Source of the DNA: Escherichia coli
GTDB taxonomy: Bacteria; Pseudomonadota; Gammaproteobacteria; Enterobacterales; Enterobacteriaceae
Length of the DNA: 64,000 nt
Assembly: GCF_024502345.1 (NCBI RefSeq)
Contig: NZ_JALDNN010000001.1
Direction: 5' to 3' (one strand)
Shown here: piece by piece, positions 1-64,000 of the stretch
How positions within the stretch are numbered: the first letter of the stretch is position 1
Layout: every line of letters starts with the position of its first letter
Notes under the pieces: generated by a model
Told to the model about the DNA's origin: nothing
The model's database searches: none
Seen by the model: only the letters and a program-made list of their open reading frames with translations
Position numbers and translations under genes: made by a program

Positions 1-210
<210 letters not shown>

Positions 211-294
211 TCACTTCCTGCTGAATTGATTCAGGTCAGGCCAAATGGCGGTATTTTATACACAAAATGCGGGTCTGGCTCTCTTTTATACTGA

Positions 295-1197
295 TTATGA
301 AAGCATAGACCGTTTACCCTCCCTGGGTACGACGGAACAGGGGTCCTGATGGATAATCACATCCGATCCCGGAAAACGCCGTAAAATAGCCTGCTCTACC
401 TGATCCGCCACCATATGTGCCTGAACCAAAGGCAGAGAGTCTTCCATTTCCAAATGAATCTGAATAAAGCGGGTCGGCCCTGACTGCCGCGTGCGAAGAT
501 CGTGAGCGCCGCTAACACCCGGCCAGGAAGTCACGATATCAATAATTTCTTGCCGTTCCTCATCAGGCAATGCGCGATCCAGTAATGACTGTACCGCCTC
601 ATATCCCATGCGTAACGCGCTATATAAAATATAGATGCCGATTCCCAATGCAAACAGAGCATCGGCGCGATGCCAGCCGTACCAGGACAACCCCAGCGCC
701 AGCAGAATTGCGCCGTTCATCATAACATCAGACTGGTAATGTAGCATATCAGCCCGCACCGCCTGGCTTTGCGTCCGGCGCACCACCCAACGCTGAAACG
801 AGACAAGGATAATCGTACAAATTAGCGCCACAATTGTCACGATAACCCCGACGCCTGGATCTGTCATCGGTGTTGGAGATACCAGATGTTGAATACCCGT
901 CAAAAACAGGAATAGTGCCGAACCGGAGATAAACATACTTTGCGCCAGCGCCGCGAGGGACTCAGCTTTACCGTGACCAAACGAGTGATTATCGTCGGCA
1001 GGTTGCAGGGAATATCGCACCACCAGTAAATTCGTCAACGACGCGCCGATATCCACCAGCGAATCCACCAGCGCGGCGAGAATACTCACCGACCCGGTAT
1101 ACCACCATGCAAAAATTTTAATCAGCAATAGCAGCGAAGCCATCGCCGTCGCAGCAATCGCCGCCCGACTGACCAGCCGTCCATAAGATTGATTCAT
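295..1197 (-). CDS. fieF: Cation diffusion facilitator (Fe/Zn efflux), 300 aa
   Basis: ORF 295..1215; recognised FieF/YiiP sequence begins at internal Met [15 protein letters not shown] (start 1197). Confidence 0.9.
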
Positions 1198-1278
1198 AAA
1201 TACTCCCGCTATCAACTGACGCTAGTATAACGGAAGCAAATCATCTGCAATGCATTAAGCAGCAGGCAAATTGAGGAT

Positions 1279-1340
1279 AAAAAAAACCCCCACATCATGT
1301 GGGGGAAGACAGGGATGGTGTCTATGGCAAGGAAAACAGG
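1279..1340 (-). ncRNA. cpxQ: cpxP 3'UTR with rho-independent terminator; expected position of 3'UTR-derived sRNA CpxQ
   Basis: GC hairpin ccccacatcatgtggggg flanked by A-run/T-run at 1279-1306 directly downstream of cpxP stop; CpxQ is known to be processed from the cpxP 3' end. Ends not determinable from sequence. Confidence 0.4.
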
Positions 1341-1345
1341 GTTTA

Positions 1346-1846
1346 CTACTGGGAACGTGAGTTGCTACTACTCAATAGCTTCAACGATGAACTTTTTTGC
1401 CATTGCGTCACGTCACGCAACTGCTCCATTCGTTGTTGATGTTTCTCGTTTAAAACCGCTTGCTGCTCCGGCGTTAACAGGCGATACATTTGGTTGCGGA
1501 CTTTTGCCATCTCAACCTGACGAGCAATTTGCTCATTCGCCATTTTTTCTGCCTGTGCGCGCACAGCGTTTTCATCAAAATTTTCTGCGGTGACAAGGCG
1601 ATGCATTGTCTCCAGTTCGCTAACATTAACAGGAGGCTGTTCGTGCCGGGCCTGTTGCATAAGATCTCGCATCTGCTGACGCTGATGTTCGGTTAAACTT
1701 ATGCCGTCGAACATATGGCTCTGCGTACTGCGCTGCGTAAGTTCTTCACCCGGATGCCAGTTATCGCCTGAACCGACTTCAGCAGCGTGGCTTAATGAAC
1801 TGACTGCCAGCGTTGAGGCCATGACGGCAGCGGTAACTATGCGCAT
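1346..1846 (-). CDS. cpxP: Periplasmic Cpx-pathway inhibitor/adaptor CpxP, 166 aa
   Basis: ORF 1346..1849 ([18 protein letters not shown]...); recognised CpxP starts at second Met. Divergent from cpxR. Confidence 0.9.
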
Positions 1847-1925
1847 CATTTGCTCCCAAAATCTTTCTGTCGCGATTCAACGATAGAGAGTTTACGATTC
1901 AGGCTGCAAACATGCGTCAGGGGGT

Positions 1926-1940
1926 GTAAAACAACGTAAA
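1926..1940. promoter_or_regulatory. CpxR box (GTAAA-N5-GTAAA) in cpxP/cpxR divergent promoter region
   Basis: Sequence gtaaaacaacgtaaa at 1926-1940 matches the CpxR-P consensus tandem GTAAA repeat. Confidence 0.6.
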
Positions 1941-1995
1941 GTCATGGATTAGCGACGTCTGATGACGTAATTTCTGCCTCGGAGGTATTTAAACA

Positions 1996-2694
1996 ATGAA
2001 TAAAATCCTGTTAGTTGATGATGACCGAGAGCTGACTTCCCTATTAAAGGAGCTGCTCGAGATGGAAGGCTTCAACGTGATTGTTGCCCACGATGGGGAA
2101 CAGGCGCTTGATCTTCTGGACGACAGCATTGATTTACTTTTGCTTGACGTAATGATGCCGAAGAAAAATGGTATCGACACATTAAAAGCACTTCGCCAGA
2201 CACACCAGACGCCTGTCATTATGTTGACGGCGCGCGGCAGTGAACTTGATCGCGTTCTCGGCCTTGAGCTGGGCGCAGATGACTATCTCCCGAAACCGTT
2301 TAATGATCGTGAGCTGGTGGCACGTATTCGCGCGATCCTGCGCCGTTCGCACTGGAGCGAGCAACAGCAAAACAACGACAACGGTTCACCGACACTGGAA
2401 GTTGATGCCTTAGTGCTGAATCCAGGCCGTCAGGAAGCCAGCTTCGACGGGCAAACGCTGGAGTTAACCGGTACTGAGTTTACCCTGCTCTATTTGCTGG
2501 CACAGCATCTGGGTCAGGTGGTTTCCCGTGAACATTTAAGCCAGGAAGTGCTGGGCAAACGCCTGACGCCTTTCGACCGCGCTATTGATATGCACATTTC
2601 CAACCTGCGTCGTAAACTGCCGGATCGTAAAGATGGTCACCCGTGGTTTAAAACCTTGCGTGGTCGCGGCTATCTGATGGTTTCTGCTTCATGA
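1996..2694 (+). CDS. cpxR: Response regulator CpxR, 232 aa
   Basis: ORF MNKILLVDDDRELTSLLKELLEMEGF..., OmpR-family receiver + winged helix; overlaps cpxA start by 4 bp. Confidence 0.95.
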   Translation: MNKILLVDDDRELTSLLKELLEMEGFNVIVAHDGEQALDLLDDSIDLLLLDVMMPKKNGIDTLKALRQTHQTPVIMLTARGSELDRVLGLELGADDYLPKPFNDRELVARIRAILRRSHWSEQQQNNDNGSPTLEVDALVLNPGRQEASFDGQTLELTGTEFTLLYLLAQHLGQVVSREHLSQEVLGKRLTPFDRAIDMHISNLRRKLPDRKDGHPWFKTLRGRGYLMVSAS

Positions 2695-4064
2695 TAGGCA
2701 GCTTAACCGCGCGCATCTTCGCCATCTTCTGGCTGACGCTGGCGCTGGTGTTGATGTTGGTTTTGATGTTACCCAAGCTCGATTCACGCCAGATGACCGA
2801 GCTTCTGGATAGCGAACAGCGTCAGGGGCTGATGATTGAGCAGCATGTCGAAGCGGAGCTGGCGAACGATCCGCCCAACGATTTAATGTGGTGGCGGCGT
2901 CTGTTCCGGGCGATTGATAAGTGGGCACCGCCAGGACAGCGTTTGTTATTGGTGACCACCGAAGGCCGCGTGATCGGCGCTGAACGCAGCGAAATGCAGA
3001 TCATTCGTAACTTTATTGGTCAGGCCGATAACGCCGATCATCCGCAGAAGAAAAAGTATGGCCGCGTGGAACTGGTCGGTCCGTTCTCCGTGCGTGATGG
3101 CGAAGATAATTACCAACTTTATCTGATTCGTCCGGCCAGCAGTTCTCAATCCGATTTCATTAACTTACTGTTTGACCGCCCGCTATTACTGCTGATTGTC
3201 ACCATGCTGGTCAGTACGCCGCTGCTGTTGTGGTTGGCCTGGAGTCTGGCAAAACCGGCGCGTAAGCTGAAAAATGCTGCCGATGAAGTTGCCCAGGGAA
3301 ACTTACGCCAGCACCCGGAACTGGAAGCGGGGCCACAGGAATTCCTTGCCGCAGGTGCCAGTTTTAACCAGATGGTCACCGCGCTGGAGCGCATGATGAC
3401 CTCTCAGCAGCGTCTGCTTTCTGATATCTCTCACGAGCTGCGCACCCCGCTGACGCGTCTGCAACTGGGTACGGCGTTACTGCGCCGTCGTAGCGGTGAA
3501 AGCAAGGAACTGGAGCGTATTGAAACCGAAGCGCAACGTCTGGACAGCATGATCAACGATCTGTTGGTGATGTCACGTAATCAGCAAAAAAACGCGCTGG
3601 TAAGCGAGACCATCAAAGCCAACCAGTTGTGGGGCGAAGTGCTGGATAACGCGGCGTTCGAAGCCGAGCAAATGGGCAAGTCGTTGACGGTTAACTTCCC
3701 GCCTGGGCCGTGGCCGCTGTACGGCAATCCGAACGCCCTGGAAAGTGCGCTGGAAAACATTGTTCGTAATGCTCTGCGTTATTCCCATACGAAGATTGAA
3801 GTGGGCTTTGCGGTAGATAAAGACGGTATCACCATTACGGTGGACGACGATGGTCCTGGCGTTAGCCCGGAAGATCGCGAACAGATTTTCCGTCCGTTCT
3901 ATCGGACCGATGAAGCACGCGATCGTGAATCTGGCGGTACAGGATTGGGGCTGGCGATTGTTGAAACCGCCATTCAGCAGCATCGTGGCTGGGTTAAAGC
4001 AGAAGACAGCCCGCTGGGCGGTTTACGGCTGGTGATTTGGTTGCCGCTGTATAAGCGGAGTTAA
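2691..4064 (+). CDS. cpxA: Sensor histidine kinase CpxA, 457 aa
   Basis: ORF with TM segments, HAMP, H-box SHELRTPLTRL and ATPase motifs. Confidence 0.95.
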   Translation: MIGSLTARIFAIFWLTLALVLMLVLMLPKLDSRQMTELLDSEQRQGLMIEQHVEAELANDPPNDLMWWRRLFRAIDKWAPPGQRLLLVTTEGRVIGAERSEMQIIRNFIGQADNADHPQKKKYGRVELVGPFSVRDGEDNYQLYLIRPASSSQSDFINLLFDRPLLLLIVTMLVSTPLLLWLAWSLAKPARKLKNAADEVAQGNLRQHPELEAGPQEFLAAGASFNQMVTALERMMTSQQRLLSDISHELRTPLTRLQLGTALLRRRSGESKELERIETEAQRLDSMINDLLVMSRNQQKNALVSETIKANQLWGEVLDNAAFEAEQMGKSLTVNFPPGPWPLYGNPNALESALENIVRNALRYSHTKIEVGFAVDKDGITITVDDDGPGVSPEDREQIFRPFYRTDEARDRESGGTGLGLAIVETAIQQHRGWVKAEDSPLGGLRLVIWLPLYKRS

Positions 4065-4074
4065 ACTCCGCATT

Positions 4075-4156
4075 TGTAGGCAGGATAAGGCGTTTACGCC
4101 GCATCCGGCATTTGAGCAGGATGCCTGATGCGACGCTGATAGCGTCTTATCAGGCC
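4075..4156. repeat. REP/BIME palindromic element
   Basis: Paired inverted REP-like units (ggataaggcgtttacgccgcatccggca / gcctgatgcgacgc...cttatcaggcctac) between cpxA and yiiM. Confidence 0.7.
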
Positions 4157-4169
4157 TACACTCCGGGGG

Positions 4170-4844
4170 TTATTTTCCCCACAACCGGCGGGAAAAATCT
4201 TCGATCTTGCCGCTCAGTCGGCGCTTTTGCATCGTCCGCGTCCAGCTTTTCGATAACCCGGCGGCGGAGAGTAAACGGTGATATTGATCGTCATCAAACG
4301 GCATATGCCATGCGATGGCGGCAGCCTCCTGCACGGTCACATCGCTGACACGGGAAACCAACTCCAGCGGCGCGTCCGCAGACACTTTCCCTGGCGCTAT
4401 CACGCTATACAACCACCCCACTTTACCCGTGTTTTGCATCAACTGCGCTATATCGCTGATATCAAAATGGTAATTGAGTTTATAGCAAGGCGAGCGCGGC
4501 TGGCTGACCTGAATTAATGCCTCTCCCCAGCGGAAAATATCGCCAATATAAACATTACTTTCCGTGAGACCGTCGGTTGAGAGATTTTCGCCAAACGCAG
4601 GCGCAACAAACAACTCCGCCTGTTCCGGAAATTCCCGCGCCCAGTAGAGATAATGCTCACGAGGATAATGACACAGCGCTCTGTCTGGCCCGCCGTGAAC
4701 CTTTTTCTCCGCCTGCTCGTCACCTTCCAGCCCCAGCTCCGTCAGCATCAACTCACCATCAACCTGGATTTTAGCAATTGCGCTGGGTTTGCCTTCGGGA
4801 TAAGCCTGAATCTTGCCTGTGTATACATCAACCGGATATCGCAT
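4170..4844 (-). CDS. yiiM: MOSC-domain protein YiiM, 224 aa
   Basis: ORF 4170..4874; recognised protein begins MRYPVDVYTGKIQAYPEG (internal Met at 4844). Confidence 0.85.
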   Translation of the reverse strand: MRYPVDVYTGKIQAYPEGKPSAIAKIQVDGELMLTELGLEGDEQAEKKVHGGPDRALCHYPREHYLYWAREFPEQAELFVAPAFGENLSTDGLTESNVYIGDIFRWGEALIQVSQPRSPCYKLNYHFDISDIAQLMQNTGKVGWLYSVIAPGKVSADAPLELVSRVSDVTVQEAAAIAWHMPFDDDQYHRLLSAAGLSKSWTRTMQKRRLSGKIEDFSRRLWGK

Positions 4845-4992
4845 CTGTTCCCTCTCCACGAGAAATTTCCCCATTAGACCATATTTATTTTATGTCAGGC
4901 GTGCTGTTTTCGCGGTAAGTATCCAGGCAGGACCTCAATAGCAAACCGGACGAACGTTAGTTCATCCGGCGGTGGGGATTAAGGAAGCAGGT

Positions 4993-5976
4993 TTATTTCA
5001 CCGTACCTAAAATTTCGATTTTCGCCGCTCTGGCTTTGACTTTACGTGACCAGATAGAGGTAAGAATTGGCACCAGAATCGAAGTCACAATGACTGCCGT
5101 CGCTACCAGCGAAGTTGCTGCCGGAGCCATCGGTTTAAACGCAGGCACCATTTCTGCAATCAGCACAGGTGTCGCTACCGCGGCCCCTGCGGAACTGGAA
5201 GCGGCAATTCCGGCAGTGCCATCGCCACCGCCAATCAATTTATCGGCGATAATCAACGGAATACCGGTCACGATAATTACTGCCACACCCAACAGGATCC
5301 CCAGCAAACCTGTCTGGGCAATTACAGTCAAATCAATGGTATTGCCCAGTGCGAAGGCAAAGAATGGAATCAGCGTCTGCACCGCTTTGCTGAAAAATTC
5401 TCGTAATTCAGGGTCAAGGTTCCCCAGGGCAAAGCCCACCAGGAACGGTAATACTGCGCCGACGAAAACATGCGGTTCAAACGAGGCAATCCCGGCAGTG
5501 CCCAGAATAATCATCGTCATGAGCGGCCCGGACTCCAACGACATCAACACAAATGCCCCAGCTTCTTCTTTTGTGCCGTACTGCTGCATGATGGAAGCGT
5601 AAAGTCCGCCGTTGGTCATATCCATCGCCGCCACCAGCGCCAGCGTTGAAAGTCCGGCAAAGAATCCAACTTCAACACCATGTTCCGGAATAATGCGCGA
5701 GGCAATTGCCGCAACCACCCACGCGACGGCAATTTTAGTTACCACCAGCGTACCGGATTTACGCAGTACCGTTCCCGTCGCGCTTAATTTTATTGACGCC
5801 CCCATGCAAAAAAACCACACCGCCAGAATGGGCACCGTACCGGTAATCATCCCGTTGGTGAATGATCCAAAATATTTCCCCGCCCCCGGCGAGAAGGTGT
5901 GGCACAGTGCGCCAAGGAATAGCGGGACGAGCATCATCCCCCCCGGGATTTTCTCAATCGAGTGTTTTATCTGCAT
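4993..5976 (-). CDS. kdgT: 2-keto-3-deoxygluconate permease, 327 aa
   Basis: ORF 4993..5985; recognised KdgT begins [20 protein letters not shown]; polytopic membrane protein. Confidence 0.9.
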
Positions 5977-6151
5977 TTCCATCACCTGTCGGCATATTTT
6001 TAAGGGCTGATGCGTAATTCCTCAATGGAGCATCAGTGTTGATGGAAACGAAGATAGACATTCATTTAATCAATAAAAGTGATCAAAACCACATCAATTG
6101 AAACGCTGTTTTATTTTTATCGGATCATTGTTTTTATTTTGAAATTGATCA

Positions 6152-6190
6152 CAAAAAAACCACCGCCATTGGCGATGGTTCATTTTTTAA
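6152..6190 (-). terminator. Rho-independent terminator downstream of sodA
   Basis: Hairpin accaccgcc-att-ggcgatggt with flanking A-run and T-run, 46 bp past sodA stop. Confidence 0.5.
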
Positions 6191-6235
6191 GCTGATATGC
6201 GGCGTAAACGCCTCATTGCAGCAGACGGCAAATGA

Positions 6236-6856
6236 TTATTTTTTCGCCGCGAAACGTGCCGCTGCTTCGTCCCAGTTCACCACGTTCCAGAACTCTTTGA
6301 TGTAGTCCGGACGGCGGTTCTGGAATTTCAGGTAGTAAGCATGTTCCCACACATCCAGGCCCAGAATCGGGAAGCCGGAAGCGCCAGAAATAGCTTCACC
6401 CATCAGCGGGGAGTCCTGGTTAGCAGTAGAAACCACCGCCAGTTTATCGCCTTTCAGCACCAGCCATGCCCAGCCGGAACCAAAGCGGGAAGCTGCCGCT
6501 TTCTCAAATTCTGCTTTGAAGTTATCTACGGAACCGAAATCACGTTCGATAGCCGCTTTCAGGTCACCCTGCAGGGTGGTGCCTTTTTTCAGACCTTTCC
6601 AGAACAGGCTGTGGTTAGCGTGACCGCCAGCGTTGTTGCGCAGTACGGTTTTCTTGTCTGCTGGCAGCTGGTCCAGTTTGGTGATCAGCTCTTCAACCGG
6701 CAGGTTGGCAAATTCTGGCAGGCTTTCCAACGCCGCGTTGGCGTTGTTGACGTAGGTCTGATGGTGTTTGGTGTGGTGGATTTCCATGGTCTGCTTATCG
6801 AAGTGCGGTTCCAGGGCATCGTAAGCATACGGCAGGGATGGCAGGGTATAGCTCAT
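6236..6856 (-). CDS. sodA: Manganese superoxide dismutase, 206 aa
   Basis: ORF 6236..6862; [38 protein letters not shown] matches SodA. Confidence 0.95.
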
Positions 6857-6913
6857 ATTCATCTCCAGTATTGTCGGGCGGCCGATTGTTAATGCCGCGT
6901 AAGCAGTTGGTTC

Positions 6914-6949
6914 ATTATAGTTAATTAAATGATATTGAAAATGATTATC
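6914..6949 (-). promoter_or_regulatory. sodA promoter -10 (tataat) overlapping an AT-rich Fur-box-like operator
   Basis: Minus-strand reading gataatcattttcaatatcatttaattaactataat, iron-box-like hexamer repeats overlapping the -10. Confidence 0.5.
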
Positions 6950-7140
6950 AATGCCGCACTTTTCGTAAGGGTATGGTTTTGCAGGAAAATGCCCGAGATG
7001 TGAAGCAAATCACCCACTTAATGCCGTGATTGCCAGTAAATCGACAACGGCGGCAACAGGCGAAAGGTTAATCGACAGCACGATTTTTACACTCATCTCG
7101 TCGGAGATGTGACGCGACGAAAAATGATGAGGATAAGAAG

Positions 7141-8175
7141 ATGAGTAACGCGATTACGATGGGGATATTTTGGCATTTGATCGGCGCGGCCAGTGCAGCC
7201 TGTTTTTACGCTCCGTTCAAAAAAGTAAAAAAATGGTCATGGGAAACCATGTGGTCAGTCGGTGGGATTGTTTCGTGGATTATTCTGCCGTGGGCCATCA
7301 GCGCCCTGTTACTACCGAATTTCTGGGCGTATTACAGCTCGTTTAGTCTCTCTACGCTGCTGCCTGTTTTTCTGTTCGGCGCTATGTGGGGGATCGGTAA
7401 TATCAACTACGGCCTGACCATGCGTTATCTCGGCATGTCGATGGGAATTGGCATCGCCATTGGCATTACGTTGATTGTCGGTACGCTGATGACGCCAATT
7501 ATCAACGGCAATTTCGATGTGTTGATTAGCACCGAAGGCGGACGCATGACGTTGCTCGGCGTTCTGGTGGCGCTGATTGGCGTAGGGATTGTAACTCGAG
7601 CCGGGCAGTTGAAAGAGCGCAAGATGGGCATTAAAGCCGAAGAGTTCAATCTGAAAAAAGGACTGGTGCTGGCGGTGATGTGCGGCATTTTCTCTGCCGG
7701 GATGTCCTTTGCGATGAACGCCGCAAAACCGATGCATGAAGCCGCTGCCGCACTAGGCGTCGATCCACTGTATGTCGCTCTGCCAAGCTATGTTGTCATC
7801 ATGGGCGGCGGCGCGATCATTAACCTCGGTTTCTGTTTTATTCGTCTGGCAAAAGTGAAGGATTTGTCGCTAAAAGCCGACTTCTCGCTGGCAAAACCGC
7901 TGATCATTCACAATGTGTTACTCTCGGCACTGGGCGGGTTGATGTGGTATCTGCAATTCTTTTTCTATGCCTGGGGCCACGCCCGCATTCCGGCGCAGTA
8001 TGACTACATCAGTTGGATGCTGCATATGAGTTTCTATGTATTGTGCGGCGGTATCGTCGGGCTGGTGCTGAAAGAGTGGAACAATGCAGGACGCCGTCCG
8101 GTAACGGTGTTGAGCCTCGGTTGTGTGGTGATTATTGTCGCCGCTAACATCGTCGGCATCGGCATGGCGAATTAA
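7141..8175 (+). CDS. rhaT: L-rhamnose:H+ symporter, 344 aa
   Basis: [32 protein letters not shown]..., 10-TM permease; convergent with rhaR. Confidence 0.95.
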
Positions 8176-9020
8176 TCTTTCTGCGAATTGAGATGGCGCC
8201 ACTGGCTGGGCGTCATCCCGGTTTCCCGGGTAAACACCACCGAAAAATAGTTACTATCTTCAAAGCCACATTCGGTCGAAATATCACTGATTAACAGGCG
8301 GCTATGCTGGAGAAGATATTGCGCATGACACACTCTGACCTGCCGCAGATATTGATTGATGGTCATTCCAGTCTGCTGGCGAAATTGCTGACGCAAAACG
8401 CGCTCACTGCACGATGCCTCATCACAAAATTTATCCAGCGCAAAGGGACTTTTCAGGCTAGCCGCCAACCGGGTAATCAGCTTATCCAGCAACGTTTCGC
8501 TGGATGTTGGCGGCAACGAATCACTGGTGTAACGATGGCGATTCAGCAACATCACCAACTGCCCGAACAGCAACTCTGCCATTTCGTTAGCAAACGGCAC
8601 ATGCTGACTACTTTCATGCTCAAGCTGACCGATAACCTGCCGCGCCTGTGCCATCCCCATGCTACCTAAGCGCCAGTGTGGTTGCCCTGCGCTGACGCTA
8701 AATCCCGGAATCGCCCCCTGCCAGTCAAGATTCAGCTTCAGCCGCTCCGGGCAATAAATAATATTCTGCAAAACCAGATCGTTAACGGAAGCGTAGGAGT
8801 GTTTATCGTCAGCATGAATGTAAAAGAGATCGCCACGGGTAATGCGATAAGGGCGATCGTTGAGTACATGCAGACCATTACCGCGCCAGACAATCACCAG
8901 CTCACAAAAATCATGTGTATGTTCAGCAAAGACATCTTGCGGATAACGGTCAGCCACAGCGACTGCCTGCTGGTCGCTGGCAAAAAAATCATCTTTGAGA
9001 AGTTTTAACTGATGCGCCAC
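8172..9020 (-). CDS. rhaR: AraC-family activator RhaR, 282 aa from GTG start (a 312-aa form from ATG at 9110 is also possible)
   Basis: ORF track extends to 9194; the GTG at 9018-9020 gives [17 protein letters not shown]..., the RhaR N-terminus as I recall it, and sits 74 nt downstream of the rhaS stop. Confidence 0.85.
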
Positions 9021-9093
9021 CGTGGCTACCTCGGCCAGAGAACGAAGTTGATTATTCGCAATATGGCGTACAAATACGTTGAGAAGATTCGCG

Positions 9094-9930
9094 TTATTGC
9101 AGAAAACCATCCCGTCCCTGACGAATATCACGCGGTGACCAGTTAAACTCTCGGCGAAAAAGCGTCGAAAAGTGGTTACTGTCGCTGAATCCACAGCGAT
9201 AGGCGATGTCAGTAACGCTGGCCTCGCTGTGGCGTAGCAGATGTCGGGCTTTCATCAGTCGCAGGCGATTCAGGTATCGCTGAGGCGTCAGTCCCGTTTG
9301 CTGCTTAAGCTGCCGATGTAGCGTACGCAGTGAAAGAGAAAATTGATCCGCCACGGCATCCCAATTCACCTCATCGGCAAAATGGTCCTCCAGCCAGGCC
9401 AGAAGCAAGTTGAGACGTGATGCGCTGTTTTCCAGGTTCTCCTGCAAACTGCTTTTACGCAGCAAGAGCAGTAATTGCATAAACAAGATCTCGCGACTGG
9501 CGGTCGAGGGTAAATCATTTACCCCTTCCTGCTGTTCCATCTGTGCAACCAGCTGTCGCACCTGCTGCAATACGCTGTGGTTAACGCGCCAGTGGGAAGG
9601 ATACTGTCCGTCCTGCTCTTGTGGCAGCAACTGATTCAGCCCGGCGAGAAACTGAAATCGATCCGGCGAGCGATACAGCACATTAGTCAGACACAGATTA
9701 TCGGTATGTTCATACAGATGCCGATCATGGTCGCGCACAAAACAGACCGTGCCACCGGTGATGGTATAGGGCTGCCCATTAAACACATGAATACCCGTGC
9801 CATGTTCGACAATCACAATTTCATGAAAATCATGATGATGTTCAGGAAAATCCGCCTGCGGGAGCCGGGGTTCTATCGCCACGGACGCGTTACCAGACGG
9901 AAAAAAATCCACACTATGTAATACGGTCAT
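9094..9930 (-). CDS. rhaS: AraC-family activator RhaS, 278 aa
   Basis: [44 protein letters not shown]..., cupin + HTH. Confidence 0.95.
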
Positions 9931-12943
<3,013 letters not shown>

Positions 12944-12947
12944 ACAC

Positions 12948-13190
12948 TGCCGGATGCGGCACAAGTGCCTTATCCGGCCTACAGGTCGGCAACAGTTTTA
13001 GGCCTGATAAGACGCGACATCGCATCAGGCATTGATTGCCGGATGCGGCACAAGTGCCTTATCCGGCCTACAGGTCGGCAATAGTTGTAGGCCTGATAAG
13101 ACGCGACAGCGTCGCATCAGGCATTGATTGCCGGATGCGGCACGAGCGCCTTATCCGGCCTACGGGTCGTGCATCCGACAACACCGAATT
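12948..13190. repeat. REP/BIME cluster, roughly 100-bp unit present in about 2.5 tandem copies
   Basis: Unit ccggatgcggcacaagtgccttatccggcctacaggtcggcaa...gtaggcctgataagacgcgac...gcatcaggcattgatt repeated between rhaA and rhaD. Confidence 0.75.
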
Positions 13191-13206
13191 TACAGGAACA
13201 CAGAAC

Positions 13207-14031
13207 ATGCAAAATATTACCCAGTCCTGGTTTGTCCAGGGAATGATTAAAGCCACCTCCGACGCCTGGCTGAAAGGCTGGGACGAGCGCAACGGCGGCA
13301 ACCTGACGCTACGCCTGGATGACGCCGATATCGCACCATATCACGACAATTTCCACCAACAACCGCGCTATATCCCGCTCAGCCAGCCCATGCCTTTACT
13401 GGCAAATACACCGTTTATTGTCACCGGCTCGGGCAAATTCTTCCGTAACGTCCAGCTTGATCCTGCGGCTAACTTAGGCATCGTAAAAGTCGACAGCGAC
13501 GGCGCGGGCTACCACATTCTTTGGGGGTTAACCAACGAAGCCGTTCCCACTTCTGAACTTCCGGCTCACTTCCTTTCCCACTGCGAGCGCATTAAAGCCA
13601 CCAACAGTAAAGATCGGGTGATCATGCACTGCCACGCCACCAACCTGATCGCCCTCACCTATGTACTTGAAAACGACACCGCGGTCTTCACTCGCCAACT
13701 GTGGGAAGGCAGCACCGAGTGTCTGGTGGTATTCCCGGATGGCGTTGGCATTCTGCCGTGGATGGTACCCGGCACGGACGAAATCGGCCAGGCAACTGCC
13801 CAAGAGATGCAAAAACATTCGCTGGTGTTGTGGCCCTTCCACGGTGTGTTCGGTTCCGGACCGACGCTGGATGAAACCTTTGGTTTGATAGATACCGCAG
13901 AGAAATCAGCGGAAGTATTAGTGAAGGTTTATTCGATGGGCGGCATGAAACAGACTATCAGCCGTGAAGAGTTGATAGCGCTCGGCCAGCGTTTCGGCGT
14001 TACACCACTCGCCAGTGCGCTGGCGCTGTAA
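13207..14031 (+). CDS. rhaD: Rhamnulose-1-phosphate aldolase, 274 aa
   Basis: Internal Met [24 protein letters not shown] at 13207; the upstream part of ORF 13036..14031 reads through REP repeats and is not coding. Confidence 0.95.
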
Positions 14032-14040
14032 GGAGCAAAC

Positions 14041-14355
14041 ATGATCCGCAAAGCCTTTGTCATGCAGGTAAACCCCGACGCCCACGAAGAGTATCAGCGT
14101 CGGCATAACCCCATCTGGCCGGAACTGGAAGCAGTGCTGAAATCTCACGGTGCGCATAACTACGCCATCTATCTCGACAAAGCGCGTAATCTGCTGTTTG
14201 CCATGGTAGAGATTGAATCTGAAGAACGCTGGAATGCGGTTGCCAGTACTGATGTTTGCCAACGTTGGTGGAAATATATGACCGATGTTATGCCCGCTAA
14301 CCCGGATAACAGCCCGGTGAGTAGCGAGCTGCAAGAAGTGTTTTACCTGCCTTAA
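14041..14355 (+). CDS. rhaM: L-rhamnose mutarotase, 104 aa
   Basis: [49 protein letters not shown]... Confidence 0.9.
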
Positions 14356-14361
14356 TGAGTT

Positions 14362-14390
14362 GCGGTGCCGGAAAATATCCAGCACCGCGC
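14362..14390. terminator. Bidirectional hairpin between convergent rhaM and porin gene
   Basis: gcggtgc-cggaaaatatcca-gcaccgc inverted repeat in the 40-bp gap between the two stops. Confidence 0.45.
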
Positions 14391-14395
14391 CTTCA

Positions 14396-15811
14396 TCAGA
14401 AGAAGTATTTAAAGCGAACGCGTGCGCCGTAACGGTCATCAGTATCATCACCGTGTTTTTTATCACCGTCGCTATCCAGAATGGAGTAATACGTCCCGAG
14501 GTAAATATTAAAGTTCTCCATATCCATCACATTAGCGAACTGATAAGACGCATGAATGGTGTGAATGGAGTACGTCCCTTCATCATCAATCCAGCAGTCG
14601 TTATCACAAACTACACCGCTGAATTCATCAATCTTATTGTGCGCGTAGATATAACCGAGCTCGAAACGTTTCCACAGCGCGTTAATCCCGGCAGTGAAAT
14701 CTTTCTCATTATTAGCATCTAAATAGGCGGTATTAAGATTAACCACAATGCCATTGTCCGGATCCGTTTTCAGGCCGTTCCAGGTCATGCTCATCCCATA
14801 GCCGGTACGATCGGACTGATCGACAAAATTACCCTTGCTATCGGTATAACCATAAGCATTATTTACCACGTTCGCTTCCATCGCTGCGGAAACGGTGAAT
14901 TCTTCCGTCGGCGACCAGGCAATTACTGGGCGCAGATAAGCAACATTTTTCTGCTGCTCCATATCGCGTCCATGATAATTACCGTCATTATATAAAGATG
15001 TTCCGTCTTCAAGTAACGTGTTTAATTCAAAATACCAGTTATCGAGTTGTTTGCTGACGAGGAAATTACCGCCAGCGTTAGAGCGCCCGCGGCCCTCTTT
15101 CATCATATAGATATAACCGCTGCCATCGTCATAAAGATCGTTCGCAGTATTACCGGAATGTTCAACAAAGGTATCCTGATTCAGCGGGAACATATCGTAG
15201 GCTTCAAAACGGCCTACTTTGACCTTCCAGTCGTTTTCTTTGCCAAAGAAGAATACCGCATCATCGATATTTACTGAACCGTGCATATCACCCAGCGGTT
15301 GTGCGGAGAACCCGGAGAAATAACCGTTGTCCATCTTTCGCATACCGTCAAAACCTAACAGAATACGACCATTGAGATTCCACTGTTCATTAGTGGGATC
15401 GCTATTCACATCAGCGTTGGTCATTGCCAGCAGGCCATGATTACTTTCCGCATCCATATTAAATTCTACGTCGCCGTAGATTTTTAAATCGCCATAACCT
15501 GAAAGCAAAAGATTAGGTGAGGTGGCATTTTTCTTTGCAGATTCCGCCGTTGCCTGTCCATTTACCGGCGTATTGCCCTGAGCGGCCTTAATTTCGCGGA
15601 TCTCAGCGGCTTGTTGTGTCTGCAGCTGTTTAACCTGGCTCTCTGCTTTTGCCGCCCGCATTTCTGCCGCTTCCAGGCGTTCTTCCAGCAATGCCATGCG
15701 TTGTTCCAGCAATGCCATGCGTTGTTCCAGCGTTAAATGCTGTGTTTTTGCCATACCGGTACTACATGCCAATAATAAACCGATGGCTAAAGATAATGTC
15801 GATTTTTTCAT
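14396..15811 (-). CDS. Putative outer-membrane sugar porin (ScrY/OprB-like beta-barrel) with signal peptide and N-terminal coiled-coil extension, 471 aa
   Basis: N-terminus MKKSTLSLAIGLLLACSTGMA (signal peptide), then heptad-rich LEQRMALLEQRMALLEERLEAAEMRAAKAESQVKQLQ, then Y/G/N/D-rich alternating segments and C-terminal ...RVRFKYFF typical of OM beta-barrels; SD aggga 9 nt upstream of ATG. Family assignment is from sequence features only. Confidence 0.7.
   Translation of the reverse strand: MKKSTLSLAIGLLLACSTGMAKTQHLTLEQRMALLEQRMALLEERLEAAEMRAAKAESQVKQLQTQQAAEIREIKAAQGNTPVNGQATAESAKKNATSPNLLLSGYGDLKIYGDVEFNMDAESNHGLLAMTNADVNSDPTNEQWNLNGRILLGFDGMRKMDNGYFSGFSAQPLGDMHGSVNIDDAVFFFGKENDWKVKVGRFEAYDMFPLNQDTFVEHSGNTANDLYDDGSGYIYMMKEGRGRSNAGGNFLVSKQLDNWYFELNTLLEDGTSLYNDGNYHGRDMEQQKNVAYLRPVIAWSPTEEFTVSAAMEANVVNNAYGYTDSKGNFVDQSDRTGYGMSMTWNGLKTDPDNGIVVNLNTAYLDANNEKDFTAGINALWKRFELGYIYAHNKIDEFSGVVCDNDCWIDDEGTYSIHTIHASYQFANVMDMENFNIYLGTYYSILDSDGDKKHGDDTDDRYGARVRFKYFF
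15685..15726 (-). repeat. Perfect 21-bp tandem duplication inside the porin coiled-coil region (encodes LEQRMAL twice)
   Basis: ccagcaatgccatgcgttgtt occurs twice consecutively (15685-15705 and 15706-15726), in frame. Confidence 0.9.
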
Positions 15812-16288
15812 TATTTACGTTCCCTGAAATAAAGGAGACCCTACGCTTTCCAAAAGGAATACGTATATAGAGAAATATAAGGTGTGCACTTTCGAATTTT
15901 TAATCCAACTTCAGCAGGCCGATGGATAGTATCCCGCCGCATAATATGAGTAAATCCGCTGATTTCCTGGAACGTGAGGAATATAACAATAGTGCCGTTT
16001 TTAACTAAATATCGTAAAAAATATTAGATATGATTCACGCTGACTCATAAGCCACAAATATAAATAACGTTTAGACAAATTATCTGAGACATTTAAACAT
16101 TCACAAAATCATTAAATAATAACTCTTTATTCACAAGATTTATTTTACCTACTAATATGTGCCTTACGCCGCAAAATTTATCCTTCACTCTGCTTTATAT
16201 TGTCACGACTTCACGACATATCCGCGCTCATCACAAACCCGCCCCGCTATTACAATTAACTGAAATATTTTTTCATGGAGTCCGATTA

Positions 16289-16735
16289 ATGGCAGCTCTT
16301 ACTGCAAGCTGTATTGACCTGAATATTCAGGGCAATGGCGCTTATTCCGTTCTGAAGCAGTTGGCGACAATGGCGTTACAAAACGGTTTTATCACCGACT
16401 CACACCAGTTCCTGCAAACCCTGCTGCTGCGCGAAAAAATGCACTCCACCGGTTTTGGTTCTGGTGTCGCCGTGCCGCACGGTAAAAGCGCCTGCGTTAA
16501 ACAACCGTTCGTGTTATTCGCCCGCAAAGCGCAGGCTATTGACTGGAAAGCCAGCGACGGCGAAGACGTCAATTGCTGGATCTGCCTCGGCGTACCGCAA
16601 AGTGGCGAAGAGGATCAGGTCAAAATCATCGGCACACTGTGTCGCAAAATTATTCACCAGGAATTTATTCATCAACTGCAACAGGGCGATACCGACCAGG
16701 TGCTTGCCTTGTTAAATCAAACCCTCAGCTCATAA
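16289..16735 (+). CDS. frvA: PTS fructose-like EIIA component, 148 aa
   Basis: Internal Met MAALTASCIDLNIQGNGAYSVLKQLA... of ORF 16157..16735; EIIA(Fru/Ntr) fold with HGKSACV. Confidence 0.85.
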   Translation: MAALTASCIDLNIQGNGAYSVLKQLATMALQNGFITDSHQFLQTLLLREKMHSTGFGSGVAVPHGKSACVKQPFVLFARKAQAIDWKASDGEDVNCWICLGVPQSGEEDQVKIIGTLCRKIIHQEFIHQLQQGDTDQVLALLNQTLSS

Positions 16736-16745
16736 GGAAGTGGCG

Positions 16746-18197
16746 ATGGAGTCATCCTTACGTATTGTCGCGATCACCAACTGCCCCGCCGGGATCGCTC
16801 ACACCTACATGGTGGCGGAAGCCCTGGAACAGAAAGCCCGTTCTCTCGGCCATACCATTAAAGTGGAAACTCAAGGATCGAGCGGCGTCGAAAACCGCTT
16901 ATCCAGCGAAGAGATTGCCGCCGCCGATTACGTCATTCTCGCTACCGGGCGTGGCCTGAGCGGTGATGATCGCGCGCGGTTTGCCGGGAAGAAAGTTTAT
17001 GAGATTGCCATCTCCCAGGCGTTGAAAAATATCGACCAGATTTTCAGCGAATTACCGACAAACTCGCAGCTTTTTGCCGCAGATAGCGGCGTGAAGCTTG
17101 GCAAACAGGAAGTGCAAAGCGGCAGCGTGATGAGCCACCTGATGGCGGGCGTCTCTGCGGCGCTGCCGTTTGTCATCGGCGGTGGTATCCTGGTGGCGCT
17201 TGCCAACATGCTGGTGCAGTTCGGTTTGCCGTATACCGATATGTCGAAAGGCGCGCCGTCGTTTACCTGGGTAGTTGAATCCATCGGTTACCTTGGCTTC
17301 ACCTTTATGATCCCCATCATGGGCGCTTATATTGCCTCGTCGATTGCCGATAAACCGGCTTTCGCTCCGGCGTTTCTGGTTTGCTATCTGGCGAACGACA
17401 AAGCGCTGCTCGGCACCCAGTCGGGTGCGGGATTCCTCGGCGCGGTGGTGCTGGGGCTGGCGATTGGCTATTTCGTCTTCTGGTTCCGCAAAGTGCGCCT
17501 TGGCAAAGCATTACAACCGCTGCTCGGTTCAATGCTGATCCCGTTCGTTACTCTGCTGGTTTTCGGCGTGCTCACTTACTACGTTATCGGGCCGGTGATG
17601 TCCGACCTCATGGGCGGGCTGCTCCACTTCCTGAATACCATTCCTCCATCAATGAAGTTTGCGGCAGCGTTTCTGGTCGGTGCGATGCTGGCGTTCGATA
17701 TGGGCGGCCCCATCAATAAAACCGCCTGGTTCTTCTGCTTCTCACTGCTGGAAAAACACATTTATGACTGGTACGCCATCGTCGGCGTTGTCGCGCTGAT
17801 GCCGCCCGTTGCGGCGGGTCTTGCGACGTTCATTGCGCCCAAACTGTTTACCCGACAGGAAAAAGAGGCTGCCAGTAGTGCCATTGTGGTAGGTGCCACA
17901 GTCGCAACCGAACCGGCTATACCTTACGCTCTGGCAGCTCCGTTGCCGATGATTACCGCCAATACGCTGGCGGGTGGCATTACCGGCGTGCTGGTGATCG
18001 CTTTCGGAATCAAACGTCTGGCACCTGGTTTGGGTATCTTTGACCCGCTGATCGGCCTGATGTCGCCGGTGGGTTCGTTTTATCTGGTGCTGGCGATTGG
18101 CCTCGCGCTGAACATTTCATTCATTATCGTCCTGAAAGGATTGTGGTTACGCCGCAAAGCGAAAGCCGCGCAACAGGAGCTTGTCCATGAACATTGA
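16746..18197 (+). CDS. frvB: PTS fructose-like EIIBC component, 483 aa
   Basis: ORF 16740..18197, MESSLRIVAITNCPAGIAHTYMVAEALE... (EIIB CPAG motif) followed by polytopic EIIC. Confidence 0.85.
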   Translation: MESSLRIVAITNCPAGIAHTYMVAEALEQKARSLGHTIKVETQGSSGVENRLSSEEIAAADYVILATGRGLSGDDRARFAGKKVYEIAISQALKNIDQIFSELPTNSQLFAADSGVKLGKQEVQSGSVMSHLMAGVSAALPFVIGGGILVALANMLVQFGLPYTDMSKGAPSFTWVVESIGYLGFTFMIPIMGAYIASSIADKPAFAPAFLVCYLANDKALLGTQSGAGFLGAVVLGLAIGYFVFWFRKVRLGKALQPLLGSMLIPFVTLLVFGVLTYYVIGPVMSDLMGGLLHFLNTIPPSMKFAAAFLVGAMLAFDMGGPINKTAWFFCFSLLEKHIYDWYAIVGVVALMPPVAAGLATFIAPKLFTRQEKEAASSAIVVGATVATEPAIPYALAAPLPMITANTLAGGITGVLVIAFGIKRLAPGLGIFDPLIGLMSPVGSFYLVLAIGLALNISFIIVLKGLWLRRKAKAAQQELVHEH

Positions 18198-19257
18198 GTT
18201 ACTGCAACAGTTGTGCGAAGCCAGCGCCGTCAGCGGCGATGAACAGGAAGTTCGCGACATTCTGATAAACACGCTGGAACCTTGCGTTAATGAGATCACC
18301 TTTGATGGTCTGGGCAGCTTTGTTGCCCGTAAGGGGAATAAAGGTCCAAAAGTTGCCGTTGTCGGGCATATGGATGAAGTCGGCTTTATGGTCACCCACA
18401 TCGACGAGAGCGGTTTTCTGCGTTTCACCACCATTGGTGGCTGGTGGAATCAGTCAATGCTCAACCACCGGGTAACCATACGCACACACAAGGGATTTAA
18501 AATCCCTGGTGTGATTGGTTCCGTCGCACCTCATGCGTTAACGGAAAAGCAAAAGCAACAGCCGCTGTCATTTGATGAGATGTTCATTGATATTGGCGCG
18601 AACAGTCGCGATGAGGTGGAAAAACGCGGTGTGGCGATGGGCGATTTTATTAGCCCGGAAGCCAATTTTGCCTGCTGGGGCGAAGATAAAGTGGTCGGCA
18701 AGGCGCTGGATAACCGCATCGGCTGCGCAATGATGGCTGAACTATTGCAGACGGTGAATAATCCCGAAATTACGCTGTATGGCGTCGGCAGCGTGGAAGA
18801 AGAAGTTGGGCTACGCGGGGCACAAACCTCGGCGGAACACATTAAACCGGATGTGGTGATTGTGCTGGATACCGCTGTCGCAGGTGATGTTCCGGGCATT
18901 GATAACATTAAATACCCGCTGAAACTGGGCCAGGGGCCGGGGCTGATGCTGTTTGACAAGCGCTACTTCCCCAACCAGAAACTGGTAGCAGCGTTTAAAA
19001 ACTGTGCCACGCAGAATGATTTACCGCTGCAATTTTCCACCATGAAAACCGGAGCGACGGATGGCGGGCGCTACAACGTGATGGGCGGCGGGCGTCCGGT
19101 TGTCGCGCTGTGTCTGCCAACTCGTTATCTGCACGCCAACAGCGGTATGATTTCAAAAGCCGATTACGATGCTCTGCTCACGCTGATACGGGGTTTTCTG
19201 ACCACCTTAACTGCGGAGAAAGTCAACGCGTTTAGCCAGTTCCGTCAGGTGGATTAA
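18187..19257 (+). CDS. frvX: M42-family aminopeptidase/endoglucanase-like FrvX, about 356 aa
   Basis: ORF 18181..19257 MSMNIELLQQLCEASAVSGDEQEVRDIL...; exact start among the first three codons uncertain. Confidence 0.8.
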   Translation: MNIELLQQLCEASAVSGDEQEVRDILINTLEPCVNEITFDGLGSFVARKGNKGPKVAVVGHMDEVGFMVTHIDESGFLRFTTIGGWWNQSMLNHRVTIRTHKGFKIPGVIGSVAPHALTEKQKQQPLSFDEMFIDIGANSRDEVEKRGVAMGDFISPEANFACWGEDKVVGKALDNRIGCAMMAELLQTVNNPEITLYGVGSVEEEVGLRGAQTSAEHIKPDVVIVLDTAVAGDVPGIDNIKYPLKLGQGPGLMLFDKRYFPNQKLVAAFKNCATQNDLPLQFSTMKTGATDGGRYNVMGGGRPVVALCLPTRYLHANSGMISKADYDALLTLIRGFLTTLTAEKVNAFSQFRQVD

Positions 19258-21005
19258 TGCTAAACGAACGCCAGTTAAAGATTGTCGATCTGCTGGAGCA
19301 ACAGCCGCGCACGCCTGGCGAGCTGGCGCAACAGACTGGCGTTTCAGGCAGGACCATCCTGCGTGATATTGACTATCTCAACTTTACCCTTAACGGCAAA
19401 GCCCGCATTTTCGCCAGTGGCAGTGCGGGCTATCAGCTGGAAATCTTCGAGCGCCGCAGCTTTTTTCAGTTGCTGCAAAAGCACGATAACGACGATCGGC
19501 TGCTGGCGCTGTTATTACTGAATACCTTTACTCCCCGTGCGCAACTCGCCTCGGCGCTTAATTTGCCAGAAACGTGGGTCGCAGAGCGTCTGCCCCGGTT
19601 AAAACAGCGTTATGAACACGCTTGTTGCCTGGCCAGCCGCCCCGGTTTGGGCCATTTCATTGATGAGACAGAAGAGAAGCGCGTTATCTTGCTGGCGAAC
19701 TTGCTGCGCAAAGATCCGTTTTTAATTCCGCTGGCGGGCATAACACGAGACAACCTTCAGCATTTATCCACGGCCTGCGACAACCAACACCGCTGGCCGC
19801 TCATGCAGGGTGATTATCTCTCCAGCCTGATTCTGGCGATTTACGCCCTGCGTAATCAACTGACCGATGAGTGGCCGCAATATCCCGGTGACGAGATAAA
19901 ACAAATCGTTGAACATAGCGGTCTGTTTCTTGGTGATAACGCTGTAAGAACCCTGACGGGTTTGATAGAGAAACAGCATCAGCAAGCGCAGGTAATTTCA
20001 GCCGATCATGTGCTGGGGTTGCTGCAAAGGGTGCCAGGCATCGCGTCATTGAATATTATTGATACGCAGTTGGTTGAGAACATTACCGGGCATTTATTAC
20101 GTTGCCTTGCCGCACCGGTGTGGATTGCTGAGCACCGCCAAAGCAGCATGAATAACCTGAAAGCAGCCTGGCCTGCGGCCTTTGATATGAGTCTGCACTT
20201 TATTACGCTACTGCGTGAACAGCTCGATATTCCCCTTTTCGACAGCGATCTGATCGGTTTGTATTTTGCCTGTGCGCTGGAACGGCATCAAAACGAACGC
20301 CAGCCGATCATTTTGCTCTCGGACCAGAACGCGATTGCCACTATTAATCAGCTCGCCATTGAGCGCGATGTTTTACATTGTCGGGTGATTATTGCCCGTA
20401 GCTTAAGCGAACTTGTTGCCATTCGCGAAGAGATTGAGCCGTTATTGATCATTAACAACAGCCATTATTTACTGGATGACGCGGTAAATAATTACATCAC
20501 CGTAAAAAATATCATTACGGCTGCCGGTATCGAACAAATAAAACATTTTCTGGCGACGGCATTTATTCGCCAACAGCCGGAGCGTTTTTTCTCTGCCCCC
20601 GGAAGTTTTCATTATTCGAATGTACGCGGTGAAAGCTGGCAACATATTACCCGGCAAATTTGTGCGCAATTAGTGGCACAACACCATATTACCGCCGATG
20701 AAGCGCAACGGATCATCGCCCGCGAAGGCGAAGGTGAAAACCTGATTGTTAATCGCCTCGCCATCCCACATTGCTGGAGCGAACAGGAGCGACGTTTTCG
20801 TGGATTTTTTATTACCCTCGCCCAACCAGTTGAGGTGAATAACGAAGTCATTAACCATGTCTTGATCGCCTGCGCCGCCGCCGATGCGCGTCATGAGCTA
20901 AAAATATTTAGCTATCTGGCAAGCATATTGTGTCAGCATCCGGCGGAGGTTATTGCCGGGTTAACAGGATATGAGGCATTTATGGAGTTACTTCACAAGG
21001 GGTGA
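19257..21005 (+). CDS. frvR: Transcriptional regulator FrvR (HTH + PRD/EIIA-like domains), 582 aa
   Basis: ORF MLNERQLKIVDLLEQQPRTPGELAQQTGVSGRTILRDIDYLN... Confidence 0.85.
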   Translation: MLNERQLKIVDLLEQQPRTPGELAQQTGVSGRTILRDIDYLNFTLNGKARIFASGSAGYQLEIFERRSFFQLLQKHDNDDRLLALLLLNTFTPRAQLASALNLPETWVAERLPRLKQRYEHACCLASRPGLGHFIDETEEKRVILLANLLRKDPFLIPLAGITRDNLQHLSTACDNQHRWPLMQGDYLSSLILAIYALRNQLTDEWPQYPGDEIKQIVEHSGLFLGDNAVRTLTGLIEKQHQQAQVISADHVLGLLQRVPGIASLNIIDTQLVENITGHLLRCLAAPVWIAEHRQSSMNNLKAAWPAAFDMSLHFITLLREQLDIPLFDSDLIGLYFACALERHQNERQPIILLSDQNAIATINQLAIERDVLHCRVIIARSLSELVAIREEIEPLLIINNSHYLLDDAVNNYITVKNIITAAGIEQIKHFLATAFIRQQPERFFSAPGSFHYSNVRGESWQHITRQICAQLVAQHHITADEAQRIIAREGEGENLIVNRLAIPHCWSEQERRFRGFFITLAQPVEVNNEVINHVLIACAAADARHELKIFSYLASILCQHPAEVIAGLTGYEAFMELLHKG

Positions 21006-21008
21006 ACT

Positions 21009-21033
21009 GTGTCGGATGCGCCGCATCCGACAC
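21009..21033. terminator. Perfect 12-bp-stem hairpin between convergent frvR and yiiG
   Basis: gtgtcggatgcg-c-cgcatccgacac immediately after the frvR stop; no clear U-run, so may be structural rather than a true terminator. Confidence 0.4.
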
Positions 21034-21054
21034 TGCATTTATCATCAAAAACGT

Positions 21055-22110
21055 TTAACGCAGGCTATTATAGTCATCAACCATTTCGTTGTACTCGCGT
21101 AATGCTCTCGGGAAAGAGTCTTCGACCATCCAGCTTGAGTTTGCGTCCTGAAGTTGCTCTTTATCCCAGTCAGAGTACGGGACTTTATCTCTGATGCGGC
21201 GAACGTATTTTTTAGCCTCGAGTTGATACTGGCCTGCCGAATTAATAAACGAGAAATTCATGCCGCCTTTATCCGCTTCTTTGGCCTGCGCCACTAGCGT
21301 TTCCAGTTCAGACACTTTCTTCATTGCCGCATCAACATCAAACTTCTCTTGCGATATCAGGTTATTAATTTGTTTCGCTGAAATCATGACTGCCAGAGAA
21401 TAGTAGTGAAATGTTTTCCCTTCTCTTTCTTCAATATTTTTCAGTTCCGCAAGCTGGCGCTTATCGTTAATTTCCTGAATCGCCGCATGATAAGATTCTG
21501 CTACAGGTTCAAAGGTTTCCAGATTTTTTAAGAATGTCTGGTGCAGCGTTTTCCCTTTCGCAAACGCATCGTCTTTATAATTTTCCTGGGTGTAATATTT
21601 ATCCATTTCGTTAATGGTATTACCCAACGCCACGGCAGCATCGATATAACTCACCGCCACGCCATCAATTGGTTGCAGCGCAGGCGTTAACGCCACAGCA
21701 CTTTTTACGCCTTTTTCACACTCAGCGAGGTTGGATTCACTAATGCCGTAGATGCCATAAACAGTACGCTCTTCACCGGTAGGCCCCTGTTTAAAATCTT
21801 TCAGCCAGTCAACATAACGCGCCAGACTGCGCTGTACAGGGATCTGTAACTTGTTATAGCACTTGATATAGACATCCATTTTTTCGTCGAAAACCGCTTG
21901 TTCATCGACCACCGGTTGCGCAGGTGTTTCAGGTTTAGCTTCTGCTTTTGCAACGGGAGCTTCAGTAGGTTTCGCTTCAGGAGCTGGTGCGGCAGGTTGA
22001 CTATTGGCAGGCGGGGGCGTTTCTGTTTCGGCTTTTTTATCATCACAACCCGTCAGACCGAGGGCCATGATGGCGACTATAATAGCGGAAGATAATAAAT
22101 TCCTTTTCAT
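21055..22110 (-). CDS. yiiG: Lipoprotein YiiG, 351 aa
   Basis: ORF MKRNLLSSAIIVAIMALGLTGCDDKK... with lipobox LTGC and Pro/Ala/Glu-rich linker. Confidence 0.85.
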   Translation of the reverse strand: MKRNLLSSAIIVAIMALGLTGCDDKKAETETPPPANSQPAAPAPEAKPTEAPVAKAEAKPETPAQPVVDEQAVFDEKMDVYIKCYNKLQIPVQRSLARYVDWLKDFKQGPTGEERTVYGIYGISESNLAECEKGVKSAVALTPALQPIDGVAVSYIDAAVALGNTINEMDKYYTQENYKDDAFAKGKTLHQTFLKNLETFEPVAESYHAAIQEINDKRQLAELKNIEEREGKTFHYYSLAVMISAKQINNLISQEKFDVDAAMKKVSELETLVAQAKEADKGGMNFSFINSAGQYQLEAKKYVRRIRDKVPYSDWDKEQLQDANSSWMVEDSFPRALREYNEMVDDYNSLR

Positions 22111-22262
22111 TTAATTGCCTTATAAATATATAGATAAGAGAGTGAACATAATAAATGAAAAAAGAAAACGCCACTACACGCGTTTTATTTATAAATAAAA
22201 TAATAAAATTCACGAAATGAATAAGTCCTGCAATTTAATATATATCGCAGGACTTATTTTAA

Positions 22263-23096
22263 TTAATTGCTCAAACGCTGCGGATGGGTATAAACCGTTG
22301 CCCGACCCGGTTTACAAAAACCTACCAGTGTCAGATTACAGCGCTCAGCCACTTCTACAGCAAGCGTGGTCGCGGCAGACACCGCAAACAAAATCTCTAC
22401 GCCGCACATCGCCGACTTTTGCACCATTTCATAACTGGCACGACTGGAAACCAGTACCGCACCTTGCTGCCAGCTTTCCCCTTCTTGTGACCGGCGGCCT
22501 AACAGTTTGTCCAGCGCCACATGGCGACCCACGTCTTCATGCCCGCCGACCAATTCGCCAGATGGCAACATCCAGGCAGCGGCGTGAGTACAACCAGTCA
22601 GTTGCCCCACTGGCTGAAAATCGTTGAGATGACGTAATGCATCATCCAGTTTGTTGAGATCAAACGTCTGGGTGAACGGTAGCGGCTGCACCGGTTTTCC
22701 GATGTCATTAAGTTGCTCCACGCCGCATACACCACAGCCCGTACGTCCCGCCAGCGCCCGGCGACGCTCCTTCAACCCCATAAAGCGGCGGCTGGAAAGC
22801 TCAATTTGTACTTCAAGACCATTACAGGAAGGAACGACATCCATGCCGAAGATATCGCGCGGACTTTCGATAATCCCCTCTGAAAGCGAAAAACCGAGTG
22901 CAAAGTACTCAAGGTCTTTGGGTGACGCCATCATCACCACATGCGAAATGCCGTTGTAGACCAGCGCAACGGGAACTTCTTCCGCGACCTCATCTAACCG
23001 TGGGTGTTGTAAATCATCACGCCGCCATAACTCAATTTGACGAACACCTGTGATATTTGTCACATTTTTGATTTCTTTTTGCTGTGTTTTTTTCAC
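22263..23096 (-). CDS. fdhD: Formate dehydrogenase accessory sulfurtransferase FdhD, 277 aa
   Basis: [59 protein letters not shown]... Confidence 0.9.
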
Positions 23097-23289
23097 TTTC
23101 TCTTAACCAGATAAGAACACACACACCAACATTATGGTATTCTGTTACAAACCCTTCCTGGATGGAGGGAAATTGAGCCAATTCTGGACCTTTGCGGCCC
23201 CTTCCGCAAAGAAAAATAACTCCCACTCCCTGCACACGCAGCAAGCGAATGTAAATGGGACGTGACAATGTCGAAACAAGGAGCAATCC

Positions 23290-26200
23290 ATGCAGGTCAG
23301 CAGAAGGCAGTTCTTTAAGATCTGCGCTGGCGGTATGGCAGGCACCACGGCAGCGGCACTGGGTTTTGCACCCAGCGTAGCACTCGCGGAAACTCGGCAG
23401 TATAAACTGCTGCGCACCCGCGAAACCCGTAATACCTGCACCTATTGTTCCGTAGGCTGTGGGCTGTTGATGTACAGCCTCGGTGACGGAGCAAAAAACG
23501 CCAAAGCATCTATCTTCCATATCGAAGGCGATCCGGATCACCCGGTCAACCGCGGTGCACTTTGTCCGAAAGGCGCTGGCCTGGTGGATTTCATCCACTC
23601 CGAAAGCCGTCTGAAGTTTCCGGAATACCGTGCGCCAGGTTCTGATAAATGGCAGCAAATCAGTTGGGAAGAGGCGTTTGATCGCATCGCCAAACTGATG
23701 AAAGAAGACCGCGATGCTAACTACATTGCGCAAAACGCCGAAGGCGTGACTGTTAACCGCTGGCTCTCCACCGGGATGCTGTGTGCTTCCGCGTCGAGTA
23801 ACGAAACCGGCTATTTAACGCAAAAATTCTCCCGCGCGCTGGGTATGCTCGCGGTCGACAACCAGGCGCGTGTCTGACACGGACCAACGGTAGCAAGTCT
23901 TGCTCCAACATTTGGTCGCGGTGCGATGACCAACCACTGGGTCGACATCAAGAACGCCAACCTCGTCGTGGTGATGGGCGGTAACGCCGCTGAAGCTCAC
24001 CCGGTCGGGTTCCGCTGGGCGATGGAAGCCAAAATTCACAACGGCGCGAAGCTGATTGTGATCGATCCTCGCTTTACGCGTACGGCGGCGGTAGCTGACT
24101 ACTATGCCCCTATTCGTTCCGGTACTGACATTGCTTTCCTGTCAGGCGTATTGCTGTACCTGCTGAACAATGAAAAATTCAACCGCGAATACACCGAAGC
24201 CTATACCAACGCCAGCCTGATAGTGCGTGAGGATTACGGCTTTGAAGATGGCCTGTTCACCGGCTACGACGCGGAAAAACGCAAGTACGATAAATCCTCC
24301 TGGACTTATGAACTGGACGAAAACGGCTTCGCCAAACGCGATACCACGCTGCAACATCCGCGCTGCGTGTGGAACTTGCTGAAACAGCACGTTTCCCGCT
24401 ACACGCCAGATGTGGTTGAAAACATCTGTGGTACGCCAAAAGACGCGTTCCTGAAAGTCTGCGAATACATCGCAGAAACCAGTGCTCACGATAAAACTGC
24501 CTCGTTCCTGTATGCCCTCGGCTGGACGCAACACTCCGTTGGTGCGCAAAACATTCGTACGATGGCGATGATCCAGCTGCTGCTCGGCAATATGGGGATG
24601 GCCGGCGGCGGCGTTAACGCCCTGCGCGGTCACTCCAATATTCAGGGGCTGACGGACCTGGGGCTACTGTCGCAGAGTCTGCCAGGTTACATGACGCTGC
24701 CAAGCGAGAAGCAGACCGATCTGCAAACCTACCTTACCGCCAACACGCCAAAACCGCTGCTGGAAGGCCAGGTAAACTACTGGGGCAACTACCCGAAATT
24801 CTTCGTCTCTATGATGAAGGCCTTCTTTGGTGATAAAGCGACGGCGGAAAATAGCTGGGGCTTTGACTGGTTGCCGAAGTGGGATAAAGGCTACGACGTC
24901 CTGCAATACTTCGAGATGATGAAAGAAGGCAAGGTCAATGGCTATATCTGCCAGGGCTTTAACCCTGTTGCCTCATTCCCGAACAAAAACAAAGTGATCG
25001 GTTGTCTGTCGAAACTGAAGTTCCTCGTCACCATCGACCCGCTGAACACTGAAACCTCTAACTTCTGGCAGAACCACGGTGAGCTGAACGAAGTTGACTC
25101 GTCGAAGATCCAGACCGAAGTGTTCCGTCTGCCATCGACCTGCTTCGCAGAAGAGAACGGTTCAATCGTTAACTCAGGTCGCTGGTTGCAGTGGCACTGG
25201 AAAGGTGCGGACGCCCCGGGGATTGCGCTGACTGACGGTGAGATCCTCTCCGGTATCTTCCTGCGCTTGCGCAAGATGTATGCCGAACAGGGTGGCGCGA
25301 ACCCGGATCAGGTGCTGAACATGACCTGGAACTACGCCATTCCGCATGAGCCGAAGTCGGAAGAAGTAGCGATGGAGAGCAACGGTAAGGCGCTGGCCGA
25401 TATTACCGATCCGGCAACCGGTGCGGTTATCGTCAAGAAAGGCCAACAACTTAGCTCGTTCGCCCAATTGCGCGATGACGGTACAACCTCCTGTGGCTGC
25501 TGGATTTTCGCCGGTAGCTGGACGCCGGAAGGCAACCAGATGGCGCGTCGTGATAACGCCGATCCGTCTGGCCTCGGTAACACGCTGGGCTGGGCATGGG
25601 CATGGCCGCTTAACCGCCGCATTCTGTATAACCGCGCCTCCGCAGATCCGCAGGGTAACCCGTGGGATCCGAAGCGTCAGTTGCTGAAATGGGACGGCAC
25701 TAAGTGGACCGGCTGGGATATTCCGGACTACAGCGCAGCGCCTCCGGATAGCGGCGTCGGGCCGTTTATCATGCAGCAGGAAGGCATGGGGCGTCTGTTT
25801 GCCCTCGATAAGATGGCGGAAGGTCCGTTCCCGGAACACTACGAGCCGTTTGAAACGCCGCTGGGAACTAACCCGCTGCATCCAAACGTTATCTCGAACC
25901 CGGCTGCACGTATCTTTAAAGACGACGCCGAAGCATTGGGTAAAGCCGATAAGTTCCCGTATGTCGGAACCACCTATCGTCTGACCGAGCACTTCCACTA
26001 CTGGACCAAACACGCGCTGTTGAACGCGATTTTGCAACCAGAGCAGTTTGTGGAAATCGGGGAGTCGCTGGCGAATAAACTTGGCATTGCCCAGGGCGAT
26101 ACCGTGAAAGTCTCCTCCAACCGTGGCTATATCAAAGCCAAAGCGGTGGTGACCAAACGTATTCGCACGCTGAAAGCGAACGGCAAAGATATCGATACCA

Positions 26201-26340
26201 TCGGTATTCCGATTCACTGGGGCTATGAAGGCGTAGCTAAAAAAGGCTTTATTGCCAATACGTTAACGCCATTCGTTGGTGATGCGAACACGCAGACGCC
26301 GGAGTTTAAGTCCTTCCTTGTGAATGTGGAAAAGGTGTAA
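23290..26340 (+). CDS. fdoG: Formate dehydrogenase-O alpha subunit, selenoprotein, 1016 aa with in-frame TGA (Sec) at 23878-23880
   Basis: ORFs 23290..23877 and 23926..26340 are in the same frame, separated only by TGA; Tat signal RRQFFK, Mo-bisPGD domains; combined length 1016 aa. Confidence 0.95.
23878..23925 (+). promoter_or_regulatory. Selenocysteine UGA codon plus downstream SECIS-like hairpin
   Basis: Immediately 3' of the TGA: ggaccaa...(loop)...tttggtc inverted repeat, positioned as expected for a bacterial SECIS. Confidence 0.6.
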
Positions 26341-26352
26341 CGGAGACGACAT

Positions 26353-27255
26353 ATGGCTTATCAATCTCAAGATATCATTCGTCGTTCCGCGACTAACGGT
26401 CTGACCCCCGCGCCTCAGGCGCGGGACTTCCAGGAAGAAGTGGCGAAACTCATCGACGTCACCACCTGTATCGGCTGTAAAGCCTGTCAGGTGGCGTGTT
26501 CAGAGTGGAACGACATTCGCGATACCGTCGGCAATAACATTGGGGTGTACGACAACCCCAATGATTTAAGCGCCAAATCGTGGACGGTAATGCGCTTCTC
26601 GGAAGTGGAGCAGAACGACAAACTGGAATGGCTGATCCGCAAAGACGGCTGTATGCACTGTTCCGATCCAGGCTGCCTGAAAGCGTGCCCGGCGGAAGGT
26701 GCAATTATTCAGTATGCCAACGGTATCGTCGACTTCCAGTCCGAGCAGTGCATTGGCTGCGGTTATTGCATTGCGGGCTGTCCGTTCGACATTCCGCGCC
26801 TCAACCCGGAAGACAACCGCGTCTACAAATGTACGCTGTGCGTTGACCGCGTGGTGGTTGGGCAAGAACCAGCCTGCGTGAAGACCTGCCCAACGGGCGC
26901 GATTCACTTCGGTACGAAAGAGTCGATGAAAACGCTGGCGAGCGAGCGCGTTGCTGAGCTGAAAACCCGCGGTTACGACAATGCGGGTCTGTACGATCCG
27001 GCAGGCGTCGGTGGTACACACGTCATGTACGTGCTGCACCATGCTGACAAGCCAAATCTGTATCATGGCTTGCCGGAGAACCCGGAAATCAGCGAAACCG
27101 TGAAATTCTGGAAAGGCATCTGGAAACCGCTCGCGGCTGTTGGCTTTGCGGCTACCTTTGCGGCCAGTATCTTCCACTACGTGGGTGTCGGTCCGAACCG
27201 TGCGGATGAGGAAGAGAATAATCTGCACGAAGAGAAAGACGAGGAGCGCAAATGA
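26353..27255 (+). CDS. fdoH: Formate dehydrogenase-O iron-sulfur subunit, 300 aa
   Basis: ORF with four Cys-x2-Cys-x2-Cys-x3-Cys ferredoxin clusters and C-terminal TM anchor. Confidence 0.95.
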
Positions 27256-27887
27256 AACGACGTGACACCATCGTGCGCTACACCGCGCCGGAACGTATCA
27301 ACCACTGGATCACCGCCTTCTGCTTCATCCTGGCGGCGGTGAGCGGGCTGGGCTTTTTGTTCCCGTCCTTCAACTGGTTGATGCAAATCATGGGCACACC
27401 GCAGCTGGCGCGAATTCTGCACCCGTTTGTCGGCGTGGTTATGTTTGCCTCGTTCATCATCATGTTTTTCCGTTACTGGCATCACAACCTAATCAATCGG
27501 GATGATATCTTTTGGGCGAAGAATATTCGTAAGATCGTCGTCAACGAGGAAGTAGGTGACACCGGGCGTTATAACTTCGGTCAGAAATGCGTTTTCTGGG
27601 CGGCGATTATTTTCCTGGTTCTGCTGCTGGTGAGCGGCGTGATTATCTGGCGTCCTTATTTTGCGCCTGCTTTCTCAATCCCGGTGATCCGATTCGCGTT
27701 AATGCTGCATTCATTTGCCGCAGTGGCGTTAATTGTGGTTATCATGGTGCATATCTACGCCGCCCTTTGGGTGAAAGGCACGATTACCGCCATGGTGGAA
27801 GGATGGGTTACCAGCGCCTGGGCGAAGAAACATCACCCGCGCTGGTACCGTGAGGTCCGCAAGATAACGGAAAAGAAAGCTGAATGA
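27252..27887 (+). CDS. fdoI: Formate dehydrogenase-O cytochrome b556 subunit, 211 aa
   Basis: [38 protein letters not shown]..., 4-TM b-type cytochrome. Confidence 0.95.
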
Positions 27888-28813
27888 GTATTCGCATAAT
27901 CCCGCAAGATGAGCTGGGTTCGAGCGAGAAACGTACGGCGGATATGATTCCGCCGTTATTGTTCCCTCGGCTCAAGAATTTATACAACCGCCGCGCCGAG
28001 CGTCTGCGCGAGCTGGCAGAAAATAATCCGCTGGGTGATTACCTGCGCTTTGCTGCGCTTATCGCCCACGCCCAGGAAGTGGTGCTGTACGACCATCCGC
28101 TGGAGATGGATCTGACCGCGCGCATTAAAGAAGCCAGCGCACAGGGCAAGCCCCCGCTGGATATTCACGTTCTGCCGCGTGATAAGCACTGGCAAAAGCT
28201 GCTGATGGCGCTGATTGCTGAGCTGAAACCTGAAATGAGCGGCCCGGCGCTGGCAGTGATTGAGAATCTGGAGAAGGCATCGACTCAGGAGCTGGAAGAT
28301 ATGGCCAGCGCACTGTTTGCCTCTGATTTCTCATCCGTCAGCAGCGATAAAGCGCCGTTTATCTGGGCTGCACTGTCGCTCTACTGGGCGCAGATGGCCA
28401 ATCTGATCCCCGGCAAAGCCCGCGCTGAATACGGCGAGCAACGTCAATATTGCCCGGTTTGTGGTTCTATGCCGGTGTCCAGCATGGTGCAAATTGGCAC
28501 CACTCAGGGTCTGCGTTACCTGCACTGCAACCTGTGTGAAACCGAATGGCACGTAGTGCGCGTAAAATGCAGCAACTGTGAACAGAGCGGCAAACTGCAT
28601 TACTGGTCGCTGGATGACGAACAGGCCGCGATTAAAGCCGAAAGCTGCGATGACTGCGGCACTTACCTGAAGATTCTTTATCAGGAAAAAGAACCGAAAG
28701 TTGAAGCCGTGGCAGATGACCTCGCTTCTCTGGTACTGGACGCGCGAATGGAGCAAGAAGGCTATGCCCGCAGTTCCATCAACCCGTTCCTGTTTCCGGG
28801 TGAAGGGGAGTAA
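27884..28813 (+). CDS. fdhE: Formate dehydrogenase maturation protein FdhE, 309 aa
   Basis: ORF with paired CxxC motifs (CPVCGS, CNLCE, CSNCE, CDDCG). Confidence 0.95.
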
Positions 28814-28984
28814 TCTCTGACGTTTTCCGGGTGGCGCTGGTCGCCCGGATTACAGCTCATAGGGTGTGACGACACCATCTCTCGTATTCCGCGTTACCAC
28901 CTCAAGCTATGCCGCCAGTGCCGGTTTGGCCTCAATTTACCCACCACCACATCAATAAGGTTATGGGCATGAGACTGATGACAA

Positions 28985-29095
28985 GCGTAAGATTGCCTGA
29001 TGCGCTGCGCTTATCAGGCCTACCAATAAACTTCAATATATTGAATTTGCATGACTTTGTAGGCCTGATAAGGCGTTCACGCCGCATCCGGCATG
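28985..29095. repeat. REP/BIME palindromic element
   Basis: gcctgatgcgctgcgcttatcaggcctac ... gtaggcctgataaggcgttcacgccgcatccggca between fdhE and yiiF. Confidence 0.7.
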
Positions 29096-29142
29096 AACAA
29101 CGCGCACGTTGTCAGCAATCTGATTGACATCATTTTTTCCCA

Positions 29143-29361
29143 TTACCATTCCTCGCGCAGCTTACGCTGATATTCGACACCATCTTCCTCACACCCTTGC
29201 CAGATGCCAGGAACACTGGTTCTTGCTGTTTGCGATTGATTTATCAGGTATTGATCTACCGCTTCCCTTAATAGGTCCGCACGAGGAAGATTACGCTGCA
29301 CCTCGAGATCATCAAGTTGCTTAATCACCTCATTCGATAAATCGAGTAAAATTCTGCCCAT
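29143..29361 (-). CDS. yiiF: Ribbon-helix-helix (CopG-like) small DNA-binding protein, 72 aa
   Basis: ORF 29143..29385; recognised protein starts [39 protein letters not shown] (RHH fold signature). Confidence 0.75.
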
Positions 29362-29477
29362 ATCTATACCTACCAGAGAGTTCATAAATATCTCGCCAAT
29401 ATCATTTTTGAATCTATGGAGAGAAAAGTACCCTTGTCGAATCTTTAAAGAAAGCTCATTTACGAATCATTTTTTAT

Positions 29478-29499
29478 TTTTGCGAGGCGTTTTCCAGAT
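29478..29499. repeat. Copy A of a conserved ~22-bp element (tttttgcgaggcgttttccaga), about 115 bp upstream of yiiF
   Basis: Identical 22-mer also at 29927-29948; near-identical at 31151-31171. Copies A and B additionally share gttgcagtt 13 bp further on. Confidence 0.85.
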
Positions 29500-29604
29500 A
29501 TGATGTAACAGTTGCAGTTATTATAAGTTCAAGTAAAACAACCTTGTATTAATACCAGAATAAGGGCATCTGGTTTTTTATATTCAAGAATAAAAAAATT
29601 TTTG

Positions 29605-29823
29605 TCATTCCTTATGATCCTTACACTGATCATAAACACCTACTGTCTCACCCCTTTGCCTGCCTCTCTTTGCTTTACGCACCGGAAATTGCTGCCGCTC
29701 CAGATATTGCTCAACCGCTTCGCGTAAAATTGCAGATCGTGAAACCTTACGCCAGCCCCGAAGCTTGTTCAGCCGTTTAATTGCCTCTTCTGATAAATGA
29801 AGAAAAACCGTATTCATCGCCAT
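29605..29823 (-). CDS. yiiE: Ribbon-helix-helix (CopG-like) small DNA-binding protein, paralog of YiiF, 72 aa
   Basis: ORF 29605..29850; recognised protein starts MAMNTVFLHLSEEAIKRLNKLRGWRKVSRSAILREAVEQYL. Confidence 0.75.
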   Translation of the reverse strand: MAMNTVFLHLSEEAIKRLNKLRGWRKVSRSAILREAVEQYLERQQFPVRKAKRGRQRGETVGVYDQCKDHKE

Positions 29824-29926
29824 TACCACCACCTTACATATATTACTCATTAATGTATGTGCGAAAATTACGCCGGAAAATCATTTAAAAAAAGCGGATT
29901 TTTGCATGTCGTTTTGTTTTTGCGAG

Positions 29927-29948
29927 GCGTTTTCCAGAAATAATAAGA
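29927..29948. repeat. Copy B of the conserved 22-bp element, about 105 bp upstream of yiiE
   Basis: Exact 22/22 match to copy A. Confidence 0.85.
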
Positions 29949-30252
29949 GCGTTGCAGTTGTTTCATTTATTACTCAAAAATGGTTTAGTTATCGCCCAGG
30001 ATGAGTTATGGATGCTATGAATATATTATATTCAGGGATGTTTATTTTTTGATTGGATCTTTATTTGCATAATCTGAATGGTGTACCCGAAAAATGTCAG
30101 CATCCTAACAGCACCCGGATTTAAGGTGAAATTAATCATCCATCACAGACCGGTCAGTACTGCCACCAACCGGTCTTTACTTGTTCATCGTTATAATTTT
30201 GTTGGTAACAGTTCGGGAAACAAGGAATTCCTTCCGGAACCCCCCGGTATCA

Positions 30253-30342
30253 TCCGATAGCATTGACGTCAATCATCAGCGCGACGATGAGTTTTTTTAA
30301 TCGCATCATAGGGTGGCGACGTTCAGCACGATTACGGGTCAT
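30253..30342 (-). CDS. Candidate small ORF, 29 aa (MTRNRAERRHPMMRLKKLIVALMIDVNAIG), unknown function
   Basis: ATG preceded by AGGAG at 8-nt spacing (plus-strand ctcct 30351-30355); the ORF itself is below the ORF-track length cut-off. No homology recognised; may be spurious. Confidence 0.2.
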
Positions 30343-30427
30343 AGCAAAACTCCTGGGCAGGCGACCACTATGCCGCTTTCACAGGAGTTCTGAATGCTAG
30401 TGCTTTCTGTATGGCATAACCATGCCT

Positions 30428-30718
30428 CTAACGGTTAAGTGCTTGCAGCACATGTTGCGGATCATTGGCAATCGCTCGCAGCAAAGCCTTTGCAGGCCCG
30501 GTCGGTGAACGTCGCCCCTGCTCCCAGTTACGCAACGTGTCTACGCTTACAGAAATAAGATCGGCAAATTTAGATTGTGACAACCCTGAAGCGCGGCGTA
30601 TTTCTTTGATTTTCATAGCATCAACTTCAAAAGTCCGCGAAGGCTGTCGCGTTCCTTCAATAATTTCATTCATCTGGGCCATGCTGTGAGTCAACCGCTC
30701 AAAAAGTGCCTTATCCAT
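30428..30718 (-). CDS. XRE-family helix-turn-helix antitoxin (HigA/NadS-like), 96 aa
   Basis: ORF MDKALFERLTHSMAQMNEIIEGTRQPSRTFEVDAMKIKEIRRASGLSQSKFADLISVSVDTLRNWEQGRR...; HTH motif; ATG immediately abuts the stop of the upstream toxin-like ORF. Confidence 0.75.
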   Translation of the reverse strand: MDKALFERLTHSMAQMNEIIEGTRQPSRTFEVDAMKIKEIRRASGLSQSKFADLISVSVDTLRNWEQGRRSPTGPAKALLRAIANDPQHVLQALNR

Positions 30719-31030
30719 TTACCACCTCGTATTTAACAACCGGAGCATTGCTTTTCCCAGGGGAGACAGATCATCTTTAATACCCTTACGATAAATAAGC
30801 AGTAATCTGATCTCATAATGTTTAACCTGATGAAAGTAAATAACCCTGACACCAGCACGTTTCCCCTTTCCTCCTGACACCCATCGAACCTTTCTTAACC
30901 CACCAGTTTCAGGTATTACCTCACCATAGTCAGGATTCAAGGCTAGGAAAAACTGAAAACGACGGAATTCATCGTCGTTCAGCAGTTTTTGAACATCTTC
31001 AGTAAAAATTTCCGTTTCGATGAAGGGTAT
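30719..31030 (-). CDS. RelE/HigB-superfamily toxin-like gene (DUF1044 addiction-module killer type) lacking a canonical start codon; possibly inactive
   Basis: Frame open from stop at 31073-31075 down to 30719: ...IVIPFIETEIFTEDVQKLLNDDEFRRFQFFLALNPDYGEVIPETGGLRKVRWVSGGKGKRAGVRVIYFHQVKHYEIRLLLIYRKGIKDDLSPLGKAMLRLLNTRW. No ATG/GTG upstream of the TTG at 30940; the position where a start is expected from the family's typical N-terminus (M-x-FIET) is ATA (31028-31030). Confidence 0.55.
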   Translation of the reverse strand: MPFIETEIFTEDVQKLLNDDEFRRFQFFLALNPDYGEVIPETGGLRKVRWVSGGKGKRAGVRVIYFHQVKHYEIRLLLIYRKGIKDDLSPLGKAMLRLLNTRW

Positions 31031-31150
31031 AACTATACGCCATTGGCTTAGAGTAACAATCCTTTTTGTACGTCATTGACGTACCCTTGAAACCACTAGC
31101 TTACTGATAGTGCTCCAGCAAAACCCCGTCTCTGCCGGGTTTGTCTTTAC

Positions 31151-31171
31151 TTTTGCGAGGCGCTTTCCAGA
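31151..31171. repeat. Copy C of the conserved element (ttttgcgaggcgctttccaga), between the toxin-like gene and the esterase gene
   Basis: 20/21 match to copies A/B; lies about 80-120 bp upstream of the toxin-like reading frame on the minus strand and 12 bp upstream of a GTG on the plus strand. Confidence 0.8.
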
Positions 31172-31246
31172 TTTTCCACATCCGTGAATTTCCCTGTATC
31201 CATCCAGCAGAAACGAGTGTATAAAACTGTACATTCATACAGCAAG

Positions 31247-32167
31247 ATGAGTTCTACTATGGCACTGGAAAAAGGAATTGCAGAGTTAGTCGAAGAGTTT
31301 ATCGCTGCGGGTCGCCCCTCATCGCGTCAACAAAGTATTGCACAGCGCAGGGAGGGCTATATCGCCAGCGCTGTCCTTGCGGGTGAGACAGAAACGCGGG
31401 TAGATATTCAGACTATCGAACTTGAAGGGATGACCTTACGAATAGTGTCACCGCTGAATGCCCCGACATTACTCCCGACGATAATTTATTACTACGGTGG
31501 CTGTTTTGTTAGCGGCGGGTTCGCAACTCACGACAACCAGCTGCGCCAGTTAGCCTATTACGGGCAATGTCGTGTTATTGCCGTCCAGTATCGGCTGGCA
31601 CCGGAACATACTTTCCCCGCCGCCCATGATGATGCGCAACGAGGTGCAGAATTAGTCTTGCAACACGCCGAACGACTTGGCGTTGATAAACAGCGGATAA
31701 CTCTTGCCGGTGACAGTGCGGGCGGACATCTGGCGCTGGTAACTGCTTTGCGATTAAAGCGTGCTGGCGAGTGGCAACCTGCACAACTCATATTAATTTA
31801 TCCCATGCTTGATGCGACTGCGCATTTCGAAAGCTATATCCGCAATGGTCACGATTACATCATCACACGCGATACTCTACTGAGCGGCTTTGAGATGTAC
31901 CTACCAGATATTGATCGCAAGCATCCTGAAGCCAGTCCTCTATGGCGAGATGATTTTAATGGCTTGCCGCCTGTACATATCATTACCGCTGAATACGACC
32001 CACTTTGCGATGAAGGTGAAGCGTTGTATCACCGCATGACCGAGCAAGGAGTGCAATGTACCTGCCAACGCTACCCTGGCGTTATCCACGGATTTTTTCA
32101 GTTAGGTGGTATCAGCGAGGCCGCGCGATCGGCACTACGGGATGTTGCCTGGAGAGCGGGAAGGTAA
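31247..32167 (+). CDS. Alpha/beta-hydrolase, family IV (HSL/Aes-like) esterase, about 307 aa
   Basis: ORF 31184..32167; oxyanion-hole region YYYGGCF, nucleophile elbow GDSAGG, DPLCDEG and C-terminal HGFF catalytic-His motif. Start chosen at first ATG (31247); GTG at 31184 also possible. Confidence 0.75.
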   Translation: MSSTMALEKGIAELVEEFIAAGRPSSRQQSIAQRREGYIASAVLAGETETRVDIQTIELEGMTLRIVSPLNAPTLLPTIIYYYGGCFVSGGFATHDNQLRQLAYYGQCRVIAVQYRLAPEHTFPAAHDDAQRGAELVLQHAERLGVDKQRITLAGDSAGGHLALVTALRLKRAGEWQPAQLILIYPMLDATAHFESYIRNGHDYIITRDTLLSGFEMYLPDIDRKHPEASPLWRDDFNGLPPVHIITAEYDPLCDEGEALYHRMTEQGVQCTCQRYPGVIHGFFQLGGISEAARSALRDVAWRAGR

Positions 32168-32182
32168 CTTCGGACCTGGGCC

Positions 32183-32215
32183 CTGAAAAGGTTTTCAGAT
32201 TGAAAACCTTTTCAG
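32183..32215. terminator. Perfect 14-bp-stem hairpin between convergent esterase gene and yiiD
   Basis: ctgaaaaggttttc-agatt-gaaaaccttttcag, exact inverted repeat, U-rich on both strands. Confidence 0.6.
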
Positions 32216-32230
32216 TCAAGTAAAACGCCC

Positions 32231-33220
32231 CTACTCTTCTTCGTTCCCGCCCTCTTCATACGGGCCAAATGGCTTCGCGGGCAGAACGATATACGTGCCT
32301 TCAAACACTGCACCCGGCGTCTCGTCGCCAAAGATTTCAACTTGCATCTGCACCCGTGCTTTTCGTCCGCGCGCCAGACGGTCGAGATCGCCGCTTAAGG
32401 CACCAAGGTCGGCTACCGCATGGGGTTTACCGCTAATCGGTTTGCTGTAGCGGATATGCGCATCCGCCAGAATAATCGTTCCGCCGAGGTGGCGTTCACG
32501 CAGCATCAGCCAGATAAGCCCCCAACCGGTGAGCGTCGCCAGCGAGAATAAACTCCCGGCAAACAGCGTATGGTGCGGATTCTGATTGCCGGTTTCCGGC
32601 ATGGTGGTGATAAATTTTTGCCCGGTATATTGTTGAATACGCACGCCCATTTTTTCACTAAGCGGGATATGTTCGTACCACGCCTGTTGCAGCTGCGCGC
32701 ACCAGTCGCCGCGATGCAAAATATCATCCAGAGTGGCGACGGGCTTAATCATCAAAAAATGGCGAATCGGCGTGGTGGTTGGCGTGGTGATTTCTCCCTG
32801 ATTAACAAACCCCAGCTTGGCGAAAAACTCCACCGCGTCTTCACGGGCGCTACAGGTCACGCGCTTAACGCCTTCCTGACGCGCCACCGACTCTAGGGTC
32901 ATCGCCATCAGCGTTCCTAACCCTTTGTCCTGCACGTCCGGGTGAACGGCCATAAAGCGAATGGACGCTTCATTGTCGGCATTAATATACAGTCGGCCTA
33001 CCGCCACCAGATTACCCTGCTCGTCGACGACCATCTGGTGATGCGCCATCGCATCCCACGCGTCGCGTTCCGAACCTTTTGGTTGATGCAGGGGCTTACG
33101 CAACATTTCCCAGCGAAACTGATAGTAACGCTCTAATTCTTCTTCTGTTTGTGGAACCCGAAGGTGATACATAGCGATACTCTCTCTTGTTTCCCGTGAC
33201 AACCCTGGAAGCTGGCTCAT
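32231..33220 (-). CDS. yiiD: GNAT acetyltransferase / thioesterase fusion protein YiiD (FabY), 329 aa
   Basis: [49 protein letters not shown]... Confidence 0.9.
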
Positions 33221-33654
33221 ACCTGCAACCAGAATGTCACGGGGCCATCATTGACCAGCGATACCTGCATATCCGCAGCGAAGCGTCCTGTTTGCGTGTT
33301 CATCTCTTGCTGACGGCAGCGTTCGACGAAATAGTCATATAACGCCTCTGCGCGATCCGGTGATGCACCTTTGGAGAAACTTGGGCGCATCCCCCGTTCG
33401 GTATCTGCGGCGAGGGTAAACTGGGAAACCACCAGCACACTGCCGCCCGCCTGTTGCACGTTGAGATTCATCTTGCCTTCGGCATCGCTAAAGATGCGGT
33501 AGCCGAGCACACGCTCGCACAGACGGTTTGCTTTCTGTTCGTCGTCATCCTTTTCGACACCCAATAACACCAAAAGTCCCGCGCCAATTTCGCCCGTCAC
33601 TTCTCCCTCCACGGTGACGCTGGCACGGGTTACGCGTTGAATTAATGCAATCAT
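33217..33654 (-). CDS. dtd: D-aminoacyl-tRNA deacylase, 145 aa
   Basis: [48 protein letters not shown]...; 4-bp overlap with yiiD and yihY. Confidence 0.95.
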
Positions 33655-34523
33655 GGTTCGTCGTCTTCTTCTTGTTCAGCTGCTTGTTTTAGTTTGCGGT
33701 ATTCCCCGAGAGTGACAGTAATTTCCGCGCCAAGCAAGACGATACACCATGTCCAGTAGACCCAAACAAAGAGAATGGGGATCACCGCCAGCACACCGTA
33801 AATGAGCTGATATGAGGGGAACATGGTGATATAAAGCGCGAAACCTTTCTTTCCTGCTTCGAACAGGAGTGCAGCAACAAACGCGCCGACAATCGCGTCG
33901 CGGTTAGGTACGCGGATGGTTGGAACAATGCTGTACAGCAACCAGAAGGAGATCCACGACAACAGCAGCGGAAAAATACGCAGCACGTTGTCGATGACAG
34001 TATTGAGATCGCTCGCCCAGCGCAGGGAGAGCAAATAGGAACTGATCGCCAGACTGGCCCCTGCCAGCAGCGGCCCCAGCGTTAAAATCATCCAGTACAC
34101 GGCGAACGAGTAAATTTTTGGTCGAGCTCGTTTACTGCGCCAGATGGTATTCAACGCGCTATCGATGGAGTACATCAACAATAACGCGGTGACGATCAGC
34201 CCGCACGCCCCAACGGCGGTCATCTTGTTGGAATTGGCAACAAATTGTTCGATATACCGCTGAATAACATCGCCAGTAGCAGGCAGAAAGTTGGCAAAAA
34301 TAAAGTGACGCAACTGAATGCTGACGTCGGAAAACATGGGAAAAGCGGCGAAAAGCGCAAAAACAACGGCAACCAGCGGCACTAATGAGAGCAACGACAC
34401 ATAGGCAAGGTTACCTGCCAGGGTTGTCATGTTGTCCTCATCAATGCGTTGCCAGAGTAGTTTCAGCCAGGCCCATAGCGGACGGGTACGGTGCCTGGCT
34501 TTGTCCTGAATGGTTTTTAGCAT
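33651..34523 (-). CDS. yihY: Inner-membrane protein YihY (formerly called rbn), 290 aa
   Basis: [53 protein letters not shown]..., polytopic. Confidence 0.9.
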
Positions 34524-35116
34524 AACACCTTCGCGAAATAGTCCGGGATGGTGGTTTTATCTTTCACCAGAATACTGGTAATGCCCAGCTGATTAGCTCC
34601 TTCTATATTATCGGCGTTATCGTCGAAAAAGGCCGTATCGCTGGGTGAAAAACCTTCCGCCTGCAAAACATGCTGGTAAATTCGAGCTTCAGGTTTGCGC
34701 ATCCCCAGATCTTGCGACAGATAGATATGGTCAGCAGCATCACGAATTTCCGGGTATTCTTCCGGCCAGAAGGTGGTATGCAGGCGGTTGGTATTGGAAA
34801 GCACCACCACGCGATGCTCCTGCTCACGCAGTTTATGCATGATGGCGATCACTTCCGGGCGCAGCGCAACAAACACCGCCTGCCAGCCGTGAGAGAACTG
34901 CTCGTAGCTTAGCGGTAGAGCCATCTCATGACACAGCGCCTCTGCGAACGCTTCGTCGCTAATTTCCCCGCGCTCATGCTGATGAAACGCCTCCCCCATA
35001 TGAAAACTCTTCTTAAGCGATGCCAGCGGAATACGCGTTAAATCGCTCCAGGCTCCCAGCACACGGTTAAAGTCGATATCGACAATCACATTACCTAAAT
35101 CAAAGATATAGAGCAT
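34517..35116 (-). CDS. yihX: HAD-family alpha-D-glucose-1-phosphate phosphatase, 199 aa
   Basis: ORF 34517..35137; recognised start [19 protein letters not shown] (HAD motif I DxGxV). Confidence 0.85.
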
Positions 35117-35226
35117 TTTTGCCTCCTTTCGCGCCACAAGAAATTAACTGTAGCGGGAAAGGATGGGTTTGGCTATGTGGCAAGGTATGAAGCCAGGTCA
35201 ACGGTCACAAAAATCTACGCGTCTTC

Positions 35227-36000
35227 CTAGGGAAGAATGATTTCAATTTGGCTGTCTTGTAAGCGTGATTTTAGCGCAGCGGGCGGCAGCTCGTCGGTGA
35301 AGAGCGCGGTGACCTGTGCCACGTTACCAATTTCAACCGCCGCCGAAGCATGATACTTAGTGTGATCGGCGACCAGCAGGATATTTCTCGCGTGCGCCAT
35401 CATCGTTTTCACCACGTTAGCTTCGTTTACATCAAACTCCATCAACGCGCCATCGCTCTCGATTGCGCCTACGCTTGTTACCAGATAATCAGCACGAAAA
35501 TCGGCCACAAAGGACGCCGCTGAAGGGCCAATGATCCCGCTATTATGAGAGCGCAACGTACCGCCGGGCACCATCACTTCAAAGCGCGGGTTGTGGTAAA
35601 GAATATGCGCCACACGCAGGCTGTTGGTGATTATCCGCAAATGATTATGGTTAAGTAACGCCCGGGCGACATGCTCAACGGTCGTACCAATGGTGATAAA
35701 TATTGTTGAACCATCAGGAATATAGTCTGCCACCGCTTCGGCAATCGCTTTTTTTTCCTCGGTTTGCGAAACCTCACGCTGCTCGAACGCCGTATTAACG
35801 ACGCTGGAAGCCCGACCCGCGCCACCGTGATGGCGCGTAATCAGGCCTTGCTCGCTTAATTTACGAATATCCCGGCGCACCGTCTGCGTGGAGACATCCA
35901 GCAGATTTGCCAGCTCATCAATATTCATATACCCACGCTCGGCGATCAGCATGAGGAGTTGGTCGTGCCGCGGGTTACCGGTTAGTTCGGTAAGGCTCAT
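35227..36000 (-). CDS. yihW: DeoR-family repressor of the sulfoquinovose cluster (CsqR/YihW), about 257 aa
   Basis: ORF 35227..36024; start placed at internal Met MSLTELTGNPRHDQLLMLIAERGYMNIDELANLL by recollection of the K-12 protein. Confidence 0.8.
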   Translation of the reverse strand: MSLTELTGNPRHDQLLMLIAERGYMNIDELANLLDVSTQTVRRDIRKLSEQGLITRHHGGAGRASSVVNTAFEQREVSQTEEKKAIAEAVADYIPDGSTIFITIGTTVEHVARALLNHNHLRIITNSLRVAHILYHNPRFEVMVPGGTLRSHNSGIIGPSAASFVADFRADYLVTSVGAIESDGALMEFDVNEANVVKTMMAHARNILLVADHTKYHASAAVEIGNVAQVTALFTDELPPAALKSRLQDSQIEIILP

Positions 36001-36033
36001 GAAAATTCCTCGAAAAACCATCACCCTGGCATT

Positions 36034-36930
36034 TTATACAAAAAGTGACAAAAAAGATCGGGTTTGATCACAGTCAGGGATCCCGGCTCGTCCACCGGGA
36101 CGCGTGCATTTCAACGCCGCTACACCGCTGGCGAAGCGGACTGACTCCGCTAAATCCCCACCTGTTGCCAGCGCCACCGCCAATGCGCCGTGAAAAACAT
36201 CACCCGCACCTGTGGTATCTACCACATCAACTTTGAAGGCCGGTTGATGTTGACGCCCGCCATTTTCCAGCCAGTCACAGCCTGCGCTGCCCTGGGTCAC
36301 ATAGACATGACCATTTGTGAGCGTTTGTGCCTGTTTTAGCGCACTGGCCATCTCTTTCACACCCGTTAAGCGCGCCAGACCCGGTTCTGAAAAGGCCGCA
36401 TGATCGCTTAATGCCACCAGCTCGCTGATATCCTGCGGCGTAATATCACCGTCCAGAACGGTCATCACGCCCGCCTGCCGGGCCAGAGTGAAGGCTTTTT
36501 TAGCGCCGTCGTGCCAGCGTACATCTGCCAGCACAACATCCCACTGAGAGAAATCAATTTCCTCCAACCACTCTGCGTCAGGCAGCAGGTCCGGGCTGGG
36601 GTAGTTAATGATTATCCGCTCGCCTGTGGCATCCACCATGATGGCGGATTGCGATGATTTCGCCTGGTTATACCGTTTGGTGTAACGGGTGTTAACGCCC
36701 CAGGATTCCAGCTCTGCCAGCAGGCTGTTGCCCGTGTCGTCATCACCTACGCGACCCATAAAATCAACCTGCGCCCCCAGCCTTGCCGCCGCAACCGCTG
36801 CCGTCGCCGCTGGCCCGCCACCAACTTCCGTATAATTTCTCGCCACGTATTTACCGCTCTCCGTCGGTAACCCTTCCACGTAATAGATGCGATCCATCAC
36901 GGTTATACCTACACAAGCAACACGAATCAT
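36034..36930 (-). CDS. yihV: Sulfofructose kinase (PfkB family), 298 aa
   Basis: ORF 36034..36936; MIRVACVGITVMDRIYYVEGLPTESGKYVA..., ribokinase-like GAGD motif. Confidence 0.85.
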   Translation of the reverse strand: MIRVACVGITVMDRIYYVEGLPTESGKYVARNYTEVGGGPAATAAVAAARLGAQVDFMGRVGDDDTGNSLLAELESWGVNTRYTKRYNQAKSSQSAIMVDATGERIIINYPSPDLLPDAEWLEEIDFSQWDVVLADVRWHDGAKKAFTLARQAGVMTVLDGDITPQDISELVALSDHAAFSEPGLARLTGVKEMASALKQAQTLTNGHVYVTQGSAGCDWLENGGRQHQPAFKVDVVDTTGAGDVFHGALAVALATGGDLAESVRFASGVAALKCTRPGGRAGIPDCDQTRSFLSLFV

Positions 36931-37097
36931 GGTCATTCCTTAAACATTTTGGGATGCGTTCATTTTAATTTCACCAATTGTTTAAAAAGTGACGGCTGTC
37001 AATTTTTTGACTATAAATTACAAATACGATCAAAAACAGACAATCAAAGCGTGTCATAAATGACAAAAAGTGACATCGCTGTATTCAGGAGAAGGTT

Positions 37098-37994
37098 ATG
37101 GCAGCAATCGCGTTTATCGGTTTAGGACAAATGGGTTCGCCAATGGCGAGCAATTTATTGCAGCAAGGGCACCAACTTCGCGTCTTTGATGTGAATGCCG
37201 AGGCTGTGCGGCATCTGGTAGACAAAGGCGCGACTCCCGCCGCCAACCCGGCGCAGGCCGCTAAAGATGCCGAATTTATCATTACCATGTTGCCGAATGG
37301 CGATCTGGTGCGCAGCGTGTTGTTCGGTGAGAACGGCGTTTGCGAAAGCTTATCTACCGATGCGCTGGTCATTGATATGTCGACCATCCATCCGCTGCAA
37401 ACCGATAAATTGATTGCCGATATGCAAGCCAAAGGCTTCAGCATGATGGATGTTCCGGTAGGCCGTACTTCTGCAAATGCCATTACCGGTACTCTGTTAC
37501 TGCTGGCTGGCGGCACCGCTGAACAAGTTGAACGTGCCACGCCGATCCTGATGGCGATGGGCAGTGAGTTGATCAACGCTGGCGGTCCGGGCATGGGGAT
37601 CCGCGTTAAGCTCATCAACAACTATATGAGCATCGCACTCAATGCGCTTTCGGCAGAAGCTGCCGTTTTGTGCGAAGCCCTGAATCTTCCCTTCGATGTT
37701 GCCGTCAAAGTGATGAGCGGTACCGCCGCCGGTAAAGGCCACTTCACCACTTCCTGGCCAAACAAAGTCCTCAGCGGAGATCTTTCTCCCGCCTTCATGA
37801 TCGATCTTGCCCATAAGGATCTTGGCATCGCCCTTGATGTCGCCAACCAGCTGCATGTGCCAATGCCGCTGGGGGCCGCCTCACGGGAGGTTTATAGCCA
37901 GGCGCGCGCAGCGGGTCGCGGTCGCCAGGACTGGTCCGCCATTCTGGAACAGGTCCGTGTCAGTGCCGGGATGACTGCCAAAGTAAAAATGTAA
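37098..37994 (+). CDS. yihU: 3-sulfolactaldehyde reductase, 298 aa
   Basis: [40 protein letters not shown]..., NAD-binding GLGxMG. Confidence 0.9.
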
Positions 37995-38017
37995 CGACTG
38001 GATAAAGGAATAAATGA

Positions 38018-38896
38018 ATGAATAAGTACACCATCAACGACATTACGCGCGCATCGGGCGGTTTTGCCATGCTGGCGGTCGATCAGCGCGAAGCCATGCG
38101 CATGATGTTTGCCGCGGCTGGGGCACCCGCTCCGGTAGCCGATAGCGTTTTAACTGATTTCAAAGTTAACGCGGCGAAGACCCTCTCGCCTTATGCCTCG
38201 GCGATTCTGGTAGATCAACAATTCTGTTACCGCCAGGTGGTTGAGCAAAACGCGATTGCCAAAAGTTGCGCCATGATTGTCGCCGCCGATGAGTTCATTC
38301 CTGGCAACGGTATTCCGGTAGATAGCGTGGTCATTGACCGCAAAATCAATCCGCTACAGATCAAACAAGACGGTGGCAAAGCCTTAAAACTGCTGGTGCT
38401 GTGGCGTAGTGATGAAGATGCGCAGCAACGCCTGGATATGGTGAAAGAGTTTAACGAACTGTGCCACTCACACGGCCTGGTAAGCATTATTGAGCCAGTC
38501 GTCCGCCCACCACGTCGTGGCGATAAATTCGATCGCGAACAAGCGATCATCGATGCCGCCAAAGAGCTGGGCGACAGTGGCGCTGACCTCTACAAAGTTG
38601 AAATGCCGCTTTACGGTAAAGGTCCGCAACAAGAGCTTCTCAGTGCTTCACAACGTCTGAATAACCATATCAATATGCCGTGGGTGATCCTCTCTTCCGG
38701 TGTCGACGAAAAACTGTTCCCGCGTGCCGTACGCGTGGCAATGACAGCGGGTGCATCGGGCTTCCTGGCTGGTCGTGCCGTCTGGGCATCGGTCGTCGGT
38801 TTACCAGACAACGAGTTGATGCTGCGTGACGTTTGTGCACCGAAATTACAACAACTGGGCGATATCGTCGACGAAATGATGGCTAAACGCCGTTAA
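38018..38896 (+). CDS. yihT: Sulfofructose-phosphate aldolase, 292 aa
   Basis: [34 protein letters not shown]... Confidence 0.9.
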
Positions 38897-38911
38897 GATG
38901 GGGATACAAAA

Positions 38912-40153
38912 ATGAAATGGTTTAACACTTTAAGTCACAACCGTTGGCTGGAACAGGAAACCGATCGCATCTTTGATTTTGGTAAAAATTCCGTAGTACC
39001 GACCGGATTTGGCTGGTTAGGCAATAAAGGGCAAATCAAAGAAGAGATGGGCACCCATCTGTGGATCACAGCTCGTATGTTGCACGTTTATTCCGTTGCT
39101 GCGGCGATGGGTCGACCTGGCGCTTACTCGTTGGTTGATCACGGTATTAAAGCCATGAACGGCGCACTGCGCGATAAAAAATATGGCGGCTGGTATGCCT
39201 GTGTGAATGACGAGGGCGTGGTGGATGCCTCCAAACAGGGCTATCAACATTTCTTTGCTCTGCTGGGTGCTGCCAGCGCCGTCACTACCGGTCATCCGGA
39301 AGCGCGCAAGCTGCTCGATTACACCATTGAAATTATCGAGAAATACTTCTGGAGCGAAGAAGAGCAGATGTGCCTGGAGTCCTGGGACGAAGCCTTCAGC
39401 AAAACCGAAGAGTACCGCGGCGGCAATGCCAATATGCACGCAGTGGAAGCTTTCTTAATTGTTTATGACGTAACGCATGACAAAAAATGGCTGGATCGCG
39501 CGATTCGCGTGGCTTCCGTGATTATCCACGACGTCGCAAGAAATAATCATTATCGCGTTAACGAACACTTCGATACCCAGTGGAATCCGCTGCCGGATTA
39601 CAACAAAGATAACCCGGCGCACCGCTTCCGCGCGTTCGGAGGTACACCAGGCCACTGGATCGAATGGGGCCGTTTAATGCTGCACATCCACGCGGCCCTG
39701 GAAGCCCGTTGCGAACAACCGCCAGCATGGTTGCTAGAAGATGCCAAAGGTCTGTTTAACGCCACCGTGCGTGATGCCTGGGCACCCGATGGTGCGGACG
39801 GGATTGTTTATACCGTTGACTGGGAAGGAAAACCGGTGGTCCGCGAACGTGTGCGTTGGCCTATCGTCGAAGCGATAGGTACGGCCTACGCGCTCTACAC
39901 CGTCACCGGCGATCGCCAGTATGAAACCTGGTATCAGACATGGTGGGACTACTGCATTAAGTACCTGATGGACTATGAAAATGGTTCCTGGTGGCAGGAG
40001 CTGGATGCGGACAATAAAGTCACCACGAAAGTCTGGGACGGCAAACAGGATATTTATCACCTGCTGCATTGCCTGGTGATCCCGCGTATCCCGTTAGCGC
40101 CAGGCCTGGCTCCGGCAGTTGCGGCGGGTCTGCTGGATATTAACGCGAAATAA
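38912..40153 (+). CDS. yihS: Sulfoquinovose isomerase (AGE-family epimerase/isomerase), 413 aa
   Basis: [43 protein letters not shown]... Confidence 0.9.
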
Positions 40154-40333
40154 CTGACTAAAAAAAAACGACATATCAGGCTGCACGCCGGGTATGTCGT
40201 TATTCAATAAAGGTACCTCGTATGCAAATCACCAACATGCATTGCAGTGGACAGACCGTTTCACTTGCCGCGGGGGATTATCACGCGACCATTGTGACCG
40301 TCGGTGCAGGTCTGGCTGAATTAACCTTTCAGG

Positions 40334-41554
40334 TGTAGATTCAATTGGTCAACGCAACAGTTATGTGAAAACATGGGGTTGCGGAGGTTTTTTGAATGAG
40401 ACGAACATTTACAGCAGAGGAAAAAGCCTCTGTTTTTGAACTATGGAAGAACGGAACAGGCTTCAGTGAAATAGCGAATATCCTGGGTTCAAAACCCGGA
40501 ACGATCTTCACTATGTTAAGGGATACTGGCGGCATAAAACCCCATGAGCGTAAGCGGGCTGTAGCTCACCTGACACTGTCTGAGCGCGAGGAGATACGAG
40601 CTGGTTTGTCAGCCAAAATGAGCATTCGTGCGATAGCTACTGCGCTGAATCGCAGTCCTTCGACGATCTCACGTGAAGTTCAGCGTAATCGGGGCAGACG
40701 CTATTACAAAGCTGTTGATGCTAATAACCGAGCCAACAGAATGGCGAAAAGGCCAAAACCGTGCTTACTGGATCAAAATTTACCATTGCGAAAGCTTGTT
40801 CTGGAAAAGCTGGAGATGAAATGGTCTCCAGAGCAAATATCAGGATGGTTAAGGCGAACAAAACCACGTCAAAAAACGCTGCGAATATCACCTGAGACAA
40901 TTTATAAAACGCTGTACTTTCGTAGCCGTGAAGCGCTACACCACCTGAATATACAGCATCTGCGACGGTCGCATAGCCTTCGCCATGGCAGGCGTCATAC
41001 CCGCAAAGGCGAAAGAGGTACGATTAACATAGTGAACGGAACACCAATTCACGAACGTTCCCGAAATATCGATAACAGACGCTCTCTGGGGCATTGGGAG
41101 GGCGATTTAGTCTCAGGTACAAAAAACTCTCATATAGCCACACTTGTAGACCGAAAATCACGTTATACGATCATCCTTAGACTCAGGGGCAAAGATTCTG
41201 TCTCAGTAAATCAGGCTCTTACCGACAAATTCCTGAGTTTACCGTCAGAACTCAGAAAATCACTGACATGGGACAGAGGAATGGAACTGGCCAGACATCT
41301 AGAATTTACTGTCAGCACCGGCGTTAAAGTTTACTTCTGCGATCCTCAGAGTCCTTGGCAGCGGGGAACAAATGAGAACACAAATGGGCTAATTCGGCAG
41401 TACTTTCCTAAAAAGACATGTCTTGCCCAATATACTCAACATGAACTAGATCTGGTTGCTGCTCAGCTAAACAACAGACCGAGAAAGACACTGAAGTTCA
41501 AAACACCGAAAGAGATAATTGAAAGGGGTGTTGCATTGACAGATTGAATCTACA
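40334..41554 (+). mobile_element. IS30 insertion sequence, 1221 bp, with 2-bp target-site duplication GG
   Basis: Terminal inverted repeats tgtagattcaattggtcaacgcaacag (left) and gtgttgcattgacagattgaatctaca (right); GG at 40332-40333 and 41555-41556; contains 383-aa transposase ORF. Confidence 0.92.
40396..41547 (+). CDS. insI: IS30 transposase, 383 aa
   Basis: ORF MRRTFTAEEKASVFELWKNGTGFSEIANILGSKPGTIFTMLRDTGGIKPHERKRAV...; DDE motif region HWEGDLV. Confidence 0.9.
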   Translation: MRRTFTAEEKASVFELWKNGTGFSEIANILGSKPGTIFTMLRDTGGIKPHERKRAVAHLTLSEREEIRAGLSAKMSIRAIATALNRSPSTISREVQRNRGRRYYKAVDANNRANRMAKRPKPCLLDQNLPLRKLVLEKLEMKWSPEQISGWLRRTKPRQKTLRISPETIYKTLYFRSREALHHLNIQHLRRSHSLRHGRRHTRKGERGTINIVNGTPIHERSRNIDNRRSLGHWEGDLVSGTKNSHIATLVDRKSRYTIILRLRGKDSVSVNQALTDKFLSLPSELRKSLTWDRGMELARHLEFTVSTGVKVYFCDPQSPWQRGTNENTNGLIRQYFPKKTCLAQYTQHELDLVAAQLNNRPRKTLKFKTPKEIIERGVALTD

Positions 41555-42407
41555 GGGCTGTCATTTAGTTATTCCACATAAACCCGAAGAGATGCCGCTG
41601 GCACATCTGGGCAAAGTCCTTATTCCGTGGCCGAACCGGATCGCCAACGGCTGTTATCGCTATCAGGGGCAGGAATATCAGTTACCCATTAATGAACATG
41701 GTTCAAAAGCCGCTATTCATGGGCTGCTCGCCTGGCGTGACTGGCAAATCAGCGAATTAACCGCCACCAGCGTTACCCTGACAGCTTTTCTGCCACCCAG
41801 TTACGGCTATCCGTTTATGCTGGCTTCGCAGGTTGTTTATTCGCTCAATGCACGCACGGGTCTTTCCGTTGAGATCGCAAGTCAGAATATTGGTACTGTG
41901 ACCGCACCCTATGGTGTGGGTATTCATCCTTATTTAACCTGCAACTTAACATCTGTTGATGAATATCTGTTCCAGCTTCCGGCAAACCAGGTTTATGCCG
42001 TCGATGAGCACGCTAATCCGACAACGCTTCACCACGTTGATGAGCTGGATTTAAATTTCACGCAGGCGAAAAAAATAGCCGCGACAAAAATCGACCACAC
42101 CTTTAAAACCGCTAATGATCTGTGGGAAATAACCATTACCCATCCACAACAGGCGCTTTCGGTAAGCCTTTGTTCCGATCAACCCTGGGTGCAGATTTAT
42201 AGCGGCGAAAAATTACAGCGTCAGGGACTGGCAGTTGAACCTATGAGTTGCCCACCTAACGCCTTTAATTCAGGTCTCGACTTATTATTACTGGAACCAG
42301 GGAAAACGCACCGCCTGTTTTTTAATATTTACGGGCAGCACAATTAATTTTATTAAGAAAAGAACGAGATCATTGTTTAGGGTTGTATTTACACAACAGG
42401 AAATATC

Positions 42408-43283
42408 ATGGACTTTTTTACGTTATTTTCACCGGATGGGGTCATGCTGGAAACAAACGTGGTATGTATCGTTATCGCGTTAATGTTTCTTTATACCTTT
42501 GTGGGGATATGCGCGGGATTTGGCGGTGGTTTAACCACCATGCCGCTCGTCACGTTAATGCTCCCCGTAAAAATGGCAACTCCGCTCTCGGTGATTGTCG
42601 GCACCGCGACCGCCTTGTACGCCACCTGGCTGTCACGTAAAGAAACGGATTGGCGATCGGCAATGGTACTGATTATTTTCTCGTTTCTGGGAATACCCGT
42701 CGGTTTATATGCGCTGTCATATTTACCCGACCATTTTATGAAAGTGGGCTTAGGCGGATTCCTTATCCTGTACTCCTTTTACAGTATGTTTATTCCACGC
42801 CTGCCGATTTATGACCGCAACTGGATCGCCGCACCTATCGGCGCTGTGGCAGGAGCGTTAGGGGCAGCGTTTTCAACCAACGGACCGCCGATGGTTATCT
42901 ACGGTATGCTGCGTAACTTAGGCCCGGCGGCATTTCGTGGCACTCTGAACGCTTTCTTCACCGCAAACAACATCGCGGTGATCGGCGGGCTGGCGACCAG
43001 CGGAATTTTGACTGTTTCTATCTTTAAACTGGTGCTGTTTTGTATTCCCACCATGATCCTCGGTTCACTGGTTGGACAATATGTGCATAAACGCATTTCA
43101 GTCAAAGTGTTCCGTGTGATGGTCTTTTTGTTGCTGATTGCCTCCGGTTCTATGTTGATAAAAGGCGCGCTGGGAATTCCCGCTGCTGCCGCGCTTCTGC
43201 CTCCTTTTACCTTGTTAGTTATACTGCAACTGGCATTTGGTAAAAAAGTGGCGGCAATCCGCCGGGCTGAAGAAAGTAAATAA
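42408..43283 (+). CDS. TauE/SafE-family (DUF81) membrane permease, putative sulfite/sulfonate exporter, 291 aa
   Basis: ORF MDFFTLFSPDGVMLETNVVCIVIALMFLYTFVGICAGFGGGLTTMPLV...; multiple TM segments with the glycine-rich motif (AGFGGG..P) typical of TauE/SafE proteins; SD aggaaa before ATG. Confidence 0.7.
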   Translation: MDFFTLFSPDGVMLETNVVCIVIALMFLYTFVGICAGFGGGLTTMPLVTLMLPVKMATPLSVIVGTATALYATWLSRKETDWRSAMVLIIFSFLGIPVGLYALSYLPDHFMKVGLGGFLILYSFYSMFIPRLPIYDRNWIAAPIGAVAGALGAAFSTNGPPMVIYGMLRNLGPAAFRGTLNAFFTANNIAVIGGLATSGILTVSIFKLVLFCIPTMILGSLVGQYVHKRISVKVFRVMVFLLLIASGSMLIKGALGIPAAAALLPPFTLLVILQLAFGKKVAAIRRAEESK

Positions 43284-43391
43284 TCACTTATGCGGGTTTT
43301 AATTTATACCAGCACCACATTCTTTAATTAATGAAACCTGTAACAACAGGATGGCATGAAATATTAGCTTTATACTCTATGGAGATTATTT

Positions 43392-45424
43392 ATGGATACG
43401 CCACGCCCACAATTACCAGATTTTCAGTTTCATCAGAATAACGACAGTTTTACCCTACATTTTCAACAGCGTCTTATTTTAACCCATAGCAAAGATAATC
43501 CTTGTTTATGGATTGGTTCAGGTATTGCGGATATCGATATGTTCCGCGGCAATTTCAGCATTAAAGATAAACTACAGGAGAAAATTGCGCTTACCGACGC
43601 CATCGTCAGCCAGTCGCCGGATGGTTGGTTAATCCATTTCAGCCGTGGTTCTGACATTAGCGCCACGCTGAATATCTCTGCCGACGATCAGGGCCGTTTA
43701 TTGCTGGAACTACAAAACGACAACCTTAACCACAACCGTATCTGGCTGCGCCTTGCCGCTCAACCAGAGGACCATATCTACGGCTGCGGCGAACAGTTTT
43801 CCTACTTCGATCTGCGTGGCAAACCGTTCCCGCTATGGACCAGTGAACAAGGCGTTGGTCGCAATAAACAAACCTATGTCACCTGGCAGGCCGACTGCAA
43901 AGAAAATGCGGGCGGCGACTATTACTGGACTTTCTTCCCACAGCCTACGTTTGTCAGCACGCAGAAGTATTACTGCCATGTTGATAACAGTTGCTATATG
44001 AACTTCGACTTTAGTGCCCCGGAATACCATGAACTGGCGCTGTGGGAAGACAAAGCAACGCTGCGTTTTGAATGTGCTGACACATACATCTCCCTGCTGG
44101 AAAAATTAACCGCCCTGCTGGGACGCCAGCCAGAACTGCCCGACTGGATTTATGACGGAGTAACGCTCGGCATTCAGGGCGGGACGGAAGTGTGCCAGAA
44201 GAAACTGGACACCATGCGTAACGCGGGCGTGAAGGTCAACGGCATCTGGGCGCAGGACTGGTCCGGTATTCGTATGACCTCTTTTGGCAAACGCGTGATG
44301 TGGAACTGGAAGTGGAACAGCGAAAACTACCCGCAACTGGATTCGCGTATCAAGCAGTGGAACAAAGAGGGCGTGCAGTTCCTTGCCTATATCAACCCGT
44401 ATGTTGCCAGTGATAAAGATCTCTGCGAAGAGGCGGCAAAGCGCGGTTATCTGGCAAAAGATGTCGCCGGTGGCGACTATCTGGTGGAGTTTGGCGAGTT
44501 CTACGGCGGCGTTGTCGATCTCACCAATCCGGAAGCCTACGCCTGGTTCAAGGAAGTTATCAAAAAGAACATGATTGAACTCGGCTGCGGCGGCTGGATG
44601 GCTGACTTCGGCGAGTATCTGCCCACCGACACGTACCTGCATAACGGCATCAGCGCGGAAATTATGCATAACGCCTGGCCCGCGCTGTGGGCGAAATGTA
44701 ACTACGAAGCCTTGAAGAAACGGGCAAGCTCGGCGAGATCCTCTTCTTTATGCGCGCCGGTTCTACCGGTAGCCAGAAATACTCCACCATGATGTGGGCG
44801 GGTGACCAGAACGTGGACTGGAGTCTGGACGATGGCCTGGCGTCGGTTGTCCCGGCGGCGCTATCTCTGGCAATGACCGGACATGGCCTGCATCACAGCG
44901 ACATTGGCGGTTATACCACCCTGTTTGAGATGAAGCGCAGCAAAGAGCTGCTGCGCTGGTGCGATTTCAGCGCCTTCACGCCGATGATGCGCACCCACGA
45001 AGGTAACCGTCCTGGCGACAACTGGCAGTTTGACGGCGACGCGGAAACCATCGCCCATTTCGCCCGTATGACCACCGTCTTCACCACCCTGAAACCTTAC
45101 CTGAAAGAGGCCGTCGCGCTGAATGCGAAGTCCGGCCTGCCGGTTATGCGCCCGCTGTTCCTGCATTACGAAGACGACGCGCAGACCTATTCCCTGAAAT
45201 ATCAGTACCTGTTAGGTCGCGACATTCTGATTGCTCCGGTACACGAAGAAGGTCGCAGCGACTGGACGCTCTATCTGCCAGAGGATAACTGGGTCCACGC
45301 CTGGACCGGAGAAACCTTCCACGGTGGAGAAATAACTGTTGAAGCGCCCATCGGCAAGCCGCCGGTCTTTTATCGCGCCGACAGCGAATGGGCTGCACTG
45401 TTCGCCTCGTTAAAAAACATCTAA
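43392..45424 (+). pseudogene. yihQ: GH31 sulfoquinovosidase yihQ carrying a 1-bp frameshift near 44714
   Basis: ORF 43392..44792 (466 aa) and out-of-frame ORF 44750..45424 (224 aa) together cover one ~678-aa GH31 protein; reading cttgaagaaacg as cttgGaagaaacg restores a single frame (...NYEALEETGKLGEILFFMRAGSTGSQ...). Confidence 0.75.
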
Positions 45425-45469
45425 TCATGCCCGCCCGTGGGGAAACTCACGGGCAAATGGAGAATAACG

Positions 45470-46855
45470 ATGAGTCACATCACAACGGAAGATCCGGCAA
45501 CTTTGCGCCTGCCCTTTAAAGAGAAACTCTCTTACGGTATCGGCGATCTGGCCTCTAACATCCTGCTGGATATTGGTACGCTTTATCTTTTGAAGTTTTA
45601 TACCGACGTTCTGGGGCTACCTGGCACCTATGGCGGCATTATCTTTTTGATCTCGAAATTCTTTACCGCCTTTACCGATATGGGAACCGGCATCATGTTG
45701 GATTCCCGGCGTAAGATTGGCCCGAAAGGTAAGTTCCGCCCTTTCATTTTGTACGCGTCATTCCCGGTCACCTTATTGGCAATCGCTAACTTTATCGGCA
45801 CACCGTTCGATGTCACTGGTAAAACGGTGATGGCCACTATTCTATTTATGCTCTACGGGCTGTTTTTCAGCATGATGAACTGCTCCTACGGCGCAATGGT
45901 TCCCGCCATTACCAAAAACCCCAACGAACGCGCATCGCTGGCGGCATGGCGTCAGGGTGGTGCTACATTGGGCCTGCTGCTGTGTACGGTGGGATTCGTG
46001 CCGGTGATGAACCTTATCGAAGGTAATCCGCAACTGAGCTACGTTTTCGCCGCCACGCTATTTTCACTGTTCGGCCTGCTGTTTATGTGGATCTGCTACT
46101 CGGGCGTGAAAGAGCGTTATGTCGAAACCCAACCTGCTAATCAGGCGCAAAAGCCAGGCTTGCTGCAATCTTTCCGCGCAATTGCCGGTAACCGCCCACT
46201 GTTCATTCTGTGTATTGCCAACCTCTGCACCTTAGGGGCGTTTAACGTCAAGCTCGCCATTCAGGTCTATTACACCCAGTACGTGCTTAACGATCCCATC
46301 CTGTTGTCGTATATGGGATTTTTTAGCATGGGCTGTATTTTCATCGGCGTGTTCCTGATGCCTGGCGCAGTTAGACGTTTTGGTAAGAAGAAGGTCTATA
46401 TCGGCGGCCTGCTGATTTGGGTGCTTGGCGATCTGCTCAACTATTTCTTCGGCGGCGGCTCGGTCAGTTTTGTGGCGTTCTCCTGCCTGGCATTCTTTGG
46501 CTCGGCGTTTGTTAACAGCCTGAACTGGGCGCTGGTTTCCGACACCGTCGAGTACGGCGAGTGGCGCACCGGTGTCCGTTCTGAAGGGACGGTCTACACC
46601 GGCTTCACCTTCTTTCGCAAAGTGTCTCAGGCGCTGGCTGGTTTCTTCCCCGGCTGGATGCTGACGCAAATCGGCTATGTGCCGAACGTGGCGCAGGCTG
46701 ACCACACCATTGAAGGGTTGCGCCAGCTGATCTTCATCTACCCAAGCGCACTGGCGGTAGTCACCATTGTGGCGATGGGTTGCTTCTACAGTCTGAACGA
46801 GAAGATGTACGTCCGCATTGTTGAAGAAATAGAAGCCCGTAAACGCACGGCGTAA
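45470..46855 (+). CDS. yihP: GPH-family (sugar:cation symporter) transporter, 461 aa
   Basis: ORF 45437..46855; start MSHITTEDPATLRLPFKEKLSYGIGDLASN with SD aatggaga. Confidence 0.85.
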   Translation: MSHITTEDPATLRLPFKEKLSYGIGDLASNILLDIGTLYLLKFYTDVLGLPGTYGGIIFLISKFFTAFTDMGTGIMLDSRRKIGPKGKFRPFILYASFPVTLLAIANFIGTPFDVTGKTVMATILFMLYGLFFSMMNCSYGAMVPAITKNPNERASLAAWRQGGATLGLLLCTVGFVPVMNLIEGNPQLSYVFAATLFSLFGLLFMWICYSGVKERYVETQPANQAQKPGLLQSFRAIAGNRPLFILCIANLCTLGAFNVKLAIQVYYTQYVLNDPILLSYMGFFSMGCIFIGVFLMPGAVRRFGKKKVYIGGLLIWVLGDLLNYFFGGGSVSFVAFSCLAFFGSAFVNSLNWALVSDTVEYGEWRTGVRSEGTVYTGFTFFRKVSQALAGFFPGWMLTQIGYVPNVAQADHTIEGLRQLIFIYPSALAVVTIVAMGCFYSLNEKMYVRIVEEIEARKRTA

Positions 46856-46894
46856 TAATAAACGACGCCCTGCGGGGCGTTATAAGGAGTGATT

Positions 46895-48298
46895 ATGTCT
46901 GACCATAATCCACTGACATTAAAACTGAATCTGCGGGAAAAAATCGCCTATGGTATGGGCGACGTTGGTTCGAATTTAATGCTTAGCATCGGTACTCTGT
47001 ATCTCCTCAAATTTTATACCGATGAATTAGGGATGCCAGCTTACTATGGCGGGATTATCTTTCTGGTGGCGAAGTTTTTTACCGCGTTTACCGATATGCT
47101 CACCGGATTTTTACTCGACTCGCGGAAAAATATTGGGCCTAAAGGCAAATTTCGTCCCTTTATTTTATATGCAGCGGTTCCGGCGGCGTTAATTGCAACG
47201 CTCCAGTTTATCGCCACCACTTTTAGTTTGCCGGTTAAAACGACGATTGCCACGGCGCTGTTTATGATGTTTGGGCTTTCATACAGTCTGATGAACTGCT
47301 CGTATGGCGCGATGATCCCGGCAATTACCAAAAACCCGAATGAGCGCGCGCAGCTCGCTGCTTACCGCCAGGGTGGTGCAACCATAGGGCTATTGATTTG
47401 TACCGTGGCGTTTATTCCGTTGCAGTCGCTTTTTTCTGACTCAACCGTCGGTTATGCCTGTGCGGCACTTATGTTCTCCATTGGCGGCTTTATTTTTATG
47501 ATGCTGTGCTACAGAGGCGTCAAAGAGCATTATGTGGACACAGCGCCAACCGGACATAAAGCCAGTATTCTCAAATCATTTTGCGCGATATTTCGGAATC
47601 CGCCATTGCTGGTTTTATGCATTGCTAACTTGTGTACCCTGGCGGCATTTAATATCAAACTGGCGATTCAGGTCTATTACACCCAGTATGTGCTGCATGA
47701 TATTAATTTATTGTCGTGGATGGGATTCTTCAGTATGGGATGCATCCTCATCGGCGTATTACTGGTGCCATTAACTGTAAAATGTTTTGGTAAAAAACAG
47801 GTTTATTTAGCTGGCATGGTGCTATGGGCGGTTGGTGATATCCTGAATTATTTCTGGGGAAGTAACTCTTTCACTTTCGTCATGTTCTCTTGTGTCGCCT
47901 TTTTTGGCACGGCCTTTGTAAACAGCCTGAACTGGGCGCTGGTACCAGATACCGTAGATTACGGTGAATGGAAAACCGGTATTCGTGCCGAAGGTTCTGT
48001 TTATACCGGTTATACCTTCTTTCGTAAAATTTCTGCCGCACTTGCTGGCTTCTTGCCAGGCATTATGCTGACGCAAATCGGTTATGTTCCCAACATCGCG
48101 CAAAGTGATGCGACATTACAGGGTTTGCGTCAGCTCATTTTTATCTGGCCTTGTGCACTGGCAATTATTGCTGCATTGACGATGGGATTCTTTTACACAC
48201 TCAATGAAAAACGGTTTGCGTTGATTATTGAGGAAATCAACCAACGCAAAAATAAAGAAATTGAGACAGAAGAAAAAACGGCTTCCGTAACGTTATAA
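46895..48298 (+). CDS. yihO: GPH-family sulfoquinovose transporter, 467 aa (paralog of yihP)
   Basis: ORF 46889..48298; start MSDHNPLTLKLNLREKIAYGMGDVGSNLML with SD aaggag 5 nt upstream. Confidence 0.85.
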   Translation: MSDHNPLTLKLNLREKIAYGMGDVGSNLMLSIGTLYLLKFYTDELGMPAYYGGIIFLVAKFFTAFTDMLTGFLLDSRKNIGPKGKFRPFILYAAVPAALIATLQFIATTFSLPVKTTIATALFMMFGLSYSLMNCSYGAMIPAITKNPNERAQLAAYRQGGATIGLLICTVAFIPLQSLFSDSTVGYACAALMFSIGGFIFMMLCYRGVKEHYVDTAPTGHKASILKSFCAIFRNPPLLVLCIANLCTLAAFNIKLAIQVYYTQYVLHDINLLSWMGFFSMGCILIGVLLVPLTVKCFGKKQVYLAGMVLWAVGDILNYFWGSNSFTFVMFSCVAFFGTAFVNSLNWALVPDTVDYGEWKTGIRAEGSVYTGYTFFRKISAALAGFLPGIMLTQIGYVPNIAQSDATLQGLRQLIFIWPCALAIIAALTMGFFYTLNEKRFALIIEEINQRKNKEIETEEKTASVTL

Positions 48299-48364
48299 AT
48301 GTCAATAGCCGCTATTTCCATCCTGGTGGGTGGCGGCCTCCCTACGTTTAAAAATGGACTTATT

Positions 48365-49057
48365 ATGAAAAATATTAATGCAATAATTTTATTATCTTCT
48401 CTGACCTCTGCCTCAGTATTCGCTGGCGCATACGTCGAAAACAGGGAGGCATATAATCTCGCCTCCGATCAGGGCGAGGTTATGCTACGTGTGGGTTATA
48501 ACTTCGATATGGGCGCGGGTATTATGTTAACCAATACCTACACCTTTCAGCGAGAAGATGAACTAAAACATGGATATAACGAAATCGAAGGTTGGTATCC
48601 GTTATTTAAACCAACCGATAAATTAACCATCCAGCCCGGTGGCTTAATTAATGATAAGAGTATCGGTTCGGGTGGTGCAGTGTATCTGGACGTCAACTAT
48701 AAATTTGTACCATGGTTTAATCTGACAGTACGAAATCGCTATAACCATAATAACTATAGTTCAACAGATTTGAGCGGGGAACTGGATAATAATGACACCT
48801 ATGAAATTGGTACCTACTGGAATTTTAAAATCACCGATAAGTTCTCCTATACATTTGAGCCACATTATTTTATACGCGTAAATGACTTTAATAGCAGCAA
48901 TGGAAAAGATCATCACTGGGAAATCACTAACACCTTCCGTTATCGCATTAATGAACACTGGCTGCCTTATTTCGAATTACGCTGGTTAGATCGTAATGTC
49001 GAACCGTACCACCGCGAGCAAAACCAGATTCGTATCGGGACGAAGTATTTCTTCTGA
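48365..49057 (+). CDS. ompL: Outer-membrane porin OmpL, 230 aa
   Basis: Internal Met MKNINAIILLSSLTSASVFAGAY... of ORF 48299..49057; ends ...IRIGTKYFF. Confidence 0.85.
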   Translation: MKNINAIILLSSLTSASVFAGAYVENREAYNLASDQGEVMLRVGYNFDMGAGIMLTNTYTFQREDELKHGYNEIEGWYPLFKPTDKLTIQPGGLINDKSIGSGGAVYLDVNYKFVPWFNLTVRNRYNHNNYSSTDLSGELDNNDTYEIGTYWNFKITDKFSYTFEPHYFIRVNDFNSSNGKDHHWEITNTFRYRINEHWLPYFELRWLDRNVEPYHREQNQIRIGTKYFF

Positions 49058-49061
49058 TGTG

Positions 49062-49145
<84 letters not shown>

Positions 49146-49147
49146 AA

Positions 49148-50413
49148 TTAAGCTTCAGCCGCCAGCATCTCTTTCTTACGTTGGCTAATACGCTTAACCA
49201 GCATTACGGAAACCACCGCACCACAGAATGCGAAGCAGGCCATAATGCCAAACACGATTTTGTAGCCAATAATCCCCGGATTTAAATCCAGAATGTAGCC
49301 ATACAGACTGAAGCAGAACATCGCCGGGGCGTAACCAATAAAGCTACCCAACGCCATCGCCGCGCCTGTTTTATTTTCAGCAATTTTTGCTTCGCCGATA
49401 GGTGCAAAAAATACGGCTCGCTGTGTAAAGACTATCGCGCCAAAGCCCAGCGTACATGCCATCCCTAAATAGACCGGCATACTTTCGTGCGGCAGCATAA
49501 TCAACAGTACGAGCGCAGCGGTACTGATGATAAAGGTGTAGCATAGATATTTACTCGGCGATTTCAGGATCTTATCTGAAATCATGCCACCAATCGGTCC
49601 ACCAATCATTTTCAGACAGTATTGGTTAATGATGCCGTAAGCCCCCACCAGCGCAACGGGCAATAGATAGATGTTTTTCAGGAATGGAATGAAGAATGTC
49701 AGGCCACAGTAAACCGCGTAAACGAAGAAGACGTTGAAAGCGATAAGCCAGATAGTTTTGTCTTTCAGCACCGAGGTCATACTGGTGTTTTGCGATGCCC
49801 CGTCTTCTTTTTTCACCTCAACGGACGGTGCCTCTTCTTTGTCATTCAGGACAAAGAAAATAATAATGCCTACGGCAATCACAATAAGGGAATAGAACCA
49901 GATGCCTGCTTTAAAACCTAATAAGCCACTGCCAAACCAGGTAAATACTGCCAACGCAGAAAATGCCACCACGGTATCGACAATGCCACGCCCTGTTTCG
50001 AAGAAGCCAAACAACCGACCTTGTTGTTCGCTATTGCCCAATCGACTTACCGACTTGAGCAAGACCGGCCAGTTCATCATGTCGCAAGTAACGCCAAATA
50101 GCGCCCAGACAAAGAGGATGCCCCAATACCCCGGCATTGTCGTCAAATAAACACCCAGTAATCCTGTCGCAATGAGTGAGAATGACATGGTGTATCTGCG
50201 CGGTAGTTTATCGGCAAAATAAATAGACAGAAAAAAGCCCACTGTGGTGACAAATGAGTTTACCGACATAGCATTACCAATTTGACCATTGGTCAAATGG
50301 AAATATTCCTGCATCGGGATATAAAACGCATCTTTCAGCGACGGTAATTTATAAATTGTACCGCCACACAGTGTTAATAGACTAAATAACGCCCATTTCT
50401 TTTTCGTGAGCAT
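49148..50413 (-). CDS. yihN: MFS transporter YihN, 421 aa
   Basis: ORF MLTKKKWALFSLLTLCGGTIYKLPSLKDAFYIPMQEYF..., 12-TM MFS pattern. Confidence 0.85.
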   Translation of the reverse strand: MLTKKKWALFSLLTLCGGTIYKLPSLKDAFYIPMQEYFHLTNGQIGNAMSVNSFVTTVGFFLSIYFADKLPRRYTMSFSLIATGLLGVYLTTMPGYWGILFVWALFGVTCDMMNWPVLLKSVSRLGNSEQQGRLFGFFETGRGIVDTVVAFSALAVFTWFGSGLLGFKAGIWFYSLIVIAVGIIIFFVLNDKEEAPSVEVKKEDGASQNTSMTSVLKDKTIWLIAFNVFFVYAVYCGLTFFIPFLKNIYLLPVALVGAYGIINQYCLKMIGGPIGGMISDKILKSPSKYLCYTFIISTAALVLLIMLPHESMPVYLGMACTLGFGAIVFTQRAVFFAPIGEAKIAENKTGAAMALGSFIGYAPAMFCFSLYGYILDLNPGIIGYKIVFGIMACFAFCGAVVSVMLVKRISQRKKEMLAAEA

Positions 50414-50514
50414 AACATCCCCTAAGCGATTTTTAAAATCACTGTTTTAAAGGCAATAAGATACCGACCATTCATATAGAATGGTTTTATTAACTGCGTA
50501 TGAGTTAAAACTTA

Positions 50515-51495
50515 TTAGTGGTTCAGAAGATGGTTTGCCTCTTGTTTGATTTGTTGTAGTACGTTACGCACATGATTTATCTGATTAATTGCATCTTCTT
50601 TTTCTTTACGTAACCGCGCATCCAGTAAATGATTTTCTGGTAGGGGTGTTTCACTCATCTGGCGATAAGGGATCCACGGATTATCATCTTCGTCTTCAAA
50701 GCGGAACGCCGGCGCATAGTAATCAACCTCTTCTTCCAGGCCATATGCCGTCACCTGCGGCTCATCATCACCAAGGCAGATAAGGTGCGTTAATAACGCT
50801 TTGAACGGCATATCACCCTGACCTGAAATACAGGCTTTATGACCCAGGCCACCCTGTTCTTTAACGATCAAGGCATCTTTAATATGGACCTGGGTAATAT
50901 GCGGTGCCATCGTTTTTAAGGCGTCGATGGGATGCTCATTTGCATTGATCATGTTCGCAAAATCAAACAGTAAGGAAAGAGACTCCATCTCACTTTCTTT
51001 GACCAGCGACACCAACTCATGACTTTTTAAATCTTCATGCTGCTCGATCGTAAAAGTCAGGCCGCTGTCCTGATACGTTTCCCGTACATAGGCAATGTCG
51101 TTAGCGATAATCGATAATACGTCGCGCAAATTACCTTCATAACGTGGATAAAAACGTACGGACGATGCCCCAGTTTTCAACGCGATGGCGACGGCTTCGT
51201 CAATAGATGCCTTATCTGAGGCGCTGGTTTCAATATGAATATCAAGGTTCAGACGGCGGGCTTTATCCCCAAAGGCAGAGAGTTCTTTATCGTCCATATT
51301 ACCAAGAGAAAAACGCTCGCCATCCAGAACATGGATTTTGACGCCACGTAGATTATTTTCACTTGCGATATCAAGTAAATCAGCAGGCAACACTCTTTCC
51401 AGCCGCATATTTAAATGAAAGGCATAAGCATGTAAATAAAGAGGAAGAGTGTCGACACGTTGTAGAATCTTTCTTGCGTTATTTATTGTCACCAT
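50515..51495 (-). CDS. yihM: Sugar-phosphate isomerase/epimerase (TIM-barrel) family protein YihM, 326 aa
   Basis: ORF MVTINNARKILQRVDTLPLYLHAYAFHLNMRLERVLPADLLDIASENNLRGVKIH... Confidence 0.85.
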   Translation of the reverse strand: MVTINNARKILQRVDTLPLYLHAYAFHLNMRLERVLPADLLDIASENNLRGVKIHVLDGERFSLGNMDDKELSAFGDKARRLNLDIHIETSASDKASIDEAVAIALKTGASSVRFYPRYEGNLRDVLSIIANDIAYVRETYQDSGLTFTIEQHEDLKSHELVSLVKESEMESLSLLFDFANMINANEHPIDALKTMAPHITQVHIKDALIVKEQGGLGHKACISGQGDMPFKALLTHLICLGDDEPQVTAYGLEEEVDYYAPAFRFEDEDDNPWIPYRQMSETPLPENHLLDARLRKEKEDAINQINHVRNVLQQIKQEANHLLNH

Positions 51496-51502
51496 AAAAC
51501 AC

Positions 51503-52213
51503 CTACAGATTAATGATGAGGTCTACGGCCTCAAATCGCCAATATTCAATATCTATCTGGACAATATTGCCTTGCTGGTCGGCGCGATGCTTTTCAATTA
51601 AGATCGCTGGCATACCCGCAGAACCGCCAAGATACTTGCTGATATCGCCCGGCATTCTGACGGGTTTGAAAATCAATTTTTTTACTACCGTCTCTTTTTG
51701 GTAGCACTTTTCCCAGACTGCAGAAAATGAGTGGTTTTCAAGTTGTTCAATAAAACCCGGAGCAACTTCAGGATTAATATATGTTTCGTGATAGAAAACT
51801 TTATGTCCTTCCAGCGCCCCCCAGCCGGTGATGCGATAGAGTTCAGTTGATGGCGTCACTGCAATCAGTGGCGCGAGCGTCTGGGGAATGTCGCTGGTAC
51901 GGCTTTTCTCGGTAAACCCCCAGGAAGGTTCCCGCCCTTGCTCAATTGCGGCCCGCTGAAAGCTCGCCGACAGCTCCGGACTGTAATTAAATCGCGGCTG
52001 GGTCACGAACCACCCCTTACGATCCTTACGGAAGATTTTGGATTCTGCCTCGAGGTTCAACAACGCCTGGCGCAGCGTCATACGTTTAATGCCCAGCAGT
52101 TCTCCCAGCTCTCTTTCTGAAGGGAGTTTTCCACCCGGCGTGGTGATGCCATCTTTCAACCACCGATCCAGTTTCTCTTTTGCATTTTCTACGGTGGATT
52201 GATTCTCCGCCAT
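51503..52213 (-). CDS. yihL: GntR-family transcriptional regulator YihL, 236 aa
   Basis: ORF MAENQSTVENAKEKLDRWLKDGITTPGGKLPSERELGELLGIKRMTLRQALLNL... (GntR HTH). Confidence 0.85.
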   Translation of the reverse strand: MAENQSTVENAKEKLDRWLKDGITTPGGKLPSERELGELLGIKRMTLRQALLNLEAESKIFRKDRKGWFVTQPRFNYSPELSASFQRAAIEQGREPSWGFTEKSRTSDIPQTLAPLIAVTPSTELYRITGWGALEGHKVFYHETYINPEVAPGFIEQLENHSFSAVWEKCYQKETVVKKLIFKPVRMPGDISKYLGGSAGMPAILIEKHRADQQGNIVQIDIEYWRFEAVDLIINL

Positions 52214-52379
52214 TGTTTAATCCTTTTGGTTTAAACCAGATGAAGCATCTTACGCTTACGCCAAAAAAGAAAGCAATTAACGGTGTATGACTTTGCAGAT
52301 AATTGTGACAAAGCTCTCTATTGACGTAATCCCAGACTTATAAGGGAGATACTCGCATTGGTGTGCGCTCACGACAGGT

Positions 52380-52412
52380 AAAAAAAAACCTGCCAGCGAT
52401 GGCAGGTTTTTT
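52380..52412 (-). terminator. Rho-independent terminator downstream of typA
   Basis: cctgccagcgatggcagg hairpin flanked by a 9-nt A-run and 6-nt T-run. Confidence 0.6.
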
Positions 52413-52429
52413 ATAACTAAAAAACGAAA

Positions 52430-54253
52430 TTAATCGTCTTTCGGTGCGCGGTTAGCGCGACGACGATCGTTTTCCGTCAGGTGACGTTTACGAATACGGA
52501 TAGAGGTCGGAGTCACTTCTACCAGTTCGTCATCATCGATGAACTCCAGAGCTTGTTCCAGAGTCATGCGGATAGGCGGAACCAGAACAACAGCTTCGTC
52601 AGTACCGGAAGCACGCATGTTGGTCAGTTTCTTACCGGTCAGGCAGTTTACAGTCAGGTCGTTAGAGCGGCTATGAATACCGATAATCTGACCTTCGTAA
52701 ACTTCTGCACCGTGACCGAGGAACAGCTTACCGCGATCCTGCAGACCGAACAGCGCGAACGCGACCGCTTTACCCTGACCGTTAGAGATCAGTACACCGT
52801 TCTGACGCTGACCCACTTCGCCCGGACGTACGTCGTCGTAGTGGCTGAAGGTGGAGTACAGCAGACCAGTACCGGAAGTCATGGTCATGAACTCAGAACG
52901 GAAGCCAATCAGACCACGGCTTGGGATCACGTAGTCGAGACGTACGCGGCCTTTACCGTCTGGATTCATGTTTTTCAGGTCGCCTTTACGTTCGCCCAGC
53001 GCCTGCATTACAGAACCCTGATGCTGTTCTTCAACGTCCAGAGTCACGTTTTCATATGGCTCTTGTTTACGACCGTCGATTTCACGGAAGATAACTTTCG
53101 GACGGGATACCGCCAGTTCGAAACCTTCACGACGCATGTTTTCGATCAGAACAGACAGGTGTAGTTCGCCACGACCAGAAACGCGGAACGCATCAGCGTC
53201 TTCGGTTTCTTCTACGCGCAGCGCAACGTTGTGTACCAGTTCTTTGTTCAGACGATCCAGGATCTGACGAGACGTTACGAACTTACCTTCTTTACCGCAG
53301 AACGGCGAGGTGTTAACGCAGAAGAACATAGAAACGGTCGGCTCATCAACGGAGAGTGCCGGCAGCGCTTCAACGTTTTGCGTGTCGCAAACGGTGTCAG
53401 AAATGTTCAGTTCGCCAAGGCCCGTGATCGCAACGATATCGCCAGCTTCCGCCAGATCGGTTTCGATACGTTCCAGACCGAGGTGGCCCAGCACTTTACC
53501 GACTTTCGCGTTGCGGGTTTTGCCTTCGCTATCGATGATAGTAACCTGCTGGTTCGGCTTCACTTTACCGCGCTTGATGCGGCCAATGCCGATAACGCCA
53601 ACATAGCTGTTGTAATCGAGCTGAGAAATCTGCATCTGGAACGGACCGTCAAGGTCAACGTCCGGCGCAGGAACGTGGTCAACAATCGCCTGGTACAGCG
53701 GGGTCATGTCTTCCGCCATATCTTCGTGGTCCAGACCCGCGATACCGTTCAGCGCAGAAGCGTAAACGATCGGGAAGTCCAGCTGCTCGTCGGTCGCGTC
53801 GAGGTTAACGAACAGATCGAATACCTGATCCACAACCCAATCAGGACGCGCGCCAGGGCGGTCAACTTTGTTGATAACAACAATCGGCTTCAGGCCGTAA
53901 GCAAACGCTTTTTTGGTTACGAAGCGCGTTTGCGGCATCGGGCCGTCAAATGCGTCAACCACCAGCAGCACTGAGTCTACCATGGACATTACACGTTCAA
54001 CTTCACCACCGAAGTCGGCGTGCCCCGGGGTATCAACGATGTTGATACGGTAATCATTCCATTTGATAGCGGTGTTTTTCGCGAGGATGGTAATCCCACG
54101 CTCTTTCTCCAAATCGTTGGAGTCCATCACGCGCTCTTGGGTTTCGGCACGAGAGTCGAACGTACCGGATTGTTGGAGCAGCTTGTCTACCAGGGTGGTT
54201 TTACCATGGTCTACGTGCGCGATGATGGCGATATTACGCAATTTTTCGATCAC
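52430..54253 (-). CDS. typA: Ribosome-associated translational GTPase TypA/BipA, 607 aa
   Basis: [35 protein letters not shown]... (G1 motif AHVDHGKTT). Confidence 0.95.
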
Positions 54254-54399
54254 AACTTTGCCTCAGGCATTAGAAATAGCGCGTTATTGTACACGGATTA
54301 ATCGCACTACAAAACAGGATCACAAACATCCTCCGCAAACAAGTATTGCAGAGTCCCTTTGTGATCGCTTTCACGGAGCATAAAAAGGGTTATCCAAAG

Positions 54400-54545
54400 G
54401 TCATTGCACCAATATAGTGCTTAATGTTTCCATTGAAGCACTATATTGGTGCAACATTCACATCGTGGTGCAGCCCTTTTGCACGATGGTGCGCATGATA
54501 ACGCCTTTTAGGGGCAATTTAAAAGTTGGCACAGTTTTCGCTTTA
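54400..54545 (+). promoter_or_regulatory. glnA control region: NtrC enhancer sites and sigma-54 promoter glnAp2
   Basis: NtrC-type dyads tgcaccaatatagtgc, gcactatattggtgca, gtggtgcag...tgcacgatggtgcgc; sigma-54 element ttggcacagttttcgct (GG at 54528-54529, GC at 54540-54541, N10 spacing). Confidence 0.75.
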
Positions 54546-54625
54546 TCTTTTTTACGGCGACACGGCCAAAATAATTGCAGATTTCGTTACCACGACGACA
54601 ATGACCAATCCAGGAGAGTTAAAGT

Positions 54626-56035
54626 ATGTCCGCTGAACACGTACTGACGATGCTGAACGAGCACGAAGTGAAGTTTGTTGATTTGCGCTTCACCGATACC
54701 AAAGGTAAAGAACAGCACGTCACTATCCCTGCTCATCAGGTGAATGCTGAATTCTTCGAAGAAGGCAAAATGTTTGACGGCTCCTCGATTGGCGGCTGGA
54801 AAGGCATTAACGAATCCGACATGGTGCTGATGCCAGACGCATCCACCGCAGTGATTGACCCGTTCTTCGCCGACTCCACCCTGATTATCCGTTGCGACAT
54901 CCTTGAACCTGGCACCCTGCAAGGCTATGACCGTGACCCGCGCTCCATCGCGAAGCGCGCTGAAGATTACCTGCGTTCTACTGGCATTGCCGACACCGTA
55001 CTGTTCGGGCCAGAACCTGAATTCTTCCTGTTCGATGACATCCGTTTCGGATCATCTATCTCCGGTTCTCATGTTGCTATCGACGATATCGAAGGCGCAT
55101 GGAACTCCTCCACCCAATATGAAGGTGGTAACAAAGGTCACCGTCCGGCAGTGAAAGGCGGTTACTTCCCGGTTCCGCCGGTAGACTCTGCTCAGGATAT
55201 TCGTTCTGAAATGTGTCTGGTGATGGAACAGATGGGTCTGGTGGTTGAAGCCCATCACCACGAAGTAGCGACTGCTGGTCAGAACGAAGTGGCTACCCGC
55301 TTCAATACCATGACCAAAAAAGCTGACGAAATTCAGATCTACAAATATGTTGTGCACAACGTAGCGCACCGCTTCGGTAAAACCGCGACCTTTATGCCAA
55401 AACCGATGTTCGGTGATAACGGCTCCGGTATGCACTGCCACATGTCTCTGTCTAAAAACGGCGTTAACCTGTTCGCAGGCGACAAATACGCAGGTCTGTC
55501 TGAGCAGGCGCTGTACTACATTGGCGGCGTAATCAAACACGCTAAAGCGATTAACGCCCTGGCAAACCCGACCACCAACTCTTATAAGCGTCTGGTCCCG
55601 GGCTACGAAGCACCGGTAATGCTGGCTTACTCTGCACGCAACCGTTCTGCGTCTATCCGTATTCCGGTGGTTTCTTCTCCGAAAGCGCGTCGTATCGAAG
55701 TGCGTTTCCCGGACCCGGCGGCTAACCCGTACCTGTGCTTTGCTGCCCTGCTGATGGCCGGTCTTGATGGCATCAAGAACAAGATCCATCCGGGCGAAGC
55801 CATGGACAAAAACCTGTATGACCTGCCGCCAGAAGAAGCGAAAGAGATCCCACAAGTTGCAGGCTCTCTGGAAGAAGCACTGAACGAGCTGGATCTGGAC
55901 CGCGAGTTCCTGAAAGCCGGTGGCGTGTTCACGGATGAAGCGATCGATGCGTACATCGCTCTGCGTCGCGAAGAAGATGACCGCGTGCGTATGACTCCGC
56001 ATCCGGTAGAGTTTGAGCTGTACTACAGCGTCTAA
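54626..56035 (+). CDS. glnA: Glutamine synthetase, 469 aa
   Basis: [42 protein letters not shown]...; adenylylation-site region NLYDLP. Confidence 0.97.
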
Positions 56036-56038
56036 TAG

Positions 56039-56121
56039 TTGAAGTTGTACTACCCGGCGCAACAACGCCGGGATTTAGTTGCCGTGGAAACTTTCAGCCC
56101 ATCTCTGCATGGGCTTTTTTC
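56039..56121 (+). ncRNA. glnZ: glnA 3'UTR with two hairpins and rho-independent terminator; expected position of 3'UTR-derived sRNA GlnZ
   Basis: Hairpins ccggcgc-aaca-acgccgg (56054-56071) and gcccat-ctctgc-atgggc followed by tttttt (56097-56120). The sRNA assignment is from literature, not sequence. Confidence 0.4.
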
Positions 56122-56159
56122 TCCGTCAATTCTCTGATGCTTCGCGCTTTTTATCCGTA

Positions 56160-56190
56160 AAAAGCTATAATGCACTAAAATGGTGCAACC
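56160..56190 (+). promoter_or_regulatory. glnL promoter with overlapping NtrC site
   Basis: -10-like tataat followed by NtrC-type dyad gcactaaaatggtgca just upstream of glnL. Confidence 0.5.
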
Positions 56191-56208
56191 TGTTCAGGAG
56201 ACTGCTTT

Positions 56209-57258
56209 ATGGCAACAGGCACGCAGCCCGATGCTGGGCAGATCCTCAACTCGCTGATTAACAGTATTTTGTTAATCGATGACAACCTGGCGATCCATTA
56301 CGCCAACCCCGCCGCGCAACAACTGCTCGCCCAAAGCTCCCGCAAATTGTTTGGTACGCCGTTACCGGAACTGTTGAGCTACTTCTCATTAAATATTGAG
56401 CTGATGCAAGAAAGTCTGGAGGCGGGGCAAGGTTTTACCGATAACGAAGTGACGCTGGTGATCGACGGTCGCTCGCATATCCTTTCTGTGACGGCCCAGC
56501 GTATGCCGGACGGCATGATCCTGCTGGAGATGGCGCCGATGGATAACCAGCGCCGCTTAAGTCAGGAACAGCTACAGCACGCCCAGCAGGTTGCTGCCCG
56601 TGATTTAGTGCGCGGCCTGGCACATGAGATTAAAAATCCGCTTGGCGGTTTACGTGGCGCGGCGCAGCTACTCAGCAAAGCATTACCTGACCCGTCACTA
56701 CTGGAATATACCAAAGTGATTATCGAACAGGCGGACCGGCTGCGAAATCTGGTCGACCGTCTGTTGGGGCCGCAGCTGCCCGGTACGCGCGTGACCGAAA
56801 GTATTCACAAAGTAGCTGAACGCGTGGTAACGCTGGTGTCGATGGAACTGCCGGACAACGTGCGGTTGATTCGTGATTACGATCCCAGCCTGCCGGAACT
56901 GGCGCACGACCCGGATCAAATTGAACAGGTCTTGCTGAATATTGTGCGCAATGCGCTACAGGCGCTGGGGCCGGAGGGTGGTGAAATCATTCTGCGTACC
57001 CGCACCGCGTTTCAACTGACCTTACACGGCGAGCGCTACCGGCTGGCGGCGCGGATTGATGTGGAAGATAACGGGCCAGGCATTCCGCCTCATTTGCAGG
57101 ATACGCTGTTTTACCCGATGGTCAGCGGCCGCGAAGGTGGCACCGGGCTTGGCTTATCCATCGCTCGTAATTTGATTGATCAGCATTCAGGCAAAATTGA
57201 ATTTACCAGTTGGCCAGGGCATACCGAGTTCTCGGTTTACCTGCCTATCAGGAAATAA
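56209..57258 (+). CDS. glnL: Nitrogen-regulation sensor kinase NtrB, 349 aa
   Basis: [40 protein letters not shown]... (PAS + H-box HEIKNPL). Confidence 0.95.
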
Positions 57259-57269
57259 AGGTGACGTTT

Positions 57270-58679
57270 ATGCAACGAGGGATAGTCTGGGTAGTCGATG
57301 ACGATAGTTCCATCCGTTGGGTGCTTGAACGTGCGCTCGCTGGAGCGGGTTTAACCTGTACGACATTTGAGAACGGCGCGGAGGTACTGGAGGCGCTGGC
57401 GAGCAAAACGCCGGATGTGCTGCTTTCAGATATCCGTATGCCGGGAATGGACGGGCTGGCGCTGCTCAAGCAGATTAAACAGCGCCATCCGATGCTTCCG
57501 GTCATCATTATGACCGCACATTCCGATCTGGATGCTGCCGTCAGCGCCTATCAACAAGGGGCGTTCGATTATCTGCCCAAACCGTTTGATATCGACGAAG
57601 CCGTGGCGCTGGTTGAGCGCGCCATCAGTCATTACCAGGAACAGCAGCAGCCGCGTAATGTTCAGCTTAACGGCCCAACGACCGATATCATCGGCGAAGC
57701 GCCAGCCATGCAGGACGTGTTCCGTATTATCGGTCGGCTTTCGCGTTCTTCTATTAGCGTGCTGATTAACGGCGAATCCGGTACCGGTAAAGAACTGGTC
57801 GCTCATGCCCTGCATCGCCACAGTCCGCGAGCCAAAGCGCCGTTTATCGCGCTGAATATGGCAGCTATCCCAAAAGATTTGATCGAATCAGAACTGTTTG
57901 GTCACGAGAAAGGCGCGTTTACCGGCGCGAATACCATTCGTCAGGGGCGTTTTGAACAGGCTGATGGCGGTACATTATTTCTCGATGAAATTGGCGATAT
58001 GCCGCTGGATGTGCAGACGCGTTTGCTGCGCGTGCTGGCAGACGGTCAGTTTTACCGCGTTGGCGGCTATGCGCCGGTGAAAGTGGATGTGCGGATTATC
58101 GCTGCCACTCACCAGAATCTCGAACAGCGGGTGCAGGAAGGTAAGTTCCGTGAGGATCTGTTCCACCGCCTGAACGTTATCCGCGTTCATCTGCCGCCAC
58201 TGCGTGAGCGTCGGGAAGATATTCCCCGCCTGGCACGCCATTTTTTACAGGTTGCTGCGCGCGAACTGGGCGTAGAAGCGAAGTTGCTGCATCCGGAAAC
58301 CGAAGCTGCTCTGACGCGTCTGGCGTGGCCGGGTAACGTACGCCAGCTGGAAAACACCTGTCGCTGGCTAACAGTGATGGCCGCCGGGCAGGAAGTGTTG
58401 ATTCAGGATTTGCCCGGTGAACTGTTTGAATCAACGGTTGCGGAGAGTACTTCGCAAATGCAACCGGACAGTTGGGCAACGCTGTTAGCACAGTGGGCAG
58501 ATCGGGCGCTACGTTCCGGTCATCAAAATCTGCTTTCCGAAGCGCAGCCAGAGCTGGAGCGGACGTTACTGACGACCGCGTTGCGACATACGCAGGGGCA
58601 TAAACAGGAAGCGGCGCGGCTACTCGGCTGGGGCCGCAACACTCTGACGCGTAAGTTAAAAGAGTTAGGGATGGAGTGA
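57270..58679 (+). CDS. glnG: Nitrogen-regulation response regulator NtrC, 469 aa
   Basis: Internal Met [23 protein letters not shown] of ORF 57210..58679; sigma-54 AAA+ domain GESGTGKE and C-terminal HTH. Confidence 0.95.
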
Positions 58680-58790
58680 TTCACGGCTTGTGTGTAAAGA
58701 TTGATTATTGAGCGCAAATTGCTGGTATTTTGCGCTTTACTGTTCCGATAAGTTCAGTATGATCTTGCCCGGAAAACGGGGAGAGTCATT

Positions 58791-58901
58791 ATGCTGGAAT
58801 CAATAATTAATCTGGTATCGAGTGGCGCAGTTGACAGCCACACACCGCAAACTGCCGTTGCTGCCGTGCTGTGTGCCGCGATGATTGGGCTGTTTAGTTG
58901 A
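58791..58901 (+). CDS. yshB: Small membrane protein, 36 aa
   Basis: ATG at 58791 with SD ggggagag upstream; MLESIINLVSSGAVDSHTPQTAVAAVLCAAMIGLFS; I recall this as the K-12 small protein YshB. Below ORF-track cut-off. Confidence 0.55.
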   Translation: MLESIINLVSSGAVDSHTPQTAVAAVLCAAMIGLFS

Positions 58902-58924
58902 GTTTCAGATTGCTGATGAAGTGC

Positions 58925-59040
58925 TCTTTGTTCATGCCGGATGCGGCGTGAACGCCTTATCCGGTCTACAAAAGCAATATTTTCAACAGGTTTTGTAGGC
59001 CTGATAAGCGTAGCGCATCAGGCAATCTTGTTCTCAGCAC
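58925..59040. repeat. REP/BIME palindromic element
   Basis: gccggatgcggcgtgaacgccttatccggtctac ... gtaggcctgataagcgtagcgcatcaggca between yshB and hemN. Confidence 0.7.
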
Positions 59041-59090
59041 ATTGATGGCGCTTTCGTTTTCTACTTTGTAAACGAAGCGCCATTCACTAT

Positions 59091-60464
59091 TTAAATCACC
59101 CGAGAGAACTGCTGCATCCGCGCTTTCTGGCGCAGATAGGTATCAAAGCACATGCAAATGTTGCGGATCAGCAAGCGACCTTTCGCCGTCACCTGTATTC
59201 CCTTCTCATCCACATCCACCAGCCCATCTTTTGCTAACGGGGCGAGCAGCTTGAGATCTTCCGCAAAGTAATCAGCGAAGTGCAAATCCCACTGTTTCTC
59301 AATAGGGGCGTAATCCAGACGGAAGTTGCAGATGAGCGACTTAATCACATCGCGGCGAATACAATCATCACGCGTTAGCGCAATACCACGCCACAGCGCA
59401 TTGCCTTGTTCATCCACTTGCTGATAGTACTGTTTCAACTCTTTCTGGTTCTGCGCGTAGCAGTCGCCAATCATGCTGATGGCGGAAACGCCCATCCCCA
59501 GCAGATCGGTATCGCCCTGAGTGGTGTAGCCCTGGAAATTACGATGCAGCACGCCTTCACGCTGGGCCACCGCCAGCTCGTCATCCGGACGGGCAAAGTG
59601 ATCCATACCGATAAACTGATAGCCCGATTGCGTCAGGAAGGCGATGGTTTCCTGCAGGATATCGAGTTTTTGCTGCGGACTCGGCAGGTCAGCATCTTTG
59701 ATTTTGCGCTGAGCAGCAAAAATGGTCGGCAGATGCGCGTAGTTAAAGACACTCAGACGATCGGGGTTCAGCTCCGCCACACGTTTCAGGGTAAAGGCGA
59801 AACTCTCCGGCGTCTGTTTCGGCAGGCCGTAAATCAGGTCGATGTTGGTGGAGGTAAAACCAATCTCACGCGCATGGTTAAGCAGTGCAAAGATGAACTC
59901 TTCATCCTGCTCGCGGTTAACCAGACGTTGCACTTCTTTGTTGAAGTCCTGCACGCCCATGCTCAGGCGATTAAAGCCTTCGGCGCGTAAATGATCGAGT
60001 ACATCCAGTTCGATTTCCCGCGGATCGACTTCGATCGAAATCTCCGCATCGGCATTGAACTGGAAGTTTTCGTGCAGCAGCTTCATCAGGCGGCTGATTT
60101 GCGCTTTATTAAGATACGTCGGCGTTCCGCCGCCCCAGTGCAATTGGCTGACGTGACGCCCGGCGAACAGCGGTGCACGATGGACGATTTCTTGCTCCAG
60201 CGCGTCCAGATACTGATCGGCCTTGTGCTGTTGGCGAGTAACAATCTTATTGCAGCCGCAGAAGTAACAAAGCTTATGGCAGAACGGGATATGTACGTAG
60301 AGAGATAATGGACGCTCAGGATAGCGCGCCACGGCTTGTAAAAACGCCTGTTCGCCGAAGTCTTCTGAAAACTCCAGCGCGGTCGGGTACGAGGTGTATC
60401 GTGGCCCGGAATAGTTATATTTCTGGATCAGGGCCAGATCCCAGTCGATTTGCTGTACAGACAT
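59091..60464 (-). CDS. hemN: Oxygen-independent coproporphyrinogen III oxidase (radical SAM), 457 aa
   Basis: ORF 59091..60470; MSVQQIDWDLALIQKYNYSGPRYTSYPTALEF...; CxxxCxxC motif CHKLCYFCGC. Confidence 0.95.
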   Translation of the reverse strand: MSVQQIDWDLALIQKYNYSGPRYTSYPTALEFSEDFGEQAFLQAVARYPERPLSLYVHIPFCHKLCYFCGCNKIVTRQQHKADQYLDALEQEIVHRAPLFAGRHVSQLHWGGGTPTYLNKAQISRLMKLLHENFQFNADAEISIEVDPREIELDVLDHLRAEGFNRLSMGVQDFNKEVQRLVNREQDEEFIFALLNHAREIGFTSTNIDLIYGLPKQTPESFAFTLKRVAELNPDRLSVFNYAHLPTIFAAQRKIKDADLPSPQQKLDILQETIAFLTQSGYQFIGMDHFARPDDELAVAQREGVLHRNFQGYTTQGDTDLLGMGVSAISMIGDCYAQNQKELKQYYQQVDEQGNALWRGIALTRDDCIRRDVIKSLICNFRLDYAPIEKQWDLHFADYFAEDLKLLAPLAKDGLVDVDEKGIQVTAKGRLLIRNICMCFDTYLRQKARMQQFSRVI

Positions 60465-60652
60465 GCTCACTCCTTCCGATGGCGTCTCTGGCGGCTACGG
60501 CGTACCGGCGGATGCCCGTTTCGGGTCATCAGCCGGTTGCGCAGCCACTTTTGTCGCCGCGACAACCGCTGTAGTTTAACGAATAACCACACCAGATAAC
60601 ATATAACCGGAAGGGTTATCAGCAGAACGGGAAGGCCCACGGCGGCAATCCG

Positions 60653-61159
60653 TTAGTTGCCCCGCAGCAGACGCATCATGTCTTCTTGCTTCTCGTCTTC
60701 TTCCTCTTCTTCGTCATCGTCATAAGAGAGGCCGAGTTTCTGCATCAACTCATCAATACGATCCAGTTTAGCATCCACCCAGGATTGCTCTTCGGCACTC
60801 AGGGTTTCGCCTGCTTCCAGACGTTCCAGCAGCGCATCCAGACGCTCATCCGTTTCCAGTAATTCCAACTCCGCCTGCGGTGAAAGCATAGGTTTCTCAC
60901 TCTTCGGTTTGTGCTGTTTGGTGACTTTTTCAGTCACGCCCAATGGAATAGGGGTTTTACTGCCAATACGTGGATCTTTTGGTGCGTTCTGGCCTTTGCT
61001 GCCTGACGTGGTGTTACCGCCCGCTGCGCGGCTGCCCGGCGCATGACCACGACGTTTTTTCTGACGCTTGCGGTCACGTGCTTCCTGATTCAGCTCTTCG
61101 CGCGTTTTGCGACGCGCTTTTGCATGACCTTTGCTGCGTGATGGTGAAGATGGTTTCAT
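60653..61159 (-). CDS. yihI: Der GTPase-activating protein YihI, 168 aa
   Basis: Internal Met [40 protein letters not shown]... of ORF 60653..61222; basic N-terminus, acidic C-terminus. Confidence 0.85.
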
Positions 61160-61228
61160 AATGGTTCGTCTTTTAGCCGTTTTATTCAGTATAGATTTGC
61201 GGCGGAATCTAACAGAAAGCAAGCAAAG

Positions 61229-61470
61229 AAAAAAGGCGACAGATTACTCTGTCGCCTTTTTTCCTGACTCATAACCCTTAACGGGTCTTACAATCCTTGC
61301 AGGCCGCCAACACACCCTGTTTTTCCATTAGCCGGAACAATCCGTGTTGATTCCATTTCCGTTTAATTACGTCTCCGGACGTTTGTCTTCCTGACAATCC
61401 TCTGTCTTCGCCTCCTGGCGCTCCTGACCCTCATCCTGAGTCATTGTTCCTGTTAGCGTCCTCGCTCTAT
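61229..61470 (-). ncRNA. csrC: CsrA-sequestering sRNA CsrC
   Basis: Minus strand carries many GGA motifs in short hairpin contexts (caggatgagggtcaggagcgccaggaggcgaagacagaggattgtcaggaaga...) and ends in a GC hairpin plus U-run (plus-strand aaaaaaggcgacagattactctgtcgcctttttt); location between yihI and engB as in K-12. Ends approximate. Confidence 0.75.
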
Positions 61471-61740
61471 GGGTGCTACTTTACGCCTTTGCTTTAAACA
61501 AACAATCAACCGCCATCAGTATTTGCACATTTTCAGAGTTTTATATAAAAGCAATTAACTGATTTATATAGCTTATTTGACATGCATCGCAGAATTTTCT
61601 CTGCTATTTCGCATAAAGACTATCGGCAATGTCTCACAAAGCGTATGGCTTTTACTTACAACGCTCACGCCGAAAAATCCGCCTTTTATTATGGTTCAGG
61701 TATAATCGCCGCAAAGCTTTGACTGACGGAGACGACCGCT

Positions 61741-62373
61741 TTGACTAATTTGAATTATCAACAGACGCATTTTGTGATGAGTGCGCCTGATATTCGCCAC
61801 CTACCTTCCGATACCGGAATTGAAGTGGCTTTTGCAGGCCGTTCCAACGCAGGTAAATCCAGCGCGCTGAACACGCTGACTAACCAGAAAAGCCTGGCTC
61901 GTACCTCAAAAACCCCTGGACGCACCCAGCTTATCAACCTGTTTGAAGTGGCTGACGGCAAGCGTCTGGTTGACTTGCCTGGGTACGGTTATGCGGAAGT
62001 CCCGGAAGAGATGAAGCGCAAATGGCAGCGCGCGCTCGGCGAGTACCTCGAAAAACGTCAGAGCCTACAAGGTCTGGTAGTGCTAATGGATATTCGCCAT
62101 CCGCTGAAAGATTTGGATCAGCAGATGATTGAGTGGGCGGTAGACAGCAATATCGCCGTGTTGGTACTGCTGACCAAAGCGGACAAACTGGCAAGTGGCG
62201 CACGTAAAGCGCAATTGAATATGGTGCGTGAAGCGGTGCTGGCGTTTAACGGTGATGTGCAGGTTGAAACGTTTTCTTCGCTGAAGAAACAAGGCGTGGA
62301 CAAGCTGCGGCAGAAACTGGATACCTGGTTTAGCGAGATGCAGCCTGTAGAAGAAACGCAGGACGGCGAATAA
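61741..62373 (+). CDS. engB: Ribosome-biogenesis GTPase EngB (YihA), 210 aa
   Basis: [49 protein letters not shown]...; ORF track start at 61741 is a TTG. Confidence 0.9.
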
Positions 62374-62389
62374 TTTTCTTGCCTTAATG

Positions 62390-62480
62390 CTTGTGCCGGA
62401 TGTGGCGTATCCGGCCCGTAAATTCAATAGATTACAATTCTACCGTTGGCCTGATAAACATGGCGCATCAGGCATTGCGG
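62390..62480. repeat. REP/BIME palindromic element
   Basis: tgccggatgtggcgtatccggcc ... ggcctgataaacatggcgcatcaggca between engB and spf. Confidence 0.65.
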
Positions 62481-62496
62481 ATTTTTTCTTTCGCCC

Positions 62497-62607
62497 AATA
62501 AAAAACGCCCCAGTCATTACTGACTGGGGCGGCTAAAATATTCAGCCAAATCCGATTACGTGAAGTAAAAGGTCTGAAAGATAGAACATCTTACCTCTGT
62601 ACCCTAC
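62497..62607 (-). ncRNA. spf: Spot 42 sRNA
   Basis: Reverse complement reads gtagggtacagaggtaagatgttctatctttcagaccttttacttcacgtaatcggatttggctgaatattttagccgccccagtcagtaatgactggggcgttttttatt, the Spot 42 sequence with its terminator. Confidence 0.88.
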
Positions 62608-62754
62608 GCGACTAACTTTACTCTTTTTTGTTCAGTTCAGAAAGCACTTTTTGTAATTTTTTTTCAGTTGTTGCATAGGAATTTCTAATAGCCATCACAA
62701 AACGTGACAGCTTATGTTGCTTACTTACGAAAAAAGGGCATGTTCAGGCGAATC

Positions 62755-64000
62755 TTAGTGCGCCTGATCCCAGTTTTCGCCACTCCCCACTTCCACCAGC
62801 AACGGCACATCCAGACGGGTACAGTTTTCCATCAGTTGATGAATCTGCTTCGCGACGGCATCAACATCATCTTTATGAACTTCAAATACCAGTTCATCGT
62901 GTACTTGCATGATCATACGTACACGCGGTTGCTCAGCCTGTAACCACGCATCAACGGCAATCATCGCCCGTTTGATAATGTCGGCGGCGGTTCCCTGCAT
63001 TGGCGCGTTAATGGCTGCACGTTCAGCCGCTGCACGACGAGCACCATTGCTGGATTTGATATCCGGCAGATACAGACGGCGTCCGTCCAGCGTTTCAACG
63101 TAGCCCTGCTCTTTCGCCTGAGCACGGGTGCGTTCCATATACTCCAGCACGCCAGGGTAGCGTTCGAAGTAAAGGTCCATGTACTTCTGCGCTTCTTTAC
63201 GTGGAATGTTCAATTGCCGCGCCAGACCGAAAGCACTCATGCCATAAATCAGACCAAAGTTGATCGCTTTCGCGCTACGGCGTTGCTCGCTGGTGACGGT
63301 TTCCAGTGGCAAACCAAACACTTCTGCCGCCGTTGCCCGGTGGATATCTTTTCCTTCCGCGAATGCGGTCAGCAAGCCTTTGTCACGCGAAAGATGCGCC
63401 ATAATGCGCAGTTCAATCTGCGAGTAGTCCGCTGAGACAATCACATAATCCTCTGGCGCAATAAACGCCTGGCGGATACGACGACCTTCTTCGTTACGCA
63501 CCGGAATGTTTTGCAGGTTAGGATCGGTTGACGATAAACGTCCCGTTGCAGTTACTGCCTGGTGATAAGAGGTATGCACACGCCCGGTTTTCGGGTTGAT
63601 CATCAGCGGCAGCTTGTCGGTGTAGGTCGATTTCAGCTTCGCCAGACCACGATACTCCAGAATCACTTTTGGCAACGGATAGTCCAGCGCCAGTTCTTCC
63701 AGTACCTCTTCCGACGTTGACGGCGCGCCACCCGGCGTTTTCTTCAGCGGTTTAATGCCCTGTTTTTCAAAGAGAATGGTTTGTAACTGCTTGGTGGAAG
63801 AAAGGTTAAATTCCTCACCTGCAATTTCATGCGCTTTCTTTTCCAGCTCAGCCAGACGAAGGGTGAGCTCTTCAGAATGATTGTGCAGCACTTTCGGATC
63901 GATCTTCACACCGTTACGTTCAATGCGTGAAAGCACCGGCACCAGCGGCATTTCGATATTCTCGAAGACGTTCAACGGCCCTTTGTGTTTTTGCAGATCC
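62755..64000 (-). CDS. polA: DNA polymerase I, C-terminal polymerase domain only (gene continues beyond window end)
   Basis: ORF 62755..63975 reaches the window end; ...[79 protein letters not shown]. Confidence 0.95.

Follow-up and report, generated by a model that had tools for sequence, protein, structure and literature searches.

An intact TauE-family permease gene within the sulfoquinovose cluster of Escherichia coli: a conserved accessory gene and candidate exporter of 2,3-dihydroxypropane-1-sulfonate

Introduction

The sulfo-EMP pathway of Escherichia coli serves as the reference model for the breakdown of the plant sulfo-sugar sulfoquinovose (SQ), a high-flux process of the sulfur cycle and of the gut. 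How the resulting C3 sulfonate leaves the cell is the question raised by the locus described here. E. coli K-12 grows on SQ and excretes 2,3-dihydroxypropane-1-sulfonate (DHPS), and the papers on E. coli and Salmonella describe the ten-gene cluster of K-12 with YihP as putative DHPS exporter. Accordingly, YihP (b3877) is annotated as “putative 2,3-dihydroxypropane-1-sulfonate export protein”. DHPS export was assigned to YihP by default, since K-12 offers no other candidate. The SQ-growth-negative mutants of K-12 listed in the literature are those of yihO, yihS, yihV, yihT, and yihU, with yihP not being among them, and neither genetic nor transport evidence for export by YihP was found in the literature.

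The window, i.e., the whole analyzed stretch of 64,000 nucleotides of E. coli DNA, carries an additional open reading frame between yihR and yihQ, here termed tauE. The original prediction, made from the sequence, considered it a TauE/SafE-type permease and a plausible dedicated DHPS exporter without an assigned role in the E. coli pathway. The latter point agrees with the searchable literature (Denger et al. 2014, Nature, not being covered), in which no paper describes a role of tauE in the sulfo-EMP pathway of E. coli or Salmonella and YihP is named instead. One paper terms the Salmonella operon “syntenic”, leaving the extra gene unmentioned; a 2025 study on variation of the yih cassette across 413 strains distinguishes only a long and a short form; and published yih RNA-seq data originate from K-12, a strain devoid of tauE, and Nissle.

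Results

The open reading frame at 42408-43283 on the plus strand starts with ATG and comprises 291 codons plus the stop codon, with no internal stop. It begins 60 bp past the stop of yihR (42347) and ends 108 bp ahead of the yihQ start (43392). A Pfam-A search, the check proposed together with the original prediction, assigned the translation over the full length of the domain to TauE (PF01925; E 4.7e-35, 121.8 bits; residues 23-248, model positions 2-235 of 237), and PF01925 was likewise present in 120 of 120 listed homologues. The expected intact 291-aa TauE/SafE permease between yihR and yihQ is therefore borne out by an uninterrupted frame and a domain match. The anticipated glycine-rich signature was also recovered in the translation, represented by GICAGFGGGLT at residues 33-43 and GAVAGALGAAFSTNGPP at residues 145-161. 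Within 61 family members, G37-F38-G39 are invariant, and G145, G149, and G159-P160-P161 are invariant or nearly so. On the DNA level, the gene is 100% identical to RefSeq WP_000345434.1 (“sulfite exporter TauE/SafE family protein”) as well as to an allele shared by many strains, ETEC H10407 among them. Genes of this kind, encoding TauE in SQ clusters, are already familiar, and the gene itself carries a RefSeq annotation; an NCBIfam search matched no specific model.

Proteins of the TSUP family are built of about eight transmembrane helices arranged as a 4+4 internal repeat, with a glycine-rich motif opening each half. The AlphaFold2 model of TauE, calculated with 61 homologues, is all-helical and polytopic (mean pLDDT 93, pTM 0.88). 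It displays a first parallel set of five helical segments (16-36, 40-49, 54-75, 82-105, and 108-128), a second set of five (138-155, 159-168, 173-198, 203-227, and 232-255), and one further C-terminal helix at residues 259-290 outside both sets. A comparison of half versus half for the internal repeat remained below significance, both by BLASTP (E 19) and by hhalign (E 0.09, in register). Searches by sequence or profile revealed no related solved structure, and in a Foldseek comparison of the model with the PDB no match reached E 0.001, the only resemblance being a weak one to BacA/UppP.

The surrounding genes form a long yih cassette, arranged as csqR-yihV / yihU-T-S-R-tauE-yihQ-P-O-ompL (Table 1). 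TauE is a real, intact, and conserved accessory member of this cluster, which is itself damaged in the window, with yihR interrupted by an IS30 element and yihQ frameshifted. The frameshift results from the loss of 1 bp near 44710 (CCC to CC), splitting the gene into the open reading frames 43392-44792 and 44750-45424; a second lesion near 44947 is an in-frame 3-bp deletion. The yihR::IS30 junction was absent from all complete E. coli RefSeq genomes. The annotated start of yihP probably lies around 45470.

Table 1. Features of the sulfoquinovose cluster and of the haplotype exchange, given in window coordinates
Feature	Position	Strand	Basis
csqR (yihW) and yihV, divergent unit of the cluster	35227..36936	-	ORF list, annotation transfer
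yihU, SLA reductase making DHPS	37098-37994	+	upstream of tauE, same strand
yihT	38018-38896	+	upstream of tauE, same strand
yihS	38912-40153	+	upstream of tauE, same strand
yihR (SQ mutarotase), 5' fragment cut off by IS30	40222..40333	+	coordinate transfer, blastn vs K-12
IS30 within yihR, 1221 bp, transposase ORF 40396-41547	40334..41554	+	99.8-99.9% match to IS30
yihR, 3' fragment	41555..42347	+	ORF list, blastn
yihR-tauE spacer, 60 bp	42348..42407	+	sequence, promoter/terminator scan
tauE-like gene, TSUP/TauE-family permease, putative DHPS exporter	42408..43283	+	ORF, Pfam, RefSeq identity, dN/dS, AF2
tauE-yihQ spacer, 108 bp	43284..43391	+	common with K-12 from 43328 on
yihQ (sulfoquinovosidase), pseudogene in the window	43392..45424	+	alignment to intact yihQ of strain 510016
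yihP, MFS_2/GPH-family permease, putative DHPS exporter of the literature	45437..46855	+	ORF list, annotation
yihO, MFS_2/GPH-family permease, SQ importer	46889..48298	+	ORF list, comparison
989-bp segment exchanged for a 145-bp filler in K-12-type strains	42339..43327	.	blastn breakpoints

Directly ahead of the tauE start codon, the yihR-tauE spacer contains AGGAAATATC, likely to act as ribosome-binding site, and the spacer toward yihQ harbors the palindrome CCTGTAACAACAGG at 43337-43350. A scan for promoters and terminators between yihR and yihQ gave no such site on the plus strand. Together with the common orientation and the short spacers, this is consistent with co-transcription, and tauE is probably expressed as part of one unit with yihU-T-S-R and yihQ-P-O. 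As judged from its position upstream on the same strand, the IS30 element may exert a polar effect on tauE in the window strain.

In K-12 MG1655, yihQ (b3878) and yihR (b3879) adjoin, as stated in the original prediction; they are 198 bp apart with no CDS in between. Homology between K-12 and the window stops at 42338 and restarts at 43328 (8273 and 8419 in the coordinates of the K-12 sequence). The view of tauE as an extra gene is thus correct relative to MG1655; in the window strain, however, it does not represent an insertion, the gene being ancestral as seen in Salmonella and Escherichia whittamii. By blastn-short, the 145-bp filler of K-12 resembled neither the replaced 989 bp nor the corresponding Salmonella segment to a significant degree, and in a shuffle test its similarity score was reached by 257-502 of 2,000 shuffles. 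The filler is therefore not recognizable as a deletion scar, and its apparent resemblance to a ribosome-binding site and ATG in the MAFFT alignment was set aside, the similarity being no better than that of shuffles. A foreign origin of the K-12 haplotype was also considered and dropped: YihR of K-12 is 96% identical to that of tauE-positive strains, in the range of distances among tauE-positive strains themselves, and for this fast-evolving protein 96% between haplotypes is unremarkable.

Among 5,426 complete E. coli genomes, tauE was found in 1,335, and yihQ, which marks the long cassette, in 3,909 (tauE being present in ~34% of the latter), while the K-12-type filler junction was detected in 2,642. 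The long cassette of E. coli consequently exists in essentially two haplotypes, ~34% with and ~66% without tauE, and loss of the gene is evidently tolerated. Besides ETEC H10407, the tauE-positive strains include O157:H7 and Ecol_448, with the alleles of O157 and Ecol_448 differing by 2-3% of nucleotides from that of the window. In some E. coli strains, an IS1 element is inserted in or beside tauE.

Salmonella enterica carries tauE in the same slot (yihR-tauE-yihQ) and at the orthologous chromosomal site. The flanking genes match as well, with yihX, yihY, and dtd bordering one end and ompL and typA-glnA the opposite end; more than 23,000 blocks of the assembly collection contain the Salmonella TauE protein. 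TauE shares 87% identity with its Salmonella counterpart, similar to the neighbors YihQ (87%), YihU (88%), and YihT (88%). The same gene order was found in E. whittamii, while in the Enterobacteriaceae strain RIT691 and in Klebsiella quasipneumoniae tauE is located inside the yih cluster, but after yihQ. The co-occurrence with yih genes, put forward as a check of the original prediction, thereby extends to the yih clusters of Salmonella, E. whittamii, RIT691, and Klebsiella, and is polymorphic in E. coli. The dN/dS ratio of tauE among Escherichia alleles amounts to 0.014-0.055; between Escherichia and Salmonella, synonymous sites are saturated, with dN at 0.08-0.09. The gene is under strong purifying selection. 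In the most parsimonious reading of these comparisons, tauE would be an old, selectively maintained gene of the cluster and the K-12-type haplotype derived, its loss in K-12-type strains being deduced from the outgroups only.

In order to place TauE among its relatives, 1.84 billion representatives at 50% identity were searched, yielding a single full-length cluster for TauE followed by sequences of at most 38% identity. Within the clade, identities amount to 77-87%, and the next relatives reach 38% or less; the two inspected relatives outside the clade (P0127 and P0131) reside in unrelated, uninformative neighborhoods. Thirteen clade members from different genera show a mean column identity of 84%, including the C-terminal extension. 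A genome scan with the single protein returned five loci of close relatives only, so that wider taxa were accessed via look-ups of exact proteins, the sampling of contexts covering approximately 15 genera. Within this sample, the clade is confined to Enterobacterales and Vibrio, and every member examined resides in an SQ cluster (14 of 14 loci outside E. coli, in addition to the E. coli strains checked). Among the loci examined, this orthologue group is hence exclusively associated with the SQ clusters of two pathways.

The sulfo-EMP context comprises E. coli, E. whittamii, Salmonella, RIT691, and Klebsiella. In Hafnia, Mixta, Morganella, Kluyvera, Raoultella, Enterobacter kobei, and Edwardsiella, TauE is the last gene of a putative sulfo-ED operon, and a TauE-terminal unit of this kind was assigned to Leminorella and Vibrio owensii from matching gene order. 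This nine-gene unit has genes for a LacI regulator and for an SSF transporter on one strand, and on the other, in this order, those for an IlvD/Edd dehydratase, an HpcH aldolase, an aldose epimerase, and an SMP-30-type lactonase, followed by a HIBADH-type reductase, an SDR dehydrogenase, and finally TauE. Its SDR matches PDB 9gwu (“Sulfoquinovose 1-dehydrogenase”) over the full length with 323 bits (E 7e-96), the next-best PDB match reaching 201 bits. The dehydratase belongs to PF00920 and the aldolase to PF03328, both families reported for the sulfo-ED pathway, of which a mutarotase is also a known component. Based on the SDR match, the two enzyme families, and the mutarotase, we read the unit as a sulfo-ED operon that would end in a reductase instead of the SLA dehydrogenase of the Pseudomonas putida type. 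A description of such a sulfo-ED variant, putatively ending in DHPS, in Enterobacterales and Vibrio was not found in the literature. The reductase is only 27-31% identical to YihU, whose sulfonate-pocket residues Asn174 and Ser178 are replaced in it by His and Val/Gly; DHPS is the presumed product of this reductase, and the end product of the tauE-bearing sulfo-EMP clusters with YihU.

Sulfo-EMP and sulfo-ED clusters have no orthologous catabolic enzymes in common. Both encode a distantly related mutarotase, a reductase of the HIBADH type, and a ~80% identical TauE, the latter being the sole transporter common to both; the importers differ by cluster type, with YihO/YihP of the MFS_2 family versus the SSF transporter. 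Two arrangements also fit an export function of TauE. In E. kobei, both clusters are located ~1.4 kb apart and the sulfo-EMP cluster lacks its own yihR and tauE, implying that one TauE serves both. The yih cluster of K. quasipneumoniae combines TauE with a single MFS protein, 74% identical to YihO versus 68% to YihP; being nearer to YihO, it indicates that TauE occurs where YihP is absent.

Discussion

SQ anomerization and disposal of the C3 sulfonate are the steps common to both pathways, and a transporter common to both therefore favors an exporter of DHPS. This is the most likely function of TauE in our judgement, held with somewhat better than even confidence. According to the proposed mechanism, TauE would act as inner-membrane TSUP/TauE permease native to the enterobacterial yih cluster and expel DHPS, the anionic C3 end product of YihU, with the anion gradient and the membrane potential driving efflux. 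K-12 and about two-thirds of the long-cassette E. coli, all lacking tauE, would have to use another route of DHPS export. From the genomic context we infer DHPS as substrate, export as direction, and either redundancy with or priority over YihP. Homology in turn cannot provide the substrate of TauE, as no relative outside the clade exceeds 38% identity among the representatives searched. TSUP proteins are poorly characterized, and their family, named after an uptake permease, has no settled direction of transport; the direction for TauE is hence not given by family membership either. A survey of the searchable literature revealed neither transport assays nor expression or mutant data on members of the TauE clade.

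The dedicated role initially suggested for TauE is sustained in so far as its orthologues were found only in the SQ clusters of two pathways; it is weakened by K-12, which excretes DHPS without the gene. Growth on SQ does not need tauE, as follows from the literature on K-12 combined with genome comparison. The gene is thus dispensable at least in this strain and has to be considered accessory rather than core.

A further-reaching version of the exporter reading would make TauE, and not YihP, the native DHPS exporter. YihO and YihP would then both be importers (e.g., of SQ and SQ-glycerol), K-12 a derived deletion variant relying on a non-dedicated route, and the exporter shared with a widespread sulfo-ED variant ending in DHPS. 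YihP belongs to the same cluster as TauE and is proposed for the same export step, whereas its family (MFS_2/GPH) is unrelated. MFS_2/GPH proteins are typically cation:glycoside symporters. YihO and YihP are paralogues of 64-66% identity. We put this version forward tentatively, as a conceivable scenario that we would not yet favor. If true, both the textbook pathway and the annotation of YihP as DHPS exporter would rest on a derived deletion variant.

Instead of serving DHPS specifically, TauE might act as a broader safety valve for organosulfonates and sulfite (sulfolactaldehyde, sulfolactate, sulfosugar intermediates, or sulfite), guarding the cell against the build-up of anionic sulfonated intermediates at high flux. 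The family name and the PGAP annotation read sulfite exporter, predictions for TauE-type proteins from other SQ clusters name SL, DHPS, or 3-sulfopropionate as the exported compound, and the sulfo-ED reductase lacks the sulfonate pocket of YihU, which renders its end product uncertain. However, no desulfonating (sulfite-releasing) enzyme is obvious in the sulfo-EMP and sulfo-ED cluster gene lists examined, so that sulfite is not an expected product and the literal label “sulfite exporter” is probably wrong for TauE of the yih cluster. Furthermore, both cluster types possess a reductase of the HIBADH type that is directly suited to DHPS formation, and the very high conservation of the clade suggests a specific substrate, leaving a general efflux function rather unlikely. 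Import of SQ, sulfoquinovosyl-glycerol, or another sulfonated substrate would be in line with the naming of TSUP for uptake (its founder being a 4-toluene sulfonate uptake permease), with the poorly established direction within the family, and with the location of tauE between mutarotase and sulfoquinovosidase, both early-pathway genes, in E. coli and Salmonella. Nevertheless, each cluster already encodes an importer of a sugar transporter family, namely YihO, genetically required in K-12, or the SSF transporter adjoining the LacI regulator in sulfo-ED clusters; tauE is the last gene of the sulfo-ED operons, following reductase and dehydrogenase; and K-12 takes up SQ without it. We regard an importer as improbable.

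The possibility that tauE is a passenger or decaying accessory gene, linked to the cluster by history with no role in SQ metabolism, would render its absence from K-12 inconsequential. Its absence from two-thirds of the long-cassette E. coli, the decay of the surrounding cluster in the window, and the IS1 elements in or beside tauE in some strains could be taken this way. On the other hand, dN/dS values of 0.01-0.06 and a frame kept intact since the split of E. coli and Salmonella speak for selection, and tauE occurs in the clusters of two SQ pathways at varied positions (behind yihR, behind yihQ, or closing the sulfo-ED operon), a distribution hard to explain without a pathway-linked function. 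This renders a mere passenger highly improbable, and export of DHPS remains our preferred assignment.

Precedents for this assignment exist in SQ clusters of other bacteria, where TauE-type exporters are a standard prediction. For the sulfo-ED pathway, SL/DHPS exporters of this type were predicted in P. putida SQ1 and Rhizobium leguminosarum (the “SL exporter”), for sulfo-TAL in Bacillus aryabhattai and gut Firmicutes (SftE), and for sulfo-EMP in Arthrobacter AK04; direct transport data for these proteins were absent from the literature examined. TauE of the yih cluster shares with them PF01925 (where stated), the location of the permease inside an SQ cluster, and the proposed expulsion of a C3 sulfonate. 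In contrast, the present clade is distinguished by the extra conserved C-terminal helix (residues 259-290), and it is presumably no closer to them than 38%, a value derived from the library search.

TauE of Cupriavidus necator H16 and SafE are the founding sulfite and sulfoacetate exporters of the TauE/SafE (TSUP) family. The likeness of the yih-cluster protein to them consists in the Pfam HMM family and the glycine-rich motifs. Neither taurine nor sulfoacetate genes are found near tauE of the yih cluster.

With respect to the reference status of K-12, these comparisons suggest that this strain provides an incomplete and derived picture of the SQ pathway, while the presumably ancestral cluster, found in Salmonella and a third of the long-cassette E. 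coli, offers a dedicated candidate of the TauE type for the export step. Released DHPS nourishes gut bacteria that produce sulfite and H2S, so that cross-feeding could be affected where strains differ in the exporter.

E. coli encodes a further protein of the same Pfam family, the housekeeping TSUP-family membrane protein YfcA. TauE is set apart from it by its locus, its accessory status, and its linkage to SQ clusters. Several members of the TauE clade carry the JGI name “uncharacterized membrane protein YfcA”, which is a label on the family level.

Damage to the sulfoquinovose cluster in the window

The sulfoquinovose (SQ) cluster looks to be decaying in the window while tauE, the TauE/SafE-type permease gene between yihR (SQ mutarotase) and yihQ (sulfoquinovosidase), is still intact. 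This reading is based on two separate deletions in yihQ, defined by comparison with the gene of E. coli strain 510016, together with a complete IS30 which interrupts yihR approximately 112 bp from the gene start (see table). The yihR::IS30 junction was absent from all complete RefSeq E. coli genomes searched, which places the strain of the window outside this collection. Up to position 45229, yihQ is free of substitutions compared with strain 510016, the two deletions being the sole differences, followed by 21 mismatches across the final ~190 bp (45230-45424). From this distribution, what looks like a recombination breakpoint would be placed near the 3' end of the gene.

In K-12-type genomes, an AT-rich filler is found in place of tauE. 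Sequence comparison detected no similarity to tauE within this filler. It is carried by 2642 genomes, and in 2371 of them the sequence is at least 99% identical.

Features of the window and of the comparison loci
Feature	Location	Remark
IS30, complete, 1221 bp	window 40334-41554	transposase ORF 40396-41547
Perfect palindrome CCTGTAACAACAGG	window 43337-43350	42 bp upstream of yihQ
yihQ 1-bp deletion, CCC to CC	window 44710	frameshift; vs strain 510016 yihQ
yihQ in-frame CTG deletion	window 44947	separate from the frameshift; vs strain 510016 yihQ
AT-rich filler, 145 bp	L002 (K-12) 8274-8418	stands in for window 42339-43327
Sulfo-ED-type operon	L010/L011 (Hafnia) 24-9888	others: L006, L007, L013, L018, L019, L023, L024
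Sulfo-ED operon and sulfo-EMP cluster	L023 (E. kobei) 95-18876	~1.4 kb between the two

A sulfo-ED-type operon with TauE and an apparent hot spot for alternative SQ modules

A nine-gene SQ unit including TauE, referred to as the sulfo-ED-type operon, is conserved across Enterobacterales and Vibrio in the loci examined. The SDR it encodes is closely related to the sulfoquinovose 1-dehydrogenase of known structure, scoring 323 bits, and the operon carries no sulfoquinovosidase and terminates in a HIBADH-type reductase rather than in an SLA dehydrogenase; a description of such a variant was not found in the sulfoglycolysis literature searched. Alignment of these reductases with YihU, the SLA reductase of the sulfo-EMP cluster, revealed His at position 174 and Val or Gly at position 178, whereas YihU has the sulfonate-binding residues Asn174 and Ser178. 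Judged from these residues, the operon's reductases would either bind the sulfonate in a different mode or use another aldehyde as substrate.

Alternative SQ modules apparently share one chromosomal hot spot. In Enterobacter kobei, both types are present, separated by T6SS-related genes, with the sulfo-EMP cluster lacking yihR as well as tauE. In Kluyvera and Raoultella (L019 and L024, 9945-13600), the sulfo-ED operon is adjoined by typA-glnA, which is also the neighborhood of the E. coli yih cluster.

Fold comparison of the TauE model

Foldseek comparison of the AlphaFold2 model of the window protein (m5ae0c7edf5cc) with the PDB returned only BacA/UppP (undecaprenyl-pyrophosphate phosphatase; 5oon and 6fmt) as solved folds with some resemblance (TM 0.43-0.50, E ~0.02). 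The TSUP/TauE family appears to be without an experimental structure.

Palindrome upstream of yihQ and insertion sequences around the cluster

The palindrome preceding yihQ may have a regulatory role or fold into a small hairpin. It is conserved as CCTGTWAYAACAGG in each of the five Escherichia loci compared, K-12 among them, but a search of the Salmonella locus and the remaining loci did not detect it.

IS activity around the SQ cluster is frequent. Strain 510016 (L001, 13921-15498) carries a shortened yihO followed by IS1, with ompL and yihN missing and the yihM homologue truncated. In the chicken strains PK8277 and PK8217, an IS1 is located inside the yihR-tauE-yihQ stretch.

Follow-up and report, generated by a model that had tools for sequence, protein, structure and literature searches.

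YihQ releases α-sulfoquinovose from sulfoquinovosyl glycerol, and YihR converts it to the β anomer, which is used by YihS; the uncatalysed conversion of the sulfoquinovose anomers has a half-life of ~300 min (PMC9594981). The yih cassette has been described as a labile module that occurs in a long form and in a short form (yihTUVW) lacking yihQ, yihR and yihS (PMC12608037). In our survey, yihQ was present in 3,909 of 5,426 complete E. coli genomes, a figure consistent with the published lability of the cassette. YihQ of E. coli K-12 belongs to family GH31 and is represented by PDB entries 5AED, 5AEE and 5AEG.

Here we analyse the yihQ allele found in a 64-kb stretch of E. coli DNA (hereafter the window), which spans the region from fieF to polA. 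The closest described counterpart is the K-12 enzyme, whose gene lies in the same yih cassette. With one C added, the window gene is colinear with and nearly identical to that of K-12, and Q288, R301, W304, D405, D472 and Y508 are all encoded. The differences are a frame that breaks after codon 441, the loss of one Leu from the KELLLRW motif, and the replacement of a Val by Ile. [quoted passage not shown] However, yihO, yihP, yihQ, yihR and yihS are absent altogether from the short cassette, whereas the window holds the long form, damaged by one point deletion and by IS30, with yihS, yihO, yihP and ompL intact. The third counterpart comprises other E. coli yihQ pseudogenes, in which the same gene is inactivated within otherwise intact long cassettes. 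Their lesions are nonsense mutations at codon 429 (contigs L013, L017 and L019) or codon 433 (L014), a 1-bp deletion at nt 1222 (L018), a rearrangement after nt 1279 (L015), and an IS1 insertion (strain 1506). The window allele is one more instance of this known pattern of yihQ loss. A literature search on yihQ as a pseudogene found no description of the window allele itself.

Table 1. Features of the yih region and of the insertions relative to E. coli L73, in window coordinates.
Feature	Position	Strand	Description
Insertion relative to L73	14356–16156		1.8 kb; rhaM-frvA interval
Carbohydrate porin gene (public-record name)	14396–15811	-	471 aa; in the 1.8-kb insertion; variant on ~30 contigs
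Insertion relative to L73	30220–32231		2 kb; yiiE-fabY interval
NadS/HTH antitoxin-like ORF	30428–30718	-	in the 2-kb insertion
73-aa ORF	30719–30940	-	adjoins the NadS/HTH ORF; may be its toxin partner
Alpha/beta-hydrolase gene	31184–32167	+	327 aa; resembles the hormone-sensitive-lipase/acetyl-esterase families, below their cut-offs
csqR (yihW), repressor gene	35215–36000	-	Q258*, codon 35227–35229; last 4 residues lost
yihV (-), yihU, yihT, yihS (+)	36034–40153	-/+	core sulfo-EMP enzymes; all intact
yihR (sulfoquinovose mutarotase), 5' fragment	40222–40333	+	first 112 nt; 100% identical to L73
IS30	40334–41554	+	1221 bp; intact 383-aa transposase at 40396–41547
yihR, 3' fragment	41555–42347	+	100% identical to L73
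TauE/SafE-family membrane protein gene	42408–43283	+	291 aa; intact; between yihR and yihQ
yihQ, 5' ORF	43392–44792	+	466 aa; 441 native codons, 25 out-of-frame codons (KKRASSARSSSLCAPVLPVARNTPP), TGA
Frameshift site	44710–44711	+	CC remaining of ancestral CCC; codons 440/441
yihQ, 3' ORF	44750–45424	+	224 aa; -1 frame; native residues 454–678 minus one Leu
Second deletion, in-frame, 3 bp	44947–44953	+	(GCT)3 to (GCT)2; KELLLRW to KELLRW
SNP	45230	+	G to A, Val to Ile; in window-like contigs, not in L73 or L004
yihP, yihO, ompL	45470–49057	+	intact in the window

The frameshift in yihQ

The lesion was defined by aligning positions 43392–45424 with the intact yihQ of E. coli L73 (contig L001, 6001–8037). 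The two sequences, of 2033 and 2037 nt, respectively, differ in three places in total, namely a C lost from CCC, a GCT lost from (GCT)3, and the SNP at 45230. The ancestral-type sequence GAAGCCCTTGAAG was found in yihQ of both L73 and K-12, and the gene of K-12 MG1655 contains GCCCTTGAAG as well as the KELLLRW motif. Since CCC is read in both K-12 and L73, we take it as the ancestral state. Restoring one C to the window gene yields a single ORF of 677 codons; the intact ORF in L73 and K-12 encodes 678 aa. The initial annotation had proposed to repair the frame with a single G, which produces the same amino acids (A-L-E-E-T) in one frame, but the missing base is a C of the CCC run. Alignment to intact yihQ thus bore out the one-base loss, and it also revealed the 3-bp deletion and the Val-to-Ile SNP, which had been overlooked.

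The 466-aa and 224-aa ORFs lie in different frames and overlap by 43 nt. The YihQ equivalog of NCBIfam, NF007746/PRK10426 (score cut-off 553), matched the 466-aa ORF over positions 3–446 of 683 (E = 1.8e-232, 773.5 bits) and the 224-aa ORF over profile positions 455–680 (E = 2.9e-127, 425.8 bits). Matches of both ORFs to one equivalog at complementary positions are not a matter of chance, and the initial assignment of the two out-of-frame ORFs to one GH31 YihQ therefore stands. Moreover, in precomputed Pfam hits the catalytic domain of GH31 (PF01055) is split across the two products.

Consequence for the YihQ protein

The intact YihQ relative is colinear with the E. coli YihQ of PDB entry 5AED over residues 1–678. 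We used the residue roles given in a preprint (bioRxiv 10.64898/2026.02.11.705467), which itself cites Speciale et al. 2016. The 466-aa ORF encodes Q288, R301, W304 and the nucleophile D405. The acid/base residue D472 and Tyr508 are encoded by the 224-aa ORF, in the other frame. Hence, D405 and D472 are not on one polypeptide in the window allele. The residues of sulfonate recognition, R301, W304 and Y508, are likewise all encoded, with Y508 past the frameshift.

The change from CCC to CC at codons 440/441 would shift the frame such that translation gives 441 correct residues, then 25 wrong ones, and a stop. The predicted truncated YihQ would keep D405 and lack D472, Y508 and the C-terminal domain, and a product without these elements should be unable to hydrolyse sulfoquinovosyl glycerol. 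The 3' frame does not open until 44702, i.e., 8 nt ahead of the deletion site, and its earliest possible ORF start is the ATG at 44750, which corresponds to Met454; no Shine-Dalgarno sequence was found upstream of this ATG. Judged by the GH31 mechanism, neither fragment is predicted to be a complete retaining glycosidase.

In terms of phenotype, we predict that the strain would fail to grow on sulfoquinovosyl glycerol and other sulfoquinovosides, and that its use of free sulfoquinovose would be slower or impaired by polarity; YihS, YihV, YihT and YihU, as well as the transporters, are still encoded. We must also note that these predictions are drawn from the 64-kb window and that a second sulfoquinovosidase may be encoded elsewhere in the genome.

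Distribution and origin of the allele

The exact 466-aa product was found in 49 index blocks and on at least 24 contigs, which come from ENA metagenome, NCBI isolate (GCA_014329185.1) and Logan assemblies. A cluster look-up placed the 466-aa product on 23 contigs and the 224-aa product on 38. Among the nine loci listed, six (L002, L003, L005, L006, L007 and L010) are 99.96–99.97% identical to the window, and in every one of them the loss of the C is accompanied by the 3-bp deletion and the SNP. Four of these six window-like contigs start inside the right end of IS30. Each differs from the window by 1–5 private SNPs over 5–13 kb, which indicates a diversified clone and not a single isolate sequenced repeatedly. 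We consider yihQ of the window to be, very probably, a genuine and vertically inherited loss-of-function frameshift allele in one E. coli clone. The initial annotation had left open whether the gene was a pseudogene, and the recurrence of the exact truncated product on at least 23–24 independent contigs settles the matter in favour of a pseudogene.

The isolate contig L004 matches L73 at 99.98% identity over 8.9 kb, the C deletion and one SNP being the sole differences. The changes are therefore nested, with L004 equal to the L73 allele plus the C deletion, and with the 3-bp deletion and the SNP at 45230 added in the window-like contigs. This nesting suggests that the frameshift came first and that the gene was already dead when the other changes accumulated; its 3' part would have drifted afterwards through the 3-bp deletion and the Val-to-Ile change. 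L004 carries IS1 sequence at both ends (1–110 and 9035–9144), which places IS1 insertions just after yihR (~42360 in window coordinates) and in yihM (~51282). It thus represents a different, IS1-rich strain background for the C-deletion allele.

Two further contigs bear on the order and number of events. L009 has the yihQ lesions without IS30, and its yihR belongs to another haplotype, marked by 12 SNPs across about 450 nt. This Logan assembly may be chimeric or mixed; L009 was left out of the ordering, and the relative timing of IS30 and the frameshift is accordingly not firm. In L008, the C deletion lies on a third haplotype, the nearest flanking SNPs of which, at 44558 and 45043, are only 485 bp apart. 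With a coverage of 4.4x, this metagenome contig may also be chimeric. With the C deletion on both the L004 and the L008 haplotypes, a single origin requires recombination; otherwise the mutation is recurrent.

The surroundings of the gene are informative in this respect. Apart from the lesions, the block formed by yihR, the TauE/SafE-family gene (tauE) and yihQ is 100% L73-like, whereas yihP is 95% identical to L73 and the other flanking genes 97–99.7%. An L73-like block amid diverged neighbours fits import by recombination. On a finer scale, yihP (45470–46855) is 95.2% identical to L73, whereas identity is 99.6% or higher in its neighbours yihQ and yihO; by this pattern, yihP itself looks like a recombination tract.

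The presence of the deletion on three haplotypes (the window type, the L73-identical L004, and L008) could also mean that inactivation was adaptive and recurrent, with loss of YihQ selected in some gut niches and the change from CCC to CC arising repeatedly. The several other independent yihQ lesions point the same way, as does the reported enrichment of the short cassette without yihQRS in pathogenic strains (PMC12608037). Nevertheless, a run of three Cs is not hypermutable, the allele is rare, and one of the three haplotypes is that of the possibly chimeric L008. The L73-like yihR-tauE-yihQ block, the neighbours of which are 1–5% off L73, fits recombinational import, and neutral decay of an unused pathway accounts for the data equally well. 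We regard adaptive recurrence of this very deletion as a very improbable explanation. The broader proposal is one of convergent adaptive inactivation instead of neutral decay, with sulfoquinovosidase loss repeatedly selected in some E. coli niches and point mutations doing what the short yih cassette does by gene absence; it is very improbable as well. The break in yihQ is ordinary decay, fixed in a clone, within a cassette known to be labile.

Authenticity of the frameshift

An error of sequencing or assembly, with CCC and an intact yihQ in the true genome, was considered because the change sits in a short homopolymer and because none of the 3,599 complete RefSeq E. coli genomes that matched the 91-bp stretch 44670–44760 did so at 100%. 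The best matches listed for this stretch have one extra base relative to the window, which restores the single ORF, and no match to the allele was found among GTDB species representatives either. However, the identical truncated product occurs on the contigs described above, which belong to unrelated assemblies that differ in assembler and in underlying data, and the window-like contigs, being a few SNPs off the window, represent other isolates. The rest of the window is also clean. In a comparison of ~55 window genes with their L73 counterparts, damage was confined to yihQ, yihR and csqR, about 50 others were intact, and no indel was found in any other gene. Damage limited to these three genes indicates that the assembly is not of low quality; for contrast, the error-rich assembly L016 looks quite different, with many fragmented genes. 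Given the exact product on many independent contigs and the clean remainder of the window, we rejected sequencing error, an option that had been raised initially, and we assign it a nearly negligible probability.

Programmed -1 recoding within the 44702–44792 overlap, or assembly of the two fragments into an active sulfoquinovosidase, is hardly credible, even though the ORFs overlap by the 43 nt noted above and the 3' frame opens shortly before the deletion site: a search of positions 44690–44792 in all frames turned up no X XXY YYZ heptamer, and the overlap lacks homopolymers of four or more bases; the RNA of 44712–44810 folds no better than shuffled sequences (minimum free energy of -25.8 kcal/mol versus a shuffle mean of -28.8, z = +0.88); the ATG at 44750 lacks a Shine-Dalgarno sequence; all 3,599 complete genomes that matched the stretch differ from the window allele; the two-ORF layout is not conserved, the homologues examined being single ORFs; the 3' part has since acquired an indel and a missense change; and a break at 441/454 would delete residues 442–453 of PF01055. 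For want of a slippery site, homopolymer, Shine-Dalgarno sequence or stimulatory RNA structure at the overlap, both the programmed frameshift, which the initial annotation had mentioned as an option, and the split enzyme were rejected.

IS30 in yihR

The element in yihR is the sole IS within the window. Its terminal inverted repeats match at 23 of 26 positions, the target duplication is a 2-bp GG (40332–40333 and 41555–41556), and the transposase scores 276 bits against NF033563 (cut-off 80). All features by which an IS30 insertion is recognised, i.e., a transposase of the family, a length of ~1.2 kb, inverted repeats, and a duplication of 2–3 bp, are present, which confirms the initial identification of an IS30 within yihR. 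The junction between IS30 and yihR was found in no complete E. coli genome. In our model, IS30 would have interrupted yihR at nt 112, later than or separately from the frameshift.

We also observed a TTGACA hexamer at 41538–41543, facing outward, 11 nt from the right terminus of IS30. It could serve as the -35 box of transcription toward the 3' fragment of yihR and the genes downstream. The candidate -10 element beside it, TGTCAT, is weak, and a promoter scan did not report the site.

Rest of the cassette and of the window

The early stop in the repressor gene csqR, a further change that the initial annotation did not contain, results from a G-to-A substitution at 35229 on the + strand. A 101-bp stretch of csqR had an exact match in no complete RefSeq genome. 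The 257-aa csqR product is present on 214 public contigs, compared with 23 and 38 for the truncated yihQ products.

K-12 has only a 198-nt spacer at the position of the TauE/SafE-family gene. Of the 5,426 complete genomes of E. coli, 1,295 have this gene, which corresponds to roughly one in three of the yihQ carriers; it is outside the published gene list of the long cassette. Its product might be a putative sulfonate exporter.

The cassette is still decaying in some members of the clone. L003, L005 and L009 have a T inserted in yihP after 45998 (GTG to GTTG), which splits the transporter gene.

The two non-IS insertions relative to L73 (Table 1) are ordinary accessory genes. A Shigella origin, suggested by the lack of a matching complete E. 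coli genome and by the IS1 ends of L004, was rejected for the window, since its lineage-specific proteins all carry the E. coli name in public records and IS30 is the one IS in 64 kb. The internal TGA of fdoG, also within the window, is the normal selenocysteine codon.

Implications

The initial annotation had suggested, from the frameshift together with the IS30, that the entry steps for sulfoquinovose glycosides are being lost. As far as can be predicted from sequence, this view is supported, and it fits both the yihP frameshift in some relatives and the reported lability of the cassette (PMC12608037). The yihQ of the window should be annotated as a pseudogene, and the strain should be predicted to be unable to free sulfoquinovose from sulfoquinovosyl glycerol. 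Beyond annotation, the finding matters little. It is relevant when sulfoquinovose degradation by gut E. coli is inferred from the presence of yihQ in metagenomes, and, as a case of point mutation, it is a small addition to the published view of the yih cassette as an evolutionarily labile module.
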